Part shown: positions 1-64,000 of the stretch, piece by piece
Numbering within the stretch: the stretch's first letter is position 1
How the letters are laid out: each line of letters opens with the position of its first letter
NCBI GenBank assembly: GCA_027081275.1
Contig: JALWKV010000002.1
Coordinates: forward strand, 1,071 to 65,070
Reading direction: 5' to 3'
Length of the DNA: 64,000 nucleotides
DNA from: Gammaproteobacteria bacterium
Lineage (GTDB): Bacteria > Pseudomonadota > Gammaproteobacteria > UWMA-0217
The notes under the pieces: generated by a model
The model's input: only the letters and a program-made list of their open reading frames with translations
Databases searched by the model: none
Told to the model about the DNA's origin: nothing
Program-made: the position numbers and the translations under genes

Positions 1-194
1 AGGCGGGTGTCGCGGGCAACGATGATCTGTTGCTCGCCGAGATCGCGCAGCGTGCTGCCGAAGCCGCACCCGATCAGGCGGACGGTCTCCTCGTCGAGGC
101 TGACATCGACGACGCCGCGAATGTCGTACTTGCGGAAGATGGTTGCGGCGATCGTCCCGGTCGCGGCCTCGCTACTGTTTGCCAGTATGACCAA
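1..194 (-). CDS. algC: phosphomannomutase/phosphoglucomutase, N-terminal fragment (gene runs off the window start)
   Basis: Minus-strand translation gives ...[20 protein letters not shown]..., the conserved PMM/PGM N-terminal motif. It sits downstream of dut as in Pseudomonas. The start codon is uncertain; no ATG is visible, so it may be TTG/CTG overlapping the 3' end of dut. Confidence 0.5.
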
Positions 195-627
195 AGCCCC
201 CTTCACCCCTCTCGCTGGCGACGAATTCGTCGACGATGTTGAAACTGGCCTGGATGACCGGAATGACCACCAGCTGGGCGATGCGGTCGCCGGGCTGGAT
301 CGTGAATGTCGTCTCACCGCGATTCCAGCAGGAGACGTAGATCTGCCCCTGGTAGTCGGAGTCGATCAGGCCGACCAGGTTGCCGAGCACGATGCCGTGC
401 TTGTGGCCCAGCCCCGAGCGCGGCAGGATCGTCGCCGCCAGCCCCGGATCGCCCAGATGGATGGCGATGCCGGTGGGAATCAGCTCGGTCTGGCCCGGCG
501 CCAGCGTTACCGGGCCGTCGCAGCAGGCACGCAGATCCATCCCCGCCGAGCCGGGCGTGGCGTAGTGGGGCAGCGGAAAGTCGCTGCCGATGCGCGGGTC
601 GATTATCTTGATGTCAATCTGGTGCAT
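172..627 (-). CDS. dut: dUTP diphosphatase
   Basis: [35 protein letters not shown]... aligns with Dut along its full length. The ATG at 627 is preferred over the GTG at 636 used in the ORF track. Confidence 0.9.
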
Positions 628-650
628 GGGCGCCACTTTTTCTCTTGATA

Positions 651-933
651 AGAGACTGTTGCAAACACCCTCTCCCCACCGGGGAGAGGGTTTGGGAGAG
701 GGGGTAAAGCACTGTTTTCATCCTCTCTCCACCCCTCTCCATCAGAGGTTGACGCAAAAGTGATAACTTTGCGGCAACCTCACGCAGCACAAGGATGTGC
801 TGCCAGAAACAACGACAATAAGTTGTTGTTTCTGTGAGAAAAGGAAGAATCGCACTTTTTCCTTTTCGTGTATCGCAAAATCCTGGACAAACTTTTGCGA
901 CACCCTCTCAAGGAAGAGGGAGTTTTTCGAGAC
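651..933. repeat. Mosaic intergenic repeat (modules A+B), hairpin-rich and MITE-like, flanked by the 9-bp direct repeat CTCTTGATA (642-650 and 934-942)
   Basis: It contains ccctctcccc..ggggagaggg hairpins and a gtcgcaaaag...cttttgcgac module. It is ~85-90% identical to segments at 3671-3830 and 46781-46935. Confidence 0.6.
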
Positions 934-2122
934 TCTCTTGATAGCGTTCGGCGATCAGTTCGATCAACTGCTGCGCGAGCCGCGTTTTCGTCGTTACCGG
1001 CAGGCTGCGGTGGCCGCCCGGCCAGAAGACCTCCAGCGAGTTGTCGTCGCGGTCGAAACCGAGCCCGTCGCCGACCGGGTTGGCGGCGATCAGGTCCAGC
1101 CGCTTGCGCTCGAGCTTGTCGCGCGCGTGCTCGGCCAGGTTTTCGGTCTCCGCCGCGAAGCCGACGCAGAACAGCGCCGGAAAGGCGGCGCTGACGTCGC
1201 CGAGTATGTCCGGGTTGCGCTCCAGCGTCAGCGTCAATGTTTCCGCCGTCTTCTTGATCTTCTGCCCGGCGGGCGTGGCGGGGCGATAGTCGCTGACCGC
1301 GGCCGTGGCGATGAATATGTCCTGCCCGGCCGCTTCGGCCATCGTGGCATTATGCATCTGCGCCGTCGTCTCAACGTCGATGCGTTTCACATCCGCTGGC
1401 GTCGGCTGCGCCGTCGGCCCGGCGATGATGGTAACGTCGGCGCCGGCGTCGATGGCGGCGCGGGCCAGCGCCATGCCCATCTTGCCCGAGCTGCGGTTGC
1501 TTAGAAAACGGACCGGGTCGATAGGCTCCCGTGTCGGTCCGAGGGTGATCAGCAGGCGTCTGCCGGCCAGCGCGCCGGAGGCAAAGAGAGCGGTGGCCGC
1601 GGCGGTGATCTCGGCCGGTTCGGCCATGCGGCCGGGGCCGGCCTCGCCGCAGGCCTGCTCGCCGCTGTCGGGGCCGACGAGCCGCACGCCCCGTTCGGTC
1701 AGCAGTTCGATGTTTCGCTGCGTTGCCGGATGCGTCCACATCTGCCGGTTCATCGCCGGCGCGGCGAGAATCGGCGCCGTGGTGGCGAGGCAGAGCGTGC
1801 TGAGCAGGTCGTCCGCCAGCCCCTGCGCCAGCCGCGCCAATGTGTTGGCGGAGGCCGGCGCGATGACCACCAGATCGGCCCAGCGCGCCAGCTCGATATG
1901 GCCCATTGCCGCTTCGTGGGCGGGGTCGAAGAGGGCACCGCGGACTGCGTGGCCGCTCAACGCCTGCAGCGTCATCGGCGTGATGAAGGCTTCGGCTGCG
2001 GCGGTCATGACGACGCGCACATCGGCGCCGGCGCGCTTCAGCAGCCGGGTCAGCTCCGCCGACTTGTAGGCGGCGATGCCGCCGGTGACGCCGAGCAGGA
2101 TCTTTCTCTGTTGCAGTGACAT
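908..2122 (-). CDS. coaBC: bifunctional phosphopantothenoylcysteine decarboxylase / phosphopantothenate-cysteine ligase
   Basis: [19 protein letters not shown]... flavoprotein N-terminal domain plus CoaB C-terminal domain, 404 aa. The last ~9 codons lie inside the repeat at 651-933. Confidence 0.9.
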
Positions 2123-2212
2123 GCCGGATTATCCCGGGTTGTGAATGCTTCAACTGATTGTACCGGCATCGGCAGGCTAATGTTGCGGCTGGAATCGGGA
2201 CGGAGGAGAGGG

Positions 2213-2884
2213 ATGTCCATTACCGACTGGCCGGCCGACGAGCGTCCGCGTGAAAAGCTGATCCAGCGCGGCGCGGCGGCGCTGTCCGATGCCGAGCTGC
2301 TGGCGATCTTTCTGCGCACCGGCACGCAGGGCAAGACCGCCGTCGATCTGGCGCGGGAGCTGCTCGATCGCTACGGTTCGCTGCGCGCGTTGCTGGAGGA
2401 TGACGCCGACGGCTTCTGCGCCAACCGTGGTCTGGGACTAGCCAAGTACGCCCAGTTGCAGGCGGTGCTGGAGATGGCCAAACGGCATCTGCAGGAGCGC
2501 CTGCGGCGGGGAGACGCCTTTACCGATCCGACCGGCGCCCGGCAGTTTCTGCAGCAGCAGTTGCGTCACCGCGATGTCGAGATCTTCGCCTGCCTCTTTC
2601 TCGATACCCGCCATCGCCTGATCGAATTCTCCGAGCTTTTCAGCGGCACCATCGACGGCGCCAGCGTGCATCCCCGGGAGGTGGTGAAAAAGGCGCTGGC
2701 GCTGAATGCAGCGGCGGTGATTCTGGCGCATAATCATCCTTCAGGCATTGCCGAACCGAGCGTCGCGGATCAGCGCATCACCCAGCGCCTCAAGGATGCG
2801 CTGGCGCTGGTCGACGTAAGGGTGCTCGACCATATCGTCGTCGGCGACGACTGCGTTTCGATGGCGGAGCGCGGCATGATCTGA
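2213..2884 (+). CDS. radC: RadC-family JAMM-like protein (UPF0758)
   Basis: The HNHPSG motif and a C-terminal JAMM domain are present. It is divergent from coaBC as in E. coli and Pseudomonas. The start is chosen at [16 protein letters not shown]. Confidence 0.8.
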
Positions 2885-2899
2885 CTCCGGAGGCTAGCG

Positions 2900-3490
2900 A
2901 TGAAACATCTCAAATATCTTGGCGCGGCGCTGTGCCTGCTTCCTGTTCTGCTGCATGCGGACTGGTACCCCTTTGGCGACGATGACAGCAGTTACGAATA
3001 CTGGGACGGCGCCACCTACGGCCAGGGCCAGGGCTATGGCGAGGGTTACGGTTATGGCTATGGTGACAGCCGCTATCGTGGCGACGGGCGTGGCCGCGGT
3101 GATTCGGCCTTTGGTTCCATGTCCGATGCGATGAGCGACTTCATGACCAACGGCGTCGGCGACATCTTTGGCGATATCGAGCTGGACTTCGAACTGAAGG
3201 CCCGCGCCCGCGGCAAGGGCAGCGGTTCCGGCAGGGCGCGTGGCAAGAGCGACTCCCGCGCCGAGTACTACAGCAGCGGCTCGGGCTACGGTGGCTATCT
3301 TGGGGAGTACTACGGCGAGGGCGCCGGAACGGGCTATGGCAGCGGCATCGAATACTACGACGGCGGCTGGGAGGGGTACGGCTACTCCGATGGTTACGAA
3401 GGCGGCTACTATCCCTATGGCGTCGATCCCGCCTGGGGTTATGGCTATGTTCCGCCGTATTACCAGTCATATGGTTACCTGCCGTACTAG
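2900..3490 (+). CDS. secreted Gly/Tyr-rich low-complexity protein (GYG / YGxG repeats), unknown function
   Basis: It has an N-terminal signal peptide (MKHLKYLGAALCLLPVLLHA), and about half of the mature protein is Gly or Tyr (GYGEGYGYGYGD, YGGYLGEYYGEGAGTGYGSG, a C-terminal YYQSYGYLPY). A GGAGG ribosome-binding site lies 7 nt upstream, and only 15 bp separate it from the radC stop. Confidence 0.6.
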   Translation: MKHLKYLGAALCLLPVLLHADWYPFGDDDSSYEYWDGATYGQGQGYGEGYGYGYGDSRYRGDGRGRGDSAFGSMSDAMSDFMTNGVGDIFGDIELDFELKARARGKGSGSGRARGKSDSRAEYYSSGSGYGGYLGEYYGEGAGTGYGSGIEYYDGGWEGYGYSDGYEGGYYPYGVDPAWGYGYVPPYYQSYGYLPY

Positions 3491-3667
3491 CCCGGATTTC
3501 TCACCACCCTTCTACTGCGACGTTCCAATGGCGCGCCCTGGCCGGTTTTCGCTCGGTCGGAGTGCTCGACATAGTGTCGGCTATGCCTGCGCGCTCCTCG
3601 GTCGTGAAAGCCACCCATGCCGCACCCTTGATCTGTCTCGCTACGAACGGTGGTGAGAAATGCGGGG
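3491..3667 (+). mobile_element. MITE-like element family C, copy 1 (~177 bp, terminal inverted repeats CCCGSATTTCTCACCACC)
   Basis: The terminal inverted repeats are cccggatttctcaccaccc ... ggtggtgagaaatgcgggg. It is ~95% identical to an inverted copy at 38733-38916. It begins immediately after the TAG stop of the upstream gene. Confidence 0.65.
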
Positions 3668-3670
3668 TAG

Positions 3671-3830
3671 AGGCTGTCGCAAAAGCGGTAGCTTTGCGGC
3701 AACCTCGCGCAGCACAGGGATGTGCTGCCAGAAACAACGACAATAAGTCGTTGTTTCTGTGAGAAAAGGGAAAATCGCACTTTTTTCGCGTGTCGCAAAC
3801 GTCCTGGATGGACTTTTGCGACACCCTCCA
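3671..3830. repeat. Repeat module B copy (gtcgcaaaag ... ctgccagaaacaacgacaataagtYgttgtttctg hairpin ... cttttgcgac)
   Basis: It is nearly identical to positions ~765-915 within the repeat at 651-933. Confidence 0.55.
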
Positions 3831-3859
3831 CTAGGGTGGGGCGCCCATATGACAGTCGG

Positions 3860-5275
<1,416 letters not shown>

Positions 5276-5463
5276 GTTCGTTCTCCCGGTTCAGGGCGCG
5301 GCGGAATGGCCGAACCTGACTGTTGGGATGCTAGCAGCTAAATGGTAGCGGGGGAGGGGCGCGACGGTCGTAAATGGCATCTGCTCGCAGAACGATAGTT
5401 CCGGCGGAACCTATCCGCCTGTTGCGAAGCGGGGGAGCGGCCGGGAGTAACCGTTCCGGCAGA

Positions 5464-6867
5464 TCAGAAGCGATACGGCATGCGCAGGCCGAAGGTGAAG
5501 TCGGGTGCGTCGTCGGTCAGGCCGATACCCACGGTCCCAGCGATCGACAGGTGTTTGCCAAGGCTCTGGGTGACGCCGGTGTTGAACATGGCCGAGTTGG
5601 CGTCGCTGCCGGTTACGCTGGTCCAGCCACTGCCGGCGGTGCGGGTGCGGGTCTTGCTGGTCAGCTTGTGGCTGAAAGAGAGGCTCAGGCTGGTGTTTTC
5701 GTTCATCGCGATCGCCATGCCGAGGCCATAGCTCACCGAGTCGCCGAGGTCGATATCGCCGGCGGTGCGTGTCGCCGGGTCGGAATCGACGTCGGAGAAT
5801 GACTCCTTGCGGGTGTAGCCGATGCCGAAGTTGCCGAACAGCACAGCCGGGTCGCTGACCCTGACGAACGAGACGCCGGTATTGAGCGACCAGACGCCGC
5901 TGCCGGTCGGCAGGTTGGCTGGGACCGAGAAGGTCGTTACACCGTCCTGATCCTTTTCGATGATCTGAACGGGAACCCCGTACGGGTGCTTGCCGGTCGG
6001 TGCGGTGATGTCGATGTTCCAGACCCAGTCGAGCTTGCGCGCCGTTGGGAGCAAGCGGTAGCTCATGCCGAAGGAGGCGTCCCCGAGCGCCGGTTGCCGG
6101 GTGACGTCGGTTTCGCTGGTTGCCGTTGCGACGCCTCCGACACCGCCCTTGGCGTAGGTCGTGCTGCGGTAGACCAGTGGCGTCGTCAGGTTCAGTACCA
6201 TGCGGTTCGACACGCCATAGCGCGCTGTCAGCGAATAGGTGAGCGTGTCCGAAGCAACGCCCTCGACAGCCAGATTGCCGAGAAAGATGGCGTCGAGCGC
6301 GAGAAAGCCGTTCAGCGTCAGCTGGGTACGGTCATAGCGGCTGTAGTCGAGCGCCGACTCCAGCGTGAAGGTTTGGTTGAAAGAGGGGTGCTCCGCGTCG
6401 ATCAGATCTTCGACATTGCGAGAAATCGCCGCCACATCTCTCGCCTTTTTCCGATCGGTGCCGACCTGCTTGCCCGATGATGGGGGCGATGCTGGAGTCG
6501 TGTGCTGGCCTGAAGTCTGTTGGGAGCTCGGGGCTGCGGTGGATCGATGAGCATCGCTCCCGGTGAGCGCCTTCAGTTTGAGGTCGAGTGCCCGCAGTTT
6601 TCTCAGGTCGTTGTTGTATTGCCTTCGCAATAACAGCATTTCCTGTTCCAGTTGTTGTCGCGTGACGGTCGGTCCATCGTTCTTGTTTTGAGTATTGTCC
6701 TTGGATGTTGCCGATGAAACGGTTGCAGCTGTCCTCCCTGTTGAAAGCCCCCATTCCCTTTGCGAAGCTGATGAGCTGGTATCGGCCGCAAAAGAAGACG
6801 TGGCGACAATGGCGATTAGTATGGCCGCAGCGGCAGCCTTTGGGCCGAAATCCTTTTCAACTATCAT
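5464..6867 (-). CDS. fapF: FapF-like outer-membrane amyloid secretion pore
   Basis: It has a signal peptide, a coiled-coil segment (LEQEMLLLRRQYNNDLRKLRALDLKLKAL), a Ser/Thr/Pro/Ala-rich linker and a beta-barrel ending in ...MPYRF (C-terminal Phe). It is the last gene of the operon, as in Pseudomonas fap. Confidence 0.8.
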   Translation of the reverse strand: MIVEKDFGPKAAAAAILIAIVATSSFAADTSSSASQREWGLSTGRTAATVSSATSKDNTQNKNDGPTVTRQQLEQEMLLLRRQYNNDLRKLRALDLKLKALTGSDAHRSTAAPSSQQTSGQHTTPASPPSSGKQVGTDRKKARDVAAISRNVEDLIDAEHPSFNQTFTLESALDYSRYDRTQLTLNGFLALDAIFLGNLAVEGVASDTLTYSLTARYGVSNRMVLNLTTPLVYRSTTYAKGGVGGVATATSETDVTRQPALGDASFGMSYRLLPTARKLDWVWNIDITAPTGKHPYGVPVQIIEKDQDGVTTFSVPANLPTGSGVWSLNTGVSFVRVSDPAVLFGNFGIGYTRKESFSDVDSDPATRTAGDIDLGDSVSYGLGMAIAMNENTSLSLSFSHKLTSKTRTRTAGSGWTSVTGSDANSAMFNTGVTQSLGKHLSIAGTVGIGLTDDAPDFTFGLRMPYRF

Positions 6868-6921
6868 GAGTACATCCTGTTTTGGGAAGTGCTTGGCGGA
6901 AAAGGCGCTGCCAAGCGGGGG

Positions 6922-7713
6922 CTACAATCCTCGCAAACCGCTCAATGAAACGCCAAGAATCCTGCTCAGATTGGTCGACTCGTTGCCCGGTTTCATCAGA
7001 ATTGAGAGCTGCATACGGTTCGATATGGTGTGCGCATCGCCCAGCGTGCGGATCGACTGATGCGCGCCGCGACCCGTTCCGCCGATGACGGCGCCGCGAA
7101 TCGACTGCTGGACGACGCCTTGTCCCGCAATGGAGAGCGTTACCATCACGCCGCGCTCGTCGAGCCCAGAGCTGGCGGTAGCACCGGTGTTGTCGGTCAT
7201 GGTGCGGGAGACCGCTTCGGTCCCGCTGTCCCGCGACTCGGGCATGCTGTCGAGCATTCTGATGCCGAGCGTGTTCGAGGCCTGATTGAAATCACCGGCC
7301 ACCTGAATGGTCTGTCCCAGACCGGTCACGTTGTCGATGCCGCCCGGTTCGATGTGCCGGTCGGTGGGCGCCGCGCGTGTCGGAGTGCGGCCGCTGGATA
7401 CGATGCTCACGGTTGGCGTGAAGCTGACGGTGGGCGTGCCGCCGCCGGAAAAGTCCAGCCCGAGCCTGGCGCCACCCGATAGCTGCTGTCCCTGCGCCGT
7501 TTGCCACCTGCTCGCCATTTCCACGCCGAAATAGAGTACGCGATGGGTATCGACGACATATTTCCCCCTGATCTGCGCCATTTCCGGGTTGGTCAGCAGT
7601 GAGATGCCATTGCCCACGCTGCCATCGCCGGGCGCCGCCAGCAGCGCCGCTGGCGCCGCGGGCATCAATATCCCGGCGAGGAGATGGGCGATCAACCTCT
7701 TTCTCGTTTTCAT
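6922..7713 (-). CDS. fapE: FapE-like secreted protein
   Basis: It has a signal peptide, is 263 aa, and sits between the C39 peptidase gene and the fapF-like gene, the canonical fapE position. Any sequence similarity could not be checked. Confidence 0.55.
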   Translation of the reverse strand: MKTRKRLIAHLLAGILMPAAPAALLAAPGDGSVGNGISLLTNPEMAQIRGKYVVDTHRVLYFGVEMASRWQTAQGQQLSGGARLGLDFSGGGTPTVSFTPTVSIVSSGRTPTRAAPTDRHIEPGGIDNVTGLGQTIQVAGDFNQASNTLGIRMLDSMPESRDSGTEAVSRTMTDNTGATASSGLDERGVMVTLSIAGQGVVQQSIRGAVIGGTGRGAHQSIRTLGDAHTISNRMQLSILMKPGNESTNLSRILGVSLSGLRGL

Positions 7714-7725
7714 TTGTTGTGTTCC

Positions 7726-8430
7726 TCAGAAAAGGTCCGCATGAGTAAAACCGAAATCCAGCAGTTCCGAATCTGGTATCGCGGCCTGTTTTTCCAGCCA
7801 TTGATTGGCGCTGAGCCTGAACGGCATTTTCAGCAGTGCGGTGTTGCGATCGAAGCCGCTGCCGATGACAGCGAAAATCACCCGGTTGGCCCAGGCTTTG
7901 CGGAATGCTTCGAGATCCATCACCTTGTTGCCCAGTACCGGGTCGGCGAGAAACGCCTCGCCATCATGGATGCGTTTCAGAACGGAGAAATGCCGGTAGC
8001 CATCGATGTCCACCAGGACGATGACCGGGATCTTCAGTCTCTTCAGACGCTCCTCGGTAAGGCGATAACCGCGCCCGCGCAGCCCCAGTGATCCGACGTA
8101 GCGCTTCATGTCGAGCATCGAGAATCCTTTGCGTCGCACGATTTCTGCGTCGCCGGCATTGAGCATGCCCTGCATGATGACTTCTTCGGTCGCATCCATG
8201 CCGTAGCCGTACTTCAGAATCGTGGCCAGTGCCGCCGCGCCGCAGCTGTAGTCCGTTTGTTGCCTGATCACATTGGCGTATTTTGCTTCCTGCATGCTGA
8301 CGACGCGGCTGGTGTAGAGCCCGCCGAAAGCGGTTACGCCCGAGAACTGGACGTTTCCGGCGCCGGCGGTTGTCCCCGACAGGTACATCGCCGATGCCAG
8401 TAGTGCTGTGACGAAAGACTTGCGTTGCAT
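7726..8430 (-). CDS. fapD: FapD-like periplasmic C39-family cysteine peptidase
   Basis: It has a signal peptide and the peptidase C39 catalytic region ...QQTDYSCGAAALATILKYGYG... Confidence 0.8.
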   Translation of the reverse strand: MQRKSFVTALLASAMYLSGTTAGAGNVQFSGVTAFGGLYTSRVVSMQEAKYANVIRQQTDYSCGAAALATILKYGYGMDATEEVIMQGMLNAGDAEIVRRKGFSMLDMKRYVGSLGLRGRGYRLTEERLKRLKIPVIVLVDIDGYRHFSVLKRIHDGEAFLADPVLGNKVMDLEAFRKAWANRVIFAVIGSGFDRNTALLKMPFRLSANQWLEKQAAIPDSELLDFGFTHADLF

Positions 8431-8513
8431 GAGACCGGCCTCGCTGACTGGAATGTGTGTTTGGATGCCGGGGCCGAAGGCGTCGGCCCCGGTGCGCTTG
8501 ACGCGATGCTCCG

Positions 8514-10625
8514 TCAGTGGCCGGTGGGCTTGCTGGCCGTGCTGGAGGCGATCGCCAGGCTGTTGGCCTGCATGTTGCCGTTGCCGGATGACATGTTCAC
8601 GCCGATGTTGCCGCTGGCGCCGGACAGCGCATTGCCGCCCAGTACGACCCGGTTGACGGCGTTGTCGACGAGGATGTGCGTCTTGTAGGTAACGGTGCCC
8701 GAGACTTCCGTGGCCAGATTGATGTCAGACATCTCTTCGAAGCTCAGCGTGCCATTTTCGCTGCCGTTGCTGGAGGCGTTGACACTGCCGTTGATCTTGC
8801 CCGATTCACTCCCCGCGTACTTGCCGGAGGAGCTGGCCTGGGTCGAACCTGCGGCCTGGCCCTGGTAGCTTCCTTCCGCCTTGGCCTTCAGCTCGCCTTT
8901 TTCGTTGCCGCGATACTCGCCGGCCTCTCGTCCCTTGTACACACCTTGGGAGACTGCAGCGGTTTTACCCGCTTCCTCCCCCTGGTAGTAGCCTTCGTTC
9001 GTGGTTCTGAGCTTGCCCTGCTCGGTCCCCGCGAACTTGCCGGACTCCTTGCCCTCGTAGATGCCCTTGATTGTGGCCGAGGTGCTGCCTTCTTCCCTGC
9101 CTCGATAACGACCCTGGCTCGTCGCCCGGGTCTCGCCACTGGCGTCGCCGCGGAATTTGCCGCTTTCGCTGCCTTCATACTCGCCGACAGAGAGCGCTGC
9201 CGTGACGCCCACTTCGCCACCGCTGTAGCTGCCACTGCTGGTGCCGCTGTATGCGCCGGTCTCGCCACCGGTGATCTGTCCTGAAGCGTTGCCTTCATAG
9301 CTGCCGTTGGATGTCCCCTCGTAGGTGCCTTTTTCTTTCATCACGGTGATGCCGACGACAGGCAGCTTGTGTTTTCCTTTGTAGTTGCCGCTCTGCTCGG
9401 CACTTGTGGTGCCGGATTCGGTGCCGTTGTAGGAGGCCGCTATTTCGCCGTTGTAGAAGCCGCTGGTCTGGCTCTGGGTCGTTCCCGCCTCGACGCCGAT
9501 GTAACCACCGATCGATGCGGCTTCCGTGGTGCCTTCCTGCTCGCCTTCGTAGGTGCCGTTGATGGTGCCCTTGTAGCTGCCCGCGATGTGCGCCTGCGTA
9601 TTGCCGCGTGCCACGCCCTCGTAGTTGCCTGTCGACTTGGCGGCGGTCTTGCCGTAGCTCTCACCGTTGTATTCGCCTTGCAGTCTTCCAGCGTATTCGC
9701 CGGTGCTGTGCCCCGCGGTTCGTCCGCCGGTCTCACCCGCGTAGATGCCCAGCGAGATCCCTGCTGTCGCACCCTCCGCCTGACCGTTGTAGCGGCCCGC
9801 TTCCTGGCCCTGGTACGCGCCGGCGATGTTGGCGGTGGTTGTACCTTTCTCGGCGCCCTTGTAGCTGCCTGTCAGCTGCGCCGACGTGGCGCCGCTCGCG
9901 CTGCCGCTGTAGTTGGCGTTCACGCTGCCGTTGATATTCGCGTTGGTCTGACCGGCGTAGCTGCCCTTGCCAACGCCCCTGGAGGTACCGTTCGATTCGC
10001 CCTTGAGTTCGATCGTGGTGGAATCGGAGACGACGTCGTAGCGACCTTCGGTGGTGACCGAGTTGCCGATTGACTCCTGATGGACGCCGGCGGAAGCCGC
10101 CACTGGTCCGGTTGAGGAGACCGATACGGCAAAATCGTTCTTTTGCAGATTGAAATTGCCGGAAGCGATGTTGGCGCCGACGTTGCCGCTAACGTTGCTG
10201 ATGGCGTAACCATCGAGCCATGCCTCATTGCGACTGCCCGAGCTGGAAAACCTGTTGCCGTTGATGCGCTGCTCGACGAAAACCTCGGCCGTCGGGTCGC
10301 CGAAGACAAAGGACGCATCGCTGTCGGACGTGGCGATGGCAGCGGCGTTGGCCTGCATGTTGTTGTCGCCCGAGGAAATGTTCACGCCCATGTTGCCGGA
10401 GGTATCCTTCATAGCGTTCTCGTTGAGCGACGACTGGTTGTCGGCTGACTTGACGACAATGGCGTTGCCTTCGGCTGCCTGCCTATCGGAGACCGATGCC
10501 ATTGCCTGGGCCGCGACGGTATTGCCGTTTTGTGCCGGCGTCGTTTCGGTCGCAAGCAGCGGGGTGCTCGTGATGCATGCGGTGACTGCGACACAGATTG
10601 CAGTTTTCTTGTATTGGATTTTCAT
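8514..10625 (-). CDS. fapC: FapC-like amyloid major subunit with a greatly expanded repetitive linker (703 aa)
   Basis: After the signal peptide there are two N-terminal Fap repeats (SGNMGVNISSGDNNMQANAAAIA and SGNVGANIASGNFNLQKNDFAVS) and one C-terminal Fap repeat (SGNIGVNMSSGNGNMQANSLAIAS). They are separated by ~450 aa of 11-residue GxYxGxxxGxx repeats. The ATG at 10625 has a GGGAGAAGAGAG ribosome-binding site, whereas the ORF-track start at 10643 is TTG. Confidence 0.8.
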   Translation of the reverse strand: MKIQYKKTAICVAVTACITSTPLLATETTPAQNGNTVAAQAMASVSDRQAAEGNAIVVKSADNQSSLNENAMKDTSGNMGVNISSGDNNMQANAAAIATSDSDASFVFGDPTAEVFVEQRINGNRFSSSGSRNEAWLDGYAISNVSGNVGANIASGNFNLQKNDFAVSVSSTGPVAASAGVHQESIGNSVTTEGRYDVVSDSTTIELKGESNGTSRGVGKGSYAGQTNANINGSVNANYSGSASGATSAQLTGSYKGAEKGTTTANIAGAYQGQEAGRYNGQAEGATAGISLGIYAGETGGRTAGHSTGEYAGRLQGEYNGESYGKTAAKSTGNYEGVARGNTQAHIAGSYKGTINGTYEGEQEGTTEAASIGGYIGVEAGTTQSQTSGFYNGEIAASYNGTESGTTSAEQSGNYKGKHKLPVVGITVMKEKGTYEGTSNGSYEGNASGQITGGETGAYSGTSSGSYSGGEVGVTAALSVGEYEGSESGKFRGDASGETRATSQGRYRGREEGSTSATIKGIYEGKESGKFAGTEQGKLRTTNEGYYQGEEAGKTAAVSQGVYKGREAGEYRGNEKGELKAKAEGSYQGQAAGSTQASSSGKYAGSESGKINGSVNASSNGSENGTLSFEEMSDINLATEVSGTVTYKTHILVDNAVNRVVLGGNALSGASGNIGVNMSSGNGNMQANSLAIASSTASKPTGH

Positions 10626-10654
10626 AAGACTCTCTTCTCCCAAGTGGATTGATG

Positions 10655-11314
10655 TTATGGAGTGGTTTGCATGAACACGCGGTTTTGCGTGACGTTGTGC
10701 ATCCCTGCTGCCTGGTTGAGCTGAAGCACGCCCTTGACGCCTCGGAAGGCCGTCTTGTCGACATGTGCGGTGCGAATGCCGCCGGATTTCCTGTCATTGG
10801 ACCGTCCGGATGCAGCGGCGACATCCAGTGAAGTCTGCGCCAGCAGATCATCGGTCAGCTCCGCCGGCAGTCTTTCATGTGAAATGGTGATGGCATTGCT
10901 TTCCAGATTGCCGGCGCCGCTGGCCTGGTTGATCGACAGTAGACCAACCGTGTTTTGAAATGCGTTTTCGCGGATGCTGGTGGTCAAGGCGTCGGCGGAT
11001 GTTGCGCCGGCCAGTGATGAAACCTGTCTGATGCTGGCTGTGGCCGGCCCCGAGCCGGCGCCTTCATTGATCGCGCGGACGTTGGCCTGCAGGTTGAAAT
11101 CTCCTGCTGCCTGGTTGATCCCGACGATCCCCTTGACATTACTGAGTGCGTTGTTGGTGATGATGGCGTCGCTGAGATGGCCGAAGTCTTCGGTAGCCGT
11201 CAGCGGCTGGGTCGTGCCGGCGAGCGCCAGCCCTATTGCCGAGGCGGTGAAGAAACGTCGAAACGGATATTCCGAAAATGGTATCCGCCTGTTCTGACTG
11301 GTCTTGCTGGACAT
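10655..11314 (-). CDS. fapB: FapB-like amyloid minor subunit / nucleator
   Basis: It has a signal peptide plus three Fap repeats (GIVGINQAAGDFNLQANVRAIN, VGLLSINQASGAGNLESNAITI, KGVLQLNQAAGMHNVTQNRVFM) matching the GxxGxNQAAGxxNxQxN consensus. It is the first gene of the operon, with a GGGAGGA ribosome-binding site. Confidence 0.75.
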   Translation of the reverse strand: MSSKTSQNRRIPFSEYPFRRFFTASAIGLALAGTTQPLTATEDFGHLSDAIITNNALSNVKGIVGINQAAGDFNLQANVRAINEGAGSGPATASIRQVSSLAGATSADALTTSIRENAFQNTVGLLSINQASGAGNLESNAITISHERLPAELTDDLLAQTSLDVAAASGRSNDRKSGGIRTAHVDKTAFRGVKGVLQLNQAAGMHNVTQNRVFMQTTP

Positions 11315-11343
11315 AGATCCTCCCGTTTGCTGCGAGGGGTAAT

Positions 11344-11358
11344 GCAGAAGGTGTGCCA
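11344..11358 (-). promoter_or_regulatory. sigma-54 (-24/-12) promoter of the fap operon
   Basis: The minus strand reads cTGGCACaccttcTGCat: a perfect TGGCAC -24 box, GG-N10-GC spacing and a TGC -12 element. It ends ~30 nt upstream of the fapB ATG. Confidence 0.5.
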
Positions 11359-11418
11359 GCGTCGTAACAGGCTGTAAACCCAGGTGTTTCTGTTGTCGTA
11401 GGGCCCCGGCTCGGGGGT

Positions 11419-11508
11419 GATCTGTTCAGATCTTTTACAGCGCTTGAGCCGCTTCCCAGCCATTCCGCGGTTTTCACGGAAAAAGCGGCTGTTCAGGATC
11501 TGAACAGC
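11419..11508. promoter_or_regulatory. Two related palindromic sites (GATCTG-TT-CAGATC at 11419-11432; GCTGTTCAG-GAT-CTGAACAGC at 11488-11508), candidate enhancer for the sigma-54 activator
   Basis: The two perfect dyads are centred ~70 bp apart, 75-145 bp upstream of the -24 box. This is the typical geometry for an enhancer-binding-protein site. The divergent lipoprotein gene shares this region. Confidence 0.4.
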
Positions 11509-11809
11509 TGGGGACGCGGCAGGTGGCTGGCGCTTGGGGAAGAAGAGAGGTTGGATCTGTGGGAGCGTACTGTACGGGACGCAACGGCGGATGGCCGCGA
11601 GAAGCGCGGACTACATGATGAAGTGAAGAGTTTCACAGAATCGTCGGAGAATGGCGATCCTTCTTATGATTGCTGAACTTTGCGCAAAATCCCCCTGTCG
11701 GATTGGTACCGATGGTTGCCGCGCCGGGAATTGCCCGGGGTTGTGGCCGTGTCGGATCCGGTACTTCAATCGCAAATGAGCTTCGCTCAAACGACTCGGG
11801 GTAGACACC

Positions 11810-12841
11810 ATGCGCGCCAGATACGCCACGCTTTTTCTTTCCAGCCTGCTGTTTCTTGCAGCCTGTGACCCCGAAGAAACAGGCTACAAGGACTGGTCGT
11901 TTCTGACCGCGGACAAGAGCGGGGTGCTTGGCGCACCACTGATATCGGGCATGGCCTACAGCACATCGACCAATCACGGGCTGACCGATGACAAGGGCCG
12001 CTTCAACTACCGCGACGGCCAGCAGATCGGTTTCTCCATCGGCGACATCAATCTGCCGCGCGTGACCGCCAAGCCGCTGATCCGGCTGGTGGACTTCGGT
12101 GGCGGGCAGGAGAACCAGGTGGTGCGCAATATTCGCCGTCTGCTGTGGACGCTGGACACCGACGGCAATCCGGCCAACGGCATCACCATCGACGCGATCG
12201 CGCGGGAAAGGGCCAAGTCCGCCCTGGTCGACTTCAACATGCCCACCGATGCCGCTTTCGAGGCGAATGTGGCCAACTATCTGGCGCGGGTGAAACCGGC
12301 CAATCCGGTGCTGGTCTCGCTCGATGCCGCAGCGCCGGCAGCGGGCGGCACGACACCGGCGGCGAGTACAGGTGGACATGGGGGCGGCGCGGGCCAGATC
12401 CCGGTCGATCCGCCCGCGCCGGCAACATCTTCCGAGTCGACATCCGGGACGCCGACGGCGCTCGAGCCTCCGCGCCGGCTGACGGTCAACGCGGCTGCCA
12501 TCGGCATGAATATCGTCTCCGAGGATGGCGCCGGTTATGTCTTTGAAGCGCAGGCCGGCAAGACGTACACGATCACCGTGGTGCCGAAGACGCCGACCGA
12601 TGATCCCGAGGTATTCGTCTTCCGCAACTTGACCGACATGCGCAATTACTGGAGCGTGGAAGCGATCGGCGGGGTGGACTCGCCGGAAGCGACGGCATTG
12701 CGGGTCGGCATTTCGACCAGCGAGCCGGGCATGACGGAAACGATCTCGTTTACGGCCGATCGTGGCGGCGACTACTTCATCATGATCGTCGATACCTCGA
12801 ATCGCGGGAATGCGACGATCACGGTGACCGAGCAGCCGTAG
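11810..12841 (+). CDS. lipoprotein of unknown function (lipobox LFLAAC), Ala/Gly/Pro/Thr-rich linker, C-terminal beta-rich domain
   Basis: It has a signal peptide with a lipobox cysteine and coherent codon usage. It is divergent from the fap operon. No family was recognised. Confidence 0.6.
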   Translation: MRARYATLFLSSLLFLAACDPEETGYKDWSFLTADKSGVLGAPLISGMAYSTSTNHGLTDDKGRFNYRDGQQIGFSIGDINLPRVTAKPLIRLVDFGGGQENQVVRNIRRLLWTLDTDGNPANGITIDAIARERAKSALVDFNMPTDAAFEANVANYLARVKPANPVLVSLDAAAPAAGGTTPAASTGGHGGGAGQIPVDPPAPATSSESTSGTPTALEPPRRLTVNAAAIGMNIVSEDGAGYVFEAQAGKTYTITVVPKTPTDDPEVFVFRNLTDMRNYWSVEAIGGVDSPEATALRVGISTSEPGMTETISFTADRGGDYFIMIVDTSNRGNATITVTEQP

Positions 12842-12945
12842 GGCGACACAAACAATGGGGGAAAGGGACCATCCTCCGCCAGACGATTGCCTGAATCCGA
12901 GGTTTCGATGCCGGTGCAGTGCCGTAGCCAGGCGCGGAGGTCTGC

Positions 12946-13488
12946 CTACGGATTCCGGTGGCGGTTCTCCGCATGTTGCCGCATCAGCTTGACGTAGTGT
13001 GCGGCGGAGTAGCGCAGGTAGTTCTTTTCCTCGTCGCCAAGCGGTCGCGCGCGCCGTACCGGCGAGCCGAGCCAGAGGTAGCCGCCTTCCAGCCTTTTTC
13101 CCGGCGGCACGAGCGAGCCGGCGCCGAGCATGACGCCCGGCTCCAGCGTCGCCTTGTCGAGGACGATGCTGCCCATCCCGATCAGGCAGCCGTCGCCGAT
13201 GGTGCAGGCATGCAGCGTCGCATTGTGGCCCACGGTCACGTCGTTTCCGATCACGAGCGGGGAGCCGCCGGGGGAGTAGTGGCTGTCATGGGTGACGTGG
13301 AGCACCGAGCCATCCTGGATATTGGTGCGCACGCCTATGTCGATGCGGTGAATGTCGCCGCGGATGACGGTCTGCGGCCAGACGGAGCTTTCCTCGCCGA
13401 TCGTGACCCGGCCGATTACGGTGGCCTGCGGGTCGATCCAGGCAGAGGCGGCAATCCGCGGTGTCCATTGCTGGTGGCGTCTGATCAT
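12946..13488 (-). CDS. gamma-class carbonic anhydrase-like hexapeptide-repeat protein (YrdA/PaaY family)
   Basis: It has a left-handed beta-helix hexapeptide pattern (IGDGCLIGMGSIVLDKATLEPGVMLGAGSLV) and is 180 aa. Confidence 0.8.
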   Translation of the reverse strand: MIRRHQQWTPRIAASAWIDPQATVIGRVTIGEESSVWPQTVIRGDIHRIDIGVRTNIQDGSVLHVTHDSHYSPGGSPLVIGNDVTVGHNATLHACTIGDGCLIGMGSIVLDKATLEPGVMLGAGSLVPPGKRLEGGYLWLGSPVRRARPLGDEEKNYLRYSAAHYVKLMRQHAENRHRNP

Positions 13489-13689
13489 CTTTCGAGATTC
13501 CCGGTGGTTTGTCTGTCAGTATAGAGGCTGAGTCGGGGAGTTCATATCGGCGAAAGAGGCGGGTTACCGGTTTTTTCTCCGCCCTGTCCACCGCAGGATC
13601 AATTGACTCCTTGTCTACCGCCTCCGCCCCGATCCAGTGGATTCAGGTAGAATGCGGCGGTCGATATTGCCGCTGTTCCGCGTTCCGCC

Positions 13690-14577
13690 ATGCAACCATT
13701 GCACCCCCCGATGAATGTATTCGATCGCCTTCAGGCCTATGCGCAGCTGATCCGCTTCGATCGCCCGATCGGGACGCTGCTGCTGCTGTGGCCGACCTTG
13801 TGGGCATTGTGGATTGCGGCGGACGGCATTCCCGATCCGACGGTGCTGGTGGTCTTCTGCCTTGGCGTTTTTCTGATGCGTTCGGCCGGCTGCGCCATCA
13901 ACGACTATGCGGATCGCGAGATCGATCCGCATGTGGAGCGCACCCGTGACCGTCCGCTGGCGGCCGGGCGCATATCGCCGGCCGAGGCCCTCGGCGTCTT
14001 CGTCGTGCTGTCGCTGCTGGCATTTTCGCTGTTGATCTTTCTCAATGACGTGACGCGGTGGATGTCGGTCGGCGCGCTGCTGCTGGCCGCGAGCTACCCC
14101 TTCATGAAGCGCTTTCACCATCTGCCGCAGATCCATCTCGGCATCGCCTTCGCCTGGGCGGTGCCAATGGCCTATACCGCGCAGACCGGCGCCTTCCCCG
14201 ATCGTGCTGGCTGGATGCTGTTCATCGCCGCGGTGCTCTGGACCACGGCCTACGACACGATGTATGCGATGGCGGATCGGGACGAGGATCTGCAGATCGG
14301 CGTCAAGTCGACCGCGATCCTCTTTGGCGACGCGGATCGCGTCATCATTGGCCTGCTCCAGGCGATGATGCTGTTCGCGCTCTATCTGGTCGGCAGGGAG
14401 GAGGGGCTGCGCTGGCCTTGGTATATCGGCCTCGCCGCCGCCGCGCTCTTCAGCCTCTACCAGCAGTTTCTTATCCGTCAGCGGCGACCCCGGGACTGCT
14501 TTCGCGCCTTCCTCAACAACAACTATCTGGGCATGACGCTGTTTCTGGCGCTGGTGGTGGATATGGCGCTGTACTGA
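13690..14577 (+). CDS. ubiA: 4-hydroxybenzoate octaprenyltransferase
   Basis: UbiA prenyltransferase motifs [26 protein letters not shown] are present in a polytopic membrane protein. Confidence 0.9.
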
Positions 14578-14714
14578 GAAGCGCGTCGTCTGTAAAACCT
14601 TGTTGTGAAAGCGTTTGCCCGGGAACCCTGGCCGACACGCGGTGTCGAAAACAGTAATGCTTCCCGTTCCCGGCGAAGGCCGGGCATCAGCCCGTCCCTT
14701 TTCGGACTGTTTTC

Positions 14715-15770
14715 ATGTCGAAACGATTTCCCTACCTGATCGCCGCGGCCCGTTGTCTTCTTCAAGCTGTTCCCGTTCATCGCCTCATGCGCCCTCTCTA
14801 CGGTGGAATCGGCACCATTTTCATGCTGCATCGTGTGCGGCCGCTGAGCGCGGAACCCCGTCTGCCTGACAATGCCCGGTTGGAAGTCTCGCCGGCGTTT
14901 CTGGCGTCGCTTGTCGATTTTGTTGTCGATACCGGTTTCGATGTGGTGTCGCTCGACGAGGCGCATGCGCGACTGGTTGGAAAATCTGACGGTAGACGTT
15001 TTGTCTGCTTTACCTTCGATGATGGTTACGCGGACAACTATGAATATGCTTACCCCGTTTTTCGTGAACGTGGCCTGCCGTTCGCGGTGTACGTTGCCTC
15101 GGGGTACATGAGCCGTTCCAGCATATTGTGGCACTGCATGCTGGAAAAGCTGCTGTTGCGCCATGATGAGATCCGCTACGAGCTGGATGGCGTCTCCCGA
15201 GTGGAGCGGGCGGTGACCATGGAGGAGAAGGAGGCGCTCTACGACCGTCTCTGCAACATCGTTATGGGGCTGCCGTCGGCGCGCTGGCCGGCGCTGTTCG
15301 ATTCGCTGTTCGACGATACGGGCATTCGGCCCGAGCAGTTCCATGCGGAGGTGATGGACTGGGATCAGGTGACGGCGCTTGCGCGGGATCCGCTGGTGAC
15401 CATCGGGGCGCACACGGTCAATCACTACAACCTGGCGCTACTGGAGGAGGCGCAGGCGCATTGGGAGATCGCCGAGTCGAAACGGATTCTCGAGCAGCGT
15501 ACCGGGCGCCCGGTCAGGCATTTCGCCTATCCATTCGGGCTCGCCGCCCATGCGGGTGAAAGGGAGTTTAGACTGGTCGAGTCCTGCGGTTTCGACACGG
15601 CGACGACGACCCGTGAAGGCAATCTGTTCCCCGCCCACCGTGGGCATCTCCACTGCCTGCCGCGGATCGAGGTGACGGGGCGGCATCAGGATGTGGCTTT
15701 CGTTGACATGCGCCTGAGTGGCGTCGTCGCCCTGTGGCGGTATGGCCCGCAGCGGGTGGTCACGGCCTAG
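14715..15770 (+). CDS. polysaccharide deacetylase family protein (NodB homology, CE4)
   Basis: FTFDDGY ... HTVNHYNL ... YPFG motifs of the CE4 NodB domain are present. Confidence 0.75.
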   Translation: MSKRFPYLIAAARCLLQAVPVHRLMRPLYGGIGTIFMLHRVRPLSAEPRLPDNARLEVSPAFLASLVDFVVDTGFDVVSLDEAHARLVGKSDGRRFVCFTFDDGYADNYEYAYPVFRERGLPFAVYVASGYMSRSSILWHCMLEKLLLRHDEIRYELDGVSRVERAVTMEEKEALYDRLCNIVMGLPSARWPALFDSLFDDTGIRPEQFHAEVMDWDQVTALARDPLVTIGAHTVNHYNLALLEEAQAHWEIAESKRILEQRTGRPVRHFAYPFGLAAHAGEREFRLVESCGFDTATTTREGNLFPAHRGHLHCLPRIEVTGRHQDVAFVDMRLSGVVALWRYGPQRVVTA

Positions 15771-15997
15771 ATCGTGCTTTTTGCCGGGGTGTCTCGTCCA
15801 GCCAGTCTGAGCGGGTTTCAACGTTTTGTTACGTTGGCCAAGCGCCATTGCGCCGGCGATGAAAAGGACGGATCGCCTCGCCGATGGTTCGGGCGCGGGC
15901 TCCGTGGCAGGCGATGAAGGGAGCAGAATCCGTTGACCCGTTCCTGGTCTGGCTGTATGATTCCGCCTCTTTTTTTCGATGAGTGTGTGGAGTCCTT

Positions 15998-16309
15998 ATG
16001 TACGCGGTAATCGCTACTGGTGGGAAACAGTACAGAGTATCCGAAGGTGACGTGATCCGTATCGAGACGTTGCCAGCGGAAGAGAGCGAGGAGATTACCT
16101 TCGACAAGGTGCTGCTCGTGGCCGACGGCGATGACGTCAACATTGGCGCCCCCTATGTCGAGGGTGGCAAGGTCAGCGCCATTGTCAATGGGCATGGCCG
16201 TGGCAAGAAGATCGAGATCATCAAGTTCAAGCGCCGGAAGCACCATCGCAAGCAGATGGGGCATCGCCAGAATTTCACCGAAGTGAAGATCACTGGCATC
16301 AGCGTTTGA
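15998..16309 (+). CDS. rplU: 50S ribosomal protein L21
   Basis: [23 protein letters not shown]... The ATG at 15998 is preferred over the track start. Confidence 0.9.
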
Positions 16310-16331
16310 TCCCGGCCGGTTTAGTTTCAGG

Positions 16332-16534
16332 GTAACTACTCAGCTCGTTCGGAAATACATCCGTGACTACTCAGGTTGCCCCTGGAATCCGACAGTTCAA
16401 GGCAGAATCGCACCGCCATCCATGGCTCCTTGCGAAATACAGCCCTTCCATGGGCATAAATGTGAGTTTACAAAGGTAAATGAGCATTTTCGAACGCAGA
16501 AATGGCGGATTTCAGGGGTGAGCTGAGTGGTCAC
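16332..16534 (+). mobile_element. MITE-like element family D, copy 1 (~31-bp terminal inverted repeats GTAACTRCTCAGMTYRCCYCTGARATCCGSC)
   Basis: It is inserted between rplU and rpmA. Its reverse complement matches 16882-17058 almost base for base. It carries a partial duplication of its own terminal inverted repeat at the 5' end. Confidence 0.65.
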
Positions 16535-16554
16535 GTTTCAAGAGGAATTAGCAG

Positions 16555-16818
16555 ATGGCACACAAGAAAGCTGGCGGCAGTACGCGCAACGGCCGCGATT
16601 CGATTTCCAAGCGCCTTGGCGTCAAGCGCTTTGGCGGTGAGGTTGTCAGGGCAGGCAACATTCTGGTGCGGCAGCGCGGCACCAAGTTCCACGCTGGCGA
16701 GAATGTCGGCTGTGGCAAGGACTACACGCTGTTTGCCAAGGTCGACGGCAAGGTCGTCTTCCGCACCAAGGGCATCAAGAACCGCAAGTATGTGAGTGTG
16801 GAGCCGCTGGCCTCCTGA
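16555..16818 (+). CDS. rpmA: 50S ribosomal protein L27
   Basis: [28 protein letters not shown]... An AAGAGGA ribosome-binding site is retained immediately after the end of the MITE. Confidence 0.95.
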
Positions 16819-16852
16819 TCACTGACGACCGAAAGGTTTCTCCTCACCAGCA

Positions 16853-16879
16853 AAGCCCCGCCGAGTGCGGGGCTTTTGC
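16853..16879 (+). terminator. rho-independent terminator after rpmA
   Basis: A GCCCCGC-cgagt-GCGGGGC hairpin is followed by TTTTG. Confidence 0.6.
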
Positions 16880-16881
16880 GT

Positions 16882-17058
16882 TGTAACTGCTCAGCTCACC
16901 TCTGAAATCCGCCATTTCTGCGTTCGAAAATGCTCATTTACCTTTGTAAACTCACATTTATGCCCATGGAAGGGCTGTATTTCGCAAGGAGCCATGGATG
17001 GCGGTGCGATTCTGCCCTGAACTGACGGATTTCAGAGGCAATCTGAGCAGTTGCAGGC
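16882..17058 (-). mobile_element. MITE-like element family D, copy 2 (inverted relative to copy 1)
   Basis: It is the reverse complement of 16359-16534 and lies between the rpmA terminator and obg. Confidence 0.65.
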
Positions 17059-17122
17059 GTATTTCTGAGGGAACCGAGTTGCTACTGCGTTACACTTTCC
17101 GCATCCGGCGCTTGTGTCGTGA

Positions 17123-19304
<2,182 letters not shown>

Positions 19305-19368
19305 TGTCGCCACAAGGACCTGTAGCGCCGGGCGCGCAGCGTGGAACGCCTCTTATACCGCGCCCATG

Positions 19369-19392
19369 AAAAAGGCCGACGCATGGTCGGCC
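19369..19392 (-). terminator. rho-independent terminator of rpsT (bidirectional hairpin between convergent proB and rpsT)
   Basis: AAAAA-GGCCGAC-gcatg-GTCGGCC gives a T-run on the minus strand. Confidence 0.6.
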
Positions 19393-19424
19393 CTTGAAAA
19401 TGAAAAGCGTTGTCGTATGTATCC

Positions 19425-19685
19425 CTACATTGCCTTGATCTGGGCGTTCATGCGACTCTTCTGGCGGGCTGCCTTGTTGGCATGAATCAAGCCCTTGCTG
19501 ACGGACGAGTCGAGCACGGACTGGACTTCACGAAAAGCCGCCGTTGCCATCTCCTTGTCGCCGGATGCAATGGCCGCGCGAGTACGCTTCACATAGGTGC
19601 GCATGCGGGAACGCAGCGCCATGTTGTGGGCACGATGTTTTACAGCTTGACGAGCACGTTTCCGTGCTTGGGCAGAGTTGGCCAA
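19425..19685 (-). CDS. rpsT: 30S ribosomal protein S20
   Basis: [34 protein letters not shown]... Confidence 0.95.
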
Positions 19686-19838
19686 CGATTCACTCCTGCA
19701 GTGGTCACCAGAAATAGGAGCGCGAATAGTACGCGCCTGCTGTTGTCAAATCAAGCGGGAAGCGGCTTGATACCAAGGATTTTTCCCGTCTTCGCCGCAT
19801 GTGCGGGGACAGCGCCTGCTCTGTAGCGAGCCGACGGT

Positions 19839-20918
19839 TCATTGGGTGGCCGCATTCAGTGTTTCGGTCAGCGCTGCGGCGGGAAAGTCGGCGGTCACGA
19901 CGGCCTTGCCGATGGCTTGGGGCAGCACCAGCCGGAGCGCGCCGCCCACGACCTTCTTGTCGACCGCCATCAGTTCACGGAAGCGCGCCGACGTCATCCC
20001 CTCCGGTGGCGTCAGTGGCAGCCCGGCGCTGGCGATGAGCGTGCGGATGCGACCGACTTCCTCCTCCTGCACCCAGCCGAGTCGCTGGGCCATTTCGGCC
20101 GCCAGCACCATCCCGGCGGCAACGGCCTCGCCGTGCAGCCAGGTGCCGTAGCCGGTGGCTGTTTCGATGGCGTGGCCGAAGGTGTGACCGAGGTTGAGCA
20201 GGGCGCGTTGCCCCTTCTCCTTTTCGTCCGCCGCCACGATATCGGCCTTGATCTCGCAGGAGCGTCGGATGGCGTAGGCGAGGGCGGGCTTGTCGCGCGC
20301 GATGAGCTTTGTCATGTTGGCTTCGAGCCAGGCGAAGAAGTCGGCGTCGAGAATGATGCCGTACTTGATCACCTCGGCGATGCCGGCGGCGAGCTGCCGG
20401 TCGTCGAGCGTATCGAGCGTGTCGGTGTCGATGATGACGCACTGTGGCTGGTAGAAGGCGCCAATCATGTTCTTGCCCAGCGGATGGTTGACGCCGGTCT
20501 TGCCGCCCACCGACGAATCGACCATTGCCAGCAGCGTGGTGGGCACCTGGATGAAATCGACGCCGCGTTGGTAGCAGGCGGCGGCGAAACCGGTCATGTC
20601 GCCGACAACGCCGCCACCCAGGGCGATCAGCGTCGTGCCGCGATCCATCCGCGTCTCCAGCAGCCCGGTAAAGACCTGCTGCAGCACTTCCAGCGTCTTG
20701 TACCGCTCACCGTCGGGCAGCAGGATTTCGGTGCTTTTCAGGCCGGTGAGGTGCCTGGCCACGCGCTCGGCATAGAGCGGTCCGACGGTGGTATTGCTGA
20801 CCAGCGCGGCCGACTGGCCCGCGATGTGGTCGGTCAGCAGCTCGGGGCGGTCGAGCAGCCCGCTGCCGATGTAGATGGGGTAGCTGCGATCGCCAAGATC
20901 GACATTGAGTGTTTCCAT
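19839..20918 (-). CDS. aroB: 3-dehydroquinate synthase
   Basis: 359 aa; the DHQS family NAD and metal binding regions are present. Confidence 0.9.
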
Positions 20919-20927
20919 GGGGACGGG

Positions 20928-21455
20928 TTATTCCTGTTCTGCCGTGGTTGCCGCGTTGTAGGCGGCGACAATCTTGTTTTTCAGCGTTCGCGTCCGGCTG
21001 TGGTTGGTGTTGATGCTGAAATGGGCCGTCTCCTCATAGAGCGGCTTGCGAATCTCCGCCAGCCGGGTCAGCGTTGCGGCCGGATCGGGCGTCTGCAGCA
21101 GGGGCCTCGAGCGATCGCGCATCGTGCGCTCCAGCTGCTGACGGATCGAGACCTTCAGGTAGACGACGAAGCCGCGCTCGTGCAGCCAGCGCCGGTTCTC
21201 GGGGCGCAGAATCGCGCCGCCGCCGGTGGCGAGGACGATGCGGTCGCGCTGGGTCAGCTCGTCGATGATGCGGCTTTCGCGCTCGCGGAATCCTTCCTCC
21301 CCCTCGATATCGAAGATCGTCGGAATGGTCACGCCGGTGCGCGCCTCGATGACGCGGTCGCTGTCGACGAAGTCGTAGCCGAGATCCTGGGCAATGAGCC
21401 TTCCGAGCGTGGTTTTTCCGGCTCCCATCGGGCCGATCAGGAAGAGGCGCTGCAT
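20928..21455 (-). CDS. aroK: shikimate kinase
   Basis: [32 protein letters not shown]; the start is ambiguous among several in-frame Met residues. Confidence 0.9.
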
Positions 21456-21565
21456 ACGCATAGGTGTTGTGACAATGCCATACATGATACCCCAATAGCC
21501 GCGGCCGGCGCATGAACGAAAAGGCCCGCTTGTGGCGGGCCTTTTCGTATGGCGGGATTGCCCCG

Positions 21566-23665
21566 CTATTGCAGCGTCAGGTCCTCGTTGATGATCTTCG
21601 GCGTGACGAAGATCAGCAGTTCCGACTTGTCGTGGGTGTTGCTGTTGCTACGGAACAGGCGACCGATGACGGGCAGGTCGCCGAAGAACGGCACGCGCGT
21701 TTCGGAGTTCGTCTTGTTCTCCTCGAAGATGCCGCCGAGGACGATGGTCTGGCCGTTTTCGACCAGCACCTGGGTCTGCACCTCGCGCGTGTCGATGCTC
21801 GGGATGTTGTTGAAGACATCGCCGACGCTGTCGCGGTTCACCACCAGCTCGAGATTGATGCGGTCGTCGAGCGTGATGTGGGGCGTGACCTCCATGCTCA
21901 GCACCGCCTTCTTGAACGAGGTGTTGGTGGCGCCGCTGGAGGTGGCTTCCTGGTAGGGAATCTCCACGCCCTGCTCGATGCGCGCCTTGGTCTTGTTCGA
22001 GGTGATGATGCGCGGGCTGGCGACGACCTCGGCGCGACGCTCGGCGACAGCGGCGGAGAGCTCGAGATCGAGCTTCGCGCCCAGCGGAATCTTCGCCAGC
22101 GCAAGGCCGAGCGTGCCGGCGGTGCCGCCCACCGGGGTGTTGACCTGGAATCCGGTCGTCAGGTTCTGGTCGGTCGTATTGTTGGTATTGGATACGCCGA
22201 AGGTCACGCCCAGCTCACGGGTGAACTTGTCATTGGCGGTAACGATCCGGCTTTCGATCATCACCTGCCGCACCGGCACGTCGAGCGTCTTGATCAGGGC
22301 GCGGATCTCGTCGAGCTTGTCGGCGGTGTCCTGGATCAGCAGGCTGTTGGTGCGACGGTCGAGGGTGATGCTGCCGCGGTCCGACAGAACGGTGTTGGCG
22401 CTGCCACGACTGCCACCGTTCGACTTCAGCAGCTTGACCATCTCCTTGGCGTCGGCGTAGTTCAGCGGGATGATCTCGGTGCGCAGCGGCGCCAGTTCGG
22501 CCACCTGCTTCGACGCCATCAGCTCCTGCTGCTCACGCTCGGCGATCTCCTTGGCCGGCGCGATATAGAGCACGTTGCCCTGGCGGCGCTTGGCCAGCCC
22601 CTTGGTCTTCATGATGATGTCGAGCGCCTGATCCCAGGGGACGTTCTTCAGGCGCAGCGTCAGATTGCCGGTCACGCTGTCGGAGACGACGACATTGAGG
22701 CCGGTAAAGTCGGCGATCAGCTGCAGCACGGAGCGCACCTCGATGTCCTGAAAGTTCAGCGACAGGCGCTCCCCCTTGTAGCTGATCTCCTGCTTCTTTC
22801 TGGCTTTTTTCGCGCCCTTGATCGGACGAACCTCGACCGTGTAGACGTCGTCCGACTGGTAGGCAAGCTGCGAAAAGTTGCCCTTGGCCTTGATGACGAT
22901 CTCGGTATTGCGGCCGACCGAGCGCGCGTCGATGGACTCCACCGGCGTGGCGAAGTCGAGTACGTCCATGTGGCGCTCGAGATTTTTCGGCAAGGTTGCG
23001 TTCTTCAGTTCGACAACGATGCGCGAGCCCTGCTGCTTGATGTTCAGCGGCGTGCTGGGGTCGCGCAGCTTGATCAGTACGCGGCCGGCGCCGTCGGGGC
23101 CGCGGCGGAAGTCGATGCCGGTGACGCCGAACAGCGGCTTGGGCCGGGATCGCGCGGCGGGTTTGGGTGGTGCGGCCTGCATGGCCGTTGCCGGCGCGGC
23201 GGGGGCCGCCGGCGGCTCGATGGTGAAGCTCGGCTGCGCGGCGGCCGGCGAGAGCGACACGATGAGCTTGTTGCCTTCGCTCCGGGTCTGATACTTCACC
23301 ATGCGTGACAGGTTGATGACCATGCGGGTGCGGTCACGGGCCTGGGCGGTGGTGATGCTCTGGGCGGCGCCGATCTGAACCGGCAGCGAGCGCCGGCGCA
23401 GGTTGTTGCGCGTATTGGGAAAATCCAGCGTGATGCGCGCGGGATTGGCGATGGTGAAGCTCAGCGGCTCGGGGGCGGGGCCGGAAAAATCCATGACGAT
23501 GTCGAGCGCGTCGCCCGACTGCCGATTGATACGGATATCCTCCAGCGATGTGGTCTCCGCCACGGCTGACGCCAGCGGAAGGATCGTCAGCAACAACAGG
23601 GCGAATGTCGCCATCCATGCCCGGACCCTCCCATCTGTTCGTATGATTTCGCGCATATCCATCAT
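21566..23665 (-). CDS. pilQ: type IV pilus secretin PilQ
   Basis: It has AMIN/N domains and a C-terminal secretin domain, and is the last gene of pilMNOPQ; the start is uncertain. Confidence 0.9.
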
Positions 23666-23704
23666 ATATACCTGTTTTTCCCTGATTTTAGTACTCTGTC
23701 CGGC

Positions 23705-24238
23705 CTATTGATTGCTGAGTGCAATCGCGGCCGGGCGCTCCTTGTAACCACCAAAGCCGTCCGGCACGATCTCGGTCAGTTCGACCTTCATATCCGTGAT
23801 CTTGGTGATCCTCCCGTAGTTCTGTCCCGCATAGTTGCCCACGCGCACGCGCTGGATGGTCCCGTCCGGCGTTTTCAGCAGCGCCCACAGCGAGCCCTGC
23901 TGCTTCAGTGTGCCGACCATCCTGAGCGAGTCGAGCGGAAAGCTTTCCAGGTATTCCTTAGGCCGGTTCCGGTCGATCTGGATGCCCGATGTCGATTTGG
24001 GGATCGGCATCAGATCGGGCGCCACGATACTGCTGTCGAACGGATCGCGCAGATGTTCGGGATAGACGAACGGATCGTAGGGCGGAATCACCGGGATCGG
24101 CGGTATGGCGCCAGCCGGTTGCGACTTGACCTCCTCGATGTAGTCGCGCAGATCCTGATTGTCCTGTTCGCAGCCGCCCAGGCCCGCCAGCAGCGCCAGC
24201 ATCACCATTGCGCGTCCTGTCATGCTATATGCCGCCAT
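23705..24238 (-). CDS. pilP: type IV pilus lipoprotein PilP
   Basis: It has a lipobox (LAGLGGC) and is in the canonical operon position. Confidence 0.8.
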   Translation of the reverse strand: MAAYSMTGRAMVMLALLAGLGGCEQDNQDLRDYIEEVKSQPAGAIPPIPVIPPYDPFVYPEHLRDPFDSSIVAPDLMPIPKSTSGIQIDRNRPKEYLESFPLDSLRMVGTLKQQGSLWALLKTPDGTIQRVRVGNYAGQNYGRITKITDMKVELTEIVPDGFGGYKERPAAIALSNQ

Positions 24239-24873
24239 CAGTGCTTCCTTTTCCGCTTGCCCTTTTTCTTCTTCGTCTTCTGCTCACCGTCGGCGAGGTG
24301 GCGGTAGGTCTTGGCCGTCACCTCCATGATGAGCGCTTCCGAATCCTTTTCGGGCTTGATCGAGATGTCGTCCAGCGTGGCGATGCGCGGCAGGCTGGCG
24401 ATGCCACTGGCGAAGCGTCCCATCTGGTCGTACTTGCCGCGCAGCTTGATCTTGATCGGCTTCTCGGCGTAGAAGCCCATGTCCACCTCGGGCTGGGGCT
24501 TGAACAGCAGGATCTGCAGGCCGCTGGAAAGGCCGGTCTGCGACACGTCGAGAATGACGGCCGGGATCTCGGTCTTGTCCGGCAGCTGCTGCAGCATGGC
24601 GCCGAACTCGTGCTCCATCTCCGCCAGCTGTTCGCGATAGGCCTCGAGGTTCGCGGCCAGGTGGTGCTTCTTCTCGAACTGCTTGCGCAGGTCCTGCTCC
24701 TTGTCCTTCAGGCTTTGCAGCGACTCCAGCTGGCTGCTGGTGTCGAGGTAGTAGCCCAGCGCGATCACCGCGGCGAAGGCGAGCGCGAAGAAGATGGCGC
24801 GGATCGCCAGCGGCGCCGAGCCGAGCTTGCCGAGGTCGCTGACGTCGAAATTCTTGAGTTCTTCAAGATCCAT
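24238..24873 (-). CDS. pilO: type IV pilus assembly protein PilO
   Basis: It is a single transmembrane segment plus coiled-coil protein in the operon position. Confidence 0.85.
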   Translation of the reverse strand: MDLEELKNFDVSDLGKLGSAPLAIRAIFFALAFAAVIALGYYLDTSSQLESLQSLKDKEQDLRKQFEKKHHLAANLEAYREQLAEMEHEFGAMLQQLPDKTEIPAVILDVSQTGLSSGLQILLFKPQPEVDMGFYAEKPIKIKLRGKYDQMGRFASGIASLPRIATLDDISIKPEKDSEALIMEVTAKTYRHLADGEQKTKKKKGKRKRKH

Positions 24874-25456
24874 TGCGCTTCTCCTTGCCGCTGGCGATCG
24901 TATCCGGCATCTCCTTGTCGACCTTCAGCACGAAGGAGCGCAATACTGGGCCGCCGCCTTCCTTCTCCTTCTTGACCGTCTCGATGACCTCCAGCCGCGG
25001 GTCCTTCAGCCACGGCGAGTTCTCCAGGTTGCTCATGTAGGTCGAGACGCGGGCGTCCGATTCGGCCTTGCCGCGAATCTCCAGCGTGTCTCCCTTCTGC
25101 TCGATCTGTGTCAGGTAGAGTCCGCCCGGTAGCGTCGTCACCAGCTCGTCGAACAGATGGACCGCCACCGGTCGGCTGCGCTGCAGTTTTTGGATGATGT
25201 CCATGCGGTCCAGCAGCGCCTGCTTGGTTTTCTCCAGCTCCTTGATATCGCGGATGCGCTTGTCGAGTACCTTGAATTCCTGCCGCAGCATGTTGTTGCG
25301 GCTTTCCTGGTTTTCGGCCATGCGTCCGATCACCATATGGGCGGCGACGACGACCAGCACGCCGGCCAGCGCGGCGAGGCCAAGCCCCTGGAGGAATTGC
25401 TTCTGCTGTTCCTGACGCCGTTTTTCGCGCCACGGCAATAGATTGATACGTGCCAT
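24863..25456 (-). CDS. pilN: type IV pilus assembly protein PilN
   Basis: MARINLLPWREKRRQ... is the PilN N-terminus. Confidence 0.85.
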   Translation of the reverse strand: MARINLLPWREKRRQEQQKQFLQGLGLAALAGVLVVVAAHMVIGRMAENQESRNNMLRQEFKVLDKRIRDIKELEKTKQALLDRMDIIQKLQRSRPVAVHLFDELVTTLPGGLYLTQIEQKGDTLEIRGKAESDARVSTYMSNLENSPWLKDPRLEVIETVKKEKEGGGPVLRSFVLKVDKEMPDTIASGKEKRNGS

Positions 25457-26523
25457 CAGTCGAAGTTCCTCAAAGCCAGGCCCACGGCAATCATCAGTGC
25501 CGGAGCATCATTGCCGAGCCGTTGCTGGTTGATCTTGGGATTGAAGCTCATCCGGCTGAAGGGGTTGGCGATGGTTGTGCGGGTATGGGTGTGCCGCTCG
25601 ATCAGTTCGTCCAGCCCCGGCAGCCCGGCGGTGCCGCCGGCGAGGATGATTTCGTTGACCATGTTGTGGTTGCTGTTGGCAAAGAAGAACTGCAACAGAC
25701 GATTGGCCTCTTGGGCAAGCGTCTTCTTGAACGGCGTAAGGATTTCGGTGACATAGTTGTCGGGCAGGCCGCCTTCCTTTTTGGCCAGCCCGGCCTCGGC
25801 GTAGGAGAGGCCGTAGCGACGCATGATCTCCTCGGTGAGCTGGCGTCCGCCGAAGGGTTTTTCGCGCGAATAGAGCACTTGTTCGTTCTCCGTCACGGTG
25901 ATGCTCGTCATCGTTGCGCCGACATCGACGATCGCGACGACATTGCTGTCGGGCGGCGCGTCGTGCGGGATATAGGGTTCGATCAGTTGATAGGCGTTGG
26001 CGGTGGCGAAGGACTCGACGTCCATCACCACCGGTTCGAGTCCCGCGGCCTCGGCGATGGCGGCGCGCGATTCGACGATCTCGCTGCGCGAGACGACCAG
26101 CAGCACGTCGATCTTGTCGGGCTGGTTCTCGTTCGTGCCCAGCACCTCGAAATCGAGATTGACCTCGTCCAGCGGGTAGGGGACGTACTGGTCGGCCTCA
26201 AGCTGGATTTGCCCCTCGAGCTCCTCCTCGTTGAGGTCGCCGGGCATGGTGATGACCTTGGTGACGGCGGCCGAAGTCGGCACGGCCAGAGCGCAGCGCT
26301 TGGCCTTGGTGCCGGCGCGGCTGAGCGCCTTGTTGAGGGAGCTGGTGACGGCCGACGTGTCGGAAATGTTCTTTTCGACGACCGCGTTGACAGGCAGGGG
26401 CTCCACCCCGTAACTTTCCACCCTGATGCCATTGCCGGACCGGCGCAGCTCGATAAGCTTCACCGAGGTCGAGCTGATATCAATCCCGACGAGTGGTTGA
26501 TTTTTCCTTCCGAGTGAAAACAC
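25456..26523 (-). CDS. pilM: type IV pilus assembly ATPase-like protein PilM
   Basis: It has the actin-like fold of PilM (MFSLGRKNQPLVGIDISSTSVKLIEL). Confidence 0.9.
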   Translation of the reverse strand: MFSLGRKNQPLVGIDISSTSVKLIELRRSGNGIRVESYGVEPLPVNAVVEKNISDTSAVTSSLNKALSRAGTKAKRCALAVPTSAAVTKVITMPGDLNEEELEGQIQLEADQYVPYPLDEVNLDFEVLGTNENQPDKIDVLLVVSRSEIVESRAAIAEAAGLEPVVMDVESFATANAYQLIEPYIPHDAPPDSNVVAIVDVGATMTSITVTENEQVLYSREKPFGGRQLTEEIMRRYGLSYAEAGLAKKEGGLPDNYVTEILTPFKKTLAQEANRLLQFFFANSNHNMVNEIILAGGTAGLPGLDELIERHTHTRTTIANPFSRMSFNPKINQQRLGNDAPALMIAVGLALRNFD

Positions 26524-26755
26524 AAAAAAACCTCAATCCCTAAGAAGCTTAGCATGCGAACATGCTTTTCCATGTTAAATGTTAGTTGCAACCTGATAGA
26601 ATTGCTACAAATTTTGTGGTTGCGGCACTCGAGATAGTTATTGGTCTCGGCACTGGAGCGGCTGCCGGGATGGACGCACACTAATCCCTGTGTTCACGAA
26701 CGATTGTGCAAGTAAACGGGCTTTGCCGCATTAAATCATTGAACCAATTCAGGTT

Positions 26756-29161
26756 ATGGAAGTAATCAAAACCGTTTTCCGCTGGATGTTGACGGCGGTC
26801 GCAGGGATGGCGCTGTTCGCGTTGGTGGTAACGCTGGGAGTCGTGCTCTATGTCTCCCCCGGACTCCCTTCAATCGACGAGCTCAAGACACTGCAATACA
26901 AGGTGCCGCTGCGCGTCTACTCCAGCGAGGGATCGCTGCTGGCCGAATTCGGCGAGAAACGGCGCGACCCGCTGCCACTGGAGCAGATTCCCGAGGCGCT
27001 GAAGGCGGCCGTCGTGGCGGCGGAGGACGACCGATTCTACGAGCATCCGGGCGTCGACTACCAGGGCATTCTGCGCGCCGCGCTGAAGCTGGCGCAGACC
27101 GGGGAGGCAATGCAGGGCGGCAGCACCATCACCATGCAGGTGGCGCGCAACTTCTTTCTCAATCGCGAGCGCACCTTCTCCCGCAAGCTGCGCGAAGTGC
27201 TGCTGGCGCTGAAGATCGAGAAGAACCTCTCCAAGGAGCAGATTCTCGCGCTCTATCTCAACCAGAACTACATGGGCAATCGCGCCTATGGCGTCAGCGC
27301 CGCCGCGCAGACCTACTACGGCAAGCCGCTGACCGAGCTGACCCTGCCGCAACTGGCGATGCTGGCGGGGCTCTACAAGGCGCCCTCCAAGTACAACCCG
27401 CTCGCCAATCCGGATCGCGCCCGCGAACGTCGCAACTACGTGTTGCGGCGGATGGTGGAGATCGGTTATCTCGAGCCGGACGAGGCCGGCGAGGCACAGC
27501 AGGCGGCGCTGACCGCGGCGCTCCACTCGCCGCGCCCGGCGGTCGAGGCCAACTATGTCGCCGAAATGGTGCGCGCCAAGCTCTACGAACAGTATGGCGA
27601 CGAGATCTACGCTTCCGGCTTCCGCGTCTACACCACTGTTCGTGACGAACTTCAGAAGGCGGCGGTAAGCGCGCTCCGCAACCGCCTGATCGAATACGAC
27701 ATGCGGCACGGCTATCGCGGTCCGGAGCGACACTACGACATCGCCGATACCGGCAATGACCGTCTCGACGAACTGCTCGACAACCATCCCGTCTATGGCG
27801 GGCTGAAGCCGGCCATCGTGCTGTCGGCGGACCGGAGCGCGGCGTCGATCTACCTCGGACATGGCGAGAGCGCGGTGTTGACGCTCGATGCGGTGCGCTG
27901 GGCGCGGCGCTACATCGACGAGGACAAGCGCGGCAAGCCGGTCAAGCGTGTCGATGAGGTGCTCCATGCCGGCGATCTGATCCGCGTGGTCGAGGGCGAG
28001 AAGGGCTACGAACTGCGGCAGCTGCCGAAAGTGGAGGGGGCGCTGGTATCCATCTCGCCGAAGGATGGCGCGATTCTCGCGCTTGCGGGCGGCTTCGACT
28101 ATTTCCGCAGCCGCTTCAACCGCGCGGCGCAGGCGGTGCGCCAGCCCGGATCCAACTTCAAGCCCTTCGTCTATTCGGCGGCGCTGGCGCGGGGGCTGAC
28201 GCCGGCGACGGTGTTCAACGATGCGCCGATCGTGCACGAGACGGAGATCGCCGGCGAGTCGGCGCTGTGGCGACCGGAGAACTACTCCGGCCGCTTCTAC
28301 GGTCCCACCCGCATGCGTGTCGCCTTGGCCAAGTCGCGCAATCTCGTGTCGATCCGTCTGCTGCGCAAGATCGGCGTCAGGCATGCGCTGCGTCATATTC
28401 GCAAGTTCGGCATGACCGAGCGGCCGATGCCGGCAGATCTGTCGCTGGCGCTCGGTACCGGCGCGCTGACGCCGCTGGAGCTGGTCAGCGGCTACGCCGT
28501 TTTCGCCAATCAGGGGTTTCGGGTCGAGCCCTACCTCATTCGCCGCATCGAGGATCGCAACGGCAAGGTGATCTACCGGCATGTGCCGCAGGTGGCCTGC
28601 GAAAAGAATGACTGCGACAAGCTGGTTGCCGAACCGGATGGCGAGGGGGCATCCGAAGAGAAGCGCGTCGGCGTGCCCGCCAGGCGGGTGCTCGATCGGG
28701 AAATCGCCTATCAGATGGTCAACATGATGCGGGATGTCATCACCATCGGCACCGGCCATGCGGCGCGCAAGCTCAAGCGCAAGGATCTCGCCGGCAAGAC
28801 GGGCACCACCAACGACCAGAAGGATGCCTGGTTCAGCGGCTTCAATCATGACCTTGTCACGACCGTCTGGATCGGCTTCGACCAGCTGCGGCCGCTGGGC
28901 CGCAGGGAGACCGGGGGGCATTTGGCGCTGCCGGTCTGGATGGATTACATGAAGGTGGCGCTGAAAGCGTCGCCCTATCGCCGCTGGGTCAAGCCGCCCG
29001 GCATGGTGACCGTCAAGATCGATGCCGAGACCGGCAAGAAGGCGGGGTCTGGCACCCGCAAGTTCGCTTTCGAGACCTTCCGGGCGGGCAACGTACCCGA
29101 GGAGGATACGACCAGCTTCGCCACGCCGGGCGGCATGGACATTCCCGAGCAGCTGTTCTGA
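26756..29161 (+). CDS. mrcA: penicillin-binding protein 1A (bifunctional transglycosylase/transpeptidase)
   Basis: It has a GT51 domain (EDDRFYEHPGVD...) plus a transpeptidase domain (SxxK SNFKP, KTGTTND). It is divergent from pilM as in Pseudomonas. Confidence 0.9.
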   Translation: MEVIKTVFRWMLTAVAGMALFALVVTLGVVLYVSPGLPSIDELKTLQYKVPLRVYSSEGSLLAEFGEKRRDPLPLEQIPEALKAAVVAAEDDRFYEHPGVDYQGILRAALKLAQTGEAMQGGSTITMQVARNFFLNRERTFSRKLREVLLALKIEKNLSKEQILALYLNQNYMGNRAYGVSAAAQTYYGKPLTELTLPQLAMLAGLYKAPSKYNPLANPDRARERRNYVLRRMVEIGYLEPDEAGEAQQAALTAALHSPRPAVEANYVAEMVRAKLYEQYGDEIYASGFRVYTTVRDELQKAAVSALRNRLIEYDMRHGYRGPERHYDIADTGNDRLDELLDNHPVYGGLKPAIVLSADRSAASIYLGHGESAVLTLDAVRWARRYIDEDKRGKPVKRVDEVLHAGDLIRVVEGEKGYELRQLPKVEGALVSISPKDGAILALAGGFDYFRSRFNRAAQAVRQPGSNFKPFVYSAALARGLTPATVFNDAPIVHETEIAGESALWRPENYSGRFYGPTRMRVALAKSRNLVSIRLLRKIGVRHALRHIRKFGMTERPMPADLSLALGTGALTPLELVSGYAVFANQGFRVEPYLIRRIEDRNGKVIYRHVPQVACEKNDCDKLVAEPDGEGASEEKRVGVPARRVLDREIAYQMVNMMRDVITIGTGHAARKLKRKDLAGKTGTTNDQKDAWFSGFNHDLVTTVWIGFDQLRPLGRRETGGHLALPVWMDYMKVALKASPYRRWVKPPGMVTVKIDAETGKKAGSGTRKFAFETFRAGNVPEEDTTSFATPGGMDIPEQLF

Positions 29162-29163
29162 CG

Positions 29164-29745
29164 ATGATCGACCCGCTACGCCGACAGATTGCCGAAGAGG
29201 CGGCGCTGATCGTCTGGGACGAGGGCGTGGCCGACTACAACCAGGCGCGCGCCAAGGCCTGTGAGCGGTTGGGCGTCAGCGGCACGCGGCAGATGCCGCG
29301 CAATACCGAGGTCGAGGCAGCGCTGCTGGATTGGCTGGCGCTGTTCGCCACCGATGAGGATCGGGAAAGGCTTGCGTTCCTGCGCGAGACGGCGCTGGGG
29401 GTGATGCGGTGTCTTGCCGAGTTCGAACCGCGTCTCGTCGGCAGCGTGCTGAAGGGGACGGCCGGACGCTACTCCAACATCCAGTTGCATCTGTTCAGTG
29501 ATGATGTCGAGGCGGTTGCCATCTTTCTGTTGAATCGGCGCATGCGCTATCGGGCGATTACGCGGCGGCAGGCGGGGGGGCGGCGTGAGGGCGTGCCCGG
29601 CTTTGCCTTCGACTGGGATGATGTGCCGGTAGAGGCGCTGGTGTTTCCCGTCGACGGGCTGCGGGCGGCGCCGCCGAGTCCGATCGACGGCAAGCCCGTC
29701 AGACGGGCGTCGATCGCCAAGGTGGAGAAACTGCTCGAAGGCTGA
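29164..29745 (+). CDS. hypothetical protein, translationally coupled to mrcA (3-bp gap)
   Basis: 193 aa with coherent codon usage. No family was recognised. Confidence 0.5.
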   Translation: MIDPLRRQIAEEAALIVWDEGVADYNQARAKACERLGVSGTRQMPRNTEVEAALLDWLALFATDEDRERLAFLRETALGVMRCLAEFEPRLVGSVLKGTAGRYSNIQLHLFSDDVEAVAIFLLNRRMRYRAITRRQAGGRREGVPGFAFDWDDVPVEALVFPVDGLRAAPPSPIDGKPVRRASIAKVEKLLEG

Positions 29746-29768
29746 GTCCGACGACCCGTCGCGTCGGT

Positions 29769-30833
29769 TTAGCTGTGGTAGGGCTTGCTGAATTCATGCA
29801 CCGAGTCCACCAGCACCTTGACGTTTTCGGGGTCGATGTGCTGATGGACGCCGTGTCCGAGGTTGAAGACGTGGCCCACATGGGCGCCGAATGACGCCAG
29901 AATCCGCTTCACCTCTTCCTCGATCTTCTCCGGCGAGCCGTAGAGCACGCCCGGATCCATATTGCCCTGCAGCGCCAGCCGGTCGCCGACGCGCTCGCGG
30001 GCATTGCCGATCTCGATGGTCCAGTCCAGTCCCACGGCGTCACAGCCGGTTCGCGCCTGCAGCTCCAGCCACTGGCCACCGCCCTTGGTGAACATGATCG
30101 CCGGAATGCGCTGCCCGTCCTGCTCGCGGATCAGCTGCGAGATGATCTGCTGCATGTAGTAGAGGGAGAACGCCTTGTAGGCCTCGGTCGTCAGCGCACC
30201 ACCCCAGGTATCGAAAATCATCACCGCCTGTGCGCCGGCCATGATCTGCGCATTGAGGTAGCTGGCGACCGAGTCGGCCAGCACTTGCAGGATCTGATGC
30301 AGCAGCTTCGGCTCGGTGTAGAGCATGCCCTTGGTGTTGGAGAACTCCTTGCTGCTGCCGCCCTCGATCATGTAGGTGGCCAGCGTCCACGGGCTGCCGG
30401 AGAAGCCGATGAGCGGCACAGCGCCGTCGAGTTCGCGGTGAATGGTTCTGACGGCGTCCATGACGTAGCGCAGCTCGTCTTCCGGGTCGGGAACGGCCAG
30501 CGCATCGACATCGGCGGCGGTGCGGATGGGGCGTTCGAACCGAGGACCTTCGCCCTCGGTGAAGTAGAGGCCGAGGCCCATCGCGTCGGGAATGGTGAGG
30601 ATGTCGGAAAAGAGAATGGCCGCGTCGAGGTCATAACGACGCAGTGGCTGCATCGTCACTTCGCAGGCGAGTTCCGGGTTGCGGCACAGATCCATGAAGC
30701 TCCCTGCCTGGGCTCGCGTGGCCTTGTATTCCGGGAGATAGCGCCCGGCCTGGCGCATGATCCAGATCGGGGTCTGGTCGACGGGTTCGCGCAGCAGGGC
30801 GCGAATGAAACGGTCGTTCTTGAGTTCGCTCAT
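29769..30833 (-). CDS. hemE: uroporphyrinogen decarboxylase
   Basis: [36 protein letters not shown]... Confidence 0.95.
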
Positions 30834-30902
30834 GGATCGATGAATCCCAAAATGGTGGCCGGCAGGCGCCGGAATCGAGACGGCGGGGTGAAGGGGTAAG
30901 GC

Positions 30903-31364
30903 TCAGCCGCCAAGGCGCTGTTTGATGCGTGCGCTGACCGCGCCCATGTCGGCGCGTCCTTGCAGCCTGGGCTTGAGCGCGCCCATGACCTTGCCCATGT
31001 CCCGCAGCGAGCTGGCGCCGGTATCGGCGAGCGTCGCCTCAATCAGCGTATCGATCTCCTCGTCGCTCAGCGGTTCGGGCAGGTATGTCTGGATGATGTC
31101 GATTTCGGCCTGTTCCTTTGCCGCGAGTTCGTCGCGACCGGCCTTTTCATACTGGGTGATGGATTCGCGCCGCTGCTTCACCATCTTGTCGAGAATTGCC
31201 AGAATCGCGGTGTCATCGGGCACCTGGCGGGTATCGACCTCGACCTGCTTGATGGCGGCCAGAATGAGGCGAATGGTGCCGAGACGCTCCTTTTCGCCGG
31301 CGCGCATCGCGGACTTCATGTCTTCCGTGATGCGTTCCCTGATGGTGGATTCGGCGGCGCTCAT
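30903..31364 (-). CDS. GatB/YqeY domain protein
   Basis: MSAAESTIRERITEDMKSAMRAGEKERLGTIRLILAAIKQ... The ORF-track entry (to 31595) runs through rpsU in another frame, so it is trimmed to the internal Met. Confidence 0.8.
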   Translation of the reverse strand: MSAAESTIRERITEDMKSAMRAGEKERLGTIRLILAAIKQVEVDTRQVPDDTAILAILDKMVKQRRESITQYEKAGRDELAAKEQAEIDIIQTYLPEPLSDEEIDTLIEATLADTGASSLRDMGKVMGALKPRLQGRADMGAVSARIKQRLGG

Positions 31365-31375
31365 CGGCAGCGTGC

Positions 31376-31591
31376 TCAGTAGAGGCGAGTCCGCCGGTTG
31401 AGCTCCTTGGAGAGGCGCTTCAGGTTGCGCTTGATGGCGGCAGCCTTCTTGCGCTTGCGAACCTCGGTGGGCTTTTCGTAGAACTCGCGGCGGCGCACCT
31501 CGCTGAGGATGCCGGCTTTTTCGCAGCTGCGCTTGAACCGACGCAGTGCAATATCGAAGGGTTCGTTCTCTTTGATGCGAACGGATGGCAT
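31376..31591 (-). CDS. rpsU: 30S ribosomal protein S21
   Basis: [42 protein letters not shown]... Confidence 0.95.
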
Positions 31592-31795
31592 TCATTTCTC
31601 CTGTTGAAACCGGTTCGGGCGGCAGGCTCGCGCGTCTGCGCCAACGCCTGCCGGACCATGAAGCTAAAGCTCGGGAATTATAATGAGCTGCGGCGAAATT
31701 GCAAAAAGCGCCGGGCGGTGCGGGAGTGGCCGGCTATGGTGGCGCGCTTCGCCGCCGGATAGAATGCCCTCTTTTCGGCGTCGGCGGAGGTGCGA

Positions 31796-32794
31796 ATGAA
31801 GGTTCTGGGCATCGAGACTTCCTGTGACGAGACGGGCGTCGCCATCTACGATGATGAGCAGGGGCTGCTGGGGCATGAGCTCTACTCCCAGGTCGAGCTG
31901 CATGCGGTCTATGGTGGCGTGGTGCCGGAGCTGGCGTCGCGGGACCATGTTCGCAAGACGATTCCGTTGATCGATTCGCTGTTGCGGCGTCTCGATCTGC
32001 CTCGTTCGTCGCTGGATGCGGTGGCCTATACCGCCGGGCCGGGGTTGGTCGGCGCATTGATGGTGGGGGCGATGCTGGGAAGATCCCTCGCCTGGGGTTT
32101 GGGCATTTCGGCGATCGCCGTGCATCACATGGAGGGGCATCTGCTGGCACCGATGCTGGAGGATGACCGACCCGCCTTTCCGTTTCTCGCCCTGCTGGTT
32201 TCGGGCGGCCACACCATGCTCGTTCGTGTCGATGCGGTCGGCGCCTACAAGGTGCTTGGCGAGAGCCTCGACGATGCCGTTGGCGAGGCCTTCGACAAGA
32301 CCGCGAAGATGCTGGGGCTGCCCTATCCCGGCGGGCCGGAGCTGGCCAGGCTGGCGCTGCGGGGGCGGCCGGGCCGGTATGAATTGCCGCGGCCGATGGT
32401 CGATCGGCCCGGGCTGGACTTCAGCTTTAGCGGCCTCAAGACCTACGCGCTCAATACCTGGATCGCGTCGCCCGGCTCGGAACAGGAGAAGGCGGATATC
32501 GCGCGCGCCTTCGAAGAGGCGGTGGTCGACACATTGTCTATAAAAGCCCGCCGGGCGCTGCAAGAGACCGGGCTGGAGCGGCTGGTGGTGGCGGGAGGCG
32601 TCGGCGCCAATGCCCGTCTGCGCGAGCGGCTGGCGTCGCTCGATGCGGCGGTCTACTATCCGCGTCCGGCGTTCTGCACCGACAACGGCGCGATGATCGC
32701 CTATGCCGGCATGCAGCGCCTCAAGGCTGGTGACAGGGTCGGGCTGGCGGTCGCGGTCAGACCGCGCTGGTCGCTGGAGGCGCTGTCGGAATGA
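31796..32794 (+). CDS. tsaD: tRNA N6-adenosine threonylcarbamoyltransferase
   Basis: [20 protein letters not shown]... A GGCGGAGG ribosome-binding site precedes the ATG at 31796. Confidence 0.9.
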
Positions 32795-32810
32795 TCGTGG
32801 GCGGGGCTGC

Positions 32811-33383
32811 TCAGGTCTCGGTGCCGTCGAGCAGTTTGCGGATGTTGCTGCGATGCCGCCAGAAAACGAACAGCGCCAGTATCACGCCGAACAGGGTGAA
32901 ATGGCGCGAGCCGGTGATCAGCCAGATATAGAGTGGCGTCAGCGCTGTCGCCGTCAGGGCGGAGAGCGAGGAAATCTTTTTTAGCTTGAACATGAGCAGC
33001 CACGTCGCCAGCGCGGCAAGGCCGACCCGCCAGTCCAGCGCCAGTAGCACGCCGGCCGCGGTGGCGACGCCCTTGCCGCCGGCAAAGCCGAAAAAGAGCG
33101 GGTAGAGGTGGCCGAGGAACGCCGCCATGGCAACGAGCAGCTGGATGTCCAGTGAAGCGCCGAGCGCCCTCGCGAGGAGCACCGGGATCAGTCCCTTGAG
33201 CAGATCGCCGAAGAGGGTGATGGCCGCGGCCTTCTTGCCGCCGGTGCGGAGAATGTTGGTCGCGCCGGGATTGCCGGAGCCCTGGGTGCGCGGATCGGGC
33301 AGGCCCATCAGTCGGCTGACGATGATGGCGCTGGAGAGCGAGCCGAGCAGATATCCCGTCAGTATCAGAAATGTCGCTTGCAC
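32811..33383 (-). CDS. plsY: glycerol-3-phosphate acyltransferase PlsY
   Basis: GSGNPGATNILRTGGK motif in a polytopic membrane protein. Confidence 0.9.
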   Translation of the reverse strand: MQATFLILTGYLLGSLSSAIIVSRLMGLPDPRTQGSGNPGATNILRTGGKKAAAITLFGDLLKGLIPVLLARALGASLDIQLLVAMAAFLGHLYPLFFGFAGGKGVATAAGVLLALDWRVGLAALATWLLMFKLKKISSLSALTATALTPLYIWLITGSRHFTLFGVILALFVFWRHRSNIRKLLDGTET

Positions 33384-33522
33384 AGGTGTTACCGGTTGCT
33401 AGTAGTGTGTCGTGGCGTGGGTGAGTAATTTGTTCACGAAGGTCGGCCGGTTCATGAAGGTGTCGTAAAAACCCTCTCCCTCGAGGGGGGCACTCACGAC
33501 ATACTCTAACTTAGGGGGGCAA

Positions 33523-34296
33523 ATGGCCCAACTGCAAACAACGGTCGTCGGTGATGGCGCCGATATCGTGCTGCTGCACGGCTGGGGTATGAACTCCCGT
33601 GTCTGGGCTGCGCTGTTGCCGAAGTTGTCGGCGCGTTTCCGCGTCACCTGTATCGACTTGCCGGGCCACGGCGGCAGTGAGGCGGTGGAGGCTCCGACGG
33701 TCGGCGTCTGGGTTGATGCGCTGCTTGCGGCGGCGCCGCCGCAAGCCATCTGGCTTGGCTGGTCGCTGGGTGGAATGCTGGCCATTTCAGCGGCCACGGC
33801 GCGACCTGATCGCGTCAAGGGCGTGGTGACGGTGGCCAGCAATCTGCGTTTCGTGGCTGGCGGCGGCTGGCCCTGGGGCGTGTCGCGGCAGTTGTTCGAC
33901 GACATGGTGAGCGGTATTGCGGAGAATCCGGAGGAGACCTTGCGCCGTTTTGTGGCTTTGCAGTTTCTCGGTGTCAGAGCCGGCGCCGAGATGGTGCGAC
34001 AGCTGCGCGCGGCCGTCGTGGCCGAGATGCCGTCGCGGCAGGCGCTGCTGGCCGGACTCGATCTGCTCCGTGATCTCGATCTGCGTCGCGACGTCTCGAC
34101 CTGCCGGGCTCCGCTGCGGATGATTTTTGGCGGTCGCGACAAGCTCGTGCCGCCGGATGTGGCCACGGTGGTGACGGATCATGCCCCGACGGCAGAGGTC
34201 GCGATGCTCGATCAGGCTGGTCACGCTTCCTTTCTCACGCATCCCGAGGCGTTCGTTTCCCTGCTGATGCCCATGCTGGAAGTTCATGCCAGCTGA
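33523..34296 (+). CDS. bioH: pimeloyl-[ACP] methyl ester esterase (alpha/beta hydrolase)
   Basis: It has HGWGMN ... GWSLGG nucleophile elbow motifs and is directly upstream of and overlapping bioC. Confidence 0.8.
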   Translation: MAQLQTTVVGDGADIVLLHGWGMNSRVWAALLPKLSARFRVTCIDLPGHGGSEAVEAPTVGVWVDALLAAAPPQAIWLGWSLGGMLAISAATARPDRVKGVVTVASNLRFVAGGGWPWGVSRQLFDDMVSGIAENPEETLRRFVALQFLGVRAGAEMVRQLRAAVVAEMPSRQALLAGLDLLRDLDLRRDVSTCRAPLRMIFGGRDKLVPPDVATVVTDHAPTAEVAMLDQAGHASFLTHPEAFVSLLMPMLEVHAS

Positions 34297-35164
34297 TTTC
34301 TCCATCGATACCGATCGGGCCCGACGCGCCTTCGATGCCGCAGCCGGCAGCTATGACGAGGCGGCGGTGCTGCAGCGCGAGGTGGGCGAGCGGCTCGTGG
34401 GGCGGCTCGACTACATCCGGCATCAGCCCCGGCGCGTGCTCGACCTCGGCGCCGGCACCGGCCATGTGTCCGAATTGCTGCTGCGGCGTTATCGCAAGGC
34501 CGATGTCTGGGCGGTCGATTTCGCTCCGGCGATGCTGGAGAAGGCGCGCCGTCGCGGTGGCTGGCGCCGGCGACCGCGCGTGGTCTGCGCCGATGCCGCC
34601 AGCCTGCCGTTTGCCGATGCCTGCTTCGATCTGCTGGTCTCCAATCTGATGCTGCAGTGGTGTCTGCCGCTGCAGGACTATCTGGCCGAGATGCGGCGAG
34701 TCGCCACGCCCAACGGTCTGCTGATGTTCTCGACCTTCGGGCCCGATACGCTCAAGGAGCTCAGGCTGGCCTGGCGCGAGGTGGACGGGGGGCGGCATGT
34801 GCATGAGTTCATCGATATGCATGATGTCGGTGACGCGCTGTTGGCGACGGGGTTTTCCGGGCCGGTCATGGACATGGAGATGATCACGCTGACCTACCGT
34901 GAGGTATTGGCGTTGATGCGCGACCTGAAATCGATTGGGGCGGTCAATGCGGATGCCAGGCGCCAGCGCGGGCTGCTCGGACGGAGCGGGTTCCGTCGTC
35001 TCTGCGACGCCTACGAACGCTTTCGTGACGGCGCCGGTTTGCTGCCCGCGACCTACGAAGTGGTCTATGGACATGCCTGGGTTCCCGATGTGCCGCCCCC
35101 TTCGCGGCTGGAAGAGAAATTTCCCTTGGGTGTTGTTGGCCCGGGAGAGAGGAAGGTTCGGTAA
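34286..35164 (+). CDS. bioC: malonyl-[ACP] O-methyltransferase
   Basis: It has the SAM-methyltransferase motif VLDLGAGTG and is in the bioH-bioC arrangement. Confidence 0.85.
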   Translation: MPADFSIDTDRARRAFDAAAGSYDEAAVLQREVGERLVGRLDYIRHQPRRVLDLGAGTGHVSELLLRRYRKADVWAVDFAPAMLEKARRRGGWRRRPRVVCADAASLPFADACFDLLVSNLMLQWCLPLQDYLAEMRRVATPNGLLMFSTFGPDTLKELRLAWREVDGGRHVHEFIDMHDVGDALLATGFSGPVMDMEMITLTYREVLALMRDLKSIGAVNADARRQRGLLGRSGFRRLCDAYERFRDGAGLLPATYEVVYGHAWVPDVPPPSRLEEKFPLGVVGPGERKVR

Positions 35165-35359
35165 CGTGCTGAGTTTGCGGAAATTGTCAGCGCCCAGAGT
35201 ATAGGCTATGACGCCTCTTTTTTCTGAGTGTCGCGCTTGGTTATTATTGATTTTTCGCGCTCTTTCTGTATCCTCACGCGACTTTTGTTCTATTTGGATT
35301 GCCCGACGCCGCTTCGGGGCAACCCACTGTCAGGCTGAACTTTTATCTGGGAGAGGCAT

Positions 35360-36817
35360 ATGGCTGGCGCTGCTGTACCTGTCGTGCATCAGGAATACAA
35401 CTACGATATCGTCAAGAAATTTGCGATTGCCGCGATCGTCTGGGCAGTGGCTGGCATGGGGGCCGGGGTGTACATCGCGTCCGAGCTGGCATGGCCTTTC
35501 TTGAATTTCGATATTGAGTACATCACTTTCGGTCGGTTGCGACCGGTTCATACCTCCGGCGTCATCTTCGGCTTCGGCGGTAACGCGTTGTTTGCCACCT
35601 CCTATTATGTGGTGCAGCGGACCTGCCAAGCGCGGTTGCCGAGCGACGCCGCCGCCAATTTCACCTTCTGGGGTTGGAACATCGCCATTCTGCTGGGCGG
35701 CATCAGCTACATGCTGGGTTACAGTCAGGGGCGCGAGTACGCTGAGCCGGAATGGCCGATCGATCTGCTGATCACCGTCGTCTGGGTCACCTATCTCTGG
35801 CTCTATGTCGAAACCCTGCGGCGCCGTTCCCAGCCGCATATCTATGTAGCCAACTGGTTCTATCTGGGGTTCATTCTCGCCACCGCGCTGCTGCATATCT
35901 TCAATAACCTGGCGATGCCTGTCAGCTTGACCGGGATGAAGTCGTACAGCCTGTTCGCCGGTGTCCAGGATGCCATGACCCAGTGGTGGTACGGCCACAA
36001 CGCCGTGGGCTTTTTCCTGACTGCCGCCTTTCTTGGCATGATGTACTACTTTGTGCCGAAGCAGGCGGGTCGCCCGATCTATTCCTATCGTCTGTCGATC
36101 GTTCACTTCTGGGCATTGGTGTTTCTGTACATGTGGGTCGGCACGCACCATTTGCATTGGACAGCGATTCCGGACTGGACCTCGTCACTGGCCGCAACGT
36201 TCTCCATCGTGCTGTTGATGCCGTCCTGGGGCGGGATGATCAATGGTGTCATGACGTTGTCGGGAGCATGGGACAAGTTGCGTAGTGATCCGATCATGCT
36301 GTTCATGATCACCGCGCTGTCGTTCTATGGCATGTCGACCTTCGAGGGGCCGATGATGTCTCTCAAGAGCGTCAACGCACTGTCTCATTACACTGACTGG
36401 ACCGTCGGCCATGTCCACTCCGGTGCGCTGGGCTGGGTGGCGATGATCTCCTTTGGCTCGCTCTATCACATGATTCCGCGGCTATACAACACCACCATCT
36501 ACAGTGTCCGTCTGATTTACGTCCACTTCTTCCTCGCCACTATCGGCATCGTGCTCTACATCGTAGCGATGTGGGTCTCCGGTATCGGTCAGGGGCTGAT
36601 GCTGCGGGCCTTCGATGACTACGGCAATCTTGCCTATACCTTTGTCGAGTCTGTGGCCTTTATGCACTGGCCATTGGCGACGCGCGCCCTGGGCGGCGGG
36701 ATCTTTCTGACCGGCATGCTCATCATGGCGTACAACATCTACAAGACGATCGCTCTGGCGCGGCGTGAGGAGGTCGCCCGGGAGGCGGCTGAGGCTGCCA
36801 AGCTCGCGCAGGCATAA
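35360..36817 (+). CDS. ccoN: cbb3-type cytochrome c oxidase subunit I
   Basis: 485 aa polytopic heme-copper oxidase with conserved His ligands. Confidence 0.95.
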
Positions 36818-36833
36818 TTAGGAGGCTCGCGGA

Positions 36834-37571
36834 ATGTTCAAGCATGAGACCATTGAAACAAACTCTGCCCTGCTGACCGTCCTGGCGCTGATCGCCATGG
36901 GGATAGGCGGGCTGGTGGAGATCGTGCCGTTGCACTACATCAATGACACGATCGAAAAGGTCGATGGGGTTCGCCCCTACACCCCTCTAGAACTGAGGGG
37001 GCGAGACATCTACCAGCGCGAGGGTTGCTTCCTTTGTCACTCTCAGATGATCCGCCCGTTCCGTGACGAGGCGCTGCGCTATGGGCATTATTCGCTGGCT
37101 GCGGAGTCGCAGTACGACCACCCCTTTCAGTGGGGGTCGAAGCGGACTGGCCCCGATTTGGCGCGTGTCGGTGGGAAATATTCCAACGAATGGCATGTGC
37201 AGCATCTGAAGGCGCCGCGCAGCGTCGTGCCCGAGTCGATCATGCCCAACTATCCGTGGCTGCTGGAGAATGATCTCCAGTACCTCGATATCGGCGACCG
37301 GATGCGGGCATTGAAAAAGGTCGGCGTTCCCTACTCTCTGACGAAGGAAGAGTATGACGCCAACGTCGAGAAATTCGGCGAGGAGGTGGCGAAGATGCTG
37401 GATATCAACCGCGCCGAGGAGAACCTGCTCGCCGAAGCGCAGGCCGACAACTTCGATGGCAACCCGAATCGTCTGACCGAGATGGATGCGCTGGTCGCCT
37501 ATCTGCAGATGCTCGGTACGCTGGTCGATTTCAGCAAGTATGACGAAGGCTACTTTGTTGAGTTCCGCTGA
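36834..37571 (+). CDS. ccoO: cbb3-type cytochrome c oxidase subunit II (monoheme)
   Basis: CFLCHS heme motif. Confidence 0.95.
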
Positions 37572-37589
37572 GTTGGCGGGGCGCCACTG

Positions 37590-37796
37590 ATGCTGGTTGA
37601 TTTCTGGCACTGGATTACGCAGCTGTCCAACAGCAAGATTGTCGCGCTACTGATCTTTTTTCCGCTGTTCATCGGCATCGTGCTGTATGTCTACACGAAC
37701 AAGGAGCGCTCCAATCGCCTCGAATCCTACAAATACATGCCATTTCAGGAAGACGACGAGCCTGAAGTGAAACACGAAAAAGGTAATGTAAAATGA
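37590..37796 (+). CDS. ccoQ: cbb3 oxidase subunit CcoQ
   Basis: Small single-transmembrane protein between ccoO and ccoP. Confidence 0.7.
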   Translation: MLVDFWHWITQLSNSKIVALLIFFPLFIGIVLYVYTNKERSNRLESYKYMPFQEDDEPEVKHEKGNVK

Positions 37797-38725
37797 GCAA
37801 TGCCGATAACCGAAACAGCAAGGGAGTAGAGACCACCGGGCATGTCTGGGACGGGGATCTGCAGGAATACAACAACCCTCCGCCGATGTGGTGGACCTGG
37901 GCGTTCTACGGCACGATCGTCTTCGCGCTGATCTACTGGCTGCTCTACCCGACCTGGCCGATCGGCAAGGACTTCACCAAGGGCATGTTCAACAATATCA
38001 CCTTCGTCAACGACAAGGGTGAGGAGGTAACGACCCACTGGAACATGCGGGCGCTGTTTCTCAAGGATCAGCAGACCGGCGAGCAGGCCGTCAAGCAGAG
38101 GGAATACCTCGACAAGATCGCGAAGAGCAGCTATGCCGAGATCATGCAGGATCCCGACAAGATGGCTTTCGTCAATTCGATGGCGAAGGTGCTGTTCGCG
38201 GACAACTGTGGCCCCTGTCATGGCCGCGGCGCCGACGGCGTGATCGGCCTCTACCCGAACCTGCGTGACGACGACTGGCTCTGGGGTGGCACGATCGAGG
38301 ATATCGAGCAGACTATTCGCAAGGGCCGCAACGGTTACATGCCCTCTTTCGCCGGTGTCTTTCCCAAGGAGAAGCTGGAGGCCGTTGCGGCCTATGTCCT
38401 CTCGCTGTCGGGTATCGAGGGCGAGGACAAGGCGAAGATCGAGGAAGGCAAGCACATCTTTCAGGGTGAAGAGGGCGGGTGCTACTACTGCCATGCGAAA
38501 GATGCGAAGGGGATGAAGTCCCAGGGTTCGGCGAACCTCGCCGACAAGGTCTGGACCATTGCCAATGTCCCTGCTGCCGCGACCTACGAGCAAAAGCTGG
38601 CCGAGGTCGAGAAGGTCATTGTCAATGGCGTCAACCGCGAGATGCCGGCCTGGGAAGGGCGGCTCTCCGATACCCAGATCAGGCTCCTGACGGTATACGT
38701 CCATCAGCTCGGAGGCGGTAAATAA
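37793..38725 (+). CDS. ccoP: cbb3-type cytochrome c oxidase subunit III (diheme)
   Basis: Two CxxCH motifs (CGPCHG, CYYCHA). Confidence 0.9.
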   Translation: MSNADNRNSKGVETTGHVWDGDLQEYNNPPPMWWTWAFYGTIVFALIYWLLYPTWPIGKDFTKGMFNNITFVNDKGEEVTTHWNMRALFLKDQQTGEQAVKQREYLDKIAKSSYAEIMQDPDKMAFVNSMAKVLFADNCGPCHGRGADGVIGLYPNLRDDDWLWGGTIEDIEQTIRKGRNGYMPSFAGVFPKEKLEAVAAYVLSLSGIEGEDKAKIEEGKHIFQGEEGGCYYCHAKDAKGMKSQGSANLADKVWTIANVPAAATYEQKLAEVEKVIVNGVNREMPAWEGRLSDTQIRLLTVYVHQLGGGK

Positions 38726-38732
38726 TCTTACG

Positions 38733-38916
38733 CTAGCCCCGCATTTCTCGCCAGCATTCGTAGCGAGACGGCTCAAGGGTGCCGCATGGGTGGCTTTCAC
38801 GACCGAGGAGCGCGCAGGCATAGCCGACACTATGTCGAGCACTCCGACCGAGCGAAAACCGGCTGGCGCGCCATTGGAACGTCGCAGTAGAAGGGTGGTG
38901 AGAAAAGCGGGCTAGA
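38733..38916 (-). mobile_element. MITE-like element family C, copy 2 (inverted)
   Basis: It is the reverse complement of 3491-3667 (~95% identity), is flanked by CTAG on both sides, and starts 8 bp after the ccoP stop. Confidence 0.65.
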
Positions 38917-39070
38917 GTGGTCGCGTCTGTGCAGGCAGACGCGGTCGTTTGCATCCGGTCGGGGCGGGCAGCTTCATGGCCGCATGACAGCGGCGCCGGC
39001 TCGTCCGTGGTCGACTTTTCCGGGGCTCCACACTATTCTTCACCGCAGTTTTTTATCCCGGGCTTCCGCA

Positions 39071-40477
39071 ATGAGCGAACAGAGCGCACCATCGACGCGC
39101 GTTCCAATCTATCCCCGTTCCGTCAAGGGCAGTTTCCGCCGCTTCAAGAACGCGATTCTCGTCATCGCCTATCTGGTCTACTACGGTTTGCCGTGGCTGC
39201 CGTGGGATCGCGCCGTCGGTCCGGATCGGGCCGTGCTGTTCGACATCGTCGGGCGGAAATTCTATTTCTTCGGACTCGTCGTCCAGCCGCAGCAGATTTT
39301 CTGGCTGGCCGGTCTGCTGATGATCGCCGCGTTGCTGCTGTTCTTCGTCACCGGCGTGGCCGGGCGCGTCTTCTGCGGCTATTTCTGTTTTCAGACCCTG
39401 TGGAGCGATCTTTTCTTCAAGATCGAGCACTGGGTGCAGGGTGAGCGGCCAGCGCGGATCCGTCTCGCCCGCCAGCCGTGGAATGGCGAAAAGATCCGAA
39501 AGATGGGCCTGACCTGGCTGTTGTGGTTTCTCGTCGCATTCTGGACGGCGATCACCTTTACGCTCTACTGGGGGGATGCTGGCGATCTGCTGCGCCGTTT
39601 TTTCACCGGTGATGCGCCGAGCGCCATGTATGTGACCGTTATCGTGCTGACGTTCACGACCTTCACCATGGCGGGGCTGGCGCGGGAACAGGTCTGCACC
39701 CACATGTGTCCCTACTCGCGATTCCAGGCGGCGATGTTCGACAAGGATACCAAGCTGGTTGCCTACGACCAGAAGCGCGGCGAGGGCGTCAAGGGGCGTT
39801 CCAAGGTCAAGAAGGGGCTCAAGACCGCCGAGGATCGCCACGAGGCCGGGGTCGGCGACTGTATCGATTGCGGCTACTGCGTTCAGGTCTGTCCCACCGG
39901 CATCGACATTCGCAACGGGCTGCAGATCTCCTGCATCCACTGCGGTCTCTGCATCGACGCCTGCAACAACATCATGGACAGCATGGGCTGGCCTCGAGGG
40001 CTGATTCGCTACAGCTCCGAGACCGAGGACGAGGGTGGCAAGATCCGCATCTTCAAGCTCAAGTCCGTGGGTTACGCGCTCTCGATCATCGCCATCACTG
40101 CGGTGCTGGTCTGGAGCATCTCGCACAAGGCCGATTTGGAAACGGCCATCACGCAGACCCGTCAGCCGCTCTATGTGGTGCTGTCGGATGGAAGCATTTC
40201 GAACAGCTACGAGATCAAACTCGCCAACCAAACCTCGGAAGATCATCACTATGCGATCTCGATGCGGGGGCTGGACAATGCCGTGCTCGATACCGGCGGT
40301 TTCGACGAGGTCATGCTCAGGCCCTTCAAGACGCTGCGTCTGATGGTCAGGGTCAAGCGTAGTGGTGACGATGCCGGGGACAAGTCGAGCAAGGTCAAGG
40401 ACTTCTGGTTCGTCGTGACCGATGTCGCCAAGGGGCGGGAAGCGGCGGTCATCCCGGCGCGTTTCTACACGCCATGA
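39071..40477 (+). CDS. ccoG: cbb3 oxidase assembly ferredoxin CcoG/FixG
   Basis: Two 4Fe-4S motifs (CTHMCPYSRFQ, CIDCGYCVQVCP) in a membrane protein. Confidence 0.9.
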   Translation: MSEQSAPSTRVPIYPRSVKGSFRRFKNAILVIAYLVYYGLPWLPWDRAVGPDRAVLFDIVGRKFYFFGLVVQPQQIFWLAGLLMIAALLLFFVTGVAGRVFCGYFCFQTLWSDLFFKIEHWVQGERPARIRLARQPWNGEKIRKMGLTWLLWFLVAFWTAITFTLYWGDAGDLLRRFFTGDAPSAMYVTVIVLTFTTFTMAGLAREQVCTHMCPYSRFQAAMFDKDTKLVAYDQKRGEGVKGRSKVKKGLKTAEDRHEAGVGDCIDCGYCVQVCPTGIDIRNGLQISCIHCGLCIDACNNIMDSMGWPRGLIRYSSETEDEGGKIRIFKLKSVGYALSIIAITAVLVWSISHKADLETAITQTRQPLYVVLSDGSISNSYEIKLANQTSEDHHYAISMRGLDNAVLDTGGFDEVMLRPFKTLRLMVRVKRSGDDAGDKSSKVKDFWFVVTDVAKGREAAVIPARFYTP

Positions 40478-40490
40478 TGGAGAACCTTCG

Positions 40491-41327
40491 ATGAGTGATT
40501 TCGTCAAACTGATGGCGGTGGCGCTGCCGCTGCAGTTTGCGCTGTTCTTTCTGATCTATCGCTTTACCCGCCTCAGGGGCAAGCAGGTCACGCTACTGGT
40601 CATCTCCCTGTCGCTGGCGGCCTATGTGCCGTTCGGCATCATCTTCTGGGAGAGTCTAGATCAATTTGCCTATCGGCTCGCCTTCTTTGTCACCTTTCCC
40701 TATGTCTTCGGCATCATCACCTCGCACTGGGAGGCCGCCGAGGCACGCGGGGAGAAGCGCGACGGCAGCTTCTTCCACTGGGCGCCGATGACGATGTTCT
40801 TCTTCTTCGTTGGTATCGCCACCGTGGATGCCATTATCATCAGTCTTGCCGACAAGGGCATGTCGGGGGAATTCGCGGCCAGATTTCTGCCCAAGCCACG
40901 CTCGGAGGCGAAGGTGGTCTCCTATTTTCCCGGTAATGTTTCACACGATTTTCAGGAGAAAGAGGAACAGTTCAACGCCCATCTGGCTCAGCTGGAGCGA
41001 CAGGCCAAGCTGGGCTGGCATATCCGCAAGGGCTGGCTCGGTCGGCCGGTTGCGGGCGAGCCGATGACCTTCAAGCTTGTCGTCGAAGGGCCGGATGGAA
41101 GGCGCGTGACCGGGGCCACCGTCGAGGGCAAGTTTCTGCGCCCCGGCAATCACCGTCTCGACACGCCCTTCACGCTGCAGCCGGACGGTGAAGGTGGCTA
41201 CATCACCGACCTGGCGCTTCCTGCGCCGGGGCGCTGGGATGTGGTCATCACCATCGTCCGCGGCGATGATCGCTACGAACTCAAGGCTTCGACATCCGTC
41301 AATGAGCCCGGGAAGAGCAGCAATTAG
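40491..41327 (+). CDS. ccoH: CcoH/FixH family protein
   Basis: It lies between ccoG and ccoI and has N-terminal transmembrane helices; the start is chosen at MSDFVKLMAV. Confidence 0.7.
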   Translation: MSDFVKLMAVALPLQFALFFLIYRFTRLRGKQVTLLVISLSLAAYVPFGIIFWESLDQFAYRLAFFVTFPYVFGIITSHWEAAEARGEKRDGSFFHWAPMTMFFFFVGIATVDAIIISLADKGMSGEFAARFLPKPRSEAKVVSYFPGNVSHDFQEKEEQFNAHLAQLERQAKLGWHIRKGWLGRPVAGEPMTFKLVVEGPDGRRVTGATVEGKFLRPGNHRLDTPFTLQPDGEGGYITDLALPAPGRWDVVITIVRGDDRYELKASTSVNEPGKSSN

Positions 41328-41338
41328 GCTGCGGCCCC

Positions 41339-43744
41339 ATGTCTGAATCCACGCAAGAGAGCTGTTTCCACTGTGGCCTTCCCGTTCCCGATGATGTCGA
41401 GCTGACGGTGGAGATCGAAGGCGAGGTCCGGCCGATGTGCTGCATGGGCTGCCAGGCTGTGGCCAAGGCGATCGTCGACAATGGGCTCGAGGACTACTAT
41501 CGTCACCGCACCGCCAAGGCGCGGGTCGGCGAGGCGCTCGTGCCCGATGCGCTGCGCGAGCTGGAGGTCTATGACAACGACACGCTGCAGCGGTCCTTCG
41601 TCCATGTCCGCGAAGGCGATATCCGGGAAGCGGCGCTGATTCTCGAGGGCATCGTCTGCGCCGCCTGCGTCTGGCTCAGCGAGCGTCACGTCGGCGCGCT
41701 CGACGGCGTGCTCGCGTTCCACGTCAACTACTCGACCCATCGCGCCCAGGTGACCTGGGACAACAGCAGGATTCACCTCAGCGACATTCTCAGGGCGATC
41801 AGCGAGATCGGCTATCACGCCCATCCCTTCGATCCTGGACGTCAGGAGGCGCTGCAGAAGAAGGAGCGGAATCGGGCGCTGCGCCGCATCGGCATAGCCG
41901 GCGTCGGCACGATGCAGGTGATGATGATGGCGGTGGCCATGTACCTCGGCGACTATCAGGGCATGGATGACGGCATTCGCCGTCTGCTGCGCTGGGCCAG
42001 CATGATCGTGACCATTCCGGTCATCGGCTATTCGGGTCAGGCCTTCTTCCAGTCGGCCTGGCGCGATCTGCGGCAGGGCCGGCTCGGCATGGACGTGCCG
42101 GTGTCGCTGGCCATCGGCATCGCCTTCGTCGCCAGCGTCTGGGCCACCTGGACCGATACCGGTCACGTCTACTACGACTCGGTGACGATGTTCATCTTCT
42201 TCCTGCTCGTCGGGCGGACGCTGGAGATGACCGCGCGGCACAAGGCCGGACAGGTGGCCGAGGAGCTGGTCAAGCTGATGCCCGCCACGGCCCACCGCAT
42301 CACGGCAGACGGCATCGAATCGGTGGCGGTCGCCGAGCTGAGGGTCGGAGACCGGCTGGTGGTCAAGCCGGGGGAGGTGGTGCCGACCGATGGTGTCGTC
42401 GTCGAAGGCGGCAGCAGCGTCAACGAGGCATTGCTCACCGGTGAAAGCCTGCCGCGCGTGAAGCGCGTCGGCGACGAGGTCATCGGCGGCACGATCAATA
42501 CCGAATCACCGCTGACGATCGAGGTCGACCGGCTCGGGCAGGATACCGTCCTGGCCGGCATTTCACGGCTGCTGGAGCGGGCCCATGCCGAAAAGCCGCG
42601 CGTGGCCGAATTCGCCAACCGCGTTGCCGGCTGGTTCGTCGCCGCGCTGCTGCTGGTGGCATCGTCGGTGTTCTTCTACTGGTATTCGCACCGCCCCGAG
42701 GATGCGCTGTGGATCACTCTCTCGGTGCTCGTCATCACCTGTCCCTGTGCGCTGTCGCTGGCGACGCCGGTGGCTTTGACTGCGGCGACCGGCAGTCTGA
42801 CCGCCCGGGGCGTGTTGACCACGCGGGGCCACGCGCTGGAGACGCTGGCGCGAACCACGGACATGATCTTCGACAAGACCGGCACGCTGACCTGGGGACG
42901 GCTCCGGCTCGTCTCGGTCTCGGCGCTGGCGGATGCGGACGAGCAGTGGTTGCGTCGTCTGGCCGCCGGGCTGGAGAAGTACAGCGAACACCCGGTGGCC
43001 GAGGCGTTGCGTGAGGCGGTCGAGCCGCTCGGCGTCGAGGTGATCGAGGCCGAGACCGGGCGCGGCGTGACCGGCCGTTTCGATGGCGACTGGTATCGGC
43101 TTGGCAGCCTCGAATTCATCCGCGAATGGCATCGCGGGCTGGAGCAGGCCGAAGGCGAGGGGACGACCATCTATCTCGCCAGCCGGGATGCCCTGCTGGC
43201 GGTTTTTCATCTCAGTGACGAGCCGCGTCCGGATGCGCAGCGGATCGTGCGCGAGCTGGAAGATATGGGCGTCGTGGTACATCTGCTCAGTGGCGACAAT
43301 TCGGCTGCCGTCGCGTCGATCGCCGGGCGCCTAGGCATCGAACACTGGCGCGCCGAGCAGTTGCCGCAGGACAAGCTCGACTATCTGCGGGCGTTGCAGG
43401 CCGAGGGACGCATCGTCGCCATGGTGGGTGATGGCGTCAATGACGCACCGGTGCTTGCCGGCGCGCAGGTTTCCATCGCGATGGGCAAGGGCGCGCAGCT
43501 GGCGCAGGCGAGCGCCGACATGGTCTTGCTGAGCAACGATCTGGGCGTGTTGCCGTACAGCGTCGAGATGGCGCGCAAGACACTGAAGATCATCCGCCAG
43601 AACATCGCCTGGGCAATCGGCTACAATCTCGCTGCATTGCCGCTTGCCGCCGCTGGCTACATCCAGCCGTGGATGGCCGCCATCGGCATGTCGGGATCAT
43701 CGCTGTTCGTCGTGCTCAATGCCCTGCGCTTGAAGGAGCGCTAA
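41339..43744 (+). CDS. ccoI: copper-translocating P1B-type ATPase CcoI/FixI
   Basis: It has an N-terminal CxxC metal-binding domain, a CPC transmembrane motif, DKTGT phosphorylation and GDGVNDAP motifs. Confidence 0.9.
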   Translation: MSESTQESCFHCGLPVPDDVELTVEIEGEVRPMCCMGCQAVAKAIVDNGLEDYYRHRTAKARVGEALVPDALRELEVYDNDTLQRSFVHVREGDIREAALILEGIVCAACVWLSERHVGALDGVLAFHVNYSTHRAQVTWDNSRIHLSDILRAISEIGYHAHPFDPGRQEALQKKERNRALRRIGIAGVGTMQVMMMAVAMYLGDYQGMDDGIRRLLRWASMIVTIPVIGYSGQAFFQSAWRDLRQGRLGMDVPVSLAIGIAFVASVWATWTDTGHVYYDSVTMFIFFLLVGRTLEMTARHKAGQVAEELVKLMPATAHRITADGIESVAVAELRVGDRLVVKPGEVVPTDGVVVEGGSSVNEALLTGESLPRVKRVGDEVIGGTINTESPLTIEVDRLGQDTVLAGISRLLERAHAEKPRVAEFANRVAGWFVAALLLVASSVFFYWYSHRPEDALWITLSVLVITCPCALSLATPVALTAATGSLTARGVLTTRGHALETLARTTDMIFDKTGTLTWGRLRLVSVSALADADEQWLRRLAAGLEKYSEHPVAEALREAVEPLGVEVIEAETGRGVTGRFDGDWYRLGSLEFIREWHRGLEQAEGEGTTIYLASRDALLAVFHLSDEPRPDAQRIVRELEDMGVVVHLLSGDNSAAVASIAGRLGIEHWRAEQLPQDKLDYLRALQAEGRIVAMVGDGVNDAPVLAGAQVSIAMGKGAQLAQASADMVLLSNDLGVLPYSVEMARKTLKIIRQNIAWAIGYNLAALPLAAAGYIQPWMAAIGMSGSSLFVVLNALRLKER

Positions 43745-43748
43745 GCTC

Positions 43749-43958
43749 ATGGAAATACTCTACATTCTCATCCCGCTCGCGGTCGTGCTCGCGGCCGTCG
43801 CCATTGCCGCCTTTGTCCTGTCAGTACGCAGCGGCCAGTACGAGGATCTCGACGGCGCGGCCCACCGCATCCTGATGGACGATGACGATCCGATGATTCC
43901 CGGCTGCAAGGGGCGCAAGCAAGCGAAACCGGGGCAGAAGAGGGAAGACGAGAACTGA
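43749..43958 (+). CDS. ccoS: cbb3 oxidase maturation protein CcoS/FixS
   Basis: Small transmembrane protein (MEILYILIPLAVVLAAVAIAAFVLSVRSGQYEDLD). Confidence 0.7.
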   Translation: MEILYILIPLAVVLAAVAIAAFVLSVRSGQYEDLDGAAHRILMDDDDPMIPGCKGRKQAKPGQKREDEN

Positions 43959-44042
43959 TTGTCTGGCACGACTGCTGCCTTGCGTCGGCCGAGCCGATCC
44001 GGTAGATTTCCGCGCAAGTCACAGCAAACCGAGGGAAGCCAA

Positions 44043-44147
44043 ATGTCGTTCGATTACAACAAGCACTTCTACATTTCGATGACGATCGTCTGGGCGCTGA
44101 TCGCCTGGTCATGGTTCAGCTTCTTCTCGGTGATCTTCGCCGACTGA
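44043..44147 (+). CDS. candidate small membrane protein (34 aa) downstream of ccoS
   Basis: MSFDYNKHFYISMTIVWALIAWSWFSFFSVIFAD, hydrophobic and preceded by a GAGGGAAG ribosome-binding site. It is unverified. Confidence 0.35.
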   Translation: MSFDYNKHFYISMTIVWALIAWSWFSFFSVIFAD

Positions 44148-44181
44148 TTCGCCGATCGAGCAGAGCTGTTCGATGCCGCAG

Positions 44182-44208
44182 AAAAAACCGCCGTTCGGCG
44201 GTTTTTTT
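44182..44208. terminator. bidirectional rho-independent terminator between the cco cluster and mnmA
   Basis: AAAAAA-CCGCCG-ttcg-GCGGTT-TTTTTT. Confidence 0.6.
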
Positions 44209-44228
44209 GTGCCCGGCAGGCGCTGGGC

Positions 44229-45317
44229 TCAGTCGATCACGGCGCCGGCGATGCAGGCCTCGCCGTCGTACAGCACCAGCGCCTGGCCTGGGGTGATGGC
44301 GCGCTGCGGCGTGTCGAAGACAACCTCGCAGCGTCCTCCATCCAGCAACGTTACCTCGCAGGGCTGGTCGTCCTGCCGATAGCGGATCTTCGCGGTGCAA
44401 CGCAACCGCGTCGTGGCGGGGGGCTTGCCTTCGATCCAGTTGAGCTGTGACGCTCGCAGCGTTCGTCGCAGCAGCAGCGGGTGGTCGTGGTCCTGAACGA
44501 CCACCAGTTCGTTGCGGTCGAGCCGCTTCTGCGCCACGAACCAGGGAGCGTCGCTTGCGTTTTTCACGCCGCCAATGCCGAGTCCCTGTCGTTGCCCCAG
44601 CGTGTAGAACATCAGTCCGTCGTGGCGGCCGATGATGTCGCCGCTGTCGGTGACGATGTTGCCGGGCTGCGCCGGAATGAAGCGCTGCAGGAAATCACGG
44701 AACTTGCGCTCGCCGATGAAGCAGATGCCGGTGCTGTCCTTCTTGGCGCTGTTGACGAAACCCTGCGCCGCCGCGATCTCGCGCACTTCCCGTTTTTCCA
44801 TGTCGCCGAGCGGAAACAGGGCGTGGCGCAGCTGGTGCTGGCCGAGGGCGCAGAGGAAGTAGCTCTGATCCTTGTTGGCGTCCCTTCCTTTCAGCAGTCG
44901 AAAATGGCCATCGGCTTCGACGATGCGCGCATAGTGGCCAGTGGCGATGCAGTCCGCGCCGAGCTCGAGCGCGTGGTCGAGAAAGGCCTTGAACTTGATC
45001 TCCTTGTTGCACATCACGTCGGGGTTGGGGGTGCGCCCGGCGCGGTATTCGGCGAGGAAATATTCGAATACGCGATCCCAGTAGTCGGCGGAGAAGTTGA
45101 CCGTATGCAAAGGGATGCCGAGCTGGTCGCAGACCGCCTGGGCGTCGGCCAGATCCTCGGCGGCGGTGCAGTATTCCTCGGTATCGTCCTCCTCCCAGTT
45201 CTTCATGAACAGCCCCTCGACGGCATGGCCGTCGCGGAGCAGCTTCCACGCGGCCACCGACGAGTCGACCCCGCCCGACATGCCAATGATGACCCGGTTT
45301 TTTTGCTGCGCTGATTG
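44229..45317 (-). CDS. mnmA: tRNA-specific 2-thiouridylase
   Basis: It has the PP-loop SGGVDSS and the start is chosen at [17 protein letters not shown]. Confidence 0.9.
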
Positions 45318-45372
45318 CATGGCGGATATAATGGTCAGCAAATCATTCATTAGCAATAGCACGGAGAATTGC

Positions 45373-46629
<1,257 letters not shown>

Positions 46630-46780
46630 TCGCGAACAGTCCCGCGTCGGCACGGAAGGGCGTATGCTGGTCGATGATGAGGGAGTGTGAGCCGTATCAC
46701 AAAGAGGCGGCGCTCGTCACACTATTCTCGATTGTGGCTGCCTCATTGAAAGGCTCCTCATCGTCCCGCATATTGGGGAT

Positions 46781-46935
46781 GTCGCAAAAGCCCTCCCCAC
46801 GGGGGAGAGGGTTTGGGAGAGGGGGAAAGCCATTGTTGTTCACCCTCTCCCTCATAGGGAGAGGGAGTTTTTCGATACCCTGTGTAGCGAGGGCTTGTGC
46901 GGCAACCTCGCCAGAGAGGTGGCTGTTGAGGCATC
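46781..46935. repeat. Mosaic intergenic repeat (module A with a module B fragment), copy 3
   Basis: ccctccccacgggggagagggtttgggagaggggg...accctctccctcatagggagagggagtttttcga matches 661-700 and 900-930 of the first copy. Confidence 0.55.
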
Positions 46936-47046
46936 CGCCTTGCGGGAGACGGAATCCGGCAGAAGACCGTTGGGATTGGCTATATTATCGAAGAGTCCCC
47001 GCGCCAATTTTGGGTGGACGGGGTGGTGACTTTCAGCTTGTACAGA

Positions 47047-47176
47047 AGCCTGCCTGTAACTGCTCAGATTGCCCCTGAGATCCGGCAGTTCAAGGCAGAA
47101 AATGTGAGTTTACAAATGTAAATGACCATTTTCGAACACAGAAATGGCGGATTTCAGGGGTGAGCTGAGTAGTTAC
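47047..47176 (+). mobile_element. MITE-like element family D, copy 3 (short variant lacking the ~55-bp central CCATGG-palindromic segment)
   Basis: It has the same terminal inverted repeats as 16332-16534 (gtaactgctcagattgcccctgagatccggc ... ggcggatttcaggggtgagctgagtagttac). Confidence 0.6.
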
Positions 47177-47204
47177 CGGGGTTGAAGGACAGACTTGAGA
47201 GCAT

Positions 47205-47528
47205 ATGGCTGACAAAGAGAAGTTCGATGGCGGCGACGCCGGCCTCGCCCTGGAAGAGGGCAAGCCGGAGCTGAAGGAGCCGCCGCGCTACAACGTCATT
47301 CTGTTGAACGACGACTACACGCCGATGGAGTTCGTCGTCAAGGTGCTGGAGCAGTTTTTCGGTCTAGACCGGGAAAACGCCACGCGGATCATGCTCAACG
47401 TCCATACCAAGGGCAAGGGCATCTGCGGAACATTCACGAAGGATGTGGCGGAGACGAAGACCGCGATGGTCAACAACTATTCGCGGGAGAACAATCATCC
47501 GCTGCTTTGTACGATGGAGGCCGTCTGA
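47205..47528 (+). CDS. clpS: ATP-dependent Clp protease adaptor ClpS
   Basis: [24 protein letters not shown]... Confidence 0.9.
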
Positions 47529-47658
47529 ATCAGACTCGCTCATGATGATCGCAGTCTCTTCTCGCTTTCGCGCATATTTTCATGCGGCGGGAGCCGTACC
47601 GGAAAGGGAACAGGAGCGTTTCCGTTTCCGGTGATCAACTTATTTTTGGTGAGCGGTA

Positions 47659-49929
47659 ATGTTAAACAAAGAGCTGGAAACTTCACTCAACGAGGCATTC
47701 AAGGAGGCGAGAGAGAAACGTCATGAATTCATGACGGTAGAGCACCTCCTGCTGGCCTTGTTGAACAATCCGACGGCTGCTCACCTGCTGCGTGTCTGCG
47801 GTGCCAGCATCGACGGGCTGCGGCGTGATCTGACCACCTTCATCGACGAGAACACGCCGACGCTTCCGGCCGGCGATCTGCGTGACACGCAGCCCTCGCT
47901 CGGCTTCCAGCGCGTGCTGCAGCGCGCCGTTTTCCATGTGCAGTCGTCGGGCAAGTCCGAGGTCAGTGGCGCCAATGTGCTGGTGGCCATTTTCGGCGAG
48001 CAGGAGTCGCATGCCGTCTACCTGCTGAACAAGCAGGACATCACCCGTCTCGATGTCGTCAACTACATTTCCCACGGCGTCTCCAAGATCGAGGATGAGA
48101 AGGACGACAGCGGCAACGAGGGAGAGGGGGATGAGTTCGAGTCGGGGGAGGCGGCCAAGGATCCGCTCGAGGACTACGCGACCAACCTCAACGCCCAGGC
48201 GCTGGCGGGGCTGATCGATCCGCTGATCGGTCGCGAGGCGGAGGTCGAACGCACCATCCAGATTCTCTGCCGTCGTCGCAAGAACAACCCGCTGCTGGTC
48301 GGCGAGGCGGGCGTCGGCAAGACGGCCATCGCGGAAGGGCTGGCGAAGAAGATTGTCGATGGCGAGGTGCCCGACGTGCTGAAGGACGGCGTGATCTATT
48401 CGCTCGACCTCGGCGCGCTGGTGGCTGGCACCAAGTACCGCGGCGACTTCGAAAAGCGGCTGAAGGCCGTGCTCAAGCAGCTGCGCAAGAAGCCCGGCGC
48501 GATACTCTTCATCGACGAGATCCACACCATCATCGGCGCCGGCTCGGCCTCGGGTGGCGTCATGGACGCTTCCAACCTGATCAAGCCGGTGCTCGCCAAT
48601 GGCCAGCTCAAGTGCATCGGCTCGACCACCTATGCCGAGTTCCGCGGCATCTTCGAGAAGGACCACGCGCTGGCAAGGCGGTTCCAGAAGATCGACATCG
48701 AGGAGCCGGATGTCGATGACACCTACGAGATCCTCAAGGGGTTGAAGACCCGCTTCGAGGAGCACCACGACATCAAGTACAGCAACGCCGCGCTGCGCAC
48801 GGCGGCCGAGCTGGCGGATCGCTACATCACCGACCGGCACATGCCGGACAAGGCCATCGACGTCATCGACGAGGCGGGCGCCTATCAGCGGCTGCAGCCA
48901 GAGGATCAGCGCGGCGACACGATAAAGGTTCGCGATATCGAGGCCATCATCGCCAAGATCGCGCGGATTCCGCCGAAGAACATCTCCGCATCGGACAAGG
49001 CGTCGTTGAAGAATCTGGACAAGAACCTGAAGATGGTCGTGTTCGGGCAGGACGACGCCATTACCCACCTTACCGATGCCATCAAGATGGCGCGGTCGGG
49101 GCTGCGTGACGAAAACAAGCCGATCGGCTCGTTTCTGTTCACCGGCCCGACCGGCGTCGGCAAGACCGAGGTGACCCGTCAGCTGGCGCAGATCCTCGGC
49201 ATCGAGCTGATTCGCTTCGACATGTCGGAGTACATGGAGCGGCACACCGTCTCGCGCCTGATCGGCGCGCCGCCGGGGTATGTCGGCTACGATGAGGGCG
49301 GCCTGCTGACCGACGCGATCATGAAGTCACCGCACGCGGTATTGCTGCTCGACGAGATCGAAAAGGCGCATCCCGATGTCTTCAACATCCTGTTGCAGGT
49401 GATGGATCACGGCACGTTGACAGACACCAACGGGCGCAAGGTCGACTTCCGCAACGTCATCATCGTCATGACCAGCAACGCCGGCGCCTTCGAGGCGTCG
49501 CGCAGTTCGATGGGCTTCACCAGGCAGGATCACTCCTCCGATTCGATGGAGGTGGTCAAGCGGGTGTTCACGCCGGAGTTCCGCAACCGGCTGGATGCGA
49601 TCATCCAGTTCAATGCGCTGTCGCCGCGTTTCATCCGCAATGTGGTGGACAAGTTCATCATTCAGCTCGAATCGCAGCTGGAGGAGAAGAAGGTCTCGCT
49701 GATCGTCGAGGATTCGGCGCGCGACTGGATGGCGAAAGAAGGATATGACGAGAAGATGGGCGCGCGGCCGATGGCGCGGTTAATCCAGGAGCATATCAAG
49801 AAGCCGCTGGCCGAGGAGATTCTGTTCGGCAAGCTCAGCAAGGGCGGCACGGTACGTGTCGTCAAGAAGGATGACGGGCTGGATTTCGAGTATTCGACGG
49901 AGCCCGTGGCGGAAACGGGGAAGAGCTGA
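47659..49929 (+). CDS. clpA: ATP-dependent Clp protease ATP-binding subunit ClpA
   Basis: It has two AAA+ modules ([16 protein letters not shown]) and a Clp N domain. Confidence 0.95.
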
Positions 49930-49978
49930 TCAGCCCCGGAAACGGCTTCCCCGGCCGGGATTCAGCGGGTCGGGGAAA

Positions 49979-50197
49979 TCACTTGTTCCGATAGGTGATG
50001 CGACCCTTGGTCAGGTCGTAGGGCGTCATTTCGACAGTGACCGTGTCTCCGGTCAGAATGCGGATATAGTGCTTGCGCATACGTCCGGAAATGTGAGCGG
50101 TAACGACATGGCCGTTTTCCAGCTCGACCCGGAACATGGTGTTTGGCAGGGTTTCCTTCACGACGCCCTGCATTTCGATAACGTCTTGTTTCGCCAT
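49979..50197 (-). CDS. infA: translation initiation factor IF-1
   Basis: [72 protein letters not shown]. Confidence 0.95.
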
Positions 50198-50395
50198 GGA
50201 TACTGGTGTTGGTGTTGATTGAGGCCCGCAATTATCACCAAGCAGCGCCATAACACAAGTATTTATTGTTCTATTACGCCTTCGATTCGCTGCTTTTGCC
50301 AAACAGGCCCCAGGTGTTCCGCTGGGCCCGCGTTTGCCTTTTCTTGCCCGCACCCCCTAAACTACGCCGCATTTTGAGCCGCATCACATGAGTGC

Positions 50396-50600
50396 TCCTC
50401 CGAGGCAATCATTACGGATTCAGCGTTTCTGCGCCGTTGTGCAACAAGGCGCGGTGCGCGGGCAACGGTTGTTCTCCTTGGACAAGCACTAGAATGCGGC
50501 TGTGGGACAGCGCAGAAACGCCCTGCGGGGCAGGCCGTCTGCGCCCACGGACTGCGTTGTTCCTCTTGGCAAGGGAACACAACCATTGCCTGGGAGGCTG
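50396..50600. ncRNA. candidate structured RNA or regulatory leader (nested helices; strand undetermined)
   Basis: A long-range helix pairs 50398-50410 (CCUCCGAGGCAAU) with 50584-50596 (AUUGCCUGGGAGG), 12 of 13 pairs. An inner 12-bp helix pairs 50423-50434 (GCGUUUCUGCGC) with 50511-50522 (GCGCAGAAACGC). There are additional local hairpins and a direct repeat GTTGTTCYYCTTGGMCAAG. No known family was matched by eye. Confidence 0.25.
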
Positions 50601-50828
50601 TCCGACTTAACGCTGTTTGGCTGCGAATCCGTGGCTAGCGATCAACTGGGCTGATCAGGTTCGTTAAATAGCTCTGCTATTCTCCTTACCTGATCAGCCC
50701 GTTTGATTCGCTCCCACGAATTTTCGCTTCAAACGGTCAAGTCGGACTGCCTCCTAAGGGACGCCTTGCCGTGAACGCAGACAAACTGACTGAACTCGCA
50801 ATGATTACCTTGGAGGGAGCACGAGTCC

Positions 50829-51779
50829 ATGCCGAAATACGCCGCAGTTTTTCCCGGTCAGGGGTCGCAGTCGCCAGGTATGCTGGCCGAGTTGGCGAGC
50901 CGTCATCCCGAGGTCGAGCAAACGTTCCAGGAAGCCTCCGACGTGTTGTCGAAGGATCTCTGGGCGCTGGCCCAAAATGGTCCGGAGGAGATGCTCAACG
51001 CCACCGTCAATACCCAGCCGGTCATGCTGGCGGCGGGCGTTGCCGTCTGGCGGGTTTGGCAGAAGGCGGGCGGATGCATGCCGGCGGCGATGGCCGGGCA
51101 CAGTCTTGGGGAGTACACCGCGCTGGTCTGCGCCGATGCGCTGGATCTCGGCGATGCCGTGACGCTGGTGGCCGAGCGGGCCGCACAGATGCAGGCGGCG
51201 GTGCCCGAAGGCGAGGGAGCAATGGCCGCCATTCTCGGTCTCGACGATGAGGCGGTCATCGATGTCTGTGAGCGGGCAGCCGAGGGTCAGGTCGTTTCCG
51301 CCGTCAATTTCAACTCGCCCGGTCAGGTCGTCATTGCCGGTGAAGCCGATGCCGTCGATCGCGCCGTGGCGCTCGCCAAGGAGGCGGGCGCGAAGCGGGC
51401 CATCAAGCTGGCGGTTAGCGTGCCTTCCCACTGCGAACTGATGCGCTCGGCCGCCGATGGAATGATGATGCATCTGGAAGCCACGGCGCTGCGGCCGCCG
51501 TCGATTCCCGTCCTGCACAATGTCGATGTGACGGCTCACGATGATGTCGCGGCCATTCGTCAGGCGTTGCTGAGCCAGCTCTACCAGCCGGTGCGCTGGG
51601 TGGAGACGGTGCTGGCCTTCCGGGACAGCGGCATCACGCAGCTGATCGAGTTCGGGCCGGGCAAGGTGCTGGCCGGGCTAACCCGGCGTATCGACAGGTC
51701 GATGGGCGCACAGGGCGTGTTCGATGACGCGAGCCTGGAGAAGGCGCTGGCTATCTGCGAAGGAGACGATGAACAATGA
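50829..51779 (+). CDS. fabD: malonyl CoA-ACP transacylase
   Basis: GHSLGEYTA active-site motif. Confidence 0.95.
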   Translation: MPKYAAVFPGQGSQSPGMLAELASRHPEVEQTFQEASDVLSKDLWALAQNGPEEMLNATVNTQPVMLAAGVAVWRVWQKAGGCMPAAMAGHSLGEYTALVCADALDLGDAVTLVAERAAQMQAAVPEGEGAMAAILGLDDEAVIDVCERAAEGQVVSAVNFNSPGQVVIAGEADAVDRAVALAKEAGAKRAIKLAVSVPSHCELMRSAADGMMMHLEATALRPPSIPVLHNVDVTAHDDVAAIRQALLSQLYQPVRWVETVLAFRDSGITQLIEFGPGKVLAGLTRRIDRSMGAQGVFDDASLEKALAICEGDDEQ

Positions 51780-52519
51780 AGCTTGAAAAAGAAATTGCGC
51801 TGGTCACCGGCGCCAGCCGGGGAATCGGCAAGGCCATTGCACTGGAGCTGGGCGCACGGGGCGCGACCGTCGTCGGCACGGCGACCAGCCAGTCGGGAGC
51901 GGATGCCATCGGCGACTATCTGGCGGAAGCCGGCATCGACGGCGCCGGCCATGTGCTGGAGGTCACCACTCCGGACAGCGTGACGGCGGTGGTCGAGTTC
52001 GTCCAGCAGAAGTTCGGGGCGGTGTCGATTCTGGTCAACAACGCCGGCATCACCCGCGACAATCTGCTGATGCGGATGAAGGAGGAGGAGTGGGATGCGG
52101 TCATCAACACCAATCTCAGCTCGGTCTTTCGTCTGTCGAAAGCCTGCCTGCGCGGCATGATGAAGCAGCGCAGGGGACGCATCATCAACATCTCCTCCGT
52201 CGTCGGCGCCACCGGTAATCCCGGGCAGAGCAACTATGCCGCCGCCAAGGCCGGCATCGTCGGCTTCTCCAAGTCGCTGGCGCGCGAGGTGGGCTCGCGC
52301 GGCATCACCGTCAACACCGTTGCTCCCGGCTTCATCGATACCGACATGACCCGCGCCCTGCCGGAGCAGCAGCGCGAGGCGCTGCGGAAGGAGATCGCGC
52401 TGGGGCGCCTGGGCGAGGCGGAAGAGATCGCCAGGGCCGTCGCCTTTCTGGCCTCGGCGGACGCTGCCTACATCACCGGCGAGACCCTCCACGTCAACGG
52501 CGGCATGTACATGGCCTGA
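51776..52519 (+). CDS. fabG: 3-oxoacyl-ACP reductase
   Basis: SDR fold with TGASRGIGKAIA and YAAAKAG. Confidence 0.95.
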   Translation: MKLEKEIALVTGASRGIGKAIALELGARGATVVGTATSQSGADAIGDYLAEAGIDGAGHVLEVTTPDSVTAVVEFVQQKFGAVSILVNNAGITRDNLLMRMKEEEWDAVINTNLSSVFRLSKACLRGMMKQRRGRIINISSVVGATGNPGQSNYAAAKAGIVGFSKSLAREVGSRGITVNTVAPGFIDTDMTRALPEQQREALRKEIALGRLGEAEEIARAVAFLASADAAYITGETLHVNGGMYMA

Positions 52520-52728
52520 CGCCGGAGGAGCGGGGGCATCCGCGATATCCGACAGAGAATTGTGAACGGCGCGTCATGCGCCTGTAATCTGGCAGGTATT
52601 GCCAGTTTTCACTACAATAGCCCGATGTTTTTTCGGGCAGCGCCATGAATTAAGTGCATACGGCTCTGTGTACTTAGCTCAGGGCACTGCCATGCACCAC
52701 AACCATTCTTGGATAAACAGGAACTGAT

Positions 52729-52968
52729 ATGAGCAATGTTGAAGAACGCGTAAGAAAGATCGTCGTCGAACAGCTTGGCGTGAAAGAGGAAGACGCAACG
52801 CTTTCCGCCTCTTTCGTCGACGACCTTGGCGCCGATTCTCTGGACACCGTGGAGCTGGTCATGGCGCTCGAAGAGGAATTCGAGACCGAGATCCCGGACG
52901 AGGAAGCCGAAAAGATCACCACGATCCAGCAGGCAGTCGACTACATTCTGGCTCACCAGAACGGTTAG
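52729..52968 (+). CDS. acpP: acyl carrier protein
   Basis: [19 protein letters not shown]. Confidence 0.95.
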
Positions 52969-52979
52969 TCGAGACTGCC

Positions 52980-53010
52980 GGGTGGCCCGCGACAGGGTTG
53001 CGGGCCACCC
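52980..53010 (+). terminator. strong hairpin between acpP and fabF (partial terminator / mRNA processing element)
   Basis: GGGTGGCCCGC-gacagggtt-GCGGGCCACCC, an 11-bp perfect stem with no T-run. Confidence 0.45.
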
Positions 53011-53163
53011 GCCATTCCCCCGGTTCGTCGAGTAATGCGCGGACCGGAACGAGTCGCCGGCCGGCACTACCGCCTGTCTGACGCGACCGCCCTCCCGCCT
53101 TTTGAACATTTCGACCGCGCCGGCGGAATTCCCGATCAGCATCAACCGAAACAGGTCCGGATT

Positions 53164-54396
53164 GTGAGTAAAAGACGTGTAGTAGTGACAGGCATGGGGA
53201 TTGTCTCTCCGGTCGGTTCCACCGTGGACACCGCTTGGCGGAACATCCGTGAAGGCAACAGCGGCATCAGGACGATCACCGACTACGACGTCTCCGATTT
53301 TCCAGTGCAGTTCGCCGGCCTCGTCACCGATTTCGATGCCAGCGACTACATCAGGCCAAAAGACCAGAAGAAGATGGATGTCTTCATCCACTATGGCATC
53401 GGTGCGGGCATGGACGCGCTGAAGGATGCCGGGCTCGAGATCACCGACGAGAATGCCGAGCGCATCGGCGTCGCCATTGGCTCCGGCATCGGTGGCATCG
53501 GCCTGATCGAGAAGAATCACGCGGCGATGCTCAAGGGCGGGCCGCGCAGGATTTCTCCCTTCTTCGTGCCGGCCTCGATATGCAACATGGTCTCCGGCAA
53601 TCTTTCTATCATGACCGGTGCCAAGGGGCCGAACATCGCCATCGTCACGGCCTGCACGACCGGTACCCACAACATCGGTGAAGCGGCGCGGATGATCGCC
53701 TATGGCGACGCCGACGCGATGATCGCCGGCGGCGCAGAGATGGCTTCCACGCCGCTGGGGCTGGCGGGCTTCGCCGCCGCTCGCGCGCTCTCCACCCGCA
53801 ACGATGCGCCGGAGAAGGCGAGCCGGCCGTGGGACAGGGATCGCGACGGCTTCGTGCTTGGCGATGGCGCCGGGGTGGTGATCCTCGAAGAGTATGAGAT
53901 GGCCAGGGCGCGTGGCGCGAACATCTACTGTGAACTGGCCGGTTTCGGCATGAGCGGCGACGCCTACCACATGACCCAGCCGGGGGGCGGCGGCGCTTCC
54001 CGCTGCATGAAGGCCGCGCTGCGCGATGCCGGCCTTGGCGTCGATGACGTGCAGTACATCAACGCGCATGGCACCTCGACGCCCGTCGGCGACGTGGCGG
54101 AAAGCAGGGCGATTCGCGACACCTTTGGCGCGGCGGCGGACAAGCTGATGGTGAGCTCCACCAAGTCGATGACCGGCCATCTGCTCGGCGCCGCCGGTGG
54201 CATCGAGGCGATCTTCTCCATTCTCGCGCTGCGCGACCAGGTCGTGCCGCCGACGATCAATCTCGACAATCAGGATCCCGACTGCGATCTCGACTACGTC
54301 CCCAACGAGGCGCGGGAGGCGAAGCTCGACGCCGTTATGTCCAATTCCTTCGGTTTCGGCGGCACCAACGGCACCCTGTTGTTTACCCGGGTCTGA
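53164..54396 (+). CDS. fabF: 3-oxoacyl-ACP synthase II
   Basis: It has a GTG start at [16 protein letters not shown] (compare E. coli Fab[11 protein letters not shown]); the ORF-track start is upstream and not real. Confidence 0.9.
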
Positions 54397-54430
54397 CCCG
54401 GTTTCTGTCGTTCGGGGAGGCAGTGGTCGC

Positions 54431-55264
54431 ATGAATCCTCTTTTCGCAGCCGCGCTGGTCAATGGGCAACCCGCCTTGGAGATTCCCGTTGCCGATCGGG
54501 GACTGCAGTACGGTGACGGCCTGTTCGAGACGATCCGGGTCAGCAACGGCCGCTGCCGTCACTGGATGCTGCATCTGACGCGGCTGCGCCGTGGTTGCGA
54601 GGCGCTCGGCATCCGCATGCCCGACCCCGAGCTGCTGAAAACCGAAGCGCGTCGCCTGCTCGTCTCCGGCGATTTTCAGGAGGTCATTCTCAAGCTCATC
54701 GTCACCCGGGGGAGCGGCGGGCGCGGCTACGCTCCGCGCAACATGCTGCCGCCGTCACGCATTTTTTCCGTCCACCCGTTGCCGCGCTACCCGGCGCACT
54801 GGTTCAAGCGGGGCGTGCGCGCGCGTTTCTGCGACATGCGCCTGTCGCGCCAGCCGAGACTGGCCGGCATCAAGCATCTCAACAGGCTGGAGCAGGTGCT
54901 GGCGCGGCAGGAGTGGGGCAGCGAGTTTGCCGAGGGGATCATGCTCGACGAGCAGGGCAATGTCGTCGAAGGGGTCATGAGCAATCTCTTCGCGCTGATC
55001 GACGGCAGGCTCGTGACGCCGCCGCTGGAGCAGTGCGGCGTGGCCGGCGTTGTCCGGGAGTGGCTGCTGCGGCGGGCCGACGCGCTCGGCCGCGACGTGG
55101 TCGAGGCGCCGCTGCGCCCCGAGATGCTGCTCGATGCCGAGGCGCTCTTCCTCACCAACTCCGTCATCGGCGTCTGGCAGGTCGCGCAGCTGGGCGAGCA
55201 GAACTGGGAGGCCCATCCGCTGACCGCGCCGCTGCGCGAACTGGCGGCAAGCGATGATGGCTAG
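54431..55264 (+). CDS. pabC: aminodeoxychorismate lyase (PLP fold type IV)
   Basis: It follows fabF as in E. coli and Pseudomonas and has a class IV aminotransferase fold (GDGLFETIRV). Confidence 0.8.
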   Translation: MNPLFAAALVNGQPALEIPVADRGLQYGDGLFETIRVSNGRCRHWMLHLTRLRRGCEALGIRMPDPELLKTEARRLLVSGDFQEVILKLIVTRGSGGRGYAPRNMLPPSRIFSVHPLPRYPAHWFKRGVRARFCDMRLSRQPRLAGIKHLNRLEQVLARQEWGSEFAEGIMLDEQGNVVEGVMSNLFALIDGRLVTPPLEQCGVAGVVREWLLRRADALGRDVVEAPLRPEMLLDAEALFLTNSVIGVWQVAQLGEQNWEAHPLTAPLRELAASDDG

Positions 55265-56285
55265 GGCGGTGCTGGCGCTGCTGCTGGTCGTCGCCGTCGC
55301 GGGTGGCGGCATCGGCTGGTACGCTTGGCGGGAGATGCGGCAGCCGCTGAACATCCCGGAGGAAGGCATCGTCTACGAAGTGCCGCAGGGCGCGTCGATC
55401 CGCGCTCTGGCGCGCGACCTGAAGCAGAAGGGGCTGCTGCCCAACCGGTGGTACTTCGAGGTCTGGGCGCGATGGGTGGAGCCGGGCAGCGCGATCAAGA
55501 CGGGTGAATACTTTCTGCCGGCCGGTTCGACCATCGCCGATGTCCTCAGGTCGTTCCGCGAAGGGGTGCCGGTGCAGCACAAGCTGACCGTCGTCGAGGG
55601 ATCTCGTTTCACTGATGTGGTGGCGAAGCTCAACGAGGCCATCGATGCCGGGCTGATGAAGCGCGTGATCGAACCCGGCCACTACGCCGAGGCCTTCACC
55701 GAGATGACCGGGGAGAAGTCGCCGGAAGGCTGGATCTTTCCCGATACCTACCATTTCCCCAAGGGGCAGACCGACAAGGGCTTTCTTCGTCAGGCGTGGC
55801 TGCGGATGAAGGAGACGCTGGATCGGGCCTGGGCGCAGCGCAAGGAGGGGCTGCCGCTGAATTCGCCCTACGAGGCGCTGATTCTCGCGTCGATCATCGA
55901 GAAGGAGACGGGAGCCGCCGAGGAGCGGCCGATGATCGGCGGCGTGTTCATCAATCGTCTGAAGAAGTCGATGAAATTGCAGACCGACCCCACCGTGATC
56001 TACGGCATGGGCGACCGCTATAAAGGCAATATCCGCAAGAAGGACCTGCGCGCCGACAACCCATTCAATACCTATACCCGCAAGGGACTGCCGCCGACGC
56101 CGATCGCCATGCCGGGCGAGGCGGCGATCATGGCCGCGGTGCAGCCGGCCGACACCGATGCACTGTTCTTCGTCGCCCGCGGCAAGGGGCGGCACTATTT
56201 CTCGGCGACCTACAAGGAGCACAAGCGGGCGGTCATCAAGTACCTGTTGGGTGGTGACGCGAGCCGCTACCGAGGCGGCGACTGA
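55254..56285 (+). CDS. mltG: endolytic murein transglycosylase MltG (YceG)
   Basis: It has an N-terminal transmembrane segment and the YceG domain. Confidence 0.9.
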   Translation: MMARAVLALLLVVAVAGGGIGWYAWREMRQPLNIPEEGIVYEVPQGASIRALARDLKQKGLLPNRWYFEVWARWVEPGSAIKTGEYFLPAGSTIADVLRSFREGVPVQHKLTVVEGSRFTDVVAKLNEAIDAGLMKRVIEPGHYAEAFTEMTGEKSPEGWIFPDTYHFPKGQTDKGFLRQAWLRMKETLDRAWAQRKEGLPLNSPYEALILASIIEKETGAAEERPMIGGVFINRLKKSMKLQTDPTVIYGMGDRYKGNIRKKDLRADNPFNTYTRKGLPPTPIAMPGEAAIMAAVQPADTDALFFVARGKGRHYFSATYKEHKRAVIKYLLGGDASRYRGGD

Positions 56286-56908
56286 TGGGACGGGGGCGTT
56301 TCATCTCCTTCGAGGGCGGCGAGGGCGTCGGCAAGACGACGCAGATCGGTCGGCTGGCGGCGTTTCTGCGCGAGCGGGGCATCGACGTGGTGGTGACCCG
56401 CGAGCCCGGCGGCACCGAGGTGGGCGAAGCGGTTCGTGGCGTGTTGCTCGACAAGTCTTTACCGGCGATGCACGCCGATACCGAGCTGATGCTGATGTAC
56501 GCGGCGCGGGTCGAGCATGTGGAGCGGCTGATTCGTCCCGCGCTGGAAGCCGGACAGTGGGTGCTGTCGGATCGTTTCGCCGACGCCAGCCATGTCTACC
56601 AGGGCGTCGGGCGCGGTCTCGATCCGGCCCGTATCGAGGCGCTGGACGACTGGAGCCTGCGGGGCTTCGCGCCGGACCGGACGATACTGTTCGACATGCC
56701 GGTCGAGGCCGGCATGGCGCGAGTGCGCTCGCGCGGCGCCACCGATCGCTTCGAAGAGGAGACCCTGGCATTCTTCGAGCGCGTGCGTCAGGGCTATCTC
56801 GACCGGGCGAGGCGCTTTCCCGAGCGTTTCGTCGTCATCGACGCCGCGCGGGAAATCGACGAGGTCACCCGTGATCTGATTCGCGTTGTCTCATCATGGC
56901 TGAGCTGA
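56285..56908 (+). CDS. tmk: thymidylate kinase
   Basis: FISFEGGEGVGKTTQ P-loop. Confidence 0.9.
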   Translation: MGRGRFISFEGGEGVGKTTQIGRLAAFLRERGIDVVVTREPGGTEVGEAVRGVLLDKSLPAMHADTELMLMYAARVEHVERLIRPALEAGQWVLSDRFADASHVYQGVGRGLDPARIEALDDWSLRGFAPDRTILFDMPVEAGMARVRSRGATDRFEEETLAFFERVRQGYLDRARRFPERFVVIDAAREIDEVTRDLIRVVSSWLS

Positions 56909-57891
56909 CCCCCTATCCCTGGCAATCGTCGCAGTGGCAGCGCCTGCAGCAGCAGCGCGAGCGCGATCTGCTGCCCCACGCCCTGCTGCTCTATGGCCAG
57001 CCCGGACTCGGTCTCGACCATTTCGCGCACTGCCTGATCCAGTCGCTGCTGTGCGAGGCGCCGACGGCCGACGGCGCGGCTTGCGGGGATTGTCCCGCCT
57101 GTCGCCAGTTCATGCAGGGCGTTTATCCCGACTACTGCGAGGTGGGGATGGCCGAGGACAAGTCGGCCATCCTGGTCGACCAGATCAGGGCGCTCAACGA
57201 GTTCATCGGCCTCACCCAGAGCAGCCGGGGCCGCAAGCTGGTGCTGTTGTCGCCGGCGGACAGGATGAATGTCAATGCCGCCAACAGCCTGCTCAAGACG
57301 CTGGAAGAGCCGTCGGGTGATACCGTCATCGTGCTGGTCGCCCACTCGCTCAGCCGGTTGCCGGCGACGATTCGCAGCCGCTGCCAGCTGGTGAAGTTTG
57401 GCAAGCCGGGCAGGGAGGTAGCCCGGCAGTGGCTGGCGCAACGCGGCTGCGAGCAGATCGATCACCTGCTGCATCTGGCCAATGGCGCGCCCTGTCTGGC
57501 CGAACAGATGAACGATCCGGCGCTGCTCGACAGCTACCAGCAGGTGGTGACGGCGCTGCTGGAGGCGCTGGAGTCGCGTCGTACCGTGCCGGAGCTGCGC
57601 AAGCTGGCGGCCGGTGTCGAGCGGGGCCGGCTGGTGGGGTGGATTCAAAGTGTGTTGCGTGACTTGCAACGAGCGTTCCATGGCCTGCCGGATGCCAGTT
57701 TTGAGAACTCCACCCGGGTTCCGCTGTTGCGTCGCATCGCAGGGTTGCTAGACTCGAAAGCCGTTTTCGAGGTGAGCGACCGGCTGCTCAAGACGGCCGC
57801 GACCGTCGATCACCCACTCAATGCCGATCTGTTTCTGGATGATCTGATCCAGAACTGGATGCAACTGGCGCCGGGCCGGCGCAGCGCATGA
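56896..57891 (+). CDS. holB: DNA polymerase III delta-prime subunit
   Basis: It has an AAA+ clamp-loader fold and Zn-module cysteines (CGDCPAC). Confidence 0.85.
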   Translation: MAELTPYPWQSSQWQRLQQQRERDLLPHALLLYGQPGLGLDHFAHCLIQSLLCEAPTADGAACGDCPACRQFMQGVYPDYCEVGMAEDKSAILVDQIRALNEFIGLTQSSRGRKLVLLSPADRMNVNAANSLLKTLEEPSGDTVIVLVAHSLSRLPATIRSRCQLVKFGKPGREVARQWLAQRGCEQIDHLLHLANGAPCLAEQMNDPALLDSYQQVVTALLEALESRRTVPELRKLAAGVERGRLVGWIQSVLRDLQRAFHGLPDASFENSTRVPLLRRIAGLLDSKAVFEVSDRLLKTAATVDHPLNADLFLDDLIQNWMQLAPGRRSA

Positions 57892-58274
57892 ATGCAACCC
57901 TGCAAACCGGTAGAAACTGGAACATCGATAAAATGGCAGACGGACATCCCATCCTTTCCCTCTCCATCAAGGAGAAGAACTCCCTGTACGCCGCGTACAT
58001 TCCGTTCATCAAGAACGGCGGGCTGTTCATTCCGACCGGCAAGCCCTACCAGCTGGGGGACGAGGTTTTCATCCTGCTGCACCTGATGGATGAGCCCGAC
58101 CGCATTCCGGTTGCAGGCAAGGTCGTCTGGGTCACGCCGCGCGGCGCGTCCGGCAGCCGCACGCCCGGCATCGGCGTCCAGTTCAATCCCGACGACAAGG
58201 GCGGCACGCGGCAGAAGATCGAGGATCTGCTCGGCGGCTCACTCAACACCGAAAAGCCAACGCACACGATGTAG
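57888..58274 (+). CDS. pilZ: PilZ-domain type IV pilus biogenesis protein
   Basis: It has a PilZ domain and overlaps holB by 4 bp, exactly as in the Pseudomonas tmk-holB-pilZ arrangement. Confidence 0.8.
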   Translation: MNATLQTGRNWNIDKMADGHPILSLSIKEKNSLYAAYIPFIKNGGLFIPTGKPYQLGDEVFILLHLMDEPDRIPVAGKVVWVTPRGASGSRTPGIGVQFNPDDKGGTRQKIEDLLGGSLNTEKPTHTM

Positions 58275-58901
58275 CGCGACCGAGTCCAGCAGATGAAGAT
58301 CTTCTGGACGGTCGATGTCATCGAGGGCCGGTAGCAGCTGGTACGCTGCACCGGCCCTTTTCATGTTGCGCAGCGTTCTCTCCAGCACATCCGCGCCACC
58401 CCATTCGATGCCCTCGAAGCAGCGTGACGGCAGTGGCTTGCGCGCGCCCACCAGAACGAAGCCGCCATCGCTCGCCGGAGCGAAAACGAACGGGGTGCGA
58501 CGCAGCGCGTCATGGGCCCGTCGGAAATGGTCCGGCGTGAAAAAAGGGCAGTCGGCGCCGATCAGCAGTACCGGTTGGCGTGACCGGCGCAGTTCGGATG
58601 AGATGGCGTTGCGCATGCGCTGACCGAGATCGCTGCCCGACTGGTCGCATTGCCTGATGGCAAGACGGCGCGCTGCGCGCCGGAGCAGACGTGACGGGGA
58701 GCGCGGCGGCGTCCACAGGCTGACGCTGGCGCCGGGGGTTCGGCGGCACTGCCACAGCGTCTGCATCAGCAGCTGTCGATGCAGCGCCACGCAGCGCGCC
58801 GGGGTTAGCGCCAGTTGCAGCCGCGTCTTGACGCGGCCGTGCCGAGGCGCCTTCGAGAAGACCGCGAGGCTGAAATCCGGGCCGAGGCAGTTACGGCTCA
58901 C
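58239..58901 (-). CDS. DUF2064 family protein (TIGR04282-like glycosyltransferase/nucleotidyltransferase-like)
   Basis: LAVFSKAPRHGRVKTRL ... LLIGADCP ... DIDRPEDL. It is translationally coupled (11-bp overlap) to the upstream GT2 gene. Confidence 0.7.
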   Translation of the reverse strand: MSRNCLGPDFSLAVFSKAPRHGRVKTRLQLALTPARCVALHRQLLMQTLWQCRRTPGASVSLWTPPRSPSRLLRRAARRLAIRQCDQSGSDLGQRMRNAISSELRRSRQPVLLIGADCPFFTPDHFRRAHDALRRTPFVFAPASDGGFVLVGARKPLPSRCFEGIEWGGADVLERTLRNMKRAGAAYQLLPALDDIDRPEDLHLLDSVALHRVRWLFGVE

Positions 58902-59571
58902 GGTAGTAGCGCCGGTACAGCCGTTGTGGCGAAGCGCGGAAGAAATAGGCCAGCCGCAGCCGCCACATCCGCAGAATGCTTCTGATCACGCCATGCCGCT
59001 CCCAGTAGCGCATCGAGATGATGGCCGGCCCGGCGAGGCAGAGAGGCTTCGCGAACCTTTTCAGCCGCTTGCTGAGCGCAATGTCCTCCATCAGCGGCAT
59101 GTCGGGAAAGCCGCCGGCCTGCTCGAAAAGGGAGCGTGAAACGAAGATGGCCTGATCGCCGGTGGCGATGCCGGTGATGCGGCTGCGCCAGTTCATCAGC
59201 GTGGTGATGACGCGAAAGGGCAGGCCGGCCCGGTCGGGCCGGACGTCGAAGCGACCCCAGGTCGTTTCTTGCAGCTCCAGCAGAGGGAGCAATGCGGTTT
59301 CGGTCAGGCGCGTGTCGGCGTGGAGGAACAGCAGCATCCGCCCCTCCGCGATGGCGGCGCCGGCGTTCATCTGCGCTGCCCGCCTGCGTCGCGCCGTCAG
59401 TTGCCGGTCGGAGAGGGGCCTCGCCAGCTCGAGCGTGGCGTCGTCGCTGCCGCCATCGACGACGATGATCTCGACCCGCTTGTTGCGCAAATCCTGTAGC
59501 GGCGCGAGCGCGGCTTCGATATTGCGGGCCTCGTTCAGCGTCGGGATGATGATCGAAAGATCGGGATGCAT
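58891..59571 (-). CDS. family 2 glycosyltransferase (TIGR04283-like)
   Basis: LSIIIPTLNEARNI ... IVVDGGSDD ... GDQAIFV, a GT-A fold. Confidence 0.75.
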   Translation of the reverse strand: MHPDLSIIIPTLNEARNIEAALAPLQDLRNKRVEIIVVDGGSDDATLELARPLSDRQLTARRRRAAQMNAGAAIAEGRMLLFLHADTRLTETALLPLLELQETTWGRFDVRPDRAGLPFRVITTLMNWRSRITGIATGDQAIFVSRSLFEQAGGFPDMPLMEDIALSKRLKRFAKPLCLAGPAIISMRYWERHGVIRSILRMWRLRLAYFFRASPQRLYRRYYREP

Positions 59572-59574
59572 GCG

Positions 59575-60531
59575 CTACAGCGCGCCACCGCAGCTGCTGC
59601 CCTGGCCGGCGGTACAGCCGTAGCAGTGGTCGGCAACGTAGATGGGCGCGCCTTCGAGGCCGTTTTCCAGCAGGTCGCGCAGATGGAGATGGCCTTTCCG
59701 TCCCGGGATGCCGCGCCCCAGCATCTGGTTGAAGTCGCAGTCGTAGAGCTGGCCGCGCCAGTCGACGCTGACGAGCGTGCGGCACATGACGGCGGAGAGA
59801 TTGGCGGGCTGGAACGATTGCTTGAGCAGCGCAAGGTAGTCGTCGAACTCGCCTTTGGAGATGAGGGTGCTGCCGAAGCGGGCGATCGGCATGTTGGTGA
59901 TGCTGAACAGATTGTTGAAGGTGATGCCGTAACGCTGCCGGAGGATGCGACGGTAGTCTTCTTCCAGCGCCTGCTGCGACGGCGGGAGATAGGGGCCGAG
60001 CGGATTGTAGACAAGGTTCAGCACCAGCCCGCTCCGCTTCTCACCGTAACCGAGGGCGTTGAGCCGCCGCAGCCCGGCAATGCTGCGCTCAAAAACGCCG
60101 TTGCCGCGCTGGCTGTCCACGTTTTCCTCGAGATAGCAGGGCAGCGAGGCGACGACCTCGACCTGCTGGCTGGCGAGGAAATCGGCCAGATCCTCCTGCC
60201 CCGCTTCGCCGAGAATGGTGAGGTTGCAGCGGTCGATGACGTGCATGCCCAGCTTCCGCGCGCCGGCGACGAGGCGACGAAAGCCGGGGTTCAGCTCCGG
60301 CGCGCCGCCGGTGAGATCGAGGGTCGAGATCTTGCGCGCCCGCGCCACTTCGAGCACCAGCGCCAGCGTCTCGTCGTCCATTTGCTCGGTGCGGCGTGGC
60401 CCGGCGTTGACGTGGCAGTGCAGGCAGCTCTGATTGCAGCGATAGCCGAGGTTGACCTGCAGCGTATCGATGGTTGCGCGGCGCAGGGCGGGGAAATCGC
60501 TCTGTTCGAGCAGCGGTAGTGTGTCGAGCAT
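59575..60531 (-). CDS. radical SAM / Cys-rich C-terminal domain protein (ArsS-like, TIGR04167-type)
   Basis: It has a CNQSCLHC (Cx3Cx2C) radical-SAM cluster motif and a C-terminal Cys-rich tail (CYGCTAGQGSSCGG). It is the first gene of a three-gene operon. Confidence 0.8.
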   Translation of the reverse strand: MLDTLPLLEQSDFPALRRATIDTLQVNLGYRCNQSCLHCHVNAGPRRTEQMDDETLALVLEVARARKISTLDLTGGAPELNPGFRRLVAGARKLGMHVIDRCNLTILGEAGQEDLADFLASQQVEVVASLPCYLEENVDSQRGNGVFERSIAGLRRLNALGYGEKRSGLVLNLVYNPLGPYLPPSQQALEEDYRRILRQRYGITFNNLFSITNMPIARFGSTLISKGEFDDYLALLKQSFQPANLSAVMCRTLVSVDWRGQLYDCDFNQMLGRGIPGRKGHLHLRDLLENGLEGAPIYVADHCYGCTAGQGSSCGGAL

Positions 60532-60548
60532 GGTGGGTTCGCCTGTTG

Positions 60549-60592
60549 AGTAATCTCTGAACAATTCAGGGATGAATTGTTCAGAGATTACT
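60549..60592. promoter_or_regulatory. perfect 19-bp inverted repeat (AGTAATCTCTGAACAATTC-agggat-GAATTGTTCAGAGATTACT), candidate operator at the 5' end of the radical-SAM operon
   Basis: The symmetry is exact. It is centred ~40 bp upstream of the likely ATG (60531) of the radical-SAM gene and is AT-richer than its surroundings. Confidence 0.5.
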
Positions 60593-60696
60593 ATAAAGCA
60601 TCACGATGCCGCTCGCGCCGCGCGGCGGTGCAGGCCGGGGTGAGAAAGGGTACAATCGGATCTCCCCAGAGGCGCCGTTTTACGGATGGACCACCG

Positions 60697-60939
60697 ATGA
60701 ACTGGCTCAGACAGACCCCCACTGTTCCCTTTGCGATCATTGCCATCATGCTGGCGATGGCGCCGTTCAAACCCGAACCGCATCTTATCGAAAAACTGCG
60801 CATGCTGGGGGCGGGCGAGCTGACGCGTCCACTGGATATCTTCGACCTGTTTCTGCATGGCACGCCACTGGTGCTGTTTCTCGTCAAGATCTTCATTGCC
60901 GATCGCCAGGGCACTGCCGACGCAGCCGATGATTCCTGA
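60697..60939 (+). CDS. hypothetical small membrane protein (80 aa)
   Basis: MNWLRQTPTVPFAIIAIMLAMAPF... has one or two predicted transmembrane helices. It is divergent from the radical-SAM operon. Support is weak. Confidence 0.35.
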   Translation: MNWLRQTPTVPFAIIAIMLAMAPFKPEPHLIEKLRMLGAGELTRPLDIFDLFLHGTPLVLFLVKIFIADRQGTADAADDS

Positions 60940-61055
60940 TTGCGCGCCACGGCCGGCTTCCGGCCCACTGCCCTGTCATTTCCCTTCGCGCGCGGACGCC
61001 TGCCTCGGCCCCGTGTCCTGCGCGAGCCGCTCTTGATCCGCGTCAAACCTCGACC

Positions 61056-61646
61056 ATGCTGACCGCTCACGACGAGTCCCTGTTCCGCAGCAGCGGCTAT
61101 CTGGAGGATGGCGTCATCGTCGATGCCGGTGGCGGGCAGCATCCGATCAGCGATCTTCCTCCCTTTCTGCGCACGCTGCTGGTGGCCGATGGCACGGTCA
61201 CCAAGGCGCTGGAGGCCTATTTCTGGGAGCCTGTCGCCGTGCGGCCCCTGCAGCAGAAGCTGGAGCGACACGCCGGGCCGATCAGGGGGCTGGCATTCGG
61301 GCAGGAGCATCCGCTGCTGCATCGCGAGGTGAGTCTCGAAGGCCGCGACAGCGGCACCCGCTATGCCCTGGCGCGCTCCTTTCTTGCGCTCGAAAACCTG
61401 CCCACCCATTTTGCCGAGGCCATCGTTGCCGGCAAGATGGGGATCGGCGAGTTGCTCCGCGAGCAGGGCGTCGAGACCTACCGCGACATCATCGGGCTGG
61501 ATTATCTCCCTCGCGGCGCAGCCACCGACGAACGGCTGGAAAAGCTCGATGACGATATCGTTGCGCGCTCCTACCGGATCAGCGTGTCCGGGGTTCCGGC
61601 CATTCTGGTAACTGAGTACTTTCCGGTCGGTCGCTATTTGCCCTAG
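61056..61646 (+). CDS. chorismate lyase (UbiC/DUF98) family protein
   Basis: LLVADGTVTKALE ... LVTEYFPVGRYLP resembles E. coli UbiC (LLEDSMTKRFE ... LTELFLPASPLY). Confidence 0.55.
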   Translation: MLTAHDESLFRSSGYLEDGVIVDAGGGQHPISDLPPFLRTLLVADGTVTKALEAYFWEPVAVRPLQQKLERHAGPIRGLAFGQEHPLLHREVSLEGRDSGTRYALARSFLALENLPTHFAEAIVAGKMGIGELLREQGVETYRDIIGLDYLPRGAATDERLEKLDDDIVARSYRISVSGVPAILVTEYFPVGRYLP

Positions 61647-61705
61647 AGTGCCCGAGACCACCGGCCGGTGGCGGCCAGACGGATCCAGTCAAGGGAACTG
61701 AGCAG

Positions 61706-62038
61706 ATGATTTATGTGAAGCGATCGACCGAAGGCGAGATCACGGATATCCGCTTTTCGCCCGATCCGGGATTCGAGCAGGCCAATCTGTTCGATCCGGA
61801 GGTGAGCGAATTTCTTCAGTCCTCGTCGGAAAACAGCGCGCTGATCAAGGATGTCCTCGATCGCGTCGACATGGAAATGGGGCGCGTCGTCGAGGATCTC
61901 ATCGACGTGCTGGTCGACAAGGGCGTGCTCAATTTCACCGATCTGCCCGAGGTCGTCCAGAACAAGCTGCTGTTCAAGAAAACCATCCGGAACGCACTCA
62001 GCACGGAGTTTTCCATTCCCGACGAAATCCCGTTGTAG
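61706..62038 (+). CDS. hypothetical acidic protein (110 aa)
   Basis: It has good codon usage and is followed by the hairpin GCTACGGCC-gggt-GGCCGTAGC (62040-62068). Confidence 0.5.
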   Translation: MIYVKRSTEGEITDIRFSPDPGFEQANLFDPEVSEFLQSSSENSALIKDVLDRVDMEMGRVVEDLIDVLVDKGVLNFTDLPEVVQNKLLFKKTIRNALSTEFSIPDEIPL

Positions 62039-62447
62039 CCCCGGCTACGGCCGGGTGGCCGTAGCTTGCACAAGGGTTGCAGGTGGGCCCCCGATACCCT
62101 CCCTCTCCGCCACCCGGTTCATCACATTTTTCCTTCGGATTTTTTTCTGGTTTACCGGCTTTTGCTGCTTGTCGGGTGCGCTCCGGGCTCATGCCGGGTC
62201 TTGCCAGGAGGCGTGGGTGAGGCGTCGCGGCGTGAGCCCTTCAAATTTCTGTGACGCTGGAGGCGGCAACAATGTTCCGCCTGCTTTTTCCTCTTTTGTC
62301 TCCGCCTGATCTGTGCTGTTCGTCAGGAGAAACGGTTGCGCAATACGATAGGGTGGCTTCCCTGCAAGGTCATGGCCGGACGCCTGCTTCAGTTCAATGG
62401 AGAGTGACGGGCCAATAAAAACAATAATCAAGACCGGAGAAGAAGAA

Positions 62448-64000
62448 ATGGGTATAGAGCAACAAGGCACCCTGAACTCGAAAGAGCAGATCGATACGAC
62501 CGCCGAGAATGGCGGTGGCGCCCCTCTCACCGCGATCAACGACTGGATCGATGTTGCCTCCAATTCCGAGAACACGATCATCAATGTGCTGGCCAACGAC
62601 CTGCATGCCGGCGGAAACATTTCCATTGTCCGTTTCGAGCAGCCTGCCAACGGCGTCGTCGTCGACAATGGCAATGGCACTTTCAGCTATACCCCCAATC
62701 CCGGTTACGCCGGCAAGGATACCTTTACCTACGTTGTTGCCGACGACTACGGGAATGAATCTTCCGCGCTGGTGGAAATCTACGTGATCGGCAGCGGCAG
62801 CCAGCCGTCCGATGAGCAGAACGAGCAGCCGGAAAACGCCTTGCCGGATGCCAAGTGGGACGACGCCGTGACCGACGAAAACCAGCCTGTCACCATCGAC
62901 GTGCTGGCGAACGACAAGGATCCGGACGGCGATCCGATTTCCATTACCGGTTATACCCAGCCGCAAAATGGCAAGGTGGTGCAGAATGCCGATGGCTCCT
63001 TTACCTATATTCCCAACCCCGGCTTTCACGGCACCGATGTATTCGAATACTCCGTCACCGACGGCGTCAACTCCTGGGGGGATACCGCTCGGGTGACGAT
63101 CGAGGTCCGCGAAATCGGTCAGGCGCCGGTTGCGCGGGACGACAGCAGCGTTACCGATGAAAACGTTCCGGTGGTCATCGATGTGCTGGCCAACGATTCC
63201 GACCCCGATGGTGATCCGCTGACGGTCTCATCCGCAACGGCCGCGCATGGTTCGGTGCAGATCAATGCCGACGGGAAGCTGGTCTATACGCCGGATGACG
63301 GCTTTTCCGGTCAGGACAGCATCGTCTATGAAATTGTCGATCCCGATGGCAATACCGCGAACGCCACGGTTACCGTGACCGTGCGGGAAGGCAATGAAAC
63401 GCCGGTCGCGATTGGCGACAACGCCGAAGTCGAGCAGGATCAGGTGGTCGTCATCGATGCGCTGGCCAACGACAGTGATGCCGACGGCGATACGCTGTCG
63501 ATCGTCGATTATTCCCAGCCCCAACATGGCATGGTGGTGCAGGATGCTTCCGGCAATTTCGTCTATCGTCCGGAGGCTGGGTTCAGCGGCAGTGACTCGT
63601 TTACCTATGTCGTCAGCGACGGCCAGGGGGGCACGGATACCGCTACCGTGTCGATCAACGTGCTGCCTGTCGTTCCGCCCGAACCGGAAAACAACAGGCC
63701 TGATGCCGATACCGATGTCGCGTTCATCGATCAGGGGCAGCCGAGCATTATCGATGTGCTGGCCAATGACAGCGACCCGGATGGCGACAGTCTGACAGTC
63801 AGCCAGTTTTCCAGGCCGGCGCACGGCAGCGTCGAGCTGAATGACGACGGCACCTTCAGCTACCAGCCCGATGCCAATTTCTCCGGTGTCGATTTCTTTG
63901 AATACACCGTCGATGACGGCAACGGCGGTACCGATACGGCGCGCGTCTACATCTGCGTTCACGAAACCAACCGTGGGCCGGATGCCGATGATGACATGGC
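62448..64000 (+). CDS. large repetitive adhesin-like protein with tandem ~100-aa VCBS / cadherin-like repeats (5' part only; it continues past the window end)
   Basis: There are at least five tandem repeats, each with ...PVA.DD..VTDENQPV.IDVLANDSDPDGDPLTV.......HGSV...DG.F.Y.P..GFSG.DSF.Y.V.DG.GGTDTA.V.I.V... An RBS-like GGAGAAGAAGAA sits upstream and the GC3 codon bias is strong. The gene is absent from the ORF track because no stop codon is reached. Confidence 0.75.
   Translation, partial: MGIEQQGTLNSKEQIDTTAENGGGAPLTAINDWIDVASNSENTIINVLANDLHAGGNISIVRFEQPANGVVVDNGNGTFSYTPNPGYAGKDTFTYVVADDYGNESSALVEIYVIGSGSQPSDEQNEQPENALPDAKWDDAVTDENQPVTIDVLANDKDPDGDPISITGYTQPQNGKVVQNADGSFTYIPNPGFHGTDVFEYSVTDGVNSWGDTARVTIEVREIGQAPVARDDSSVTDENVPVVIDVLANDSDPDGDPLTVSSATAAHGSVQINADGKLVYTPDDGFSGQDSIVYEIVDPDGNTANATVTVTVREGNETPVAIGDNAEVEQDQVVVIDALANDSDADGDTLSIVDYSQPQHGMVVQDASGNFVYRPEAGFSGSDSFTYVVSDGQGGTDTATVSINVLPVVPPEPENNRPDADTDVAFIDQGQPSIIDVLANDSDPDGDSLTVSQFSRPAHGSVELNDDGTFSYQPDANFSGVDFFEYTVDDGNGGTDTARVYICVHETNRGPDADDDM

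Follow-up and report, generated by a model that had tools for sequence, protein, structure and literature searches.

To our knowledge, the envelope proteins of sulfur globules have no structure, very few of them have been characterised, and they are poorly understood. Their low-complexity sequences escape routine annotation. The globules themselves are intracellular but extracytoplasmic, and in the known systems the compartment that holds them is the periplasm (PMC10386293). Localisation of SgpD to globules was studied by fluorescent fusion (PMC10386293). Here, we describe a gene for a Gly/Tyr-rich (GY) protein that carries no Pfam call in public gene tables, and we compare its product with the sulfur globule proteins (SGPs) of Pfam family PF17228.

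The window, by which we mean the whole 64-kb stretch of DNA that was analysed, belongs to a metagenome from a deep-sea hydrothermal vent deposit in the Mariner field of the Lau Basin (sample M17). Its nearest metagenome-assembled genomes (MAGs) are members of the GTDB Thiotrichales family UWMA-0217; after these, many of the nearest RadC relatives with a family or genus label are from Chromatiaceae, Thioalkalivibrio, Ectothiorhodospiraceae, and Sedimenticolaceae. In these deposits, markers of elemental sulfur oxidation have been attributed to Gammaproteobacteria (PMC9793634). We detected no sulfur-oxidation genes (sox, dsr, sqr, fcc) within the 64-kb window.

The GY coding sequence lies at 2900..3490 on the + strand, with ATG at 2900 and TAG at 3488–3490, and specifies 196 aa. 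A GGAGG ribosome-binding site (2889..2893, +) is located 6 nt 5′ of the ATG. The upstream neighbour is radC (2213..2884, +; matched by Pfam RadC and UPF0758_N, and 223 aa long in the gene call of L001), and 15 nt separate its stop at 2884 from the GY start codon. The stretch from radC to the GY ORF showed neither a sigma-70-like promoter nor a terminator, and the GY gene is probably co-transcribed with radC via read-through. An Rfam search of the 64-kb window gave zero matches. Among related radC loci, rpmB-rpmG directly followed radC in 41 and in one (L062) lay upstream of radC on the opposite strand, while in the window and in L003, L004, and L005 they do not come after radC. The order coaBC-radC-GY is kept in every orthologous locus (L003, L004, L005, L096–L099), and contigs that are long enough also include dut (window, L004, L005/L098). 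The GY gene has taken the place of rpmB-rpmG downstream of radC.

The GY protein begins with a putative Sec-type signal peptide (aa 1–20, MKHLKYLGAALCLLPVLLHA; 2900..2959, +), assigned by inspection, with a predicted cut before DWYPF. Judged by eye, MKHLKYLGAALCLLPVLLHA/DW combines a basic n-region with a hydrophobic core, and the residues that precede the cut are small. The junction is kept in the orthologues as A/DWFPF and resembles the A/WWGPF or A/DWDMPF junctions of canonical SGPs. A lipoprotein reading was rejected because no lipobox precedes the L-C at positions 11–12 (A-A-L-C, with Leu at −1).

Three regions follow. The N-terminal region (aa 21–68; 2960..3103, +) contains DW[YF]PFGDDD, GYG/GQG repeats, and then RGDGRGRG, and is conserved in the orthologues. 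The central core (aa 69–120; 3104..3259, +) consists of a Met/Asp-rich segment and then GDIFGDIELDFELKARARGKGSGSGRARG; it is the region of the Pfam SGP match, is not Gly/Tyr-rich, and has a weakly predicted helix at 72–85 with pLDDT of about 60. The C-terminal Tyr/Gly-rich region (aa 121–196; 3260..3487, +), recognised by composition and likewise conserved in orthologues, has 22 residues each of Gly and Tyr among its 76 aa, with the motifs EYYG, GYG, and WGYGYVPPYY. Overall, the mature protein of 176 aa contains 45 Gly (25.6%) and 31 Tyr (17.6%); its net charge is −15 and its pI 4.1, and no other ORF of the window has both > 15% Gly and > 8% Tyr. An AlphaFold2 model based on a 26-sequence alignment had a mean pLDDT of 48 and one weak helix, with the C-terminal region disordered, and fold matches to a model of this quality would therefore be meaningless. 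A PDB sequence search returned chance-level matches only, the best being a low-complexity loop of ASH2 (E 0.006). Both composition and model predict that mature GY is intrinsically disordered and repetitive, without a globular fold. The preliminary description had reported a 196-aa ORF at these coordinates, 15 bp after radC at the usual rpmB-rpmG position and with its own GGAGG, and had proposed a signal peptide and a Gly/Tyr-rich mature part. Each of these points was borne out, the signal peptide as a prediction by inspection.

PF17228 was the top Pfam match of the GY protein (aa 82–147, 16.1 bits, E 0.02), at a score below the family's gathering score of 26.7 bits. A 63-aa fragment across the core (aa 71–133) alone reached 23.7 bits (E 8.9e-5), again as the top Pfam match, and only two of the four GY orthologues matched Pfam SGP at E ≤ 0.1. 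The NCBIfam scan of the protein gave only a chance match to a serine-rich protein, a word-indexed homologue search with the single GY protein as query gave zero matches, and the exact GY sequence is absent from the clustered collection. phmmer recovered only two relatives (P0001 and P0002) among 1.84 billion representatives, and for both of these Pfam SGP was again the top Pfam match. A profile made from GY and these relatives retrieved 50 proteins, half of which (25/50) carry a precomputed PF17228 match. One of the retrieved UniRef clusters is named “Sulfur globule protein CV1” (Solemya velum gill symbiont); all other source-named matches are “hypothetical protein”.

We then compared GY with canonical SGPs, here a set of 13 proteins defined by their match to PF17228 (E ≤ 0.001; best 7.1e-20), one of them named CV1 by UniRef and none of them an A. 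vinosum sequence. An HMM of their mature parts scored the mature GY protein at 27.4 bits. hhalign on mature regions only gave a probability of 97.6% (E 3e-12, score 72.9), and the alignment was collinear over 103 columns; a run that included signal peptides (99.1%) was discarded in its favour because mainly the signal peptides aligned. In the alignment, aa 21–68 pair with the W-x-PF...GYGDGYG start of canonical SGPs, and the YGY-x-P end of GY pairs with their PYGYAPYGYAP. Alignments to P0001, P0002, and P0018 also fall in the central core. Two bridging sequences of the P0001 group, P0018 (28.3 bits) and P0016 (27.1 bits), pass the SGP gathering score; P0018 shares 55% identity with P0001 and matches the GY core by BLASTP at 1e-9. 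The architecture held in common runs from a predicted signal peptide and an aromatic N-terminus through GYG repeats and an acidic GD..GD strand motif to basic G-[KR]-G repeats, a Tyr/Gly-rich stretch, and a YGY-x-P end. A likeness to sulfur-globule envelope proteins had been proposed from composition; comparison with SGP-type profiles raised it to distant homology with Pfam SGP, and these sequence data support GY as a divergent, distant relative within the SGP superfamily.

The reading that we favour, with a confidence somewhat above even, is that GY is a periplasmic envelope protein of sulfur globules and a divergent SGP member in an uncultured UWMA-0217 gammaproteobacterium of hydrothermal vents. 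The precursor would be exported by Sec and its 20-aa signal peptide removed, as the sequence suggests. The mature 176-aa protein, which sequence and structure model alike predict to be disordered and Gly/Tyr-rich, would then join the thin protein envelope around periplasmic globules of zero-valent sulfur, like SgpA/B/C of A. vinosum, as homology and lineage suggest. The globules would be deposited during sulfide or thiosulfate oxidation. More speculatively, the Tyr/Trp-Gly aromatic repeats may form a surface that faces the sulfur and self-associates, and lateral protein–protein contacts may come from the conserved central acidic/basic motif, GD-x-x-GD-x-E-[LF]-x-[FL]-x-[LFI]-K-x-R-A-[RK]-G-K-G. 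The preliminary description had suggested an extracellular matrix, coating, or amyloid-modulating protein. An exported structural or coating role is reasonable because of the distant SGP homology. The extracellular matrix and amyloid part was not supported; known globules lie in the periplasm and not in the matrix outside the cell.

A relative of the SGP superfamily could also have been recruited in vent bacteria to another structural job in the periplasm or at the cell surface, for example to coat some other inclusion or a mineral such as metal sulfides or iron or selenium particles, or to form a Tyr-rich adhesive or cross-linkable layer. We regard this as unlikely, though worth serious consideration. 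The GY clade is divergent: its Pfam score is sub-threshold, its length nearly twice the usual, its Tyr content 17.6%, and its net charge −15, and it lacks the Ala/Pro tail. It is known from four lineages only, all from hydrothermal vent deposits, and the window contains no evidence of sulfur oxidation. In addition, the PF17228 protein P0049 carries a fused OmpA-like domain (PF00691) and thereby shows SGP-type modules in other settings of the envelope. Against recruitment, GY has the conserved core and the collinear architecture of SGPs, the lineage is placed among sulfur oxidisers, and no member of the family has any known alternative function. A bolder form of this idea, which we consider quite unlikely, is that the vent-only clade of four lineages is an SGP offshoot with a new role as a strongly acidic, 18%-Tyr scaffold or a condensate-like, cross-linkable layer. 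With equally little confidence, such a scaffold might be imagined in the periplasm or at the surface, where it would coat or nucleate targets other than biogenic sulfur, such as the metal-sulfide surfaces of chimneys. That rpmB-rpmG were displaced from behind radC so that GY would be constitutively expressed is a conjecture of the same low standing.

Very unlikely, in our judgement, is that the similarity to SGPs reflects convergent low-complexity composition and that GY is an unrelated, lineage-specific secreted protein with no assigned role. The scarcity of phmmer and word-indexed matches and the sub-threshold Pfam score would fit this explanation, and so would some of our controls: block shuffles retain about half of the GY–SGP score, much of the similarity being low-complexity, and the reversed sequence still reached 82% probability in hhalign. 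Other controls argue against it. With the canonical SGP HMM, residue shuffles of the mature protein scored −33 ± 4.7 and none of 1,000 reached 27.4 bits; the reversed sequence scored −6.9, and only 3 of 500 shuffles of 10-aa blocks reached the observed value, indicating that the order of segments affects the score. The core alone, which matches best and is not Gly/Tyr-rich, scored 20.7 bits against 2.2 ± 1.9 for its shuffles (0/1,000 reaching it). In hhalign, a score of 72.9 was reached by none of 150 shuffles of 10-column blocks and none of 150 shuffles of 20-column blocks; one of 150 column shuffles was aberrant (score 135 on 25 columns), and hhalign statistics are thus shaky for GY and SGP profiles as thin as these. 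Finally, the intermediates chain GY to proteins that pass the Pfam threshold. The profile homology of GY to proteins passing PF17228 exceeds what composition explains.

The Fap amyloid locus that had been noted 2 kb away exists: the best NCBIfam matches of its ORFs are FapF, E, D, C, and B (E-values 9e-114 to 8.8e-22), and the locus, which includes a VpsR-like sigma-54 activator, begins about 2 kb from the GY gene. This proximity, the recurrence of the GY-vpsR-fapF arrangement in a 95%-identical strain (L096), and a periodic G-x-Y-x-G in the FapC linker would speak for GY as a protein of the extracellular matrix that acts together with the Fap amyloid or modulates it. We consider such a role highly improbable. 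The GY gene is convergent with the vpsR-fap block, with a 369-nt spacer to vpsR. Two loci whose RadC is 89–90% identical (L004 and L005) keep dut-coaBC-radC-GY and have no vpsR-fapFEDCB. There, the genes bordering the fap block of the window come directly or nearly directly after GY: a lipoprotein ORF (11810–12841), a hexapeptide protein (12946–13488), and, after the hexapeptide gene, an ORF that is ubiA-like by eye (13690–14577, +). The absence of the block from L004 and L005 therefore points to an insertion in the lineage of the window, and GY adjoins the fap operon only through the accident of that lineage-specific insertion. Among the first loci compared, fap genes occurred in the window only (L001 is the same contig), and neither linkage nor co-orientation of GY with fap was conserved across loci. 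The GY protein also has a predicted Sec signal and not a double-glycine leader of the kind cut by a C39 peptidase such as FapD, and SGP-type HMMs gave zero matches to the Fap ORFs of the window, FapC linker included. The linker had been described as Gly/Tyr-periodic as well. This is loosely correct, in that G-x-Y-x-G recurs every 8 or 16 residues and both sequences are Gly-rich with periodic Tyr, but the linker has 6.8% Tyr in a Ser/Thr/Ala/Glu-rich context and no GYG motifs, unlike GY. The proposed matrix or amyloid-modulating link to Fap is not supported, in view of the convergent genes, an adjacency that L004 and L005 do not share, and the lack of similarity to the FapC linker. Two further candidates in this neighbourhood were rejected: a bacteriocin or microcin precursor processed by FapD, because the predicted leader of GY is of the Sec type and not of the double-glycine type, and because its proximity to the fap block is not conserved; and a fapA at 11633–12379 (−), an ORF with no family match that is probably a shadow of the + strand lipoprotein gene.

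High-GC DNA yields many long ORFs, and three ORFs overlap GY in other frames, yet the scarcely credible reading that the GY ORF is spurious and makes no protein is effectively refuted already by a GC3 that peaks in the GY frame (0.736 vs 0.61 and 0.51 in the other two), a correctly spaced GGAGG, pairwise dN/dS of 0.10–0.38 among four orthologues (window, L003, L004, and L005) whose nucleotide differences are mostly at third positions, and independent gene calls in two assemblies (ENA contig scaffold_302 and Logan SRR13622958). The GY ORF is a real, conserved gene under purifying selection.

If GY is an SGP, the sequence range of the family would widen to include a divergent, Tyr-rich subfamily from uncultured Thiotrichales of vents, and the central acidic/basic motif, rather than the Gly/Tyr repeats, would be highlighted as its real signature. 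A GY-type gene could also serve as a marker to flag sulfur-storing capacity in MAGs. The analysis removes a tempting link to the Fap amyloid as false and opens no new kind of biology.

Among known systems, GY compares most closely in kind with SgpA (CV1), SgpB (CV2), and SgpC (CV3) of Allochromatium vinosum and with PF17228 at large. Shared features are an aromatic N-terminus after a signal peptide of Sec type, which in GY is predicted, a mature protein that is Gly/Tyr-rich, repetitive, and by prediction disordered, a central acidic GD..GD-[FL]-x-[FL] motif ahead of basic G-[RK]-G repeats, and a YGY-x-P motif near the C-terminus. In both cases, the gene stands alone amid housekeeping genes, and the host belongs to a gammaproteobacterial neighbourhood rich in sulfur oxidisers. 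The differences begin with length: the mature part of GY has 176 aa (about 170–184 in orthologues) compared with roughly 78–124 aa in canonical SGPs, so that GY lacks their small size, although SGP-like proteins of 160–360 aa exist. GY has an extra Met/Asp-rich, helix-like segment (aa 69–86) and a long second Tyr-rich block, lacks the Ala/Pro-rich C-terminal tail ending in Lys, and with its net charge of −15 is more acidic.

The closest relatives outside the GY clade (phmmer 3.5e-8) form a metagenomic group of roughly 210–235 aa proteins (P0001, P0016, P0018, P0022, and others). They share with GY the extended core x-M-x-D-x-[MI]-x-D-M-[FL]-GD-x-x-GD-[FI]-E-[FL]-D-x-x-[IL]-K-x-[KR]-A-[KR]-GKG and are likewise encoded by single genes amid housekeeping genes. 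Unlike GY, these proteins are basic (pI about 10) and Asn/Pro/Ala-rich, with Gly at only about 10% and Tyr at about 9%. Their N-terminal Pro/Tyr region is long, and their genes occupy a different genomic position, adjoining znuA/ABC-3. The core motif is also common to P0002 and P0004, which lie in clusters of SGP paralogues (L089 and L085). Four tested neighbours in L089 pass Pfam SGP (32–37 bits); in L085, three further paralogues match A5, a profile built during this work and the only one against which they were scored. In these arrays, four to five sgp-like genes are interspersed with others that encode transmembrane coiled-coil proteins, whereas the window has a single gene without such partners. 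Finally, a resemblance to eukaryotic Gly/Tyr-rich proteins had been proposed. We found no sequence relationship to them, and the likeness to keratin-associated proteins and plant glycine-rich cell-wall proteins holds as an analogy of composition and repeat style, the same comparison that the sulfur-globule literature itself draws between its proteins and eukaryotic Gly/Tyr-rich structural proteins (PMC10386293).

The Gly/Tyr-rich protein downstream of radC (the GY protein, 196 aa) is encoded on the plus strand by an ORF whose ATG lies at 2900 and whose TAG ends at 3490, exactly where the preliminary description had placed it. The radC gene ends at 2884, 15 nt 5′ of this ATG, and a GGAGG motif (2889–2893, +) is positioned 6 nt 5′ of the start codon. 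GC3 of the frame is 0.736 and is lower in the other two frames. The gene was predicted by gene callers in two independent assemblies, and is carried by both ENA contig JOHN19-1_SAMN10217876 scaffold_302, the contig of the window, and a contig of run SRR13622958. Orthologues are present in three MAGs, with pairwise dN/dS values of 0.10–0.38 and changes mostly at third positions. The ORF is a real gene, and both its position and its composition were confirmed.

By eye, the N-terminus, MKHLKYLGAALCLLPVLLHA and then DWYPF, is shaped like a Sec signal peptide. The mature protein (176 aa) contains 45 Gly (25.6%) and 31 Tyr (17.6%); its net charge is −15 and its pI 4.1, and no other ORF of the window has such a composition. 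A GYG-repeat block (aa 21–68) is followed by a central Tyr-free block (aa 69–120; SAFGSMSDAMSDFMTNGVGDIFGDIELDFELKARARGKGSGSGRARGKSDSR) and a C-terminal block of 76 residues with 22 Gly and 22 Tyr. AlphaFold2 modeling (mean pLDDT 48) indicates a disordered protein, which is usual for proteins of this type; a helix at residues 72–85 (pLDDT ~60), in a Met/Asp-rich segment, is the sole secondary structure predicted.

Searches with the single GY sequence were nearly blind. A word-indexed search returned zero matches, and an exhaustive phmmer search of 1.84 billion representatives returned two, the metagenomic proteins P0001 (3.5e-8) and P0002 (1.1e-4), whose alignments cover the central non-Gly/Tyr core. 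The sulphur globule protein family (SGP; Pfam PF17228, gathering score 26.7 bits) was the top Pfam family for the GY protein (16.1 bits), P0001 and P0002 (20.8 and 16.7 bits), and a 63-aa core-spanning fragment taken alone (aa 71–133; 23.7 bits), all of which fall below the gathering score. A three-sequence core profile recovered P0004 and P0005, both with precomputed PF17228 matches, and a 13-sequence profile recovered 50 proteins, of which 25 carry PF17228; among the 50 is a cluster that UniRef names “Sulfur globule protein CV1” (Solemya velum gill symbiont). Two members of the P0001 group, P0016 at 27.1 bits and P0018 at 28.3 bits, exceed the gathering score; P0018 shares 55% identity with P0001 and matches GY residues 59–141 by BLASTP (1e-9). 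P0002 and P0004 sit within clusters of paralogues (loci L089 and L085). Four L089 paralogues are above the gathering score (32–37 bits); those of L085 were scored only against A5, a profile built in this analysis.

These two arrays (L089 5928–11486 and L085 86–5645) hold four to five tandem SGP paralogues interleaved with genes for two single-pass membrane proteins that are coiled-coil-rich by eye, and one SGP is fused to a ~220-aa EK-rich C-terminal extension with repeats. They look like a dedicated globule-envelope gene cluster. In the P0001-like group of SGP relatives, the gene (L093 3209–3649, L094 1354–1794, L095 3934–4374) has lexA and a single-domain rhodanese gene within 1–5 kb upstream, and znuA/ABC-3 genes, also seen in L086 and L087, directly downstream on the opposite strand.

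We then compared the GY proteins with a canonical set of 13 SGPs, all matching PF17228 (E ≤ 0.001; best 7.1e-20). A first hhalign match at 99.1% was set aside because the signal peptide made up most of the alignment, and signal peptides were therefore cut from both alignments before comparison. The mature regions matched with 97.6% probability (E 3e-12, score 72.9) along a collinear Viterbi path, running from a W-x-PF N-terminus through GYG repeats, GD..GD-E-[LF]-x-[FL] and basic G-[KR]-G repeats to a YGY-x-P end. This score was not reached by any of 150 shuffles in 10-column blocks (mean 34.3, maximum 56.4) or of 150 in 20-column blocks (mean 42.5, maximum 66.0), and the reversed alignment scored 37.3. 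Column shuffles averaged ~12, with one of 150 above the real score; this outlier (135.1) was an aberrant 25-column alignment at 4% identity. We regard it as a numerical artefact that arises when profiles are thin and gappy, and as a warning on hhalign statistics for such profiles. The HMMER picture was cleaner. Against an HMM built from the mature parts of the canonical set, the GY protein scored 27.4 bits, a value reached by none of 1000 residue shuffles (mean −33 ± 4.7) and by 3 of 500 shuffles in 10-aa blocks; the reversed sequence scored −6.9. The 52-aa core alone scored 20.7 bits (shuffles 2.2 ± 1.9, 0/1000 reaching it). Local repeat motifs thus account for about half of the signal, and the specific core motif and the order of segments for the remainder. 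We conclude that the GY protein and SGPs are distantly homologous, with some residual doubt.

In a comparison with loci L006–L082, the genes rpmB-rpmG lie directly 3′ of radC in 41 related radC loci, and upstream on the opposite strand in a further one, L062. Neither the 64-kb window, over its full length, nor the orthologous loci L003–L005 carry rpmB-rpmG, and the GY gene occupies that slot (2885–3490 in the window). Several Thioalkalivibrio loci (L008, L010, L012) likewise lack rpmB-rpmG after radC. Each of the clade's four lineages keeps the order coaBC-radC-GY, and in the window, L004 and L005/L098 this is preceded by dut. One metagenome scan found GY in the same lineages only, all from one vent-deposit project; one of these loci, L096, is from a strain whose protein is 95% identical to that of the window.

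SAMN10217876/SRR13622958 is sample M17 (Zhou, St. John, Anantharaman and Reysenbach 2022, Table S1, PMC9793634), a hydrothermal deposit from 1913 m in the Mariner vent field, Eastern Lau Spreading Center (PMC9793634). In a RadC scan of 185,579 species genomes, the nearest loci were L003 and L004, labelled “uncultured Thiotrichales”, and L005 (86–90% identity). L005 belongs to MAG 354-166_metabat2_scaf2bin.003, classified as Gammaproteobacteria; Thiotrichales; UWMA-0217, and its sister clade in the published tree includes an M17 MAG and a MAG with 63.3% GC (PMC9793634); the window has 62.3% GC. After the three UWMA-0217 MAGs, RadC identity falls to ~65–74%, and many of the nearest relatives labelled to family or genus are Chromatiaceae, Thioalkalivibrio, Ectothiorhodospiraceae or Sedimenticolaceae. 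The GY gene occurs in a Thiotrichales lineage of a sulfidic habitat. The window itself carries housekeeping genes (cbb3 oxidase, pilMNOPQ, fab genes, clpA and others), with no sulfur-oxidation genes within its 64 kb.

The preliminary description had also proposed a matrix or amyloid-modulating role, from the functional-amyloid (Fap) locus ~2 kb away. That locus is real, with FapF, E, D, C and B as best NCBIfam matches and an adjoining VpsR-like sigma-54 activator. In L004 and L005, homologues of window genes 11810–12841 (+, lipoprotein-like), 12946–13488 (−, hexapeptide protein) and 13690–14577 (+, ubiA-like by eye) follow GY directly or nearly directly. This gene order indicates that vpsR-fapFEDCB (3860 to about 11,400, ~7.5 kb) is a block inserted in the window's lineage between GY and the conserved lipoprotein-like gene, and points to joint acquisition of the Fap operon and its regulator. 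The GY–Fap adjacency is accidental. The FapC linker has G-x-Y-x-G every 8 or 16 residues, 6.8% Tyr and no GYG, a periodicity unrelated to the GY protein, and the proposed Fap and matrix role is unsupported.

FapC itself (8514–10643, −) is very long at 709 aa; its linker (~425 aa, Ser/Thr/Ala/Glu-rich) has 25 G-x-Y-x-G motifs, and the 321 positions of the NCBIfam model are spread over residues 7–701. We did not identify fapA at this locus. At its expected site, ORF 11633–12379 (−) has no family match, and its GC3 of 0.60 is atypical; ORF 11810–12841 (+; 343 aa), which overlaps it, with a weak SslE/AcfD-type lipoprotein match and an L004 homologue (7402–8637), is probably the real gene. An intergenic element of 117–165 nt occurs in two direct copies (~87–91% identical), at 744–907 between coaBC and dut, and at 3669–3826 between GY and vpsR, where the inserted fap block begins or ends. 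Each copy has a 31-nt palindrome, CAGAAACAACGACAATAAGT[TC]GTTGTTTCTG, and a second hairpin, GCAGCACA.GGATGTGCTGC. The element is present in the L096 strain, absent from L004 and L005, and has no Rfam match. Just upstream of the second copy, a 46-nt piece (3622–3667) matches 38737–38782.

Almost all globule-forming Proteobacteria have sgp genes, in one to six copies; SgpA and SgpB are interchangeable, and globule expansion requires SgpC (PMC10386293). By homology and lineage, the GY protein would be exported, would remain disordered and may serve as an envelope protein that assembles on zero-valent sulfur, with roles that we infer for its charged core and Tyr-rich blocks. In the main rival reading, this unusually long, acidic, Tyr-rich clade took on another envelope or coating role. 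An architecture of SGP type, together with a core motif that exceeds chance, supports and strengthens the sulfur-globule reading of the preliminary description, and the GY protein is a divergent, new member of the known SGP family. Compared with the canonical set, whose mature proteins are ~78–124 aa, it is longer (176 aa) and strongly acidic, with an additional Met/Asp-rich segment preceding the GD..GD motif and a second long Tyr-rich block. Typical SGPs end in an Ala/Pro-rich tail with a final Lys, whereas the GY protein ends without such a tail.

Follow-up and report, generated by a model that had tools for sequence, protein, structure and literature searches.

The window analysed here, 64,000 nucleotides of contig JALWKV010000002.1 from a gammaproteobacterial assembly, contains two copies of a small gene-less repeat, each placed at or shortly after the stop codon of a gene (Table 1). 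Copy 1 has as neighbours an ORF for a Gly/Tyr-rich, secreted-type protein (2900-3490, +) and a convergent gene for a sigma-54 activator (3860-5275, -), and the stop codon of the former, TAG at 3488-3490, lies within the CTAG that borders the element on the left. This protein of 196 aa, rich in Gly, Tyr and Asp, has a signal-peptide-like N-terminus and no Pfam match, and an identical copy of it is found in only three public contigs. Copy 2 occupies the spacer between ccoP/fixP (37793-38725, +), whose product matches Pfam FixP_N, and an ORF at 38984-40477, and its left CTAG begins at the eighth base past the ccoP stop (38723-38725). An earlier note, made from the letters of this DNA, had described both placements, and for copy 1 its boundaries, its length and its start at the TAG stop all hold. 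It had also described an inverted second copy at 38733-38916; such a copy is present, but that range takes in both CTAGs and the element itself is shorter.

Table 1. Positions of the two copies, their ends and their target-site copies in the window, and of a palindromic repeat in the fetched loci of MAG JALUUZ01
Feature	Position	Strand	Remarks
CTAG, left target-site copy of MITE copy 1	3487-3490		
MITE copy 1	3491-3667	+	177 bp, full-length imperfect fold-back; fourth G at right end
Left terminal inverted repeat, copy 1	3491-3512	+	CCCGGATTTCTCACCACCCTTC
Right terminal inverted repeat, copy 1	3645-3667	-	reverse complement CCCCGCATTTCTCACCACCGTTC
TAG, remnant of right target-site copy of copy 1	3668-3670		C missing or replaced
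CTAG, left target-site copy of copy 2	38733-38736		
MITE copy 2	38737-38911	-	175 bp, inverted relative to copy 1
Terminal repeat of copy 2, degenerate	38737-38759	+	CCCCGCATTTCTCGCCAGCATTC, 2 mismatches to pattern
Terminal repeat of copy 2	38890-38911	-	reverse complement CCCGCTTTTCTCACCACCCTTC
CTAG, right target-site copy of copy 2	38912-38915		
Palindromic JALUUZ01 repeat	L038 1380-1500 / 1680-1760; L060 1825-2000; L042 845-1016; L072; L043; L058		

The two copies align in ungapped blocks of 135 nt (93% identity) and 51 nt (96%) found by a repeat finder, in agreement with the earlier estimate of about 95%, and copy 2 has a 2-nt internal deletion between these blocks. When 20-nt flanks are included in a pairwise alignment, the similarity starts and stops at the flanking CTAGs. 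Both copies carry a fourth G (GCGGGG) at one end, and the family consensus has a length of 176 bp. The terminal inverted repeats reported before are real, as the pattern CCCGNNTTTCTCACCACCNTTC matches four times in the window with at most 2 mismatches, against 0.02 matches expected; they measure 18-22 nt and every copy of the family conserves them. The claim that both copies are bounded by CTAG stands for copy 2 on both sides and for copy 1 on the left, but not for the right side of copy 1, where a TAG remnant directly adjoins an unrelated repeat (3670-3828). The only ORF in copy 1, MLDIVSAMPARSS... (3562-3762, 66 codons), has no Pfam match and extends beyond the element into this neighbouring repeat; it is spurious, as had been supposed.

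Several other repeats are present in the window. The one that adjoins copy 1 belongs to a second MITE-like repeat of ~160 bp, found at 745-907 and 3670-3828 (91% identical) with weaker end matches at 30597, 46775 and 46909, whose terminal repeats (GAGGNTGTCGCAAAAG) resemble IS5-family ends (cf. ISPsy19, GAGGGTGTAGACAAAAT). The 745-907 copy has TCA/TCA flanks, and after the 3670-3828 copy, which lacks a clean duplication, come CA and the CTAG at 3831-3834; this copy may have inserted into the right-hand target copy of copy 1. A third repeat family forms inverted arms of 203 nt at 16332-16534 and 16883-17085, 89% complementary and 348 nt apart, with related pieces of 58-77 nt about 30 kb away (47033-47176). 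In addition, a G-rich repeat of 45 nt (CTCCCCACCGGGGAGAGGGTTTGGGAGAGGGGG...) occurs at 672-716 and 46793-46837 (89% identical), each copy beside or inside a copy of a GAGG...CAAAAG repeat. Finally, tandem repeats of ~280-315 nt at 62578-63800 encode a VLANDxDPDGD-type motif, as in cadherin/VCBS-like repeat adhesins, within an ORF that runs off the window end.

Copy number, hosts and size classes

We scanned the end pattern over 185,579 species-representative genomes and JGI metagenomes; the L-numbers used below denote fetched loci, from genomes or metagenomes, plasmids or IS-bearing contigs. Terminal-repeat matches were obtained at a minimum of 99 genome loci and 120 metagenome loci. Nearly all the genome matches listed are in MAGs labelled Gammaproteobacteria, Thiotrichales, Thiotrichaceae, Sedimenticolaceae, Thiogranum or Ectothiorhodospiraceae, and the family belongs to uncultured sulfur-oxidiser-type Gammaproteobacteria. 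Three of the matches listed fall in Acidobacteriota, Planctomycetota and Myxococcota bins, and either match only the end pattern by chance or lie on contigs that may be mis-binned. One MITE-rich MAG, JALUUZ01, provided dozens of loci, and many of its contigs end within a copy, as is typical where a repeat is present in high copy number. Viral contigs gave no matches, and neither did plasmids when the whole 184-nt copy was used in a blastn search.

Complete elements were defined by pairing adjacent inverted ends, with redundancy removed across the genome and metagenome sets. The first set contains 62 of them and both sets together at least 121 non-redundant ones; among the genome matches listed, 14 of 20 assemblies have complete elements. 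The earlier note had proposed a search for further copies, insertion contexts and duplications, and in other assemblies the complete copies, counted without redundancy, exceed 120. Between 47 and 332 bp in size, they peak sharply at 176 bp. Different subfamilies share the conserved outer ~35 nt, where pairwise identity averages 0.88; in the interior it averages 0.75 and falls to a minimum of 0.52 between subfamilies. Short forms, such as one of 53 bp (CCCGCATTTCTCACCACCCTTCTACTGCGACGAACGGTGGTGAGAAATGCGGG), are internal deletions that retain both ends, and the longer 'elements' of 225-310 bp appear composite with the palindromic JALUUZ01 repeat of Table 1 or with other small repeats. The reading of the earlier note, a non-autonomous transposable element, is supported by a gene-less, many-copy family with conserved ends and 4-bp duplications.

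Some related structures deserve mention. A palindromic repeat in JALUUZ01 (...CCCGCGGTCCGCAAGCTTTTTTCTGCGCC...GCAGAAAAAACTTCCGGACCGCGGG) has at its centre CGAG/CTAG, a recurrent MITE insertion site. The published Thiomargarita MITEs are unrelated. Long end pairs (0.7-3 kb) are separate small elements around host genes. The only adjacent long pair (L159 1420-2923, on the same contig as L078) encloses 1504 bp with CTAG on both sides, and its ends match only the outer 18-20 nt of the MITE; this segment lacks a transposase and contains two small ORFs whose starts resemble signal peptides (small secreted-protein genes), and it could be either a cargo unit that the same ends mobilise or a pair of solo ends.

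Target site and duplication

The earlier note had suggested CTAG as the target site, and the flanks of the 121 complete elements bear this out: CTAG is present on both sides in 48, on one side in 42 and on neither side in 31. In the first set of 62 elements, the great majority have CTAG on both flanks, and the next outward position is without preference. Because CTAG is palindromic, CTAG/CTAG pairs cannot separate a direct duplication from a part of the inverted repeat or from an internal TA duplication. More informative are the 31 elements with other flanks, which comprise 11 identical direct non-palindromic pairs (five TTAG/TTAG, three CTAA/CTAA, two CTGG/CTGG and one CCAG/CCAG), four TTAA/TTAA pairs, two inverted pairs and 14 pairs that differ. 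The variants on single flanks are mostly TTAG, CCAG and CTGG, all transition products of CTAG. The direct non-CTAG pairs, together with the absence of TTAG...CTAA, establish that the duplication is direct and of 4 bp, and that the target is YTAR with a strong preference for CTAG.

Filled and empty sites were also compared, the empty ones being uninterrupted paralogous copies of another repeat family and not orthologous loci. L038 is filled (CCAG...CTGG), and its paralogous empty counterparts L060, L042 and L072 carry one tetranucleotide (CGAG); similarly, L007 is filled (CTAG...CTAG) and the paralogous L019 is empty, with one tetranucleotide (CCAC). Two other filled/empty pairs were discarded, L030 with L175 as too diverged and L007 with L002 as not clean. 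Moreover, in five of six cases in which two elements lie back to back the spacing is exactly 4 nt, as expected if the flanking duplicate is reused as a target. A pattern search of the metagenomes for an orthologous empty site of copy 2 gave 0 matches, and the contigs that carry the identical Gly/Tyr protein or CcoP either have the same insertion or break at the element.

Ends shared with IS1380-family insertion sequences

A permissive blastn search (E <= 10) with a minimal element of 61 nt found a plasmid IS of 1655 bp, shared by the Stutzerimonas zhaodongensis megaplasmid and Pseudomonas putida pKF715A (L223, L224), that starts with CCCGCATTTCTCACAG, ends with CTGTGAGAAATGCGGG and has ctag on both sides. 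Its protein, WP_034018616.1 in pKF715A, is annotated as an IS1380-family transposase and scores 406.8 bits on NCBIfam NF033539 (cut-off 180). When this transposase was searched against all fetched loci, two decayed IS copies were recovered from MITE-bearing loci. In L079, from the MITE-rich MAG JALUUZ01, an IS left end (ctaa followed by CCCGCGTTTCTCACCAGG) precedes ~95 nt and then the first 52 codons of a transposase gene, which is interrupted by an insertion of the MITE itself. In L220, a MITE-bearing metagenome contig, an internally deleted IS joins approximately residue 43 to approximately residue 298, and its end reads CCCGCCTTTCTCACAACC followed by ctag. Two other IS ends come from contigs of database relatives of the transposase remnant, those of L225, a 1784-bp IS that begins with CCCGCATTTCTCACAATG after ctag and is followed by ttag, and of L227, where ctag precedes CCCGCATTTCTCACCAGC.

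The MITE ends are of the CCCGCATTTCTCACC type and start with CCCGC. The sequence that they have in common with the IS1380-family ISs, CCCGCATTTCTCAC..., comprises 14-18 nt, and identity of this length is seen with L223/L224, L225, L227, L079 and L220. Over 18 nt the end of L227 does not differ from those of the MITE subfamilies L087 and L067, and it has one difference from the main subfamily in the first 18 positions. The duplication is likewise alike at the copies examined, with flanks ctag/ctag (L223, L224), ctag/ttag (L225) and ctag at the ends of L227 and L220, so that complete IS1380-family ISs have the same ends and the same 4-bp CTAG duplication as the MITE. They differ in that the ISs measure ~1.65-1.8 kb and encode a transposase, whereas the MITE is gene-less, with conserved ends that reach ~35 nt and a fold-back structure over its full length. 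Beyond the outer 14-18 nt the sequences are unrelated, and therefore the MITE is not a simple deletion derivative of the IS copies seen.

We looked for an intact partner. The window has no IS1380-family coding sequence, and neither it nor the ~1.3 Mb of MITE-bearing loci yielded an intact transposase gene whose ends match exactly; the IS1380-family copies seen in these loci are all decayed (L079, L220). Similarly, clustering of the ORFs of at least 200 aa in the fetched loci (~1.3 Mb) revealed no multi-copy transposase, and the genes beside unpaired ends are ordinary ones (patatin, MazG, ABC transporters, LolE, Fic and others). The database relatives of the IS1380 remnant found by protein search all carry PF13701; a first search for the closest full-length parent returned fragments of at most 184 aa, and a second one full-length proteins only about 55-77% identical to the remnant. 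In L005 (~6600-7838), a solo MITE end of 52 nt preceded by CTAG is followed by a YhgA/Rpn-like putative transposase ORF (PF04754, E = 1.7e-5), with another CTAG ~1.27 kb inward of the solo end; this ORF was rejected as the partner, as it has no second end and is a one-off.

Given the IS1380-type ends and the 4-bp YTAR duplication, the family is very probably an IS1380-family-related bacterial MITE, and we infer that it is mobilised in trans. In the mechanism that we propose, both ends would be bound by a DDE transposase of the IS1380 family, whose gene would lie elsewhere in the genome or have been lost since. The element would then insert where a YTAR tetranucleotide, in the great majority of cases CTAG, is cut in staggered fashion, and gap repair would leave 4 bp duplicated on both sides. 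Where the target includes the stop codon of a gene, the duplication restores that stop and the gene stays intact, as at copy 1.

Other origins have to be weighed against this one. The earlier note had pointed to IS630/Tc1 or IS5 as the source of a transposase, and neither fits a direct 4-bp repeat, instead of TA, with ends that match those of the IS1380 family. In an IS630/Tc1-type MITE, the TA in CTAG would be duplicated and the adjoining G and C would be the true termini. IS630 does prefer TA within 5'-CTAG-3' (Tenzen & Ohtsubo 1991, as cited in PMC2170065), and with CTAG as the target both models lead to the same appearance of filled and empty sites; however, its duplication is limited to TA, and at a TTAA target it would leave TTAG on the left and CTAA on the right, a combination that is never seen. 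Instead, TTAA/TTAA occurs four times, TTAG/TTAG five times and CTAA/CTAA three times, direct pairs outnumber inverted ones by 11 to 2, and the full-length elements with matching ends encode IS1380-family and not IS630-family transposases, all of which makes an IS630/Tc1-type origin highly improbable. A MITE of another family that duplicates 4-bp YTAR, either the IS5 group (like MITEPsy1) or IS701, is very unlikely. MITEPsy1/ISPsy2 duplicates CTAG or YTAA (PMC3189936), IS701-family elements make duplications of exactly 4 bp (PMC2266710), and the plasmid IS transposase has a weak secondary match to the IS701 model (23 bits). Nevertheless, the MITE ends start with CCCGC, and not with GG/GA as in the MITEPsy1/ISPsy2 repeats (PMC3189936), they do not fit the IS701 end consensus ---YACT-Y--YR (PMC2266710), and every full or decayed IS found with these ends encodes an IS1380-family protein; no IS5-family partner element with the ends of the MITE was found. 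REP/REPIN elements, mobilised by RAYT, were rejected too, as neither end is self-complementary and the insertions show a direct duplication of 4 bp. As for a local segmental duplication or a chance palindrome, the window itself has only two copies, and the earlier note had accepted that its reading would fail if these were the only ones and lay within a larger duplicated segment. With more than 120 copies known, hundreds of related ends in other assemblies, unrelated flanking genes and a similarity that ends exactly at the flanks, the chance of such an origin is negligible.

The element can be compared with several known systems. In the IS1380 family, which includes ISEcp1, ends begin with CC and the duplication is of 4-5 bp. 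The piggyBac elements of eukaryotes make a 4-bp TTAA duplication and have CCC...GGG termini, which resemble the YTAR and the CCCGC...GCGGG of the MITE, and four MITE copies have TTAA/TTAA flanks; the MITE differs in its bacterial host and in that CTAG is strongly preferred over TTAA. The Correia elements of Neisseria and the ERIC/IRU elements of enterobacteria are also high-copy, palindromic and intergenic, with 100-170 bp, and are often co-transcribed at gene ends, with documented promoter and RNase III effects. Unlike the MITE with its 4 bp, they have a TA duplication and other ends, and we know of no identified parent transposase for them. The closest functional analogue is MITEPsy1 of Pseudomonas syringae, with 100 nt, 18-nt terminal repeats and a 4-nt CTAG/YTAA duplication (PMC3189936), which differs in its ends (GGAAGGTCTGAAAAAGCC), its IS5 parent and its low copy number. 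Within the IS1380 family, IS1247 is given as 1672 bp with IR 16/13 and DR 5 in PMC3281130, and the IS1380 transposases serve as the prokaryotic outgroup of piggyBac (PMC10813416).

Gene ends, hairpins and significance

The earlier note had seen in the position after a stop codon a sign that the element supplies or targets terminators, and our data do not favour this. Whichever strand is read, YTAR contains TAG or TAA as a stop triplet, and CTAG is markedly rare in these genomes, with a 4.5-fold depletion across the window (19 against 86 +/- 9 expected); the first 645 kb of loci contain 382 CTAGs, of which 125 flank element ends. Thus, usable non-lethal targets are concentrated at or just after gene ends. 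In 28 of the 62 elements of the first set, an open frame of 80 codons or more ends with the TAG at the flank, and in 42 a stop codon lies within 20 nt. This coincidence is not above that of unoccupied CTAGs, as the TAG is the stop of a frame of at least 100 codons, on either strand, at 23 of 62 occupied sites (37%) and at 75 of 257 unoccupied ones (29%; odds ratio 1.4, Fisher p = 0.22). With respect to the gene that provides the stop, the two orientations stand at 9:7. We found 0 intrinsic terminators (GC-rich stem plus T-run) in 3300-4000 and 0 in 38500-39200, and no sigma-70 promoter consensus in or next to either window copy. The post-stop position follows from the choice of target.

Folding, another check proposed in the earlier note, gives a full-length hairpin in every copy and size class, and the two window copies have no T-run terminator. 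As RNA, either strand of copy 1 has a folding energy of about -91 kcal/mol, where shuffled sequences reach -62 to -64 (z = -6.3 to -7.0), and as DNA the values are -41 against -29 kcal/mol (z = -4.1). The consensus has compensatory changes in 16 of 41 pairs with a small covariation term (-1.5 kcal/mol), and strict complementarity of the arms in the interior is only 0.60-0.74, in an analysis that cannot separate structural selection from shared ancestry. In 60 of the 62 elements the strand opposite to that shown by copy 1 gives the better RNA fold, the mean difference being 14 kcal/mol for copies of 176 nt, and the interior alone has the same direction in 28 of 30. The forward strand is C/T-rich and the strand asymmetry tracks composition; it may be simply inherited, descent and selection being inseparable here.

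It is tempting to see in these hairpins a host function at gene 3' ends, as a terminator, a REP/ERIC-like mRNA-stabilising stem or an RNase III site, in which case the post-stop position would reflect selection and not target choice. About two thirds of the copies lie within 20 nt of a stop, and most would therefore be transcribed into 3' UTRs or operon spacers; this proximity, the hairpin in every size class with its strong z-score in copy 1, the compensatory changes and the strand bias are all points in favour. Against them stand the lack of a T-run terminator, of a promoter consensus and of an Rfam match (0 in the window at gathering score, and nothing inside the element at E <= 1), the near-even orientation, a stop coincidence that unoccupied CTAGs match, the small covariation term and a strand asymmetry that tracks a C/T-rich composition shared by descent. 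Moreover, copies are also found in other repeats and in a transposase gene. We consider a host-function hairpin unlikely, and equally unlikely a co-opted role in which the hairpins modulate transcript ends or operon polarity at the RNA level; target choice by a mobile element accounts for the position.

The element is of an ordinary kind, and the CTAG-targeting family itself is, as far as we found, apparently undescribed, since the searchable full text of the literature returned no description of an IS1380-derived MITE family. It will not surprise a specialist; its use lies in annotation and in showing how a target can drive positional bias. Those who annotate MAGs of sulfur-oxidiser-type Gammaproteobacteria gain a defined repeat family, with its ends, size classes and target, that breaks assemblies, as many contigs end inside copies, and creates spurious ORFs. 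The family also represents a clear bacterial high-copy MITE tied to IS1380, the prokaryotic relatives of piggyBac. In addition, it provides a worked example of how a depleted target that contains a stop (CTAG/YTAR) alone yields an apparent preference for the position after stop codons. Finally, its unusually sharp target specificity may interest students of target choice by IS1380/piggyBac-type elements.

Follow-up and report, generated by a model that had tools for sequence, protein, structure and literature searches.

The fap gene cluster

The window, by which we mean the whole 64-kb stretch of DNA that was analysed, contains five co-directional open reading frames on the minus strand (5464–11314) that correspond to fapB, fapC, fapD, fapE and fapF (Table 1). 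The first-pass annotation had placed five Fap genes here in the order B-C-D-E-F, and each product matches its own NCBIfam Fap model, with E values from 8.8e-22 to 9e-114, far better than chance would give. The arrangement fapBCDEF is one of two canonical syntenies found in >90% of 1602 GTDB fap clusters (PMC12822426). A gene call made independently on the public contig gave equal product lengths for the four genes that it covered, including the 703-aa product of fapC; the mechanical ORF list begins fapC six codons earlier, at a TTG. Sec-type signal peptides were recognized by inspection at the N-termini of all five proteins. The locus is surrounded by housekeeping genes and its base composition matches theirs, the GC3 of the fap genes (0.70–0.78) being similar to that of neighbouring genes, and a mobile island was rejected on these grounds. 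An Rfam scan of the window returned nothing at the gathering threshold.

All five NCBIfam scores lie under the curated equivalog cut-offs (FapB 98.8 bits against 190, FapC 155.8 against 195, FapD 252.5 against 330, FapE 77.5 against 250 and FapF 380.5 against 700), which indicates a divergent lineage of the Fap family. These models are tuned to Pseudomonas-like sequences, and non-pseudomonad FapCs vary with respect to the cut-off, the FapC of L007 lying above it and that of L008 below. When the five proteins were searched against Pfam, as had been proposed, the copy used returned C39 and generic barrel families and nothing specific to Fap, whereas the NCBIfam Fap models matched all five. A newer Pfam family, PF27129 FapBC, is present only in precomputed annotations of other proteins. 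Because the scores are under the cut-offs and Pfam gave no Fap-specific match, functional equivalence is extrapolated across roughly 35–45% identity.

Table 1 Features of the fap locus, in window positions.
Feature	Positions	Strand	Description	Basis
Sigma-54 enhancer-binding protein gene	3860–5275	-	471 aa; co-directional, just downstream of fapF	Pfam domains
fapF	5464–6867	-	467-aa outer-membrane amyloid transporter, ends ...MPYRF	NCBIfam, PDB 5o65, fold
fapE	6922–7713	-	263-aa secreted accessory/anchor protein, between fapD and fapF	NCBIfam FapE
fapD	7726–8430	-	234-aa periplasmic C39 cysteine peptidase	Pfam, NCBIfam
Hairpin	8468–8492	-	GC-rich, 10-bp stem; starts 22 nt after the fapC stop codon	Folding
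fapC	8514–10625	-	703-aa major amyloid subunit, from ATG	NCBIfam FapC, PDB fibril chains
FapC L2 linker	8778–9965	-	Residues 221–616 (396 residues)	Octad motif spacing
fapB	10655–11314	-	219-aa secreted minor/nucleator amyloid subunit, three imperfect repeats	NCBIfam FapB
Sigma-54 -24/-12 promoter (predicted)	11343–11358	-	TGGCACaccttCTGCA, 29–44 nt upstream of the fapB ATG	
Related copy of the palindrome	11419–11429	-	GATCTGTTCAG, ~80 bp upstream of the promoter	
Perfect palindrome	11488–11508	-	GCTGTTCAG-N3-CTGAACAGC, ~145 bp upstream of the -24/-12 promoter	Repeat search

The amyloid subunits

The 219-aa and 703-aa products had been described as FapB- and FapC-like repeat proteins, and both descriptions hold. 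Read from the translations, FapB contains three Fap-type repeats (GIVGINQAAGDFNLQANVRAI, GLLSINQASGAGNLESNAITI and GVLQLNQAAGMHNVTQNRVFM), as does FapC (GNMGVNISSGDNNMQANAAAIA, GNVGANIASGNFNLQKNDFAVS and GNIGVNMSSGNGNMQANSLAIA). FapB residues 30–213 align on positions 9–185 of the 190-position NCBIfam FapB model (E 2.9e-28), and orthologues with 63–65% identity occupy the same position in the sister pair L001 and L002. FapC consists of a signal peptide, R1 (residues ~61–100), L1, R2 (~131–170), a very long L2 and R3 (~651–695), and matches NCBIfam FapC over residues 1–695 (E 2.1e-45). Residues 17–193, which include R1 and R2, and residues 639–695, with R3, align to the FapC fibril chains in the PDB (9u4u_A, E 1.9e-18; 9nqd, E 1.1e-17). 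The repeats also align with those of other FapCs, and AlphaFold predicts beta hairpins with pLDDT ~70 at all three. When full-length FapC was the query of a word-indexed search for homologues, low-complexity words dominated, and the search recovered five shorter FapCs only and missed the query itself.

Peptidase, accessory protein and channel

FapD, previously proposed as a C39 cysteine peptidase, matches Pfam Peptidase_C39 (E 7e-22) and NCBIfam C39_FapD (E 2.7e-75). In an alignment with PCAT-type C39 domains, its residues at the catalytic positions are Cys (QQTDYSCGAAAL), His (YRHFSVL) and Asp (LADP). The secreted protein assigned to the FapE position by gene order is a FapE by homology as well (E 8.8e-22, residues 40–262 on model positions 29–241 of 247); it is divergent, because its 77.5 bits are well under the 250-bit cut-off, and its orthologues in L001–L003 are 63–66% identical.

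The FapF product comprises a signal peptide, a long helix (residues 70–106), a disordered linker, a short helix (152–159) and a beta-barrel (167–466) that ends in a C-terminal Phe. It matches NCBIfam FapF with E 9e-114 and, by sequence, PDB 5o65 with E 2.2e-82. The AlphaFold model has a mean pLDDT of 75.8, with values of 86–90 in helix 70–106 and >90 in the barrel. Superposed on 5o67 and 5o65 it gives TM scores of 0.92–0.93, and the top 18 Foldseek matches are all FapF (TM 0.90–0.95, rmsd ~2.3 Å). The first-pass annotation had called this protein a FapF-like barrel with an N-terminal coiled coil and had raised the prospect of another outer-membrane family; the next barrel family reaches a TM of only 0.69, and the assignment to FapF stands.

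Between fapC and fapD lies a hairpin with a folding energy of -37 kcal/mol (z = -2.6). L001, L002 and L012 have hairpins of different sequence in the corresponding position behind fapC, the one in L012 being followed by U6. The element is thus conserved in structure and not in sequence, and it would raise fapBC relative to fapDEF, probably as a partial terminator or by stabilising the mRNA.

Absence of fapA

The first-pass annotation reported that no fapA precedes fapB and that the 495 bp upstream (11315–11809) are non-coding, and we reach the same view on both counts. This stretch contains no credible ORF; none of those there matches a family, and they overlap either fapB, in a different frame, or the divergent lipoprotein gene. 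Searches for fapA by tblastn and an ad hoc HMM found nothing in the window, L001–L003 or L012 (best E 0.02). The HMM was built from FapA candidates of Guyparkeria, Pseudoxanthomonas and Billgrantia and is a weak one, because the 131-aa gene that precedes fapB in L013 showed no match to the other FapAs. Six of 16 genera are without fapA (PMC3792158), and since the gene is dispensable and often absent (PMC3792158, PMC12822426), its absence here does not exclude Fap membership. Pseudoxanthomonas and Guyparkeria, the closest relatives that have a genus name, carry fapA, which indicates that the loss is specific to this clade.

Promoter and sigma-54 regulator

The predicted -24/-12 promoter ahead of fapB is the sole match to TGGCAC-N6-TGCW in the 64 kb. 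The element lies at an equal distance from fapB in L001 (5314–5329) and L002 (5470–5485), with flanks only ~50–70% identical to those here. A scan for sigma-70 promoters and terminators gave nothing above shuffles and, in particular, no sigma-70-like promoter upstream of fapB. The palindrome and its related copy, further upstream, have TGTTCA and TGAACA half-sites that form invariant columns in the alignment with L001 and L002, and we regard the two as candidate upstream activating sites for an enhancer-binding protein. The palindrome also scored as terminator-like, yet no minus-strand gene ends upstream of it.

The regulator gene adjoining fapF encodes a VpsR-type pseudo-receiver N-domain, an AAA+ domain with an intact GAFTGA motif and a Fis-type HTH (Pfam VpsR, E 3.6e-14; Sigma54_activat, E 3.2e-69; AAA_lid_14; HTH_8). 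Alignment to ZraR and FleQ shows that EKGAFTGA, GESGTGKE and GTLFLDEI are present, with Walker A and B kept. The region between fapF and this gene folds no better than shuffles (z = -0.5), and rpoN is outside the window. Homologues of the regulator accompany fap genes in every relative checked: in L001 and L003, in Pseudoxanthomonas (L004, L008, L010) and Guyparkeria (L005–L007), where the arrangements are different, and also in L012, L013 and L014. All three homologues with 46–51% identity whose contexts were examined adjoin fap genes, and the 120 best homologues include no Pseudomonas protein. Judged from these contexts the association appears ancient, being seen in Pseudoxanthomonas, Guyparkeria, Billgrantia, Acidithiobacillus and the present clade.

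Aligned to FleQ (8p53/5exx), the regulator keeps the post-Walker-A Arg-Asn pair (GKELAARNIH) and has His at the R144 position and Thr/His at the E330/R334 positions. We take the c-di-GMP contacts of FleQ to be five residues, including R144, E330 and R334, numbered as in Matsuyama et al. 2016. Since the Arg-Asn pair is all that is kept of the five, a response to c-di-GMP is the weak step of our model. A literature search on VpsR c-di-GMP contacts gave nothing usable.

Fap could be real here while the activator controls something else, in which case another promoter or regulator would drive fap and the TGGCAC-N5-CTGCA match would be due to chance. Of 100 shuffled versions of the window, 30 indeed contain a single match to the loose pattern, and regulators of this family are numerous (7997 matches at E ≤ 1e-40). 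However, the match lies exactly upstream of fapB and holds that position in L001 and L002 between diverged flanks, with no sigma-70-like promoter found alongside it, and seven different genomic arrangements or lineages place the regulator next to fap genes. Experiments in Pseudomonas also set a direct precedent (PMC9207406, PMC13101488): in P. fluorescens PF07 the fap operon has a -24/-12 promoter that depends on RpoN (PMC9207406) and is driven by RpoN and the adjacent activator BrfA (D7M10_RS14495), which is described as an RpoN-dependent Fis-family regulator and senses c-di-GMP (PMC9207406, PMC13101488). We therefore consider separate regulation improbable and infer that the protein is a BrfA-like dedicated activator of the fap operon.

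Conservation in related genomes

Among GTDB representatives the nearest are MAGs that carry the label Gammaproteobacteria or Thiotrichales. Sister MAGs share the fap gene order with orthologues 59–68% identical, and at least three other genomes retain the five fap genes and the regulator at this level of identity. Purifying selection is evident from dN/dS values of 0.07–0.22 in the sister pair L001/L002. A decaying or non-functional Fap remnant, having lost fapA and making no fibre from its diverged proteins, would be consistent with the missing fapA and the scores below the curated cut-offs, and there are precedents for fap operons with partial deletions, such as that of Acidithiobacillus ferrivorans (PMC3792158; L014). 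Yet such decay is very unlikely given this retention and selection, five intact ORFs with signal peptides, a preserved FapD catalytic triad, a FapF barrel modelled at pLDDT >90 with a TM of 0.93 to FapF, and a GC3 in line with neighbouring genes.

There is next to no likelihood that the cluster is a different fibre system with a C39 peptidase and a FapF-like barrel, such as the putative Fil pilus of Acinetobacter (FilB/FilC): the peptidase does match NCBIfam pilus_FilB (E 1.9e-37) and the barrel pilus_FilC (E 2.9e-23), but FapD outscores FilB by 252 to 129 bits and FapF outscores FilC by 380 to 83 bits, the FapB, FapC and FapE models match too, and the subunits carry Fap-type repeats that align to solved FapC fibrils.

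The FapC L2 linker

The unusual part of the locus is the very long glycine/tyrosine-repeat linker in its main fibre protein. L2, in which 84 residues are Gly and 29 are Tyr, contains ~49 octads of the form G-x-[Y/T]-x-[G/A]-x-x-x and is interrupted once, by 20 residues at 413–432. Motif spacing and an autocorrelation peak at lag 40 reveal a super-period of 40 residues (16+16+8). This period is close to the length of one Fap repeat rung. The alignment to L001 and L002 is gap-free except at the central break; Gly is conserved at 92%, Tyr/Phe at 81% and other positions at 36%, such that register and length are retained at 51% identity. For the whole fapC gene, dN/dS is ~0.09 in the sister pair. 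As judged from these alignments, the octad array has stayed in register within this clade and is subject to purifying selection there.

Tandem Repeats Finder detected no DNA-level repeat in the linker, and we thus rejected a recent slippage expansion. With the linker by itself as query, an exhaustive HMMER search of 1.84 billion representatives turned up no homologue outside the clade but only unrelated low-complexity proteins with a Gly period of 4 (best 139 bits), and so provides no evidence for the linker as a shared domain; this negative is imperfect because the query's own cluster was not recovered. AlphaFold of residues 193–653, with six sequences only, gave pLDDT ~25 and is uninformative, and literature searches on Tyr/Gly linker repeats in FapC yielded nothing usable.

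Most likely, the linker would form a hydrated, largely flexible, sequence-constrained coat on the fibre surface. We also entertain, as a possible though doubtful idea, that the 396-residue array is no passive spacer but a module selected for its function, which would endow the fibres in this clade with a new property. Such a property may lie in a regular Tyr ladder or beta-rich sheath, or in a sticker-spacer coat that may become cross-linked via its tyrosines or form a gel with polysaccharide.

Discussion

The locus is an ordinary Fap biofilm-matrix operon of a form already known, and its annotation is correct. Very probably it is a complete, functional fapBCDEF amyloid operon of an uncultured gammaproteobacterium with its own regulator beside it, with expression and amyloid formation predicted from sequence. 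To the first-pass annotation we add the sigma-54 activator gene, the sigma-54 promoter, the hairpin after fapC and the order within the FapC linker.

In the mechanism that we propose, transcription would start from the -24/-12 promoter ~30 nt upstream of fapB, activated by the adjacent VpsR/BrfA-type enhancer-binding protein, which probably sits on the TGTTCA/TGAACA palindromes ~80 and ~145 bp further upstream and probably responds to c-di-GMP. The post-fapC hairpin probably keeps subunit mRNA above machinery mRNA. All five products would be exported by Sec. Components would be processed in the periplasm by the C39 peptidase FapD, and unfolded FapB, FapC and FapE would then pass through FapF, a putative outer-membrane channel with a coiled coil, a plug helix and a 12-strand barrel. 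Outside the cell FapB would nucleate FapC, the three imperfect FapC repeats would stack into a cross-beta core, and FapE would remain associated with the fibre. The system would run without the FapA chaperone, as in many other Fap lineages.

These findings extend Fap, in its fapA-less form and with linkage to a sigma-54/BrfA-type regulator, to an uncultured gammaproteobacterial lineage. The practical interest is in the FapC variant, a natural amyloid core bearing a 400-residue, highly regular Gly/Tyr repeat display, which bears on how linkers tune fibre surface chemistry and on engineered amyloid materials.

Comparison with known systems

Among the closest known systems is Pseudomonas Fap (fapABCDEF; FapF, PDB 5O65; FapC fibrils, PDB 9NQD/9U4U), with which the locus shares the order B-C-D-E-F, FapB and FapC with three imperfect repeats each, a C39 peptidase as FapD, a FapF with coiled coil, plug helix and barrel (TM 0.93 to the crystal structure), and Sec signal peptides on all. 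It differs in having no fapA, in identities of only ~35–40% to the Pseudomonas proteins, in scores that are all under the NCBIfam equivalog cut-offs, and in a regulator gene that is co-directional and downstream of fapF, not convergent. The Gly/Tyr octad array of L2, at 396 residues, accounts for the length of its FapC, 703 aa compared to ~250–340 aa. The five-gene architecture is that of the fapA-less fapBCDEF operons of Aeromonas, Shewanella, Vibrio, Chromobacterium, Laribacter, Desulfohalobium and Acidithiobacillus (PMC3792158), although the lineage, an uncultured gammaproteobacterium, is a different one. As in the BrfA system of P. fluorescens PF07 (PMC9207406, PMC13101488), a sigma-54 activator gene is adjacent to fapF and a -24/-12 promoter precedes the first fap gene; the gene orientation differs, and the likeness drawn here is one of architecture and position. 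Of the FleQ-type c-di-GMP contact residues, the regulator conserves only a part. Curli (csgBAC/csgDEFG) is a functional analogue: like Fap it has a nucleator, a major subunit that carries imperfect repeats and an outer-membrane channel of its own, and its fibres form by extracellular nucleation-precipitation, as those of the present locus would. Unlike curli, to which it has no sequence or fold relationship, Fap needs a peptidase, has repeats separated by linkers and uses as its channel the trimeric FapF barrel, a putative trimer here, rather than the CsgG nonamer.

A divergent fapBCDEF operon

The first-pass annotation had described five co-directional genes, read as fapB-C-D-E-F without fapA and preceded by 495 bp of non-coding DNA. 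This description proved accurate: positions 5464–11314 carry five ORFs, all on the minus strand and separated by short intergenic gaps, and no credible ORF was found in the 495 bp 5' of fapB. The GC3 of the five genes (0.70–0.78) is like that of adjoining genes, and no island-like break in base composition was seen at the locus.

Coordinates of the fap operon, its regulator and associated sequence elements in the window
Feature	Position	Strand	Description
fapB	10655–11314	minus	219 aa
fapC	8514–10625	minus	703 aa; start is the ATG matching orthologues and the public gene call
fapD	7726–8430	minus	234 aa
fapE	6922–7713	minus	263 aa
fapF	5464–6867	minus	467 aa
Regulator	3860–5275	minus	471-aa sigma-54 enhancer-binding protein; directly downstream of fapF, same strand
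Sigma-54 -24/-12 element	11343–11358	minus	match to TGGCAC-N6-TGCW, 29–44 nt before fapB start
Perfect palindrome	11488–11508		GCTGTTCAG-N3-CTGAACAGC; upstream of promoter
Related half-site	11419–11429		upstream of promoter
GC-rich hairpin	8468–8492	minus	10 bp; starts 22 nt past fapC stop codon

In an HMM search of the five proteins, the copy of Pfam used recognised nothing beyond the C39 domain of the peptidase and generic families of barrels. NCBIfam has dedicated Fap models, and each protein matched the one expected: FapB (E 2.9e-28), FapC (E 2.1e-45, covering residues 1–695), FapD (E 2.7e-75), FapE (E 8.8e-22) and FapF (E 9e-114). None of the five reached the curated equivalog cut-offs, and they therefore form a divergent branch of the Fap family. 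The barrel protein, previously called FapF-like, matches FapF crystal structures in sequence (E 2e-82), and its AlphaFold model (50 homologues, mean pLDDT 75.8) consists of a signal helix, a long helix (70–106), a disordered linker, a short helix (152–159) and the barrel (167–466). The model superposes on FapF structures with a TM of 0.92–0.93 and an rmsd of about 2.3 Å; the next-best outer-membrane family, the COG4313 channel, gives a TM of only 0.69, and the barrel is thus not a member of another family. FapC can be aligned, over repeats R1–R2 (17–193) and R3 (639–695), with FapC chains from two solved fibril structures. FapD keeps a Cys, a His and an Asp that correspond to the catalytic residues in C39 domains of the PCAT type, and by inspection each of the five proteins has a Sec-type signal peptide at its N-terminus. 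That the genes instead specify a Fil-type pilus, the putative pilus of Acinetobacter (FilB/FilC), is contradicted by Fap scores much above the Fil scores and by Fap-specific subunits.

The ORF directly 5' of fapB in Guyparkeria and Pseudoxanthomonas loci matches NCBIfam FapA models. With these ORFs and an HMM built from them as queries, profile and tblastn-type searches found no fapA in the 64-kb window, in the sister loci of the closest MAGs (L001–L003) or in the fap locus of a second, more distant MAG (L012), which argues that the loss is a trait of the clade and not an accident of assembly.

Relatives and genomic setting

The window is identical in sequence to metagenome scaffold ENA ERZ23491300. 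Among species representatives, the closest are MAGs with the label Gammaproteobacteria or Thiotrichales, which carry the same fapBCDEF-regulator block at 59–68% protein identity and a FapC of about 695 aa; Pseudoxanthomonas and Guyparkeria follow, with FapF identities of about 42–50%. Between L001 and L002, which form a sister pair, dN/dS is low (FapC 0.086, FapD 0.066, FapE 0.19, FapF 0.12, FapB 0.22), which argues against a decaying locus. Together with intact ORFs, conserved catalytic residues and conserved synteny, these values contradict the reading of the locus as a relic. The operon is flanked by housekeeping genes (coaBC, radC, gamma-carbonic anhydrase, ubiA, obg, proB, aroB, pilQ), with mrcA, hemE, tsaD, ccoN, ccoG, icd, clpA and fabF farther along, and in the more distant MAG, from the same study, the fap cluster adjoins the same radC-coaBC neighbours. 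The locus has thus long been part of the chromosome.

In L012 a pel exopolysaccharide operon (1–8917; PelB, PelD, PelF-like, PelG) directly precedes the regulator-fapBCDEF block, so that two matrix systems are adjacent there; no pel genes occupy the matching position in the window. A divergent 343-aa predicted lipoprotein (11810–12841, plus strand; LFLAAC lipobox) weakly matches the N-terminal region of SslE/AcfD (E 9e-5) and was not seen beside fap in any relative. A few kb from the operon, a 351-aa protein (14715–15770, plus strand) has a weak PgaB/HfsH-like polysaccharide deacetylase domain and may be another matrix-related gene. On the minus strand (21566–26523) lies the pilQ secretin gene, the one gene here compared with families, and after it come four small genes in the positions expected of pilP-pilO-pilN-pilM of type IV pilus assembly.

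An octad-repeat linker in FapC

FapC family members average 377 ± 143 aa (PMC3792158), and the excess of the 703-aa protein over this mean is its second linker (L2). Residues 221–616 form about 49 octads of the pattern G-x-[Y/T]-x-[G/A]-x-x-x, grouped as 16+16+8 residues with a super-period of 40 residues and one interruption at 413–432; no DNA-level repeat was found in the array. L2 aligns with the sister proteins without gaps except at this central interruption. Conservation is 92% for Gly, 81% for Tyr/Phe and 36% for the remaining positions, and the periodic scaffold is therefore under selection. Many other non-pseudomonad FapCs (P0121–P0125; Guyparkeria locus L007, 6878–8203; Pseudoxanthomonas locus L008, 6450–8102) contain a conserved linker-2 module, DVYPDxW...GHxDLD...GGSDLNGDGGALAF (GDGGALAF), flanked by short GxYxG runs. 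Compared with these, the FapC of the window lacks the module, and its octad array seems to have grown out of a linker motif that was already present.

A charge-hydropathy plot puts L2 among disordered sequences, and its AlphaFold pLDDT is about 25 from an alignment of only six sequences. An exhaustive profile search with the linker matched only unrelated low-complexity proteins. In current models the linkers of Fap proteins lie at the surface of the fibre (PMC3792158, PMC12822426), so L2 would most likely serve as a Tyr-rich, hydrated surface coat; an ordered or cross-linkable module is a less likely alternative.

Candidate transcriptional and post-transcriptional control elements

The sigma-54 element before fapB is the sole TGGCAC-N6-TGCW match in the 64-kb window, and it recurs at the same distance from fapB in L001 and L002 amid otherwise diverged sequence. 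Neither this element nor the regulator had been noted in the first-pass annotation. The TGTTCA/TGAACA cores of the upstream palindrome and half-site are partly conserved in sister loci, and we infer that these motifs are candidate activator binding sites.

The N-terminal domain of the regulator is VpsR-type; the protein also has an AAA+ domain, in which the Walker motifs and the GAFTGA loop are intact, and an HTH of the Fis type. Where a phosphorylatable receiver would have the DD/ED of its acidic pocket, inspection of the N-domain shows LLCLGGAA instead, so phosphorylation probably does not control the regulator. In tblastn searches the regulator adjoins fap genes in each of three layouts: it lies downstream and co-directional in this clade, downstream but convergent in Pseudoxanthomonas, and upstream in Guyparkeria. 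Homologues 46–51% identical adjoin fap genes in all three contexts examined (the second MAG, Billgrantia kenyensis and Acidithiobacillus ferrivorans). In several gammaproteobacterial orders, fap clusters have homologues of the regulator as neighbours, with at least three different gene arrangements, and the linkage is robust. The alternative, in which the adjacent activator has nothing to do with fap, appears contradicted by this recurrence and by the conserved sigma-54 promoter. In B. kenyensis (L013, 15877–17972) the opposite flank of the fapA-F cluster carries a VpsT-like regulator of REC/GerE type together with a second sigma-54 activator, one that lacks a VpsR domain, which suggests layered regulation in that species.

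The intergenic region 3' of fapC folds at -37 kcal/mol (z = -2.6). Hairpins of differing sequence stand at the same place in L001 (about 8153–8185), L002 (about 8282–8314) and L012 (about 12360–12384, followed by a U-run). Position and structure are thus kept in four genomes while sequence is not, which suggests attenuation or mRNA stabilisation; either would hold expression of the subunit genes above that of fapDEF, and the hairpin may act as an attenuator by which the ratio of subunit to machinery expression is set.

Comparison with known Fap systems

The locus is a divergent, previously undescribed member of the well-described Fap system, in its common fapA-less form. The literature shows nothing unusual in this form: 6 of 16 genera have no fapA, Fap biofilms still form when the gene is deleted (PMC3792158), and in the latest GTDB-wide survey >90% of 1602 clusters were fapABCDEF or fapBCDEF (PMC12822426). 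The window contributes the regulator-promoter pair, the hairpin after fapC and an unusually regular giant FapC linker.

In an alignment with FleQ, the regulator keeps only the post-Walker-A Arg-Asn pair of the c-di-GMP contact residues of that protein, and c-di-GMP control of the operon is a plausible hypothesis. In Pseudomonas fluorescens PF07, fapA-E has an RpoN-dependent -24/-12 promoter, and transcription of fap depends on BrfA, the product of the neighbouring regulator gene, which senses c-di-GMP (PMC9207406, PMC13101488). The putative regulator and promoter of the window match this experimentally defined circuit.

Follow-up and report, generated by a model that had tools for sequence, protein, structure and literature searches.

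Two bacterial functional amyloids serve as models, and FapC is one of them. The width, stiffness and surface chemistry of its fibre are attributed to its linkers, which are usually treated as disordered. Ice-nucleation proteins (the InaZ and InaK family) are extracellular, rich in Gly, Tyr, Ser, Thr and Ala, and built from octad-based repeats of 8, 16 and 48 residues. Evenly spaced Tyr residues in a Gly/Ser-rich background are found in FUS LC, in LARKS [G/S]Y[G/S] domains and in resilin. Among published FapC proteins linker L1 spans 28-34 aa and linker L2 spans 35-259 aa, and a longer L2 goes with wider fibres that have softer peripheries (PMC12392863). In a census of 1031 GTDB genes, those for three-repeat FapC have lengths of 700-1600, evidently in nucleotides (PMC12392863). 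The cryo-EM architecture of FapC places repeats R2 and R3 as adjacent layers of the core (PMC12392863, PMC12822426), and Pseudomonas FapC has a conserved CxxC motif at its C-terminus (PMC6173800).

The stretch of DNA analysed here (64 000 nucleotides; the window) carries a fap operon whose host is an uncultured, sulfur-type, Thiotrichales-like gammaproteobacterium. Its FapC is an unusual variant of the known amyloid and not a new system. No natural L2 so far is as extreme as that of the window clade, which has roughly double the length of the longest one studied. A search of the literature for FapC in Thiotrichales, or for Gly/Tyr periodic linkers, returned nothing.

The fap operon and its major subunit

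Five NCBIfam Fap models match adjacent genes in the canonical order fapBCDEF. All lie on the minus strand, as do the features described below unless stated otherwise. They are fapB (10655..11314, 219 aa; FapB, E 2.9e-28), fapC (8514..10625, 703 aa plus stop; FapC, E 6e-45), the C39 peptidase gene fapD (7726..8430; C39_FapD, E 2.7e-75; Pfam Peptidase_C39), fapE (6922..7713; FapE, E 8.8e-22) and the outer-membrane transporter gene fapF (5464..6867; FapF, E 9e-114). The gene order is repeated in the related loci L001, L002 and L004-L008. No fapA was found in the window fap cluster.

The fapC reading frame as listed runs over 8514..10643 and opens at TTG (the 709-aa numbering). To judge from the sequence, translation almost certainly begins at the ATG of position 10625, because the ribosome-binding site GGGAGAAGAGAG precedes it and all orthologues begin there; scaffold_302 in ENA bears an identical 703-aa gene call. 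The product is identified by homology as a FapC, the major subunit of a Fap functional-amyloid system. The FapC model (NF058558) is matched over positions 1-317 of 321, profile A1 retrieves the solved FapC structures 9nqd (E 3.5e-37) and 9u4u (E 9.9e-36) from the PDB, and database homologues of the protein carry PF27129 FapBC. An earlier reading made without database searches (the sequence-only reading) had called it a FapC-like subunit, and these matches and the operon bear it out. The window FapC scores 154.3 bits, below the equivalog cut-off of 195 bits, and all five Fap genes score under their own NCBIfam equivalog cut-offs, as is expected because the lineage is distant from Pseudomonas. 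Reading of its C-terminus (...SLAIASSTASKPTGH) revealed no Cys or CxxC; the motif is also missing from P0001-P0020 and is present in Guyparkeria (ACNTCAGG). The lack of CxxC and of fapA and the scores below cut-off are points against a FapC-based explanation.

A probable Sec signal peptide (MKIQYKKTAICVAVTACITSTPLLAT; 10548..10625) was read off the sequence, and the AlphaFold2 (AF2) model has a helix at residues 6-18. Three imperfect Fap repeats follow: R1 (10326..10439, aa 69-106; GNMGVNISSGDNNMQANAAAIA motif; AF2 pLDDT ~80-85), R2 (10113..10232, aa 138-177; GNVGANIASGNFNLQKND motif) and R3 (8541..8666, aa 660-701; GNIGVNMSSGNGNMQANSLAIA motif; 79-81% identity to orthologues). The repeats show invariant G/N/Q columns in a 25-sequence alignment; in alignment A1 these are G77, N78, N82, G86, N89, Q91 and N93 in R1, and G147, N148, N152, G156, N159, Q161 and N163 are invariant in R2. 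In the AF2 model the repeats are β-rich (pLDDT 72-86), and the top PDB match of the model in Foldseek is FapC (9u4u_A, E 4.4e-6), with a TM-score of only 0.34 and an r.m.s.d. of 15 Å.

Among the closest described systems is Pseudomonas FapC (UK4, PAO1, Pf-5, P. putida F1; 9u4u, 9nqd), which is the first return in both profile and fold searches. The two share the position of the gene (after fapB and before fapD, fapE and fapF), the three imperfect repeats with their GN(I/V)G(V/A)N...N.Q.N motif, a short L1 (31 aa in the window versus 28-34 aa) and a variable L2 between R2 and R3. They differ in the length of L2, which is 35-259 aa in Pseudomonas (PMC12392863) and 482 aa in the window. The Pseudomonas L2 is irregular, whereas that of the window is a strictly periodic, selection-constrained array. 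The window system also lacks the C-terminal CxxC and fapA, and has a σ54 activator beside the operon.

Linker L2 is an array of octads

Measured from the end of R2 to the start of R3, L2 comprises 482 aa (8667..10112; aa 178-659 in the 709-aa numbering). The long low-complexity region that the sequence-only reading had placed between these repeats is therefore present, and its suggestion that the length exceeds that of described FapC proteins also stands: the linker is beyond the published range, and the whole protein in all 40 of the 40 homologues retrieved is 265-533 aa long. Periodicity was assessed by autocorrelation against 500 shuffles and by Fourier analysis. Identity autocorrelation peaks at lags 8 (z 11.5), 16 (z 13.7), 24 (z 13.5) and 40 (z 17.0), Gly-Gly pairs are enriched at all lags that are multiples of 4 (z 12.7-14.9), and at lag 11 both identity (z = -3.3) and Gly-Gly pairs (z = -4.5) are depleted. 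The repeat unit is an octad, with 29 copies of GxYxGxxx (A) and 20 of GxTxAxxx (B), and the octad order A-B-A-A-B generates a 40-residue super-repeat in about ten copies. The 49 octads replace the roughly 40 repeats of 11 residues that had been proposed. What holds of the proposed pattern (Gly at positions 1, 5 and 9 with an aromatic residue at position 3) is the spacing, with Gly at i, i+4 and i+8 and Tyr or Phe two residues past a Gly; the 11-residue register does not hold, and the three 11-mers given as examples (aa 315-347) have Gly at 1/5/9, 2/6 and 3/7/11 and are thus out of register with one another. Aromatic residues are spaced by 16 residues 15 times and by 8 residues nine times. In the DNA, Tandem Repeats Finder returned a single weak 24-nt repeat of 1.9 copies (9899..9944), and dispersed copies are 60-81% identical at spacings that are nearly all multiples of 12 nt; neither search recovered the imperfect 33-bp repeats claimed earlier.

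Autocorrelation and octad parsing place the periodic core at 8754..9965 (aa 227-630), slightly offset from the span 8700..9950 first assigned to the array. Arm 1 consists of 25 octads (9366..9965, aa 227-426) in the order ABABABAABABAABABAABABAABA, and arm 2 of 24 octads (8754..9329, aa 439-630) in the order AABAABAABABAABABAABABABB. Between them, octad parsing and the orthologue alignment define a hydrophobic Pro/Gly interruption, LPVVGITVMKEK (9330..9365, aa 427-438), which divides the array in two as the sequence-only reading had it. The arms measure 200 and 192 aa, and the interruption lies no more than four residues from the array midpoint. Opposite-strand ORFs in the array (for example 8676..9284 on the plus strand) were rejected as shadow frames of GC-rich DNA; the minus frame is the one supported by homology, by conservation and by codon-position selection.

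Relatives and age of the array

The fapC of L012, from a different JGI metagenome, is 96.7% identical to that of the window at the nucleotide level over the same 703 codons with zero indels; the 69 substitutions are scattered and nearly two-thirds of them are synonymous. Two MAGs (L001 and L002) encode 694-aa orthologues with a matching array, the linker being 53% identical. The L001 arms, counted from the alignment, are 196 and 188 aa, and there too the interruption is at most four residues from the midpoint, with SVIGFPVATET in place of LPVVGITVMKEK. Window and L001 differ in the linker by indels of 4, 2 and 4 aa, all near the midpoint (one tetrad per side plus 2 aa in the tip), and the arms of ~190 residues align gap-free at 53% identity with the Gly phase kept throughout. 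The A-B-A-A-B octad order is likewise conserved between lineages. Because orthologous octads are closer to one another (53% alike) than paralogous octads (29%), we read the array as old and never homogenised. The insert is conserved in related genomes and is probably folded.

Selection on the array

Values of dN/dS were taken from the comparison of the window with L012, as dS between the window and L001 is saturated in the linker. They are 0.023 for odd octad positions and 0.44 for even positions; the Fap repeats lie at 0.06-0.09, so that the constrained face of the array is under stronger selection than the amyloid repeats themselves. Of the 20 arm substitutions between the window and L012, 19 are at even positions (binomial p ~2e-5 by our own arithmetic). 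The same alternation is seen over the longer distance to L001, where identity holds at octad position 1 in 47/48 cases, at positions 3 and 5 in 41/48 each, and at the even positions in only 11-15 of ~47-48. Position 7 and the Tyr-free B octads obey the period-2 alternation as well. Every second residue is thus under very strong purifying selection and the alternate residues drift. As far as a pattern of substitutions can indicate structure, this one argues for an ordered β structure over a disordered spacer. With its strict phase, absence of indels and two-faced selection, this is the first L2 with a sequence that behaves as that of a folded repeat would.

Origin of the array

Protein searches retrieved 40 FapC homologues. 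The GxYxG tetrad/octad motif occurs in short runs in the L2 of ordinary-length FapC proteins from Rhodanobacter, Amphritea, Methylotenera, Guyparkeria and others. In such ordinary proteins of the Gamma- and Betaproteobacteria (Rhodanobacter sp. T12-5, Amphritea balenae, Methylotenera sp.; Guyparkeria and Pseudoxanthomonas, L004-L008) the Fap repeats are 35-45% identical to those of the window, and L2 resembles the window linker in miniature: a run of GxYxG or GxSxG tetrads, a central element and a second run of similar length. There are 3-14 tetrads per side in these homologues, versus ~50 in the window. They keep a central L2 core of 45-62 aa (DQIGNVYPDIW...GHFDLDTQTQGGSDLN.DGGALAF), where the window clade has the 12-aa hydrophobic Pro/Gly segment instead. 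The number of tetrads on one side of the core rises with that on the other (Spearman 0.62, p 0.001; 24 short-L2 homologues, uncorrected for phylogeny). Because short FapC homologues already bear GxYxG runs flanking the L2 core, the array is best read as a native motif of this FapC clade that expanded in place. The earlier suggestion of a second, non-Fap module fused into the subunit is set aside, since the motif belongs to ordinary FapC linkers. The array would tie the short Gly/Tyr runs of those linkers to a probable paired-stalk architecture (see below).

Searches with the linker itself recovered no family outside FapC. No Pfam family matched aa 227-630 at E <= 10, a sequence search of the PDB gave low-complexity noise only, and HMMER against 1.84 billion representatives, in which the clade's own proteins are unrepresented, found no homologue; all that it returned were matches of period-4 Gly composition, to a eukaryote-like GKIRGDSQ protein and to phage/virus fibre-like GNVxGDVx proteins. 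The best matches other than FapC are phage/virus fibre-like proteins of the type (G-N/D-V/L-x)n (P0022, P0024, P0026 and P0030). They share with the linker a Gly at every fourth residue across hundreds of residues, and the identity of 27-32% is carried entirely by that Gly; the Tyr at position 3, the A/B octads and the 40-residue order are all missing from them. Their context is one of tail-collar domains, which is unrelated, and they match Pfam Gly-zipper models, whereas the window linker matches none of these (Gly-zipper_Omp, _YMGG or _OmpA). Membership of the Ice_nucleation family was rejected on the absence of a Pfam match at E <= 10 for aa 227-630 and on a motif that differs from AGYGSTxT.

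Structure of the linker

AF2 with alignment A1 predicts one 32-residue β strand at each base of L2: an N-terminal one (9948..10043, aa 195-226 of the 703-aa protein; pLDDT 54-77) and a C-terminal one (8667..8762, aa 622-653; pLDDT 59-77). The two base strands may pair with each other. For aa 228-621 the pLDDT is ~31; the linker is without usable alignment depth there, hence the value is uninformative rather than negative. The same applies to the model made from the isolated linker sequence with no alignment (pLDDT 32).

The explanation that accounts best for the data, and towards which we lean slightly, is a FapC whose amplified L2 array forms a two-armed β stalk on the amyloid core. By homology, the subunit would be exported via Sec and passed unfolded through FapF, and R1-R3 would stack as a cross-β core as in Pseudomonas FapC. 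A short Gly/Tyr motif beside the L2 core would have been amplified to 49 octads, with loss of the ancestral central core, and the octads would make two near-equal arms about a hydrophobic Pro/Gly turn or tip. Each arm may be an extended β structure with a free face and a conserved one, the latter made of Gly alternating with Tyr, Thr or Ala. Arm 1 would pair with arm 2 and so bring the chain back to the adjacent layer R3; because of the cryo-EM core topology, the ends of L2 must meet at adjacent core layers. The result may be an ordered, Tyr-studded stalk or blade on each subunit, with one subunit per ~1.4 nm of fibre. A coat of such stalks could make for a thicker fibre, in keeping with the wider fibres of FapC proteins that have a longer L2 (PMC12392863), and could modulate its mechanics, its hydration, its adhesion or the cross-linking between fibres within the biofilm matrix. 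The near-equal arms, the break at the midpoint, the restriction of indels to the midpoint, the tetrad correlation, the AF2 base strands and the core topology are all consistent with two paired arms. When the A/B orders of arm 1 and arm 2 were compared by hand, forward and reversed registers each matched ~20 of 24 octads; A/B order cannot separate parallel from antiparallel pairing, since ABAAB read backwards is a rotation of itself. The more specific proposal, that the array is an undescribed ordered β-repeat fold of two paired ~200-residue arms displayed by every Fap subunit, is tentative and in our estimate somewhat unlikely.

Some features of the linker count against a stalk. A two-stranded ribbon of 200 residues would be unprecedented, the 40-residue super-period hints at higher-order coiling beyond a simple hairpin, and the composition, with 21% Gly, an abundance of Ser, Thr, Glu and Lys, and few large hydrophobic residues, resembles that of disordered or elastomeric proteins.

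Alternatively, the linker could be a fuzzy coat with no fixed fold, in which Tyr stickers are separated by Gly/Ser/Thr/Glu/Lys spacers in a FUS-like or resilin-like manner; it would then serve as a hydrated entropic brush or would link fibres to one another, reversibly or through dityrosine. We regard this as unlikely, and it is nevertheless the stronger of the structural alternatives. It draws on the composition of the array (Gly 21%, Ser 12%, Ala 11%, Glu 10%, Thr 10% and Tyr 7%), the AF2 pLDDT of ~31 and the want of a Pfam or PDB counterpart, as well as on the view of published FapC linkers as flexible and softening the fibre periphery (PMC12392863) and on the need to keep FapC unfolded for secretion (PMC6173800). 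However, such regions normally tolerate indels, whereas here arms of ~190 residues align without gaps at 53% identity and keep the Gly phase. The strict period-2 selection (0.023 versus 0.44), which includes position 7 and the B octads, is the signature of a one-faced β strand, and the A-B-A-A-B order is kept across lineages. The likeness to FUS LC, LARKS and resilin would make reversible cross-β contacts or dityrosine cross-links possible; those sequences tolerate indels and have no strict phase, whereas phase, length and alternate residues are conserved in the window array.

A β-solenoid, in which each 40-residue super-repeat forms one coil, in each arm or in the whole array, with ladders of Tyr, Thr and Gly, is in our view improbable. 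It would be a compact ordered domain on the fibre that binds mineral, ice, water or polysaccharide. Lag 40 does give the top autocorrelation (z 17) in a hierarchy of 8, 16/24 and 40, the three Tyr and two Thr positions per super-repeat could stack into ladders, and a coil of 40 residues is near the size of a 38-39-residue Fap repeat layer (PMC12392863). Yet the period-2 conservation is unbroken across all octads, where solenoid turns usually disrupt the alternation of inward and outward residues, and the AF2 output contains no solenoid. A single stack of ten coils would put the L2 ends ~5 nm apart when they must join adjacent layers, and the central break would still need to reverse the chain. 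The octad/16-mer hierarchy with G, Y, S and T is reminiscent of ice-nucleation proteins (8/16/48 there, 8/16+24/40 here). There is no sequence similarity: neither Ice_nucleation nor any other Pfam family matches even at E <= 10, and the array motif is GxYxG, not GYG (GYGS-TxT in ice-nucleation proteins). Unlike those proteins, the window array sits inside an amyloid subunit and is split into two arms.

That a short-read metagenome assembly expanded, collapsed or chimerised the array is very improbable: contigs from other metagenomes do break at the array edges (L014 stops at the linker start, L003 and L015 begin within the last octads and L011/P0109 ends ~60 aa into the array), which shows the region to be difficult to assemble in some samples, but its DNA copies, 60-81% identical, are too diverged for assembler collapse or expansion, L012 from another metagenome has equal length with 69 scattered substitutions and no indel, L001 and L002 share the architecture at 53% identity, and the frame is open over 703 codons under codon-aware selection. 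The array is real, and the artefact that the sequence-only reading had named as a risk is set aside.

The paired-stalk idea offers a testable structural hypothesis for L2 across many Fap systems. If the fold is ordered, the fibre would be a natural 'bottle-brush' amyloid, with a rigid cross-β core and regularly spaced, Tyr-lined blades or stalks that are possibly tens of nanometres long. Such a fold would be at odds with how FapC linkers are now seen, namely as disordered fuzz, and would provide a natural template for long ordered modules on amyloid scaffolds. The subunit is also a natural design for engineered amyloid materials with long displayed arrays.

Regulation of the operon

The Pseudomonas fap operon is described as encoding no regulator. 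In the window, a gene for a VpsR-family σ54 activator (3860..5275; Pfam VpsR, Sigma54_activat and HTH_8) comes directly after fapF, and such an activator adjoins fapF in eight related loci. A motif search placed a σ54-type -24/-12 motif, TGGCACaccttCTGCA, upstream of fapB (11343..11358). The count of this motif in the window alone is not significant; the motif is present in all six clade loci that include the fapB upstream region, counted irrespective of its position relative to fapB. The activator and the promoter motif together provide a lead on fap regulation outside Pseudomonas.

The fapC gene and its operon

The open reading frame enclosing the reported feature spans 8514..10643 on the reverse strand and gives 709 residues from a TTG codon in the ORF listing. 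All orthologues begin at the codon corresponding to the ATG at 10625, which follows GGGAGAAGAGAG; this start gives a FapC of 703 residues (fapC length 2112 nt); residue numbers here follow the 709-residue form except where the 703-residue protein is named. The gene is one of five adjacent Fap genes on the same strand, namely FapB (10655..11314; NCBIfam E 2.9e-28), FapC (E 6e-45), the C39 peptidase FapD (7726..8430; E 2.7e-75), FapE (6922..7713; E 8.8e-22) and FapF (5464..6867; E 9e-114). All five score under the curated NCBIfam equivalog cut-offs and the operon is therefore distant from that of Pseudomonas. No fapA was found upstream of fapB (11315..11800, reverse strand), leaving fapBCDEF; among the known variants of the operon, the one lacking fapA is the most frequent (PMC3792158).

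The three Fap repeats lie at residues 69–106 (R1), 138–177 (R2) and 660–701 (R3), all on the reverse strand, and are separated by linkers of 31 (L1) and 482 (L2) residues, so that the long linker is located between the second and third repeats, as the sequence-only reading had placed it. A profile of the window protein and 24 homologues matches the solved fibril structures 9nqd and 9u4u (~E 1e-36), and the best Foldseek match of an AF2 model of FapC is 9u4u_A (E 4.4e-6). In its sequence and repeats, its place in the operon and the length of L1, the protein is a FapC. Pseudomonas FapC has a C-terminal CxxC (PMC6173800), whereas none was found at the C-terminus of the window protein (8514..8560, reverse strand), which ends ...ASSTASKPTGH. 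The motif is also missing in 20 retrieved proteins (P0001–P0020) and is present in Guyparkeria FapC (L005–L007; ACNTCAGG).

Periodicity of the R2–R3 linker

The autocorrelation of residues 215–636 was compared with that of 500 shuffles. The linker had been described as 11-residue units with Gly at positions 1, 5 and 9 and an aromatic residue at position 3. This placement of Gly and aromatic residues was right, but the unit length was not: coincidences at lag 11 fall below the shuffled level (identity z = −3.3, Gly–Gly z = −4.5), and the three 11-mers offered as examples differ in their Gly positions. Gly–Gly pairs exceed the shuffles at all multiples of 4 (z 12.7–14.9), identity has maxima at lags 8 (z 11.5), 16 (z 13.7), 24 (z 13.5) and 40 (z 17.0), and successive aromatics are spaced by 16 residues 15 times and by 8 residues nine times. 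The array, the periodic core of L2 (residues 227–630; 8754..9965, reverse strand), is made up of 49 octads, 29 of type A, G-x-Y-x-G-x-(E/A)-x, and 20 of type B, G-x-T-x-A-x-(S/I)-x. In arm 1 they follow the order ABABABAABABAABABAABABAABA and in arm 2 AABAABAABABAABABAABABABB, with the prevailing A-B-A-A-B forming a 40-residue super-repeat. The interruption that had been seen to divide the array in two is confirmed as a hydrophobic segment (LPVVGITVMKEK, residues 427–438, reverse strand), at most four residues from the array midpoint, between arms of 200 and 192 residues.

The 33-bp imperfect DNA repeats that had also been proposed were not found in the array by either Tandem Repeats Finder or a dispersed-repeat search. 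The former returned a single 24-nt repeat of 1.9 copies (9899..9944), and the dispersed copies are 60–81% identical at spacings that are nearly all multiples of 12 nt.

Conservation of the array

A FapF scan of the genome collection returned three close loci (L001–L003, from uncultured Thiotrichales or Gammaproteobacteria MAGs; FapF 63–68% identical) and more distant Guyparkeria and Pseudoxanthomonas loci. The L001 and L002 FapC orthologues are 694 residues long with the same array, and tblastn of the linker against these loci gives 52% identity across all 422 linker residues. In L012, a close relative found by a metagenome scan, fapC (96.7% nucleotide and 97% amino-acid identity) has exactly 703 codons and no indel. 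An identical FapC is a 703-residue gene call on L017, an ENA scaffold of 65,950 nt (ERZ23491300, JOHN19-1_SAMN10217876_METAG-scaffold_302), and was not among the results of the exhaustive protein-representative search; L017 has the same fap locus as the window, and over 6.7 kb the two sequences are separated by one substitution and one indel (fapF–regulator intergenic region).

Several contigs from other metagenomes and MAGs break at the array: L014 ends (1802) at the first linker residue, L003 (1–356) and L015 (1–375) start inside the last octads, and the P0109/L011 contig (end 4141) stops ~60 residues into the array. The region is hard to assemble in these samples, and the array is probably present in at least two more lineages. 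An assembly artefact, one outcome that the sequence-only reading had named as fatal to its claim, is rejected because independent assemblies with the array have it at matching length and its DNA copies differ too much to be collapsed.

In a global alignment of the window and L001 proteins the only linker gaps are of 4, 2 and 4 residues, all beside the central interruption (SVIGFPVATET in L001); elsewhere each arm is gap-free. Over both arms, octad position 1 is identical in 47/48 cases, positions 3 and 5 in 41/48 each and position 7 in 26/48, and positions 2, 4, 6 and 8 in 11–15 of about 47–48 each. Between the window and L012, dN/dS is 0.06–0.09 in the Fap repeats and 0.24 in the whole linker array, with values of 0.023 at odd and 0.44 at even linker positions. 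Of 20 amino-acid substitutions in the two arms, 19 are at even positions (binomial p ~2e-5), the sole odd-position change being Ala to Gly at position 5. Such a strict period-2 constraint over two ~200-residue stretches, with no indels, is that expected of a beta structure constrained on one face; a disordered spacer would not yield it. Octads resemble their orthologues more than their paralogues, both over all positions (53% versus 29%) and at even positions (26% versus 10.5%), and the array is therefore older than the lineage split, without homogenization.

Origin and novelty of the array

The ordinary-length FapC homologues retrieved (265–533 residues; source names include Rhodanobacter, Amphritea and Methylotenera, with Guyparkeria and Pseudoxanthomonas from loci) have an L2 in which R2 is followed by a run of 3–14 four-residue Gly units, or tetrads (e.g. 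GGYSGSASGTTTG), a conserved core of 45–62 residues (DQIGNVYPDIW...GHFDLDTQTQGGSDLN.DGGALAF) and a second tetrad run (e.g. GTYSGSESGSYSGSERG) before R3. The array motif is thus present in miniature in ordinary homologues. The array therefore arose by expanding a motif that L2 of this FapC clade already had, and is not the fused second, non-Fap module of the sequence-only reading. The expansion in the window is two-sided, with the central core lost. Homologues with more tetrads in one run tend to have more in the other (Spearman 0.62, p 0.001; 24 homologues, uncorrected for phylogeny), and the second run is usually one or two tetrads below the first; the L001 arms, counted from the alignment, are of 196 and 188 residues versus 200 and 192 in the window. 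A different expansion is seen in FapC from Pseudoxanthomonas and its relatives (519–562 residues), where N-terminal Asp/Thr/Ser/Tyr-rich repeats (e.g. SYTDTVDKSL, TSDISETF) precede R1 (L004 5971..8052, L008 6414..8102, P0009 and P0010); the L004 repeat region includes a masked run (X).

No relative of the array linker outside the clade formed by the window and its close relatives was found in an exhaustive search of 1.84 billion representatives, where the only matches were proteins with a compositional period-4 Gly pattern, some of them hits of Pfam Gly-zipper models; searches of Pfam and the PDB with the linker returned nothing. With ice-nucleation proteins the array shares no more than a hierarchical organization of octads. 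Published FapC linkers are of about 30–260 residues, and the lengths of 700–1600 given for three-repeat FapC genes (n = 1031), evidently in nucleotides (PMC12392863), compare with 2112 nt for the window gene. No description of periodic Gly/Tyr linkers was found in the literature. The array is real, conserved and structurally intriguing, and sits in a family with linkers already known to be highly variable.

Structural interpretation

Modelled by itself, the linker gave no informative AF2 structure (pLDDT 32). The full protein was modelled with a 25-sequence alignment in which the array was unaligned. In this model the Fap repeats have a pLDDT of 72–86, two unbroken 32-residue strands (residues 195–226 and 622–653 of the 703-residue protein; pLDDT 54–77) are located at the bases of L2, and the array between them has a pLDDT of about 31. 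From their equal length we infer that the two predicted strands pair with each other.

Each FapC forms three stacked Greek-key layers (PMC12392863, PMC12822426). The data are best fitted by a beta stalk in which the two arms pair and the interruption forms the tip, because the arms are near-equal in length, the Pro/Gly hydrophobic segment sits at the midpoint, indels are limited to and symmetric about this segment, run lengths correlate in the homologues and L2 must exit the R2 core layer and re-enter the adjacent R3 layer. A plain hairpin leaves the 40-residue super-period unexplained; this suggests, as a rival reading, that the array may pack in a solenoid-like manner or with higher-order coiling. 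In the paired stalk, the conserved face would present Gly alternating with Tyr, Thr or Ala; Tyr across from a partner-strand Gly is a known stabilizing arrangement in sheets. Each subunit would then carry an ordered, Tyr-rich, Glu/Lys-decorated projection, with a spacing of ~1.4 nm estimated from 3 × 4.8 Å. Longer L2 linkers in Pseudomonas give wider fibres with softer peripheries (PMC12392863), and the projection might plausibly contribute to matrix mechanics, hydration, adhesion or fibre–fibre cross-linking.

Regulation and neighbouring genes

A sigma-54-type −24/−12 motif (TGGCAC-N5-YTGCW) lies ~30 nt upstream of fapB in the window (11343..11358, reverse strand), and one copy is present somewhere in each of the six clade loci that include the sequence upstream of fapB (L001 5314–5329, L002 5470–5485, L011 2558–2573, L012 441–456, L013 5818–5833 and L014 372–387). 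Directly after fapF is a gene for a VpsR-family sigma-54 activator (3860..5275, reverse strand), which also adjoins fapF in L001, L003–L008 and L010; in the Pseudoxanthomonas loci it is on the opposite strand. According to PMC6173800, the fap operon of Pseudomonas encodes no regulator; in bacteria outside Pseudomonas, the activator may regulate fap specifically.

Beside the fap promoter, a divergent 343-residue ORF (11810..12841, forward strand) has a lipoprotein-like N-terminus and resembles the SslE/AcfD lipoprotein family only weakly (E 8.9e-5, far under the cut-off). Two long adjacent ORFs (19842..23308, forward strand; 557 and 598 residues) have no Pfam match at E ≤ 1e-5. Elsewhere the window has the appearance of ordinary chromosomal housekeeping, with genes for Dfp, PBP1A, a ClpA/B-type ATPase, a heme–copper oxidase subunit I (COX1 family), FixG and a P-type heavy-metal ATPase.

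Follow-up and report, generated by a model that had tools for sequence, protein, structure and literature searches.

The closest described system to the locus reported here is the RpoN/BrfA circuit of Pseudomonas fluorescens PF07. In this strain, the transcription start of fapA was mapped by 5'-RACE to a -24/-12 promoter, and fap transcription was lower in deletion mutants of rpoN and brfA, with fapA-E being down-regulated in the rpoN mutant (Guo et al. 2022, PMC9207406). The brfA gene, which encodes an RpoN-dependent regulator of the Fis family, is located adjacent and convergent to fapF, and its deletion abolishes both fap transcription and the biofilm matrix (PMC9207406). As summarised in PMC13101488 and in an SBW25 preprint, both from 2026, Guo et al. 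2024 (Microbiol Res 287:127864) identified BrfA as a c-di-GMP-sensing enhancer-binding protein with fapA as a direct target. An earlier reading of the DNA analysed here, made from the sequence alone (the sequence-only reading), had held that control of fap by sigma-54 and an enhancer-binding protein is not the established picture. Given that RpoN and BrfA were shown to act on fap in P. fluorescens in 2022 (PMC9207406) and 2024 (via PMC13101488), this statement is outdated.

Other known systems resemble the locus in part. VpsR of Vibrio cholerae is the master regulator of biofilm formation and controls the biofilm matrix; it is similar to enhancer-binding proteins and binds c-di-GMP. It is devoid of the residues that contact sigma-54 and activates the sigma-70 RNA polymerase (PMC6158489). 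FleQ of P. aeruginosa is a c-di-GMP-responsive enhancer-binding protein of matrix genes, which has an N-terminal domain of its own type and a partner, FleN; at flagellar sigma-54 promoters it is inhibited by c-di-GMP, and its control of pel is sigma-70-dependent. Enhancers of the NtrC type (glnAp2, nifH) consist of two dyad-symmetric sites that are located 100-170 bp upstream of the -24/-12 element and are about six helical turns apart.

The fap locus described in this paper is part of a 64-kb stretch of DNA, which was analysed as a whole and is called the window in the following. Its host is an uncultured Thiotrichales-like gammaproteobacterium, and in contrast to the system of P. fluorescens it is known from sequence alone. 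The locus is a further example of the known RpoN/BrfA-fap circuit in a slightly rearranged form, with three variations: fapA is missing, the activator gene lies on the fap strand, and the operator is specific for the clade. The established picture of fap control is extended by it, not changed. We consider it very probable that fapBCDEF is controlled by a sigma-54 promoter, a two-site enhancer and an adjacent activator of the BrfA type, with c-di-GMP as the most likely input.

The fap operon and the promoter upstream of fapB

The promoter and the genes of the operon are arranged as follows.

11358-11343, minus strand: predicted sigma-54 (-24/-12) promoter, TGGCACaccttCTGCA, with the GC of the -12 element 30 nt 5' of the fapB ATG (11314)
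10655-11314, minus strand: fapB (NCBIfam FapB, E = 2.9e-28; PF27129 FapBC in the Logan gene call)
8514-10643, minus strand: fapC (NCBIfam FapC, E = 6e-45, both protein ends aligned to the model)
7726-8430, minus strand: fapD, a C39 peptidase (Pfam Peptidase_C39; NCBIfam C39_FapD, E = 2.7e-75)
6922-7713, minus strand: fapE (NCBIfam FapE, E = 8.8e-22)
5464-6867, minus strand: fapF, the outer-membrane amyloid transporter (NCBIfam FapF, E = 9e-114)

The order fapB-fapC-fapD-fapE-fapF is the canonical one, and the synteny is kept in the relatives. The NCBIfam models confirmed the gene identities that had been assigned in the sequence-only reading, with all matches from FapB to FapF scoring below the equivalog cut-offs. 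The Gly/Ser/Thr-rich repeat region of FapC is unusually long, and the protein has three times the length of FapC in the Pseudomonas model; the gene caller lets it start at 10625 (703 aa), and the reading frame is open from 10643. A fapA gene is absent, as there is no ORF in the 30 nt between the promoter and fapB, and it is missing throughout the clade to which the window belongs. Loss of fapA has been described as the commonest variant of the fap operon (PMC6173800). Due to this loss, the promoter is located directly before fapB, which is different from the situation in Pseudomonas.

The minus strand contains TGGCAC (11358-11353) and CTGC (11347-11344), which are separated by five nucleotides and have the exact GG-N10-GC spacing. 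This element had already been pointed out, at about 30 nt from the fapB ATG, in the sequence-only reading, and it was found as described. The promoter fits 10 of 11 consensus positions of TGGCAC-N5-TTGCW; the background for matches of at least 10 of 11 is 0.03 per kb per strand. A pattern scan of the window with TGGCAC-N5-YTGCW yielded this one match in 64 kb, compared with 0.16 expected. Transcription is predicted to start near 11332, which would result in a leader of about 18 nt, and a GGGAGG Shine-Dalgarno sequence is present just ahead of the fapB ATG at 11314. The promoter scan did not reveal a sigma-70-like hexamer pair in the region 11250-11850. The 64-kb window does not contain rpoN, as judged from the absence of an RpoN box, and the presence of this gene in the genome is assumed.

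An identical FapF is present in the Logan assembly L001. The relatives L002-L010, which stem from uncultured Thiotrichales/Gammaproteobacteria MAGs and from metagenomes, have FapF proteins that are 63-74% identical. In all of them, fapBCDEF is followed by a gene for a VpsR-domain activator on the same strand, and the flanking genes all differ. The clade promoter alignment comprises five loci, namely the window and the relatives L003, L004, L008 and L009. TGGCAC-N5-nTGC is found at the same place in all four of these relatives, and the genes that flank the four loci are all different.

For the family-wide survey, genome contigs were searched by FapF alignment, and the best 80 loci by similarity to the query were used, none of which is from Pseudomonas. 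A tblastn search with FapF against plasmids did not yield a Pseudomonas locus either; its best match was a chromosome of Aeromonas caviae that is listed among the plasmids. Among the best 80 loci, TGGCAC-N5-nTGC was detected upstream of 74 of the 76 other fap operons, including those of Xanthomonadales, Guyparkeria, Hydrogenophilus and others. The distance from TGGCAC to fapB is about 500-600 nt when a gene of the size of fapA lies in between, and about 30 nt in the clade without fapA. In both P. fluorescens PF07 and the window the -24/-12 element precedes the first fap gene; the fapA promoters of the Pseudomonas type read CGGCACAGCTTCTGCT, and their core is almost identical to that of the window (GGCACAGCTTCTGC and GGCACAnCTTCTGC, respectively).

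One -24/-12 pattern match would arise by chance somewhere in 64 kb with a probability of 16%. It could thus be argued that both the match and the adjacent activator gene are there by chance, that fap is transcribed from a sigma-70 or RpoS promoter, and that the activator controls other genes. However, the match is placed and oriented correctly and is conserved in the large majority of the surveyed fap loci given above, and no sigma-70-like hexamer pair is found nearby. In addition, the activator is linked to fap across about 80 genomes (the best 80 loci and the sampled homologues described below) in three different gene arrangements, the operator occurs at the fap promoter only, and experiments in Pseudomonas back the control of fap by sigma-54 and BrfA (PMC9207406). 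As about 80 loci show this conservation and experiments in Pseudomonas point the same way, such a coincidence or an unrelated target of the activator is very unlikely, and we attach next to no weight to this alternative. The comparative evidence strongly supports the reading that the fapB promoter is of the sigma-54 type.

Predicted activator sites upstream of the promoter

Two predicted activator sites (UAS 1 and UAS 2) and two dyads are located further upstream.

11439-11423, minus strand: UAS 1, predicted proximal activator site, TGTAAAagatcTGAACA (TGT-N11-ACA), centred at about -99 from the predicted start
11506-11490, minus strand: UAS 2, predicted distal activator site, TGTTCAgatccTGAACA (TGT-N11-ACA), a perfect palindrome centred at about -166
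11419-11432, no strand: dyad 1, GATCTGttCAGATC (GATCTGnnCAGATC; GATCTG-tt-CAGATC), a perfect palindrome that overlaps UAS 1
11488-11508: dyad 2, GCTGTTCAGgatCTGAACAGC (GCTGTTCAG-gat-CTGAACAGC), a perfect palindrome that contains UAS 2

Both sites have a length of 17 bp, their centres are 67 bp apart, and they can be aligned base for base (GCTGTTCAGATCCTGAACAG and GCTGTAAAAGATCTGAACAG). The pattern TGTWMA-N5-TKWACA has two matches in 64 kb, both of them at the fap promoter, compared with 0.01 expected; in the clade loci, the refined operator pattern was found at fap promoters only. The proximal site is located at -81/-82 from TGGCAC in all five clade loci, and its sequence is always TGTAAA-N5-TGAACA. 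A distal TGT-N11-ACA is present at -146 to -149 from TGGCAC in L004, L008 and L009; in L003 it is displaced to -310. In the relatives this distal site reads TGTTCA-N5-TTTACA and is thus an inverted copy of the proximal site. These results strongly support TGT-N11-ACA as the conserved operator, with putative activator sites at two fixed positions. The positions of about -99 and -166 represent a classical enhancer geometry, as known from the NtrC-type systems.

The sequence-only reading had proposed that the upstream sites of the activator are formed by the two dyads, at distances of 75 and 145 bp. Both dyads are present and perfect, and the distances turned out to be approximate: on the upstream side, the centres of the dyads are about 68 and 140 bp away from TGGCAC, and 81 and 154 bp when measured from the -12 GC. 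With respect to their function, the proposal holds for dyad 2 insofar as it contains the distal site. Dyad 1, however, merely overlaps the proximal site and does not occur in the relatives, which have AATCTGAACACTTC, AAGCTGAACAAATG or TCGTGAACAATGT at its position and do not keep the symmetry. As palindromes with 6-bp arms are common in the window (3.6 per kb), dyad 1 alone is not significant, and because its symmetry is not conserved either, it was rejected as a binding site.

Palindromes with 9-bp arms occur 3.3 times per 64 kb in shuffled sequences, compared with about 14 distinct ones in the window, which are mostly terminator hairpins. Dyad 2 (11508-11488 on the minus strand) was itself flagged by the terminator scan, with a 9-bp stem containing 5 G-C pairs, a 3-nt loop, and CGCTTTTTCC following the hairpin. 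A minus-strand ORF of 248 aa (12379-11633) ends 125 nt upstream, so that dyad 2 might be the intrinsic terminator of an upstream gene rather than an activator site. However, this ORF has no family matches in Pfam and NCBIfam, and the gene call on the identical contig contains a divergent plus-strand gene of 343 aa (11810-12841) that overlaps it. For these two reasons, no minus-strand transcript is expected at dyad 2. The relatives have TGTTCAtttgcTTTACA or TGTTTAcgctcTATACA at the same distance; TGT-N11-ACA is kept in these sequences without the hairpin and without the T-run, which argues against a terminator. Since hairpin and T-run are restricted to the window and the upstream gene is divergent, we rejected the terminator, to which we assign only a very small chance, and regard dyad 2 as a candidate activator site.

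The exact TGT-N11-ACA operator is absent from 71 more distant fap promoters among the best 80 loci. The exact operator differs between the clades of the activator, and what the promoters have in common is a looser half-site. An unbiased search for enriched 7-mers in 72 other fap promoters from the best 80 loci identified TGTAACA in 48 of the 72 loci (about 97-fold enrichment); GTAACAC and TGATACA (about 63-fold) were enriched as well. Counted from the -24 element, 42 half-sites of the form TG-W-W-ACA are located at -70 to -100 and 86 at -150 to -200, while 0.24 are expected per bin. Fap promoters of the Pseudomonas type contain TGA(A/T)ACA at -70, -151 and -225. The sites of the window, at -81 and about -148 from TGGCAC, fit this family-wide layout with two positions. 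Window and Pseudomonas-type promoters thus both have repeats of the half-site TG-W-(W)-ACA, located upstream of the -24 element at distances of about 70-80 and 150 bp. They differ in the operator itself: in the window it is TGT-N11-ACA, the half-sites being TGAACA and TGTAAA, and in Pseudomonas-type loci it is TGA(A/T)ACA. In Xanthomonadales, TGTAACA is found at the same two positions. The operator therefore shifts in step with the clade of the activator, as would be expected of a cognate pair that co-evolves.

Sites for several unrelated families of regulators resemble TGT...ACA dyads. Sites of the CRP type, for example, have the sequence TGTGA-N6-TCACA. It is thus conceivable that the sigma-54 promoter is real, but that TGT-N11-ACA is bound by another regulator (a repressor or a global factor), and that the activator acts from elsewhere or from solution. 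For CRP sites, however, a spacing of N10 instead of N11 would be expected, and TGTTCA/TGTAAA is found in place of the TGTGA half-site. Moreover, the change of the operator sequence with the activator clade at constant positions fits a cognate activator, and enhancer-binding proteins classically bind at positions such as those found here, about -100 and -165. We thus consider another regulator very improbable and favour binding of the BrfA-type activator to these sites.

The activator and its family

The candidate activator gene and the spacer that separates it from the operon are listed below.

5276-5463, minus strand: spacer of 188 nt between fapF and the activator gene, in which neither a terminator nor a sigma-70-like promoter was detected
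5275-3860, minus strand: BrfA-type sigma-54 enhancer-binding protein of 471 aa, on the same strand as fap and 188 bp after fapF

According to Pfam and the translation, the protein is composed of a VpsR-like degenerate receiver (PF20161, E = 3.6e-14), an AAA+ domain with GAFTGA (PF00158, E = 3.2e-69), a lid and a C-terminal HTH_8 (E = 1.9e-10). The AAA+ domain carries GESGTGKE (Walker A) and EKGAFTGA, and no other GAFTGA protein is encoded in the 64-kb window. The sequence-only reading was right in describing a sigma-54 activator gene on the fap strand after fapF, with GAFTGA and a degenerate, receiver-like N-terminus.

The N-terminus can be aligned to V. cholerae VpsR (7v2b, E = 1.8e-16). Both proteins share the PF20161 receiver with an Asp at the phospho-acceptor position (Asp59 in the window protein), and in both the acidic pair that binds Mg is missing, which makes the receiver degenerate. 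A gene for a partner histidine kinase was not found adjacent to the activator gene. The degenerate receiver and the missing kinase gene distinguish the locus from NtrC-type systems, and together they make control by phosphorylation unlikely; by homology with BrfA of P. fluorescens, c-di-GMP is the most likely input instead. In spite of the N-terminal domain shared with VpsR, the protein is expected to be a genuine activator of sigma-54, because its GAFTGA is intact and its gene is located beside a -24/-12 promoter. A VpsR-type sigma-70 regulator was rejected on account of the intact GAFTGA.

The AAA+ core is also similar to that of FleQ (E about 1e-71), with the sequence GESGTGKEvvARNlH in FleQ and GESGTGKElaARNiH in the window protein. 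The 'ARN' following Walker A is thus the same as in FleQ, but it is not a reliable marker for c-di-GMP, since the BrfA orthologue described below has 'ART' at this position. With their VpsR-type N-terminus, the fap-linked activators are a family separate from FleQ.

To relate the window protein to BrfA, we made use of the primers for the deletion of brfA in PF07, which encode BrfA residues 22-27 (LLPGLR) and 406-411 (LCDVLN) (Table S1, PMC9207406). A scan of the metagenome collection for a 20-mer located in the 3' region of brfA gave 8 contigs with exact matches. In 7 of these there is a fap locus in which fapF is followed by a convergent gene for an activator of 441 aa. The BrfA orthologue L088:2211-3536 (441 aa) contains LLPGLR at 22-27 and LCDVLN at 406-411, as predicted from the primers, and it has the same Pfam architecture (PF20161 with E = 6.6e-8, and HTH_8). 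The window activator is 47% identical to this orthologue over 380 aa (E = 4e-113) and, with 471 aa, longer than its 441 aa. It shares with BrfA of PF07 the combination of VpsR-like receiver, GAFTGA AAA+ domain, lid and HTH_8 as well as the position of the gene directly after fapF; the orientation is different, being convergent in Pseudomonas and the same as that of fap here.

Among the best 80 loci, a VpsR-type activator was detected by tblastn next to fap in virtually all loci whose flanks are long enough (about 75 loci). In most Xanthomonadales, the gene is convergent after fapF, which corresponds to the brfA arrangement of Pseudomonas. A position upstream of fap is found in Guyparkeria, Hydrogenophilus and some Stenotrophomonas, and in the clade of the window the gene follows fapF on the fap strand. 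For the best 80 loci, the survey thus indicates that the RpoN/BrfA circuit of Pseudomonas is common to most fap loci.

A neighbour-joining tree was calculated for 197 VpsR-domain activators. In this simple distance tree, which has no support values, the clade of the window activator, the BrfA orthologues and Hydrogenophilus belong to one clade of 124 members; the fap-linked activators of Xanthomonadales are sister to this clade, and those of Guyparkeria are basal. Scattered through the tree are about 110 homologues from the database whose genomic context is not known. Four of these homologues, from different lineages, were sampled, and all four adjoin fap or fap-like clusters. The neighbour-joining clade and the four sampled homologues together argue for one family of fap-linked activators that includes the window protein. 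Judged by its sequence, the window activator is a member of the BrfA-type family of fap regulators.

Scans of the spacer (5276-5463) did not detect an additional -24/-12 element or an additional operator, and its predicted fold is unremarkable (z-score -0.62). A search of the 64-kb window with Rfam gave no match to an RNA family. As neither a terminator nor a sigma-70-like promoter was detected in the spacer, the activator gene may be co-transcribed with fap, and positive feedback is thus possible.

A model of fap control and its implications

We observed the sequence elements and their conservation, the linkage of the genes, and the membership of the activator in its family, and the following model builds on these observations. 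In vivo, fapBCDEF would be transcribed from the sigma-54 (-24/-12) promoter, which would not be able to open alone. Dimers of the BrfA-type activator would bind the two 17-bp TGT-N11-ACA sites at about -99 and -166 through their C-terminal HTH of the Fis type. The bound activator would then assemble into an ATPase ring and contact the sigma-54 holoenzyme at the promoter through a DNA loop, so that the fap promoter would be opened by the GAFTGA loop and ATP hydrolysis. This process is likely to be controlled through the degenerate, VpsR-like receiver, and homology with BrfA of P. fluorescens suggests c-di-GMP as the signal. The model is concrete and testable, as it names a promoter, the coordinates of two operators and a cognate activator in an uncultured organism.

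Beyond this locus, we lean slightly towards the view that the two-module enhancer with sigma-54 and BrfA is not peculiar to Pseudomonas but may be the ancestral and near-universal mode of control for fap and fap-like amyloid loci in Gamma- and Betaproteobacteria (Xanthomonadales, Halomonadaceae, Guyparkeria, Hydrogenophilus, Acidithiobacillus, Thiotrichales-like MAGs), that the operators may have co-evolved with the activator, and that the activator, having moved to the fap strand in the clade of the window, may allow positive feedback by read-through. If this is true, read-through from the fap promoter into the activator gene would result in a switch-like commitment to amyloid production. The family-wide half-site TG-W-W-ACA and the layout with two positions could be used to predict the regulation of fap in biofilm formers such as Stenotrophomonas and Rhodanobacter, and probably also a link of fap to c-di-GMP in these organisms.

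A minor observation concerns the DNA between the activator sites and the promoter. A possible IHF-like site is located in this region; it is clear in L004 (AATCAATGAGTTG) and weak in the window.

FapC and the spacer behind its gene

The FapC encoded in the window (8514-10643) is 703-709 aa long and that of its clade relatives 702 aa, as against the 321 positions of the NCBIfam FapC model. The excess length is accounted for by a long middle region, flanked by conserved N- and C-terminal repeats, which is rich in Gly, Ser, Thr and Tyr and imperfectly repeated (...GxYxGxxxG...). Immediately 3' of this major subunit gene, a hairpin was found in the spacer that runs from the stop of fapC (8514) to the start of fapD (8430):

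8469-8491, minus strand, 10-bp G+C-rich hairpin CCGGGGCCGAcgccuUCGGCCCCGG

The fold energy of the spacer is -31.4 kcal/mol (z = -1.7), and the hairpin has no U-tract. It could act as a partial terminator or as an mRNA stabiliser, and could thus set a high ratio of FapC to FapDEF.

The region upstream of fapB

The fap enhancer lies in a 495-bp intergenic region that is common to the operon and to a divergent gene:

11810-12841, plus strand, gene for a 343-aa protein, divergent from fapB, no Pfam family

The sole match of its product, to SslE/AcfD lipoproteins, is weak (E = 9e-5), and the gene is not kept beside fap in the relatives. GATC occurs (at 11419-11432 and 11496-11499) inside both predicted activator operators of the window, twice in the proximal region and once in the distal site. 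These GATCs are present in the window only and are missing in the relatives. If the organism has a Dam methylase, binding of the activator could be methylation-sensitive.

Activator neighbourhoods in other lineages

In the lineage that is sister to the activator clade of the window (L096, 1-17000; ENA ERZ23491050 scaffold_530), the BrfA-type activator gene has a complete operon for pel exopolysaccharide (PelB..PelD..PelG) on one side and fapB-fapC-fapD-fapE on the other. Due to this position between pel and fap, a single activator may serve two matrix systems. Billgrantia kenyensis (L098, 11400-19000; JACEFT010000002) carries a fap operon with its own convergent BrfA-type activator; past the operon, a VpsT-like regulator of the REC-GerE type and another sigma-54 activator, this one lacking the VpsR domain, make up a set reminiscent of the VpsR/VpsT pair of Vibrio. 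In Acidithiobacillus ferrivorans SS3 (L097, 10000-21400; CP002985), a BrfA-type activator is found near a reduced fap-like cluster, in which small ORFs accompany genes for a FapBC-domain protein of 350 aa and for a C39 peptidase. The genes that flank this cluster encode a GAF-GGDEF-EAL protein and a cellulose synthase containing PilZ, and lend contextual support to a link with c-di-GMP.

Database labels

The assembly JBJNRH010000003.1 (L087) bears the name of the actinomycete Nocardiopsis yanglingensis strain A18. It contains a fap locus that agrees with loci of the Stenotrophomonas maltophilia group (L070, L073, L076, L078 and L084) in its promoter (TGGCACGGTTGATGCG), in gene order and in the activator upstream; contamination or mislabelling of the assembly seems likely. 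The 4.9-Mb Aeromonas caviae replicon NZ_AP026896.1, which encodes a FapF homologue (38% identity), is listed as a plasmid in PLSDB and is evidently a chromosome within the plasmid collection.
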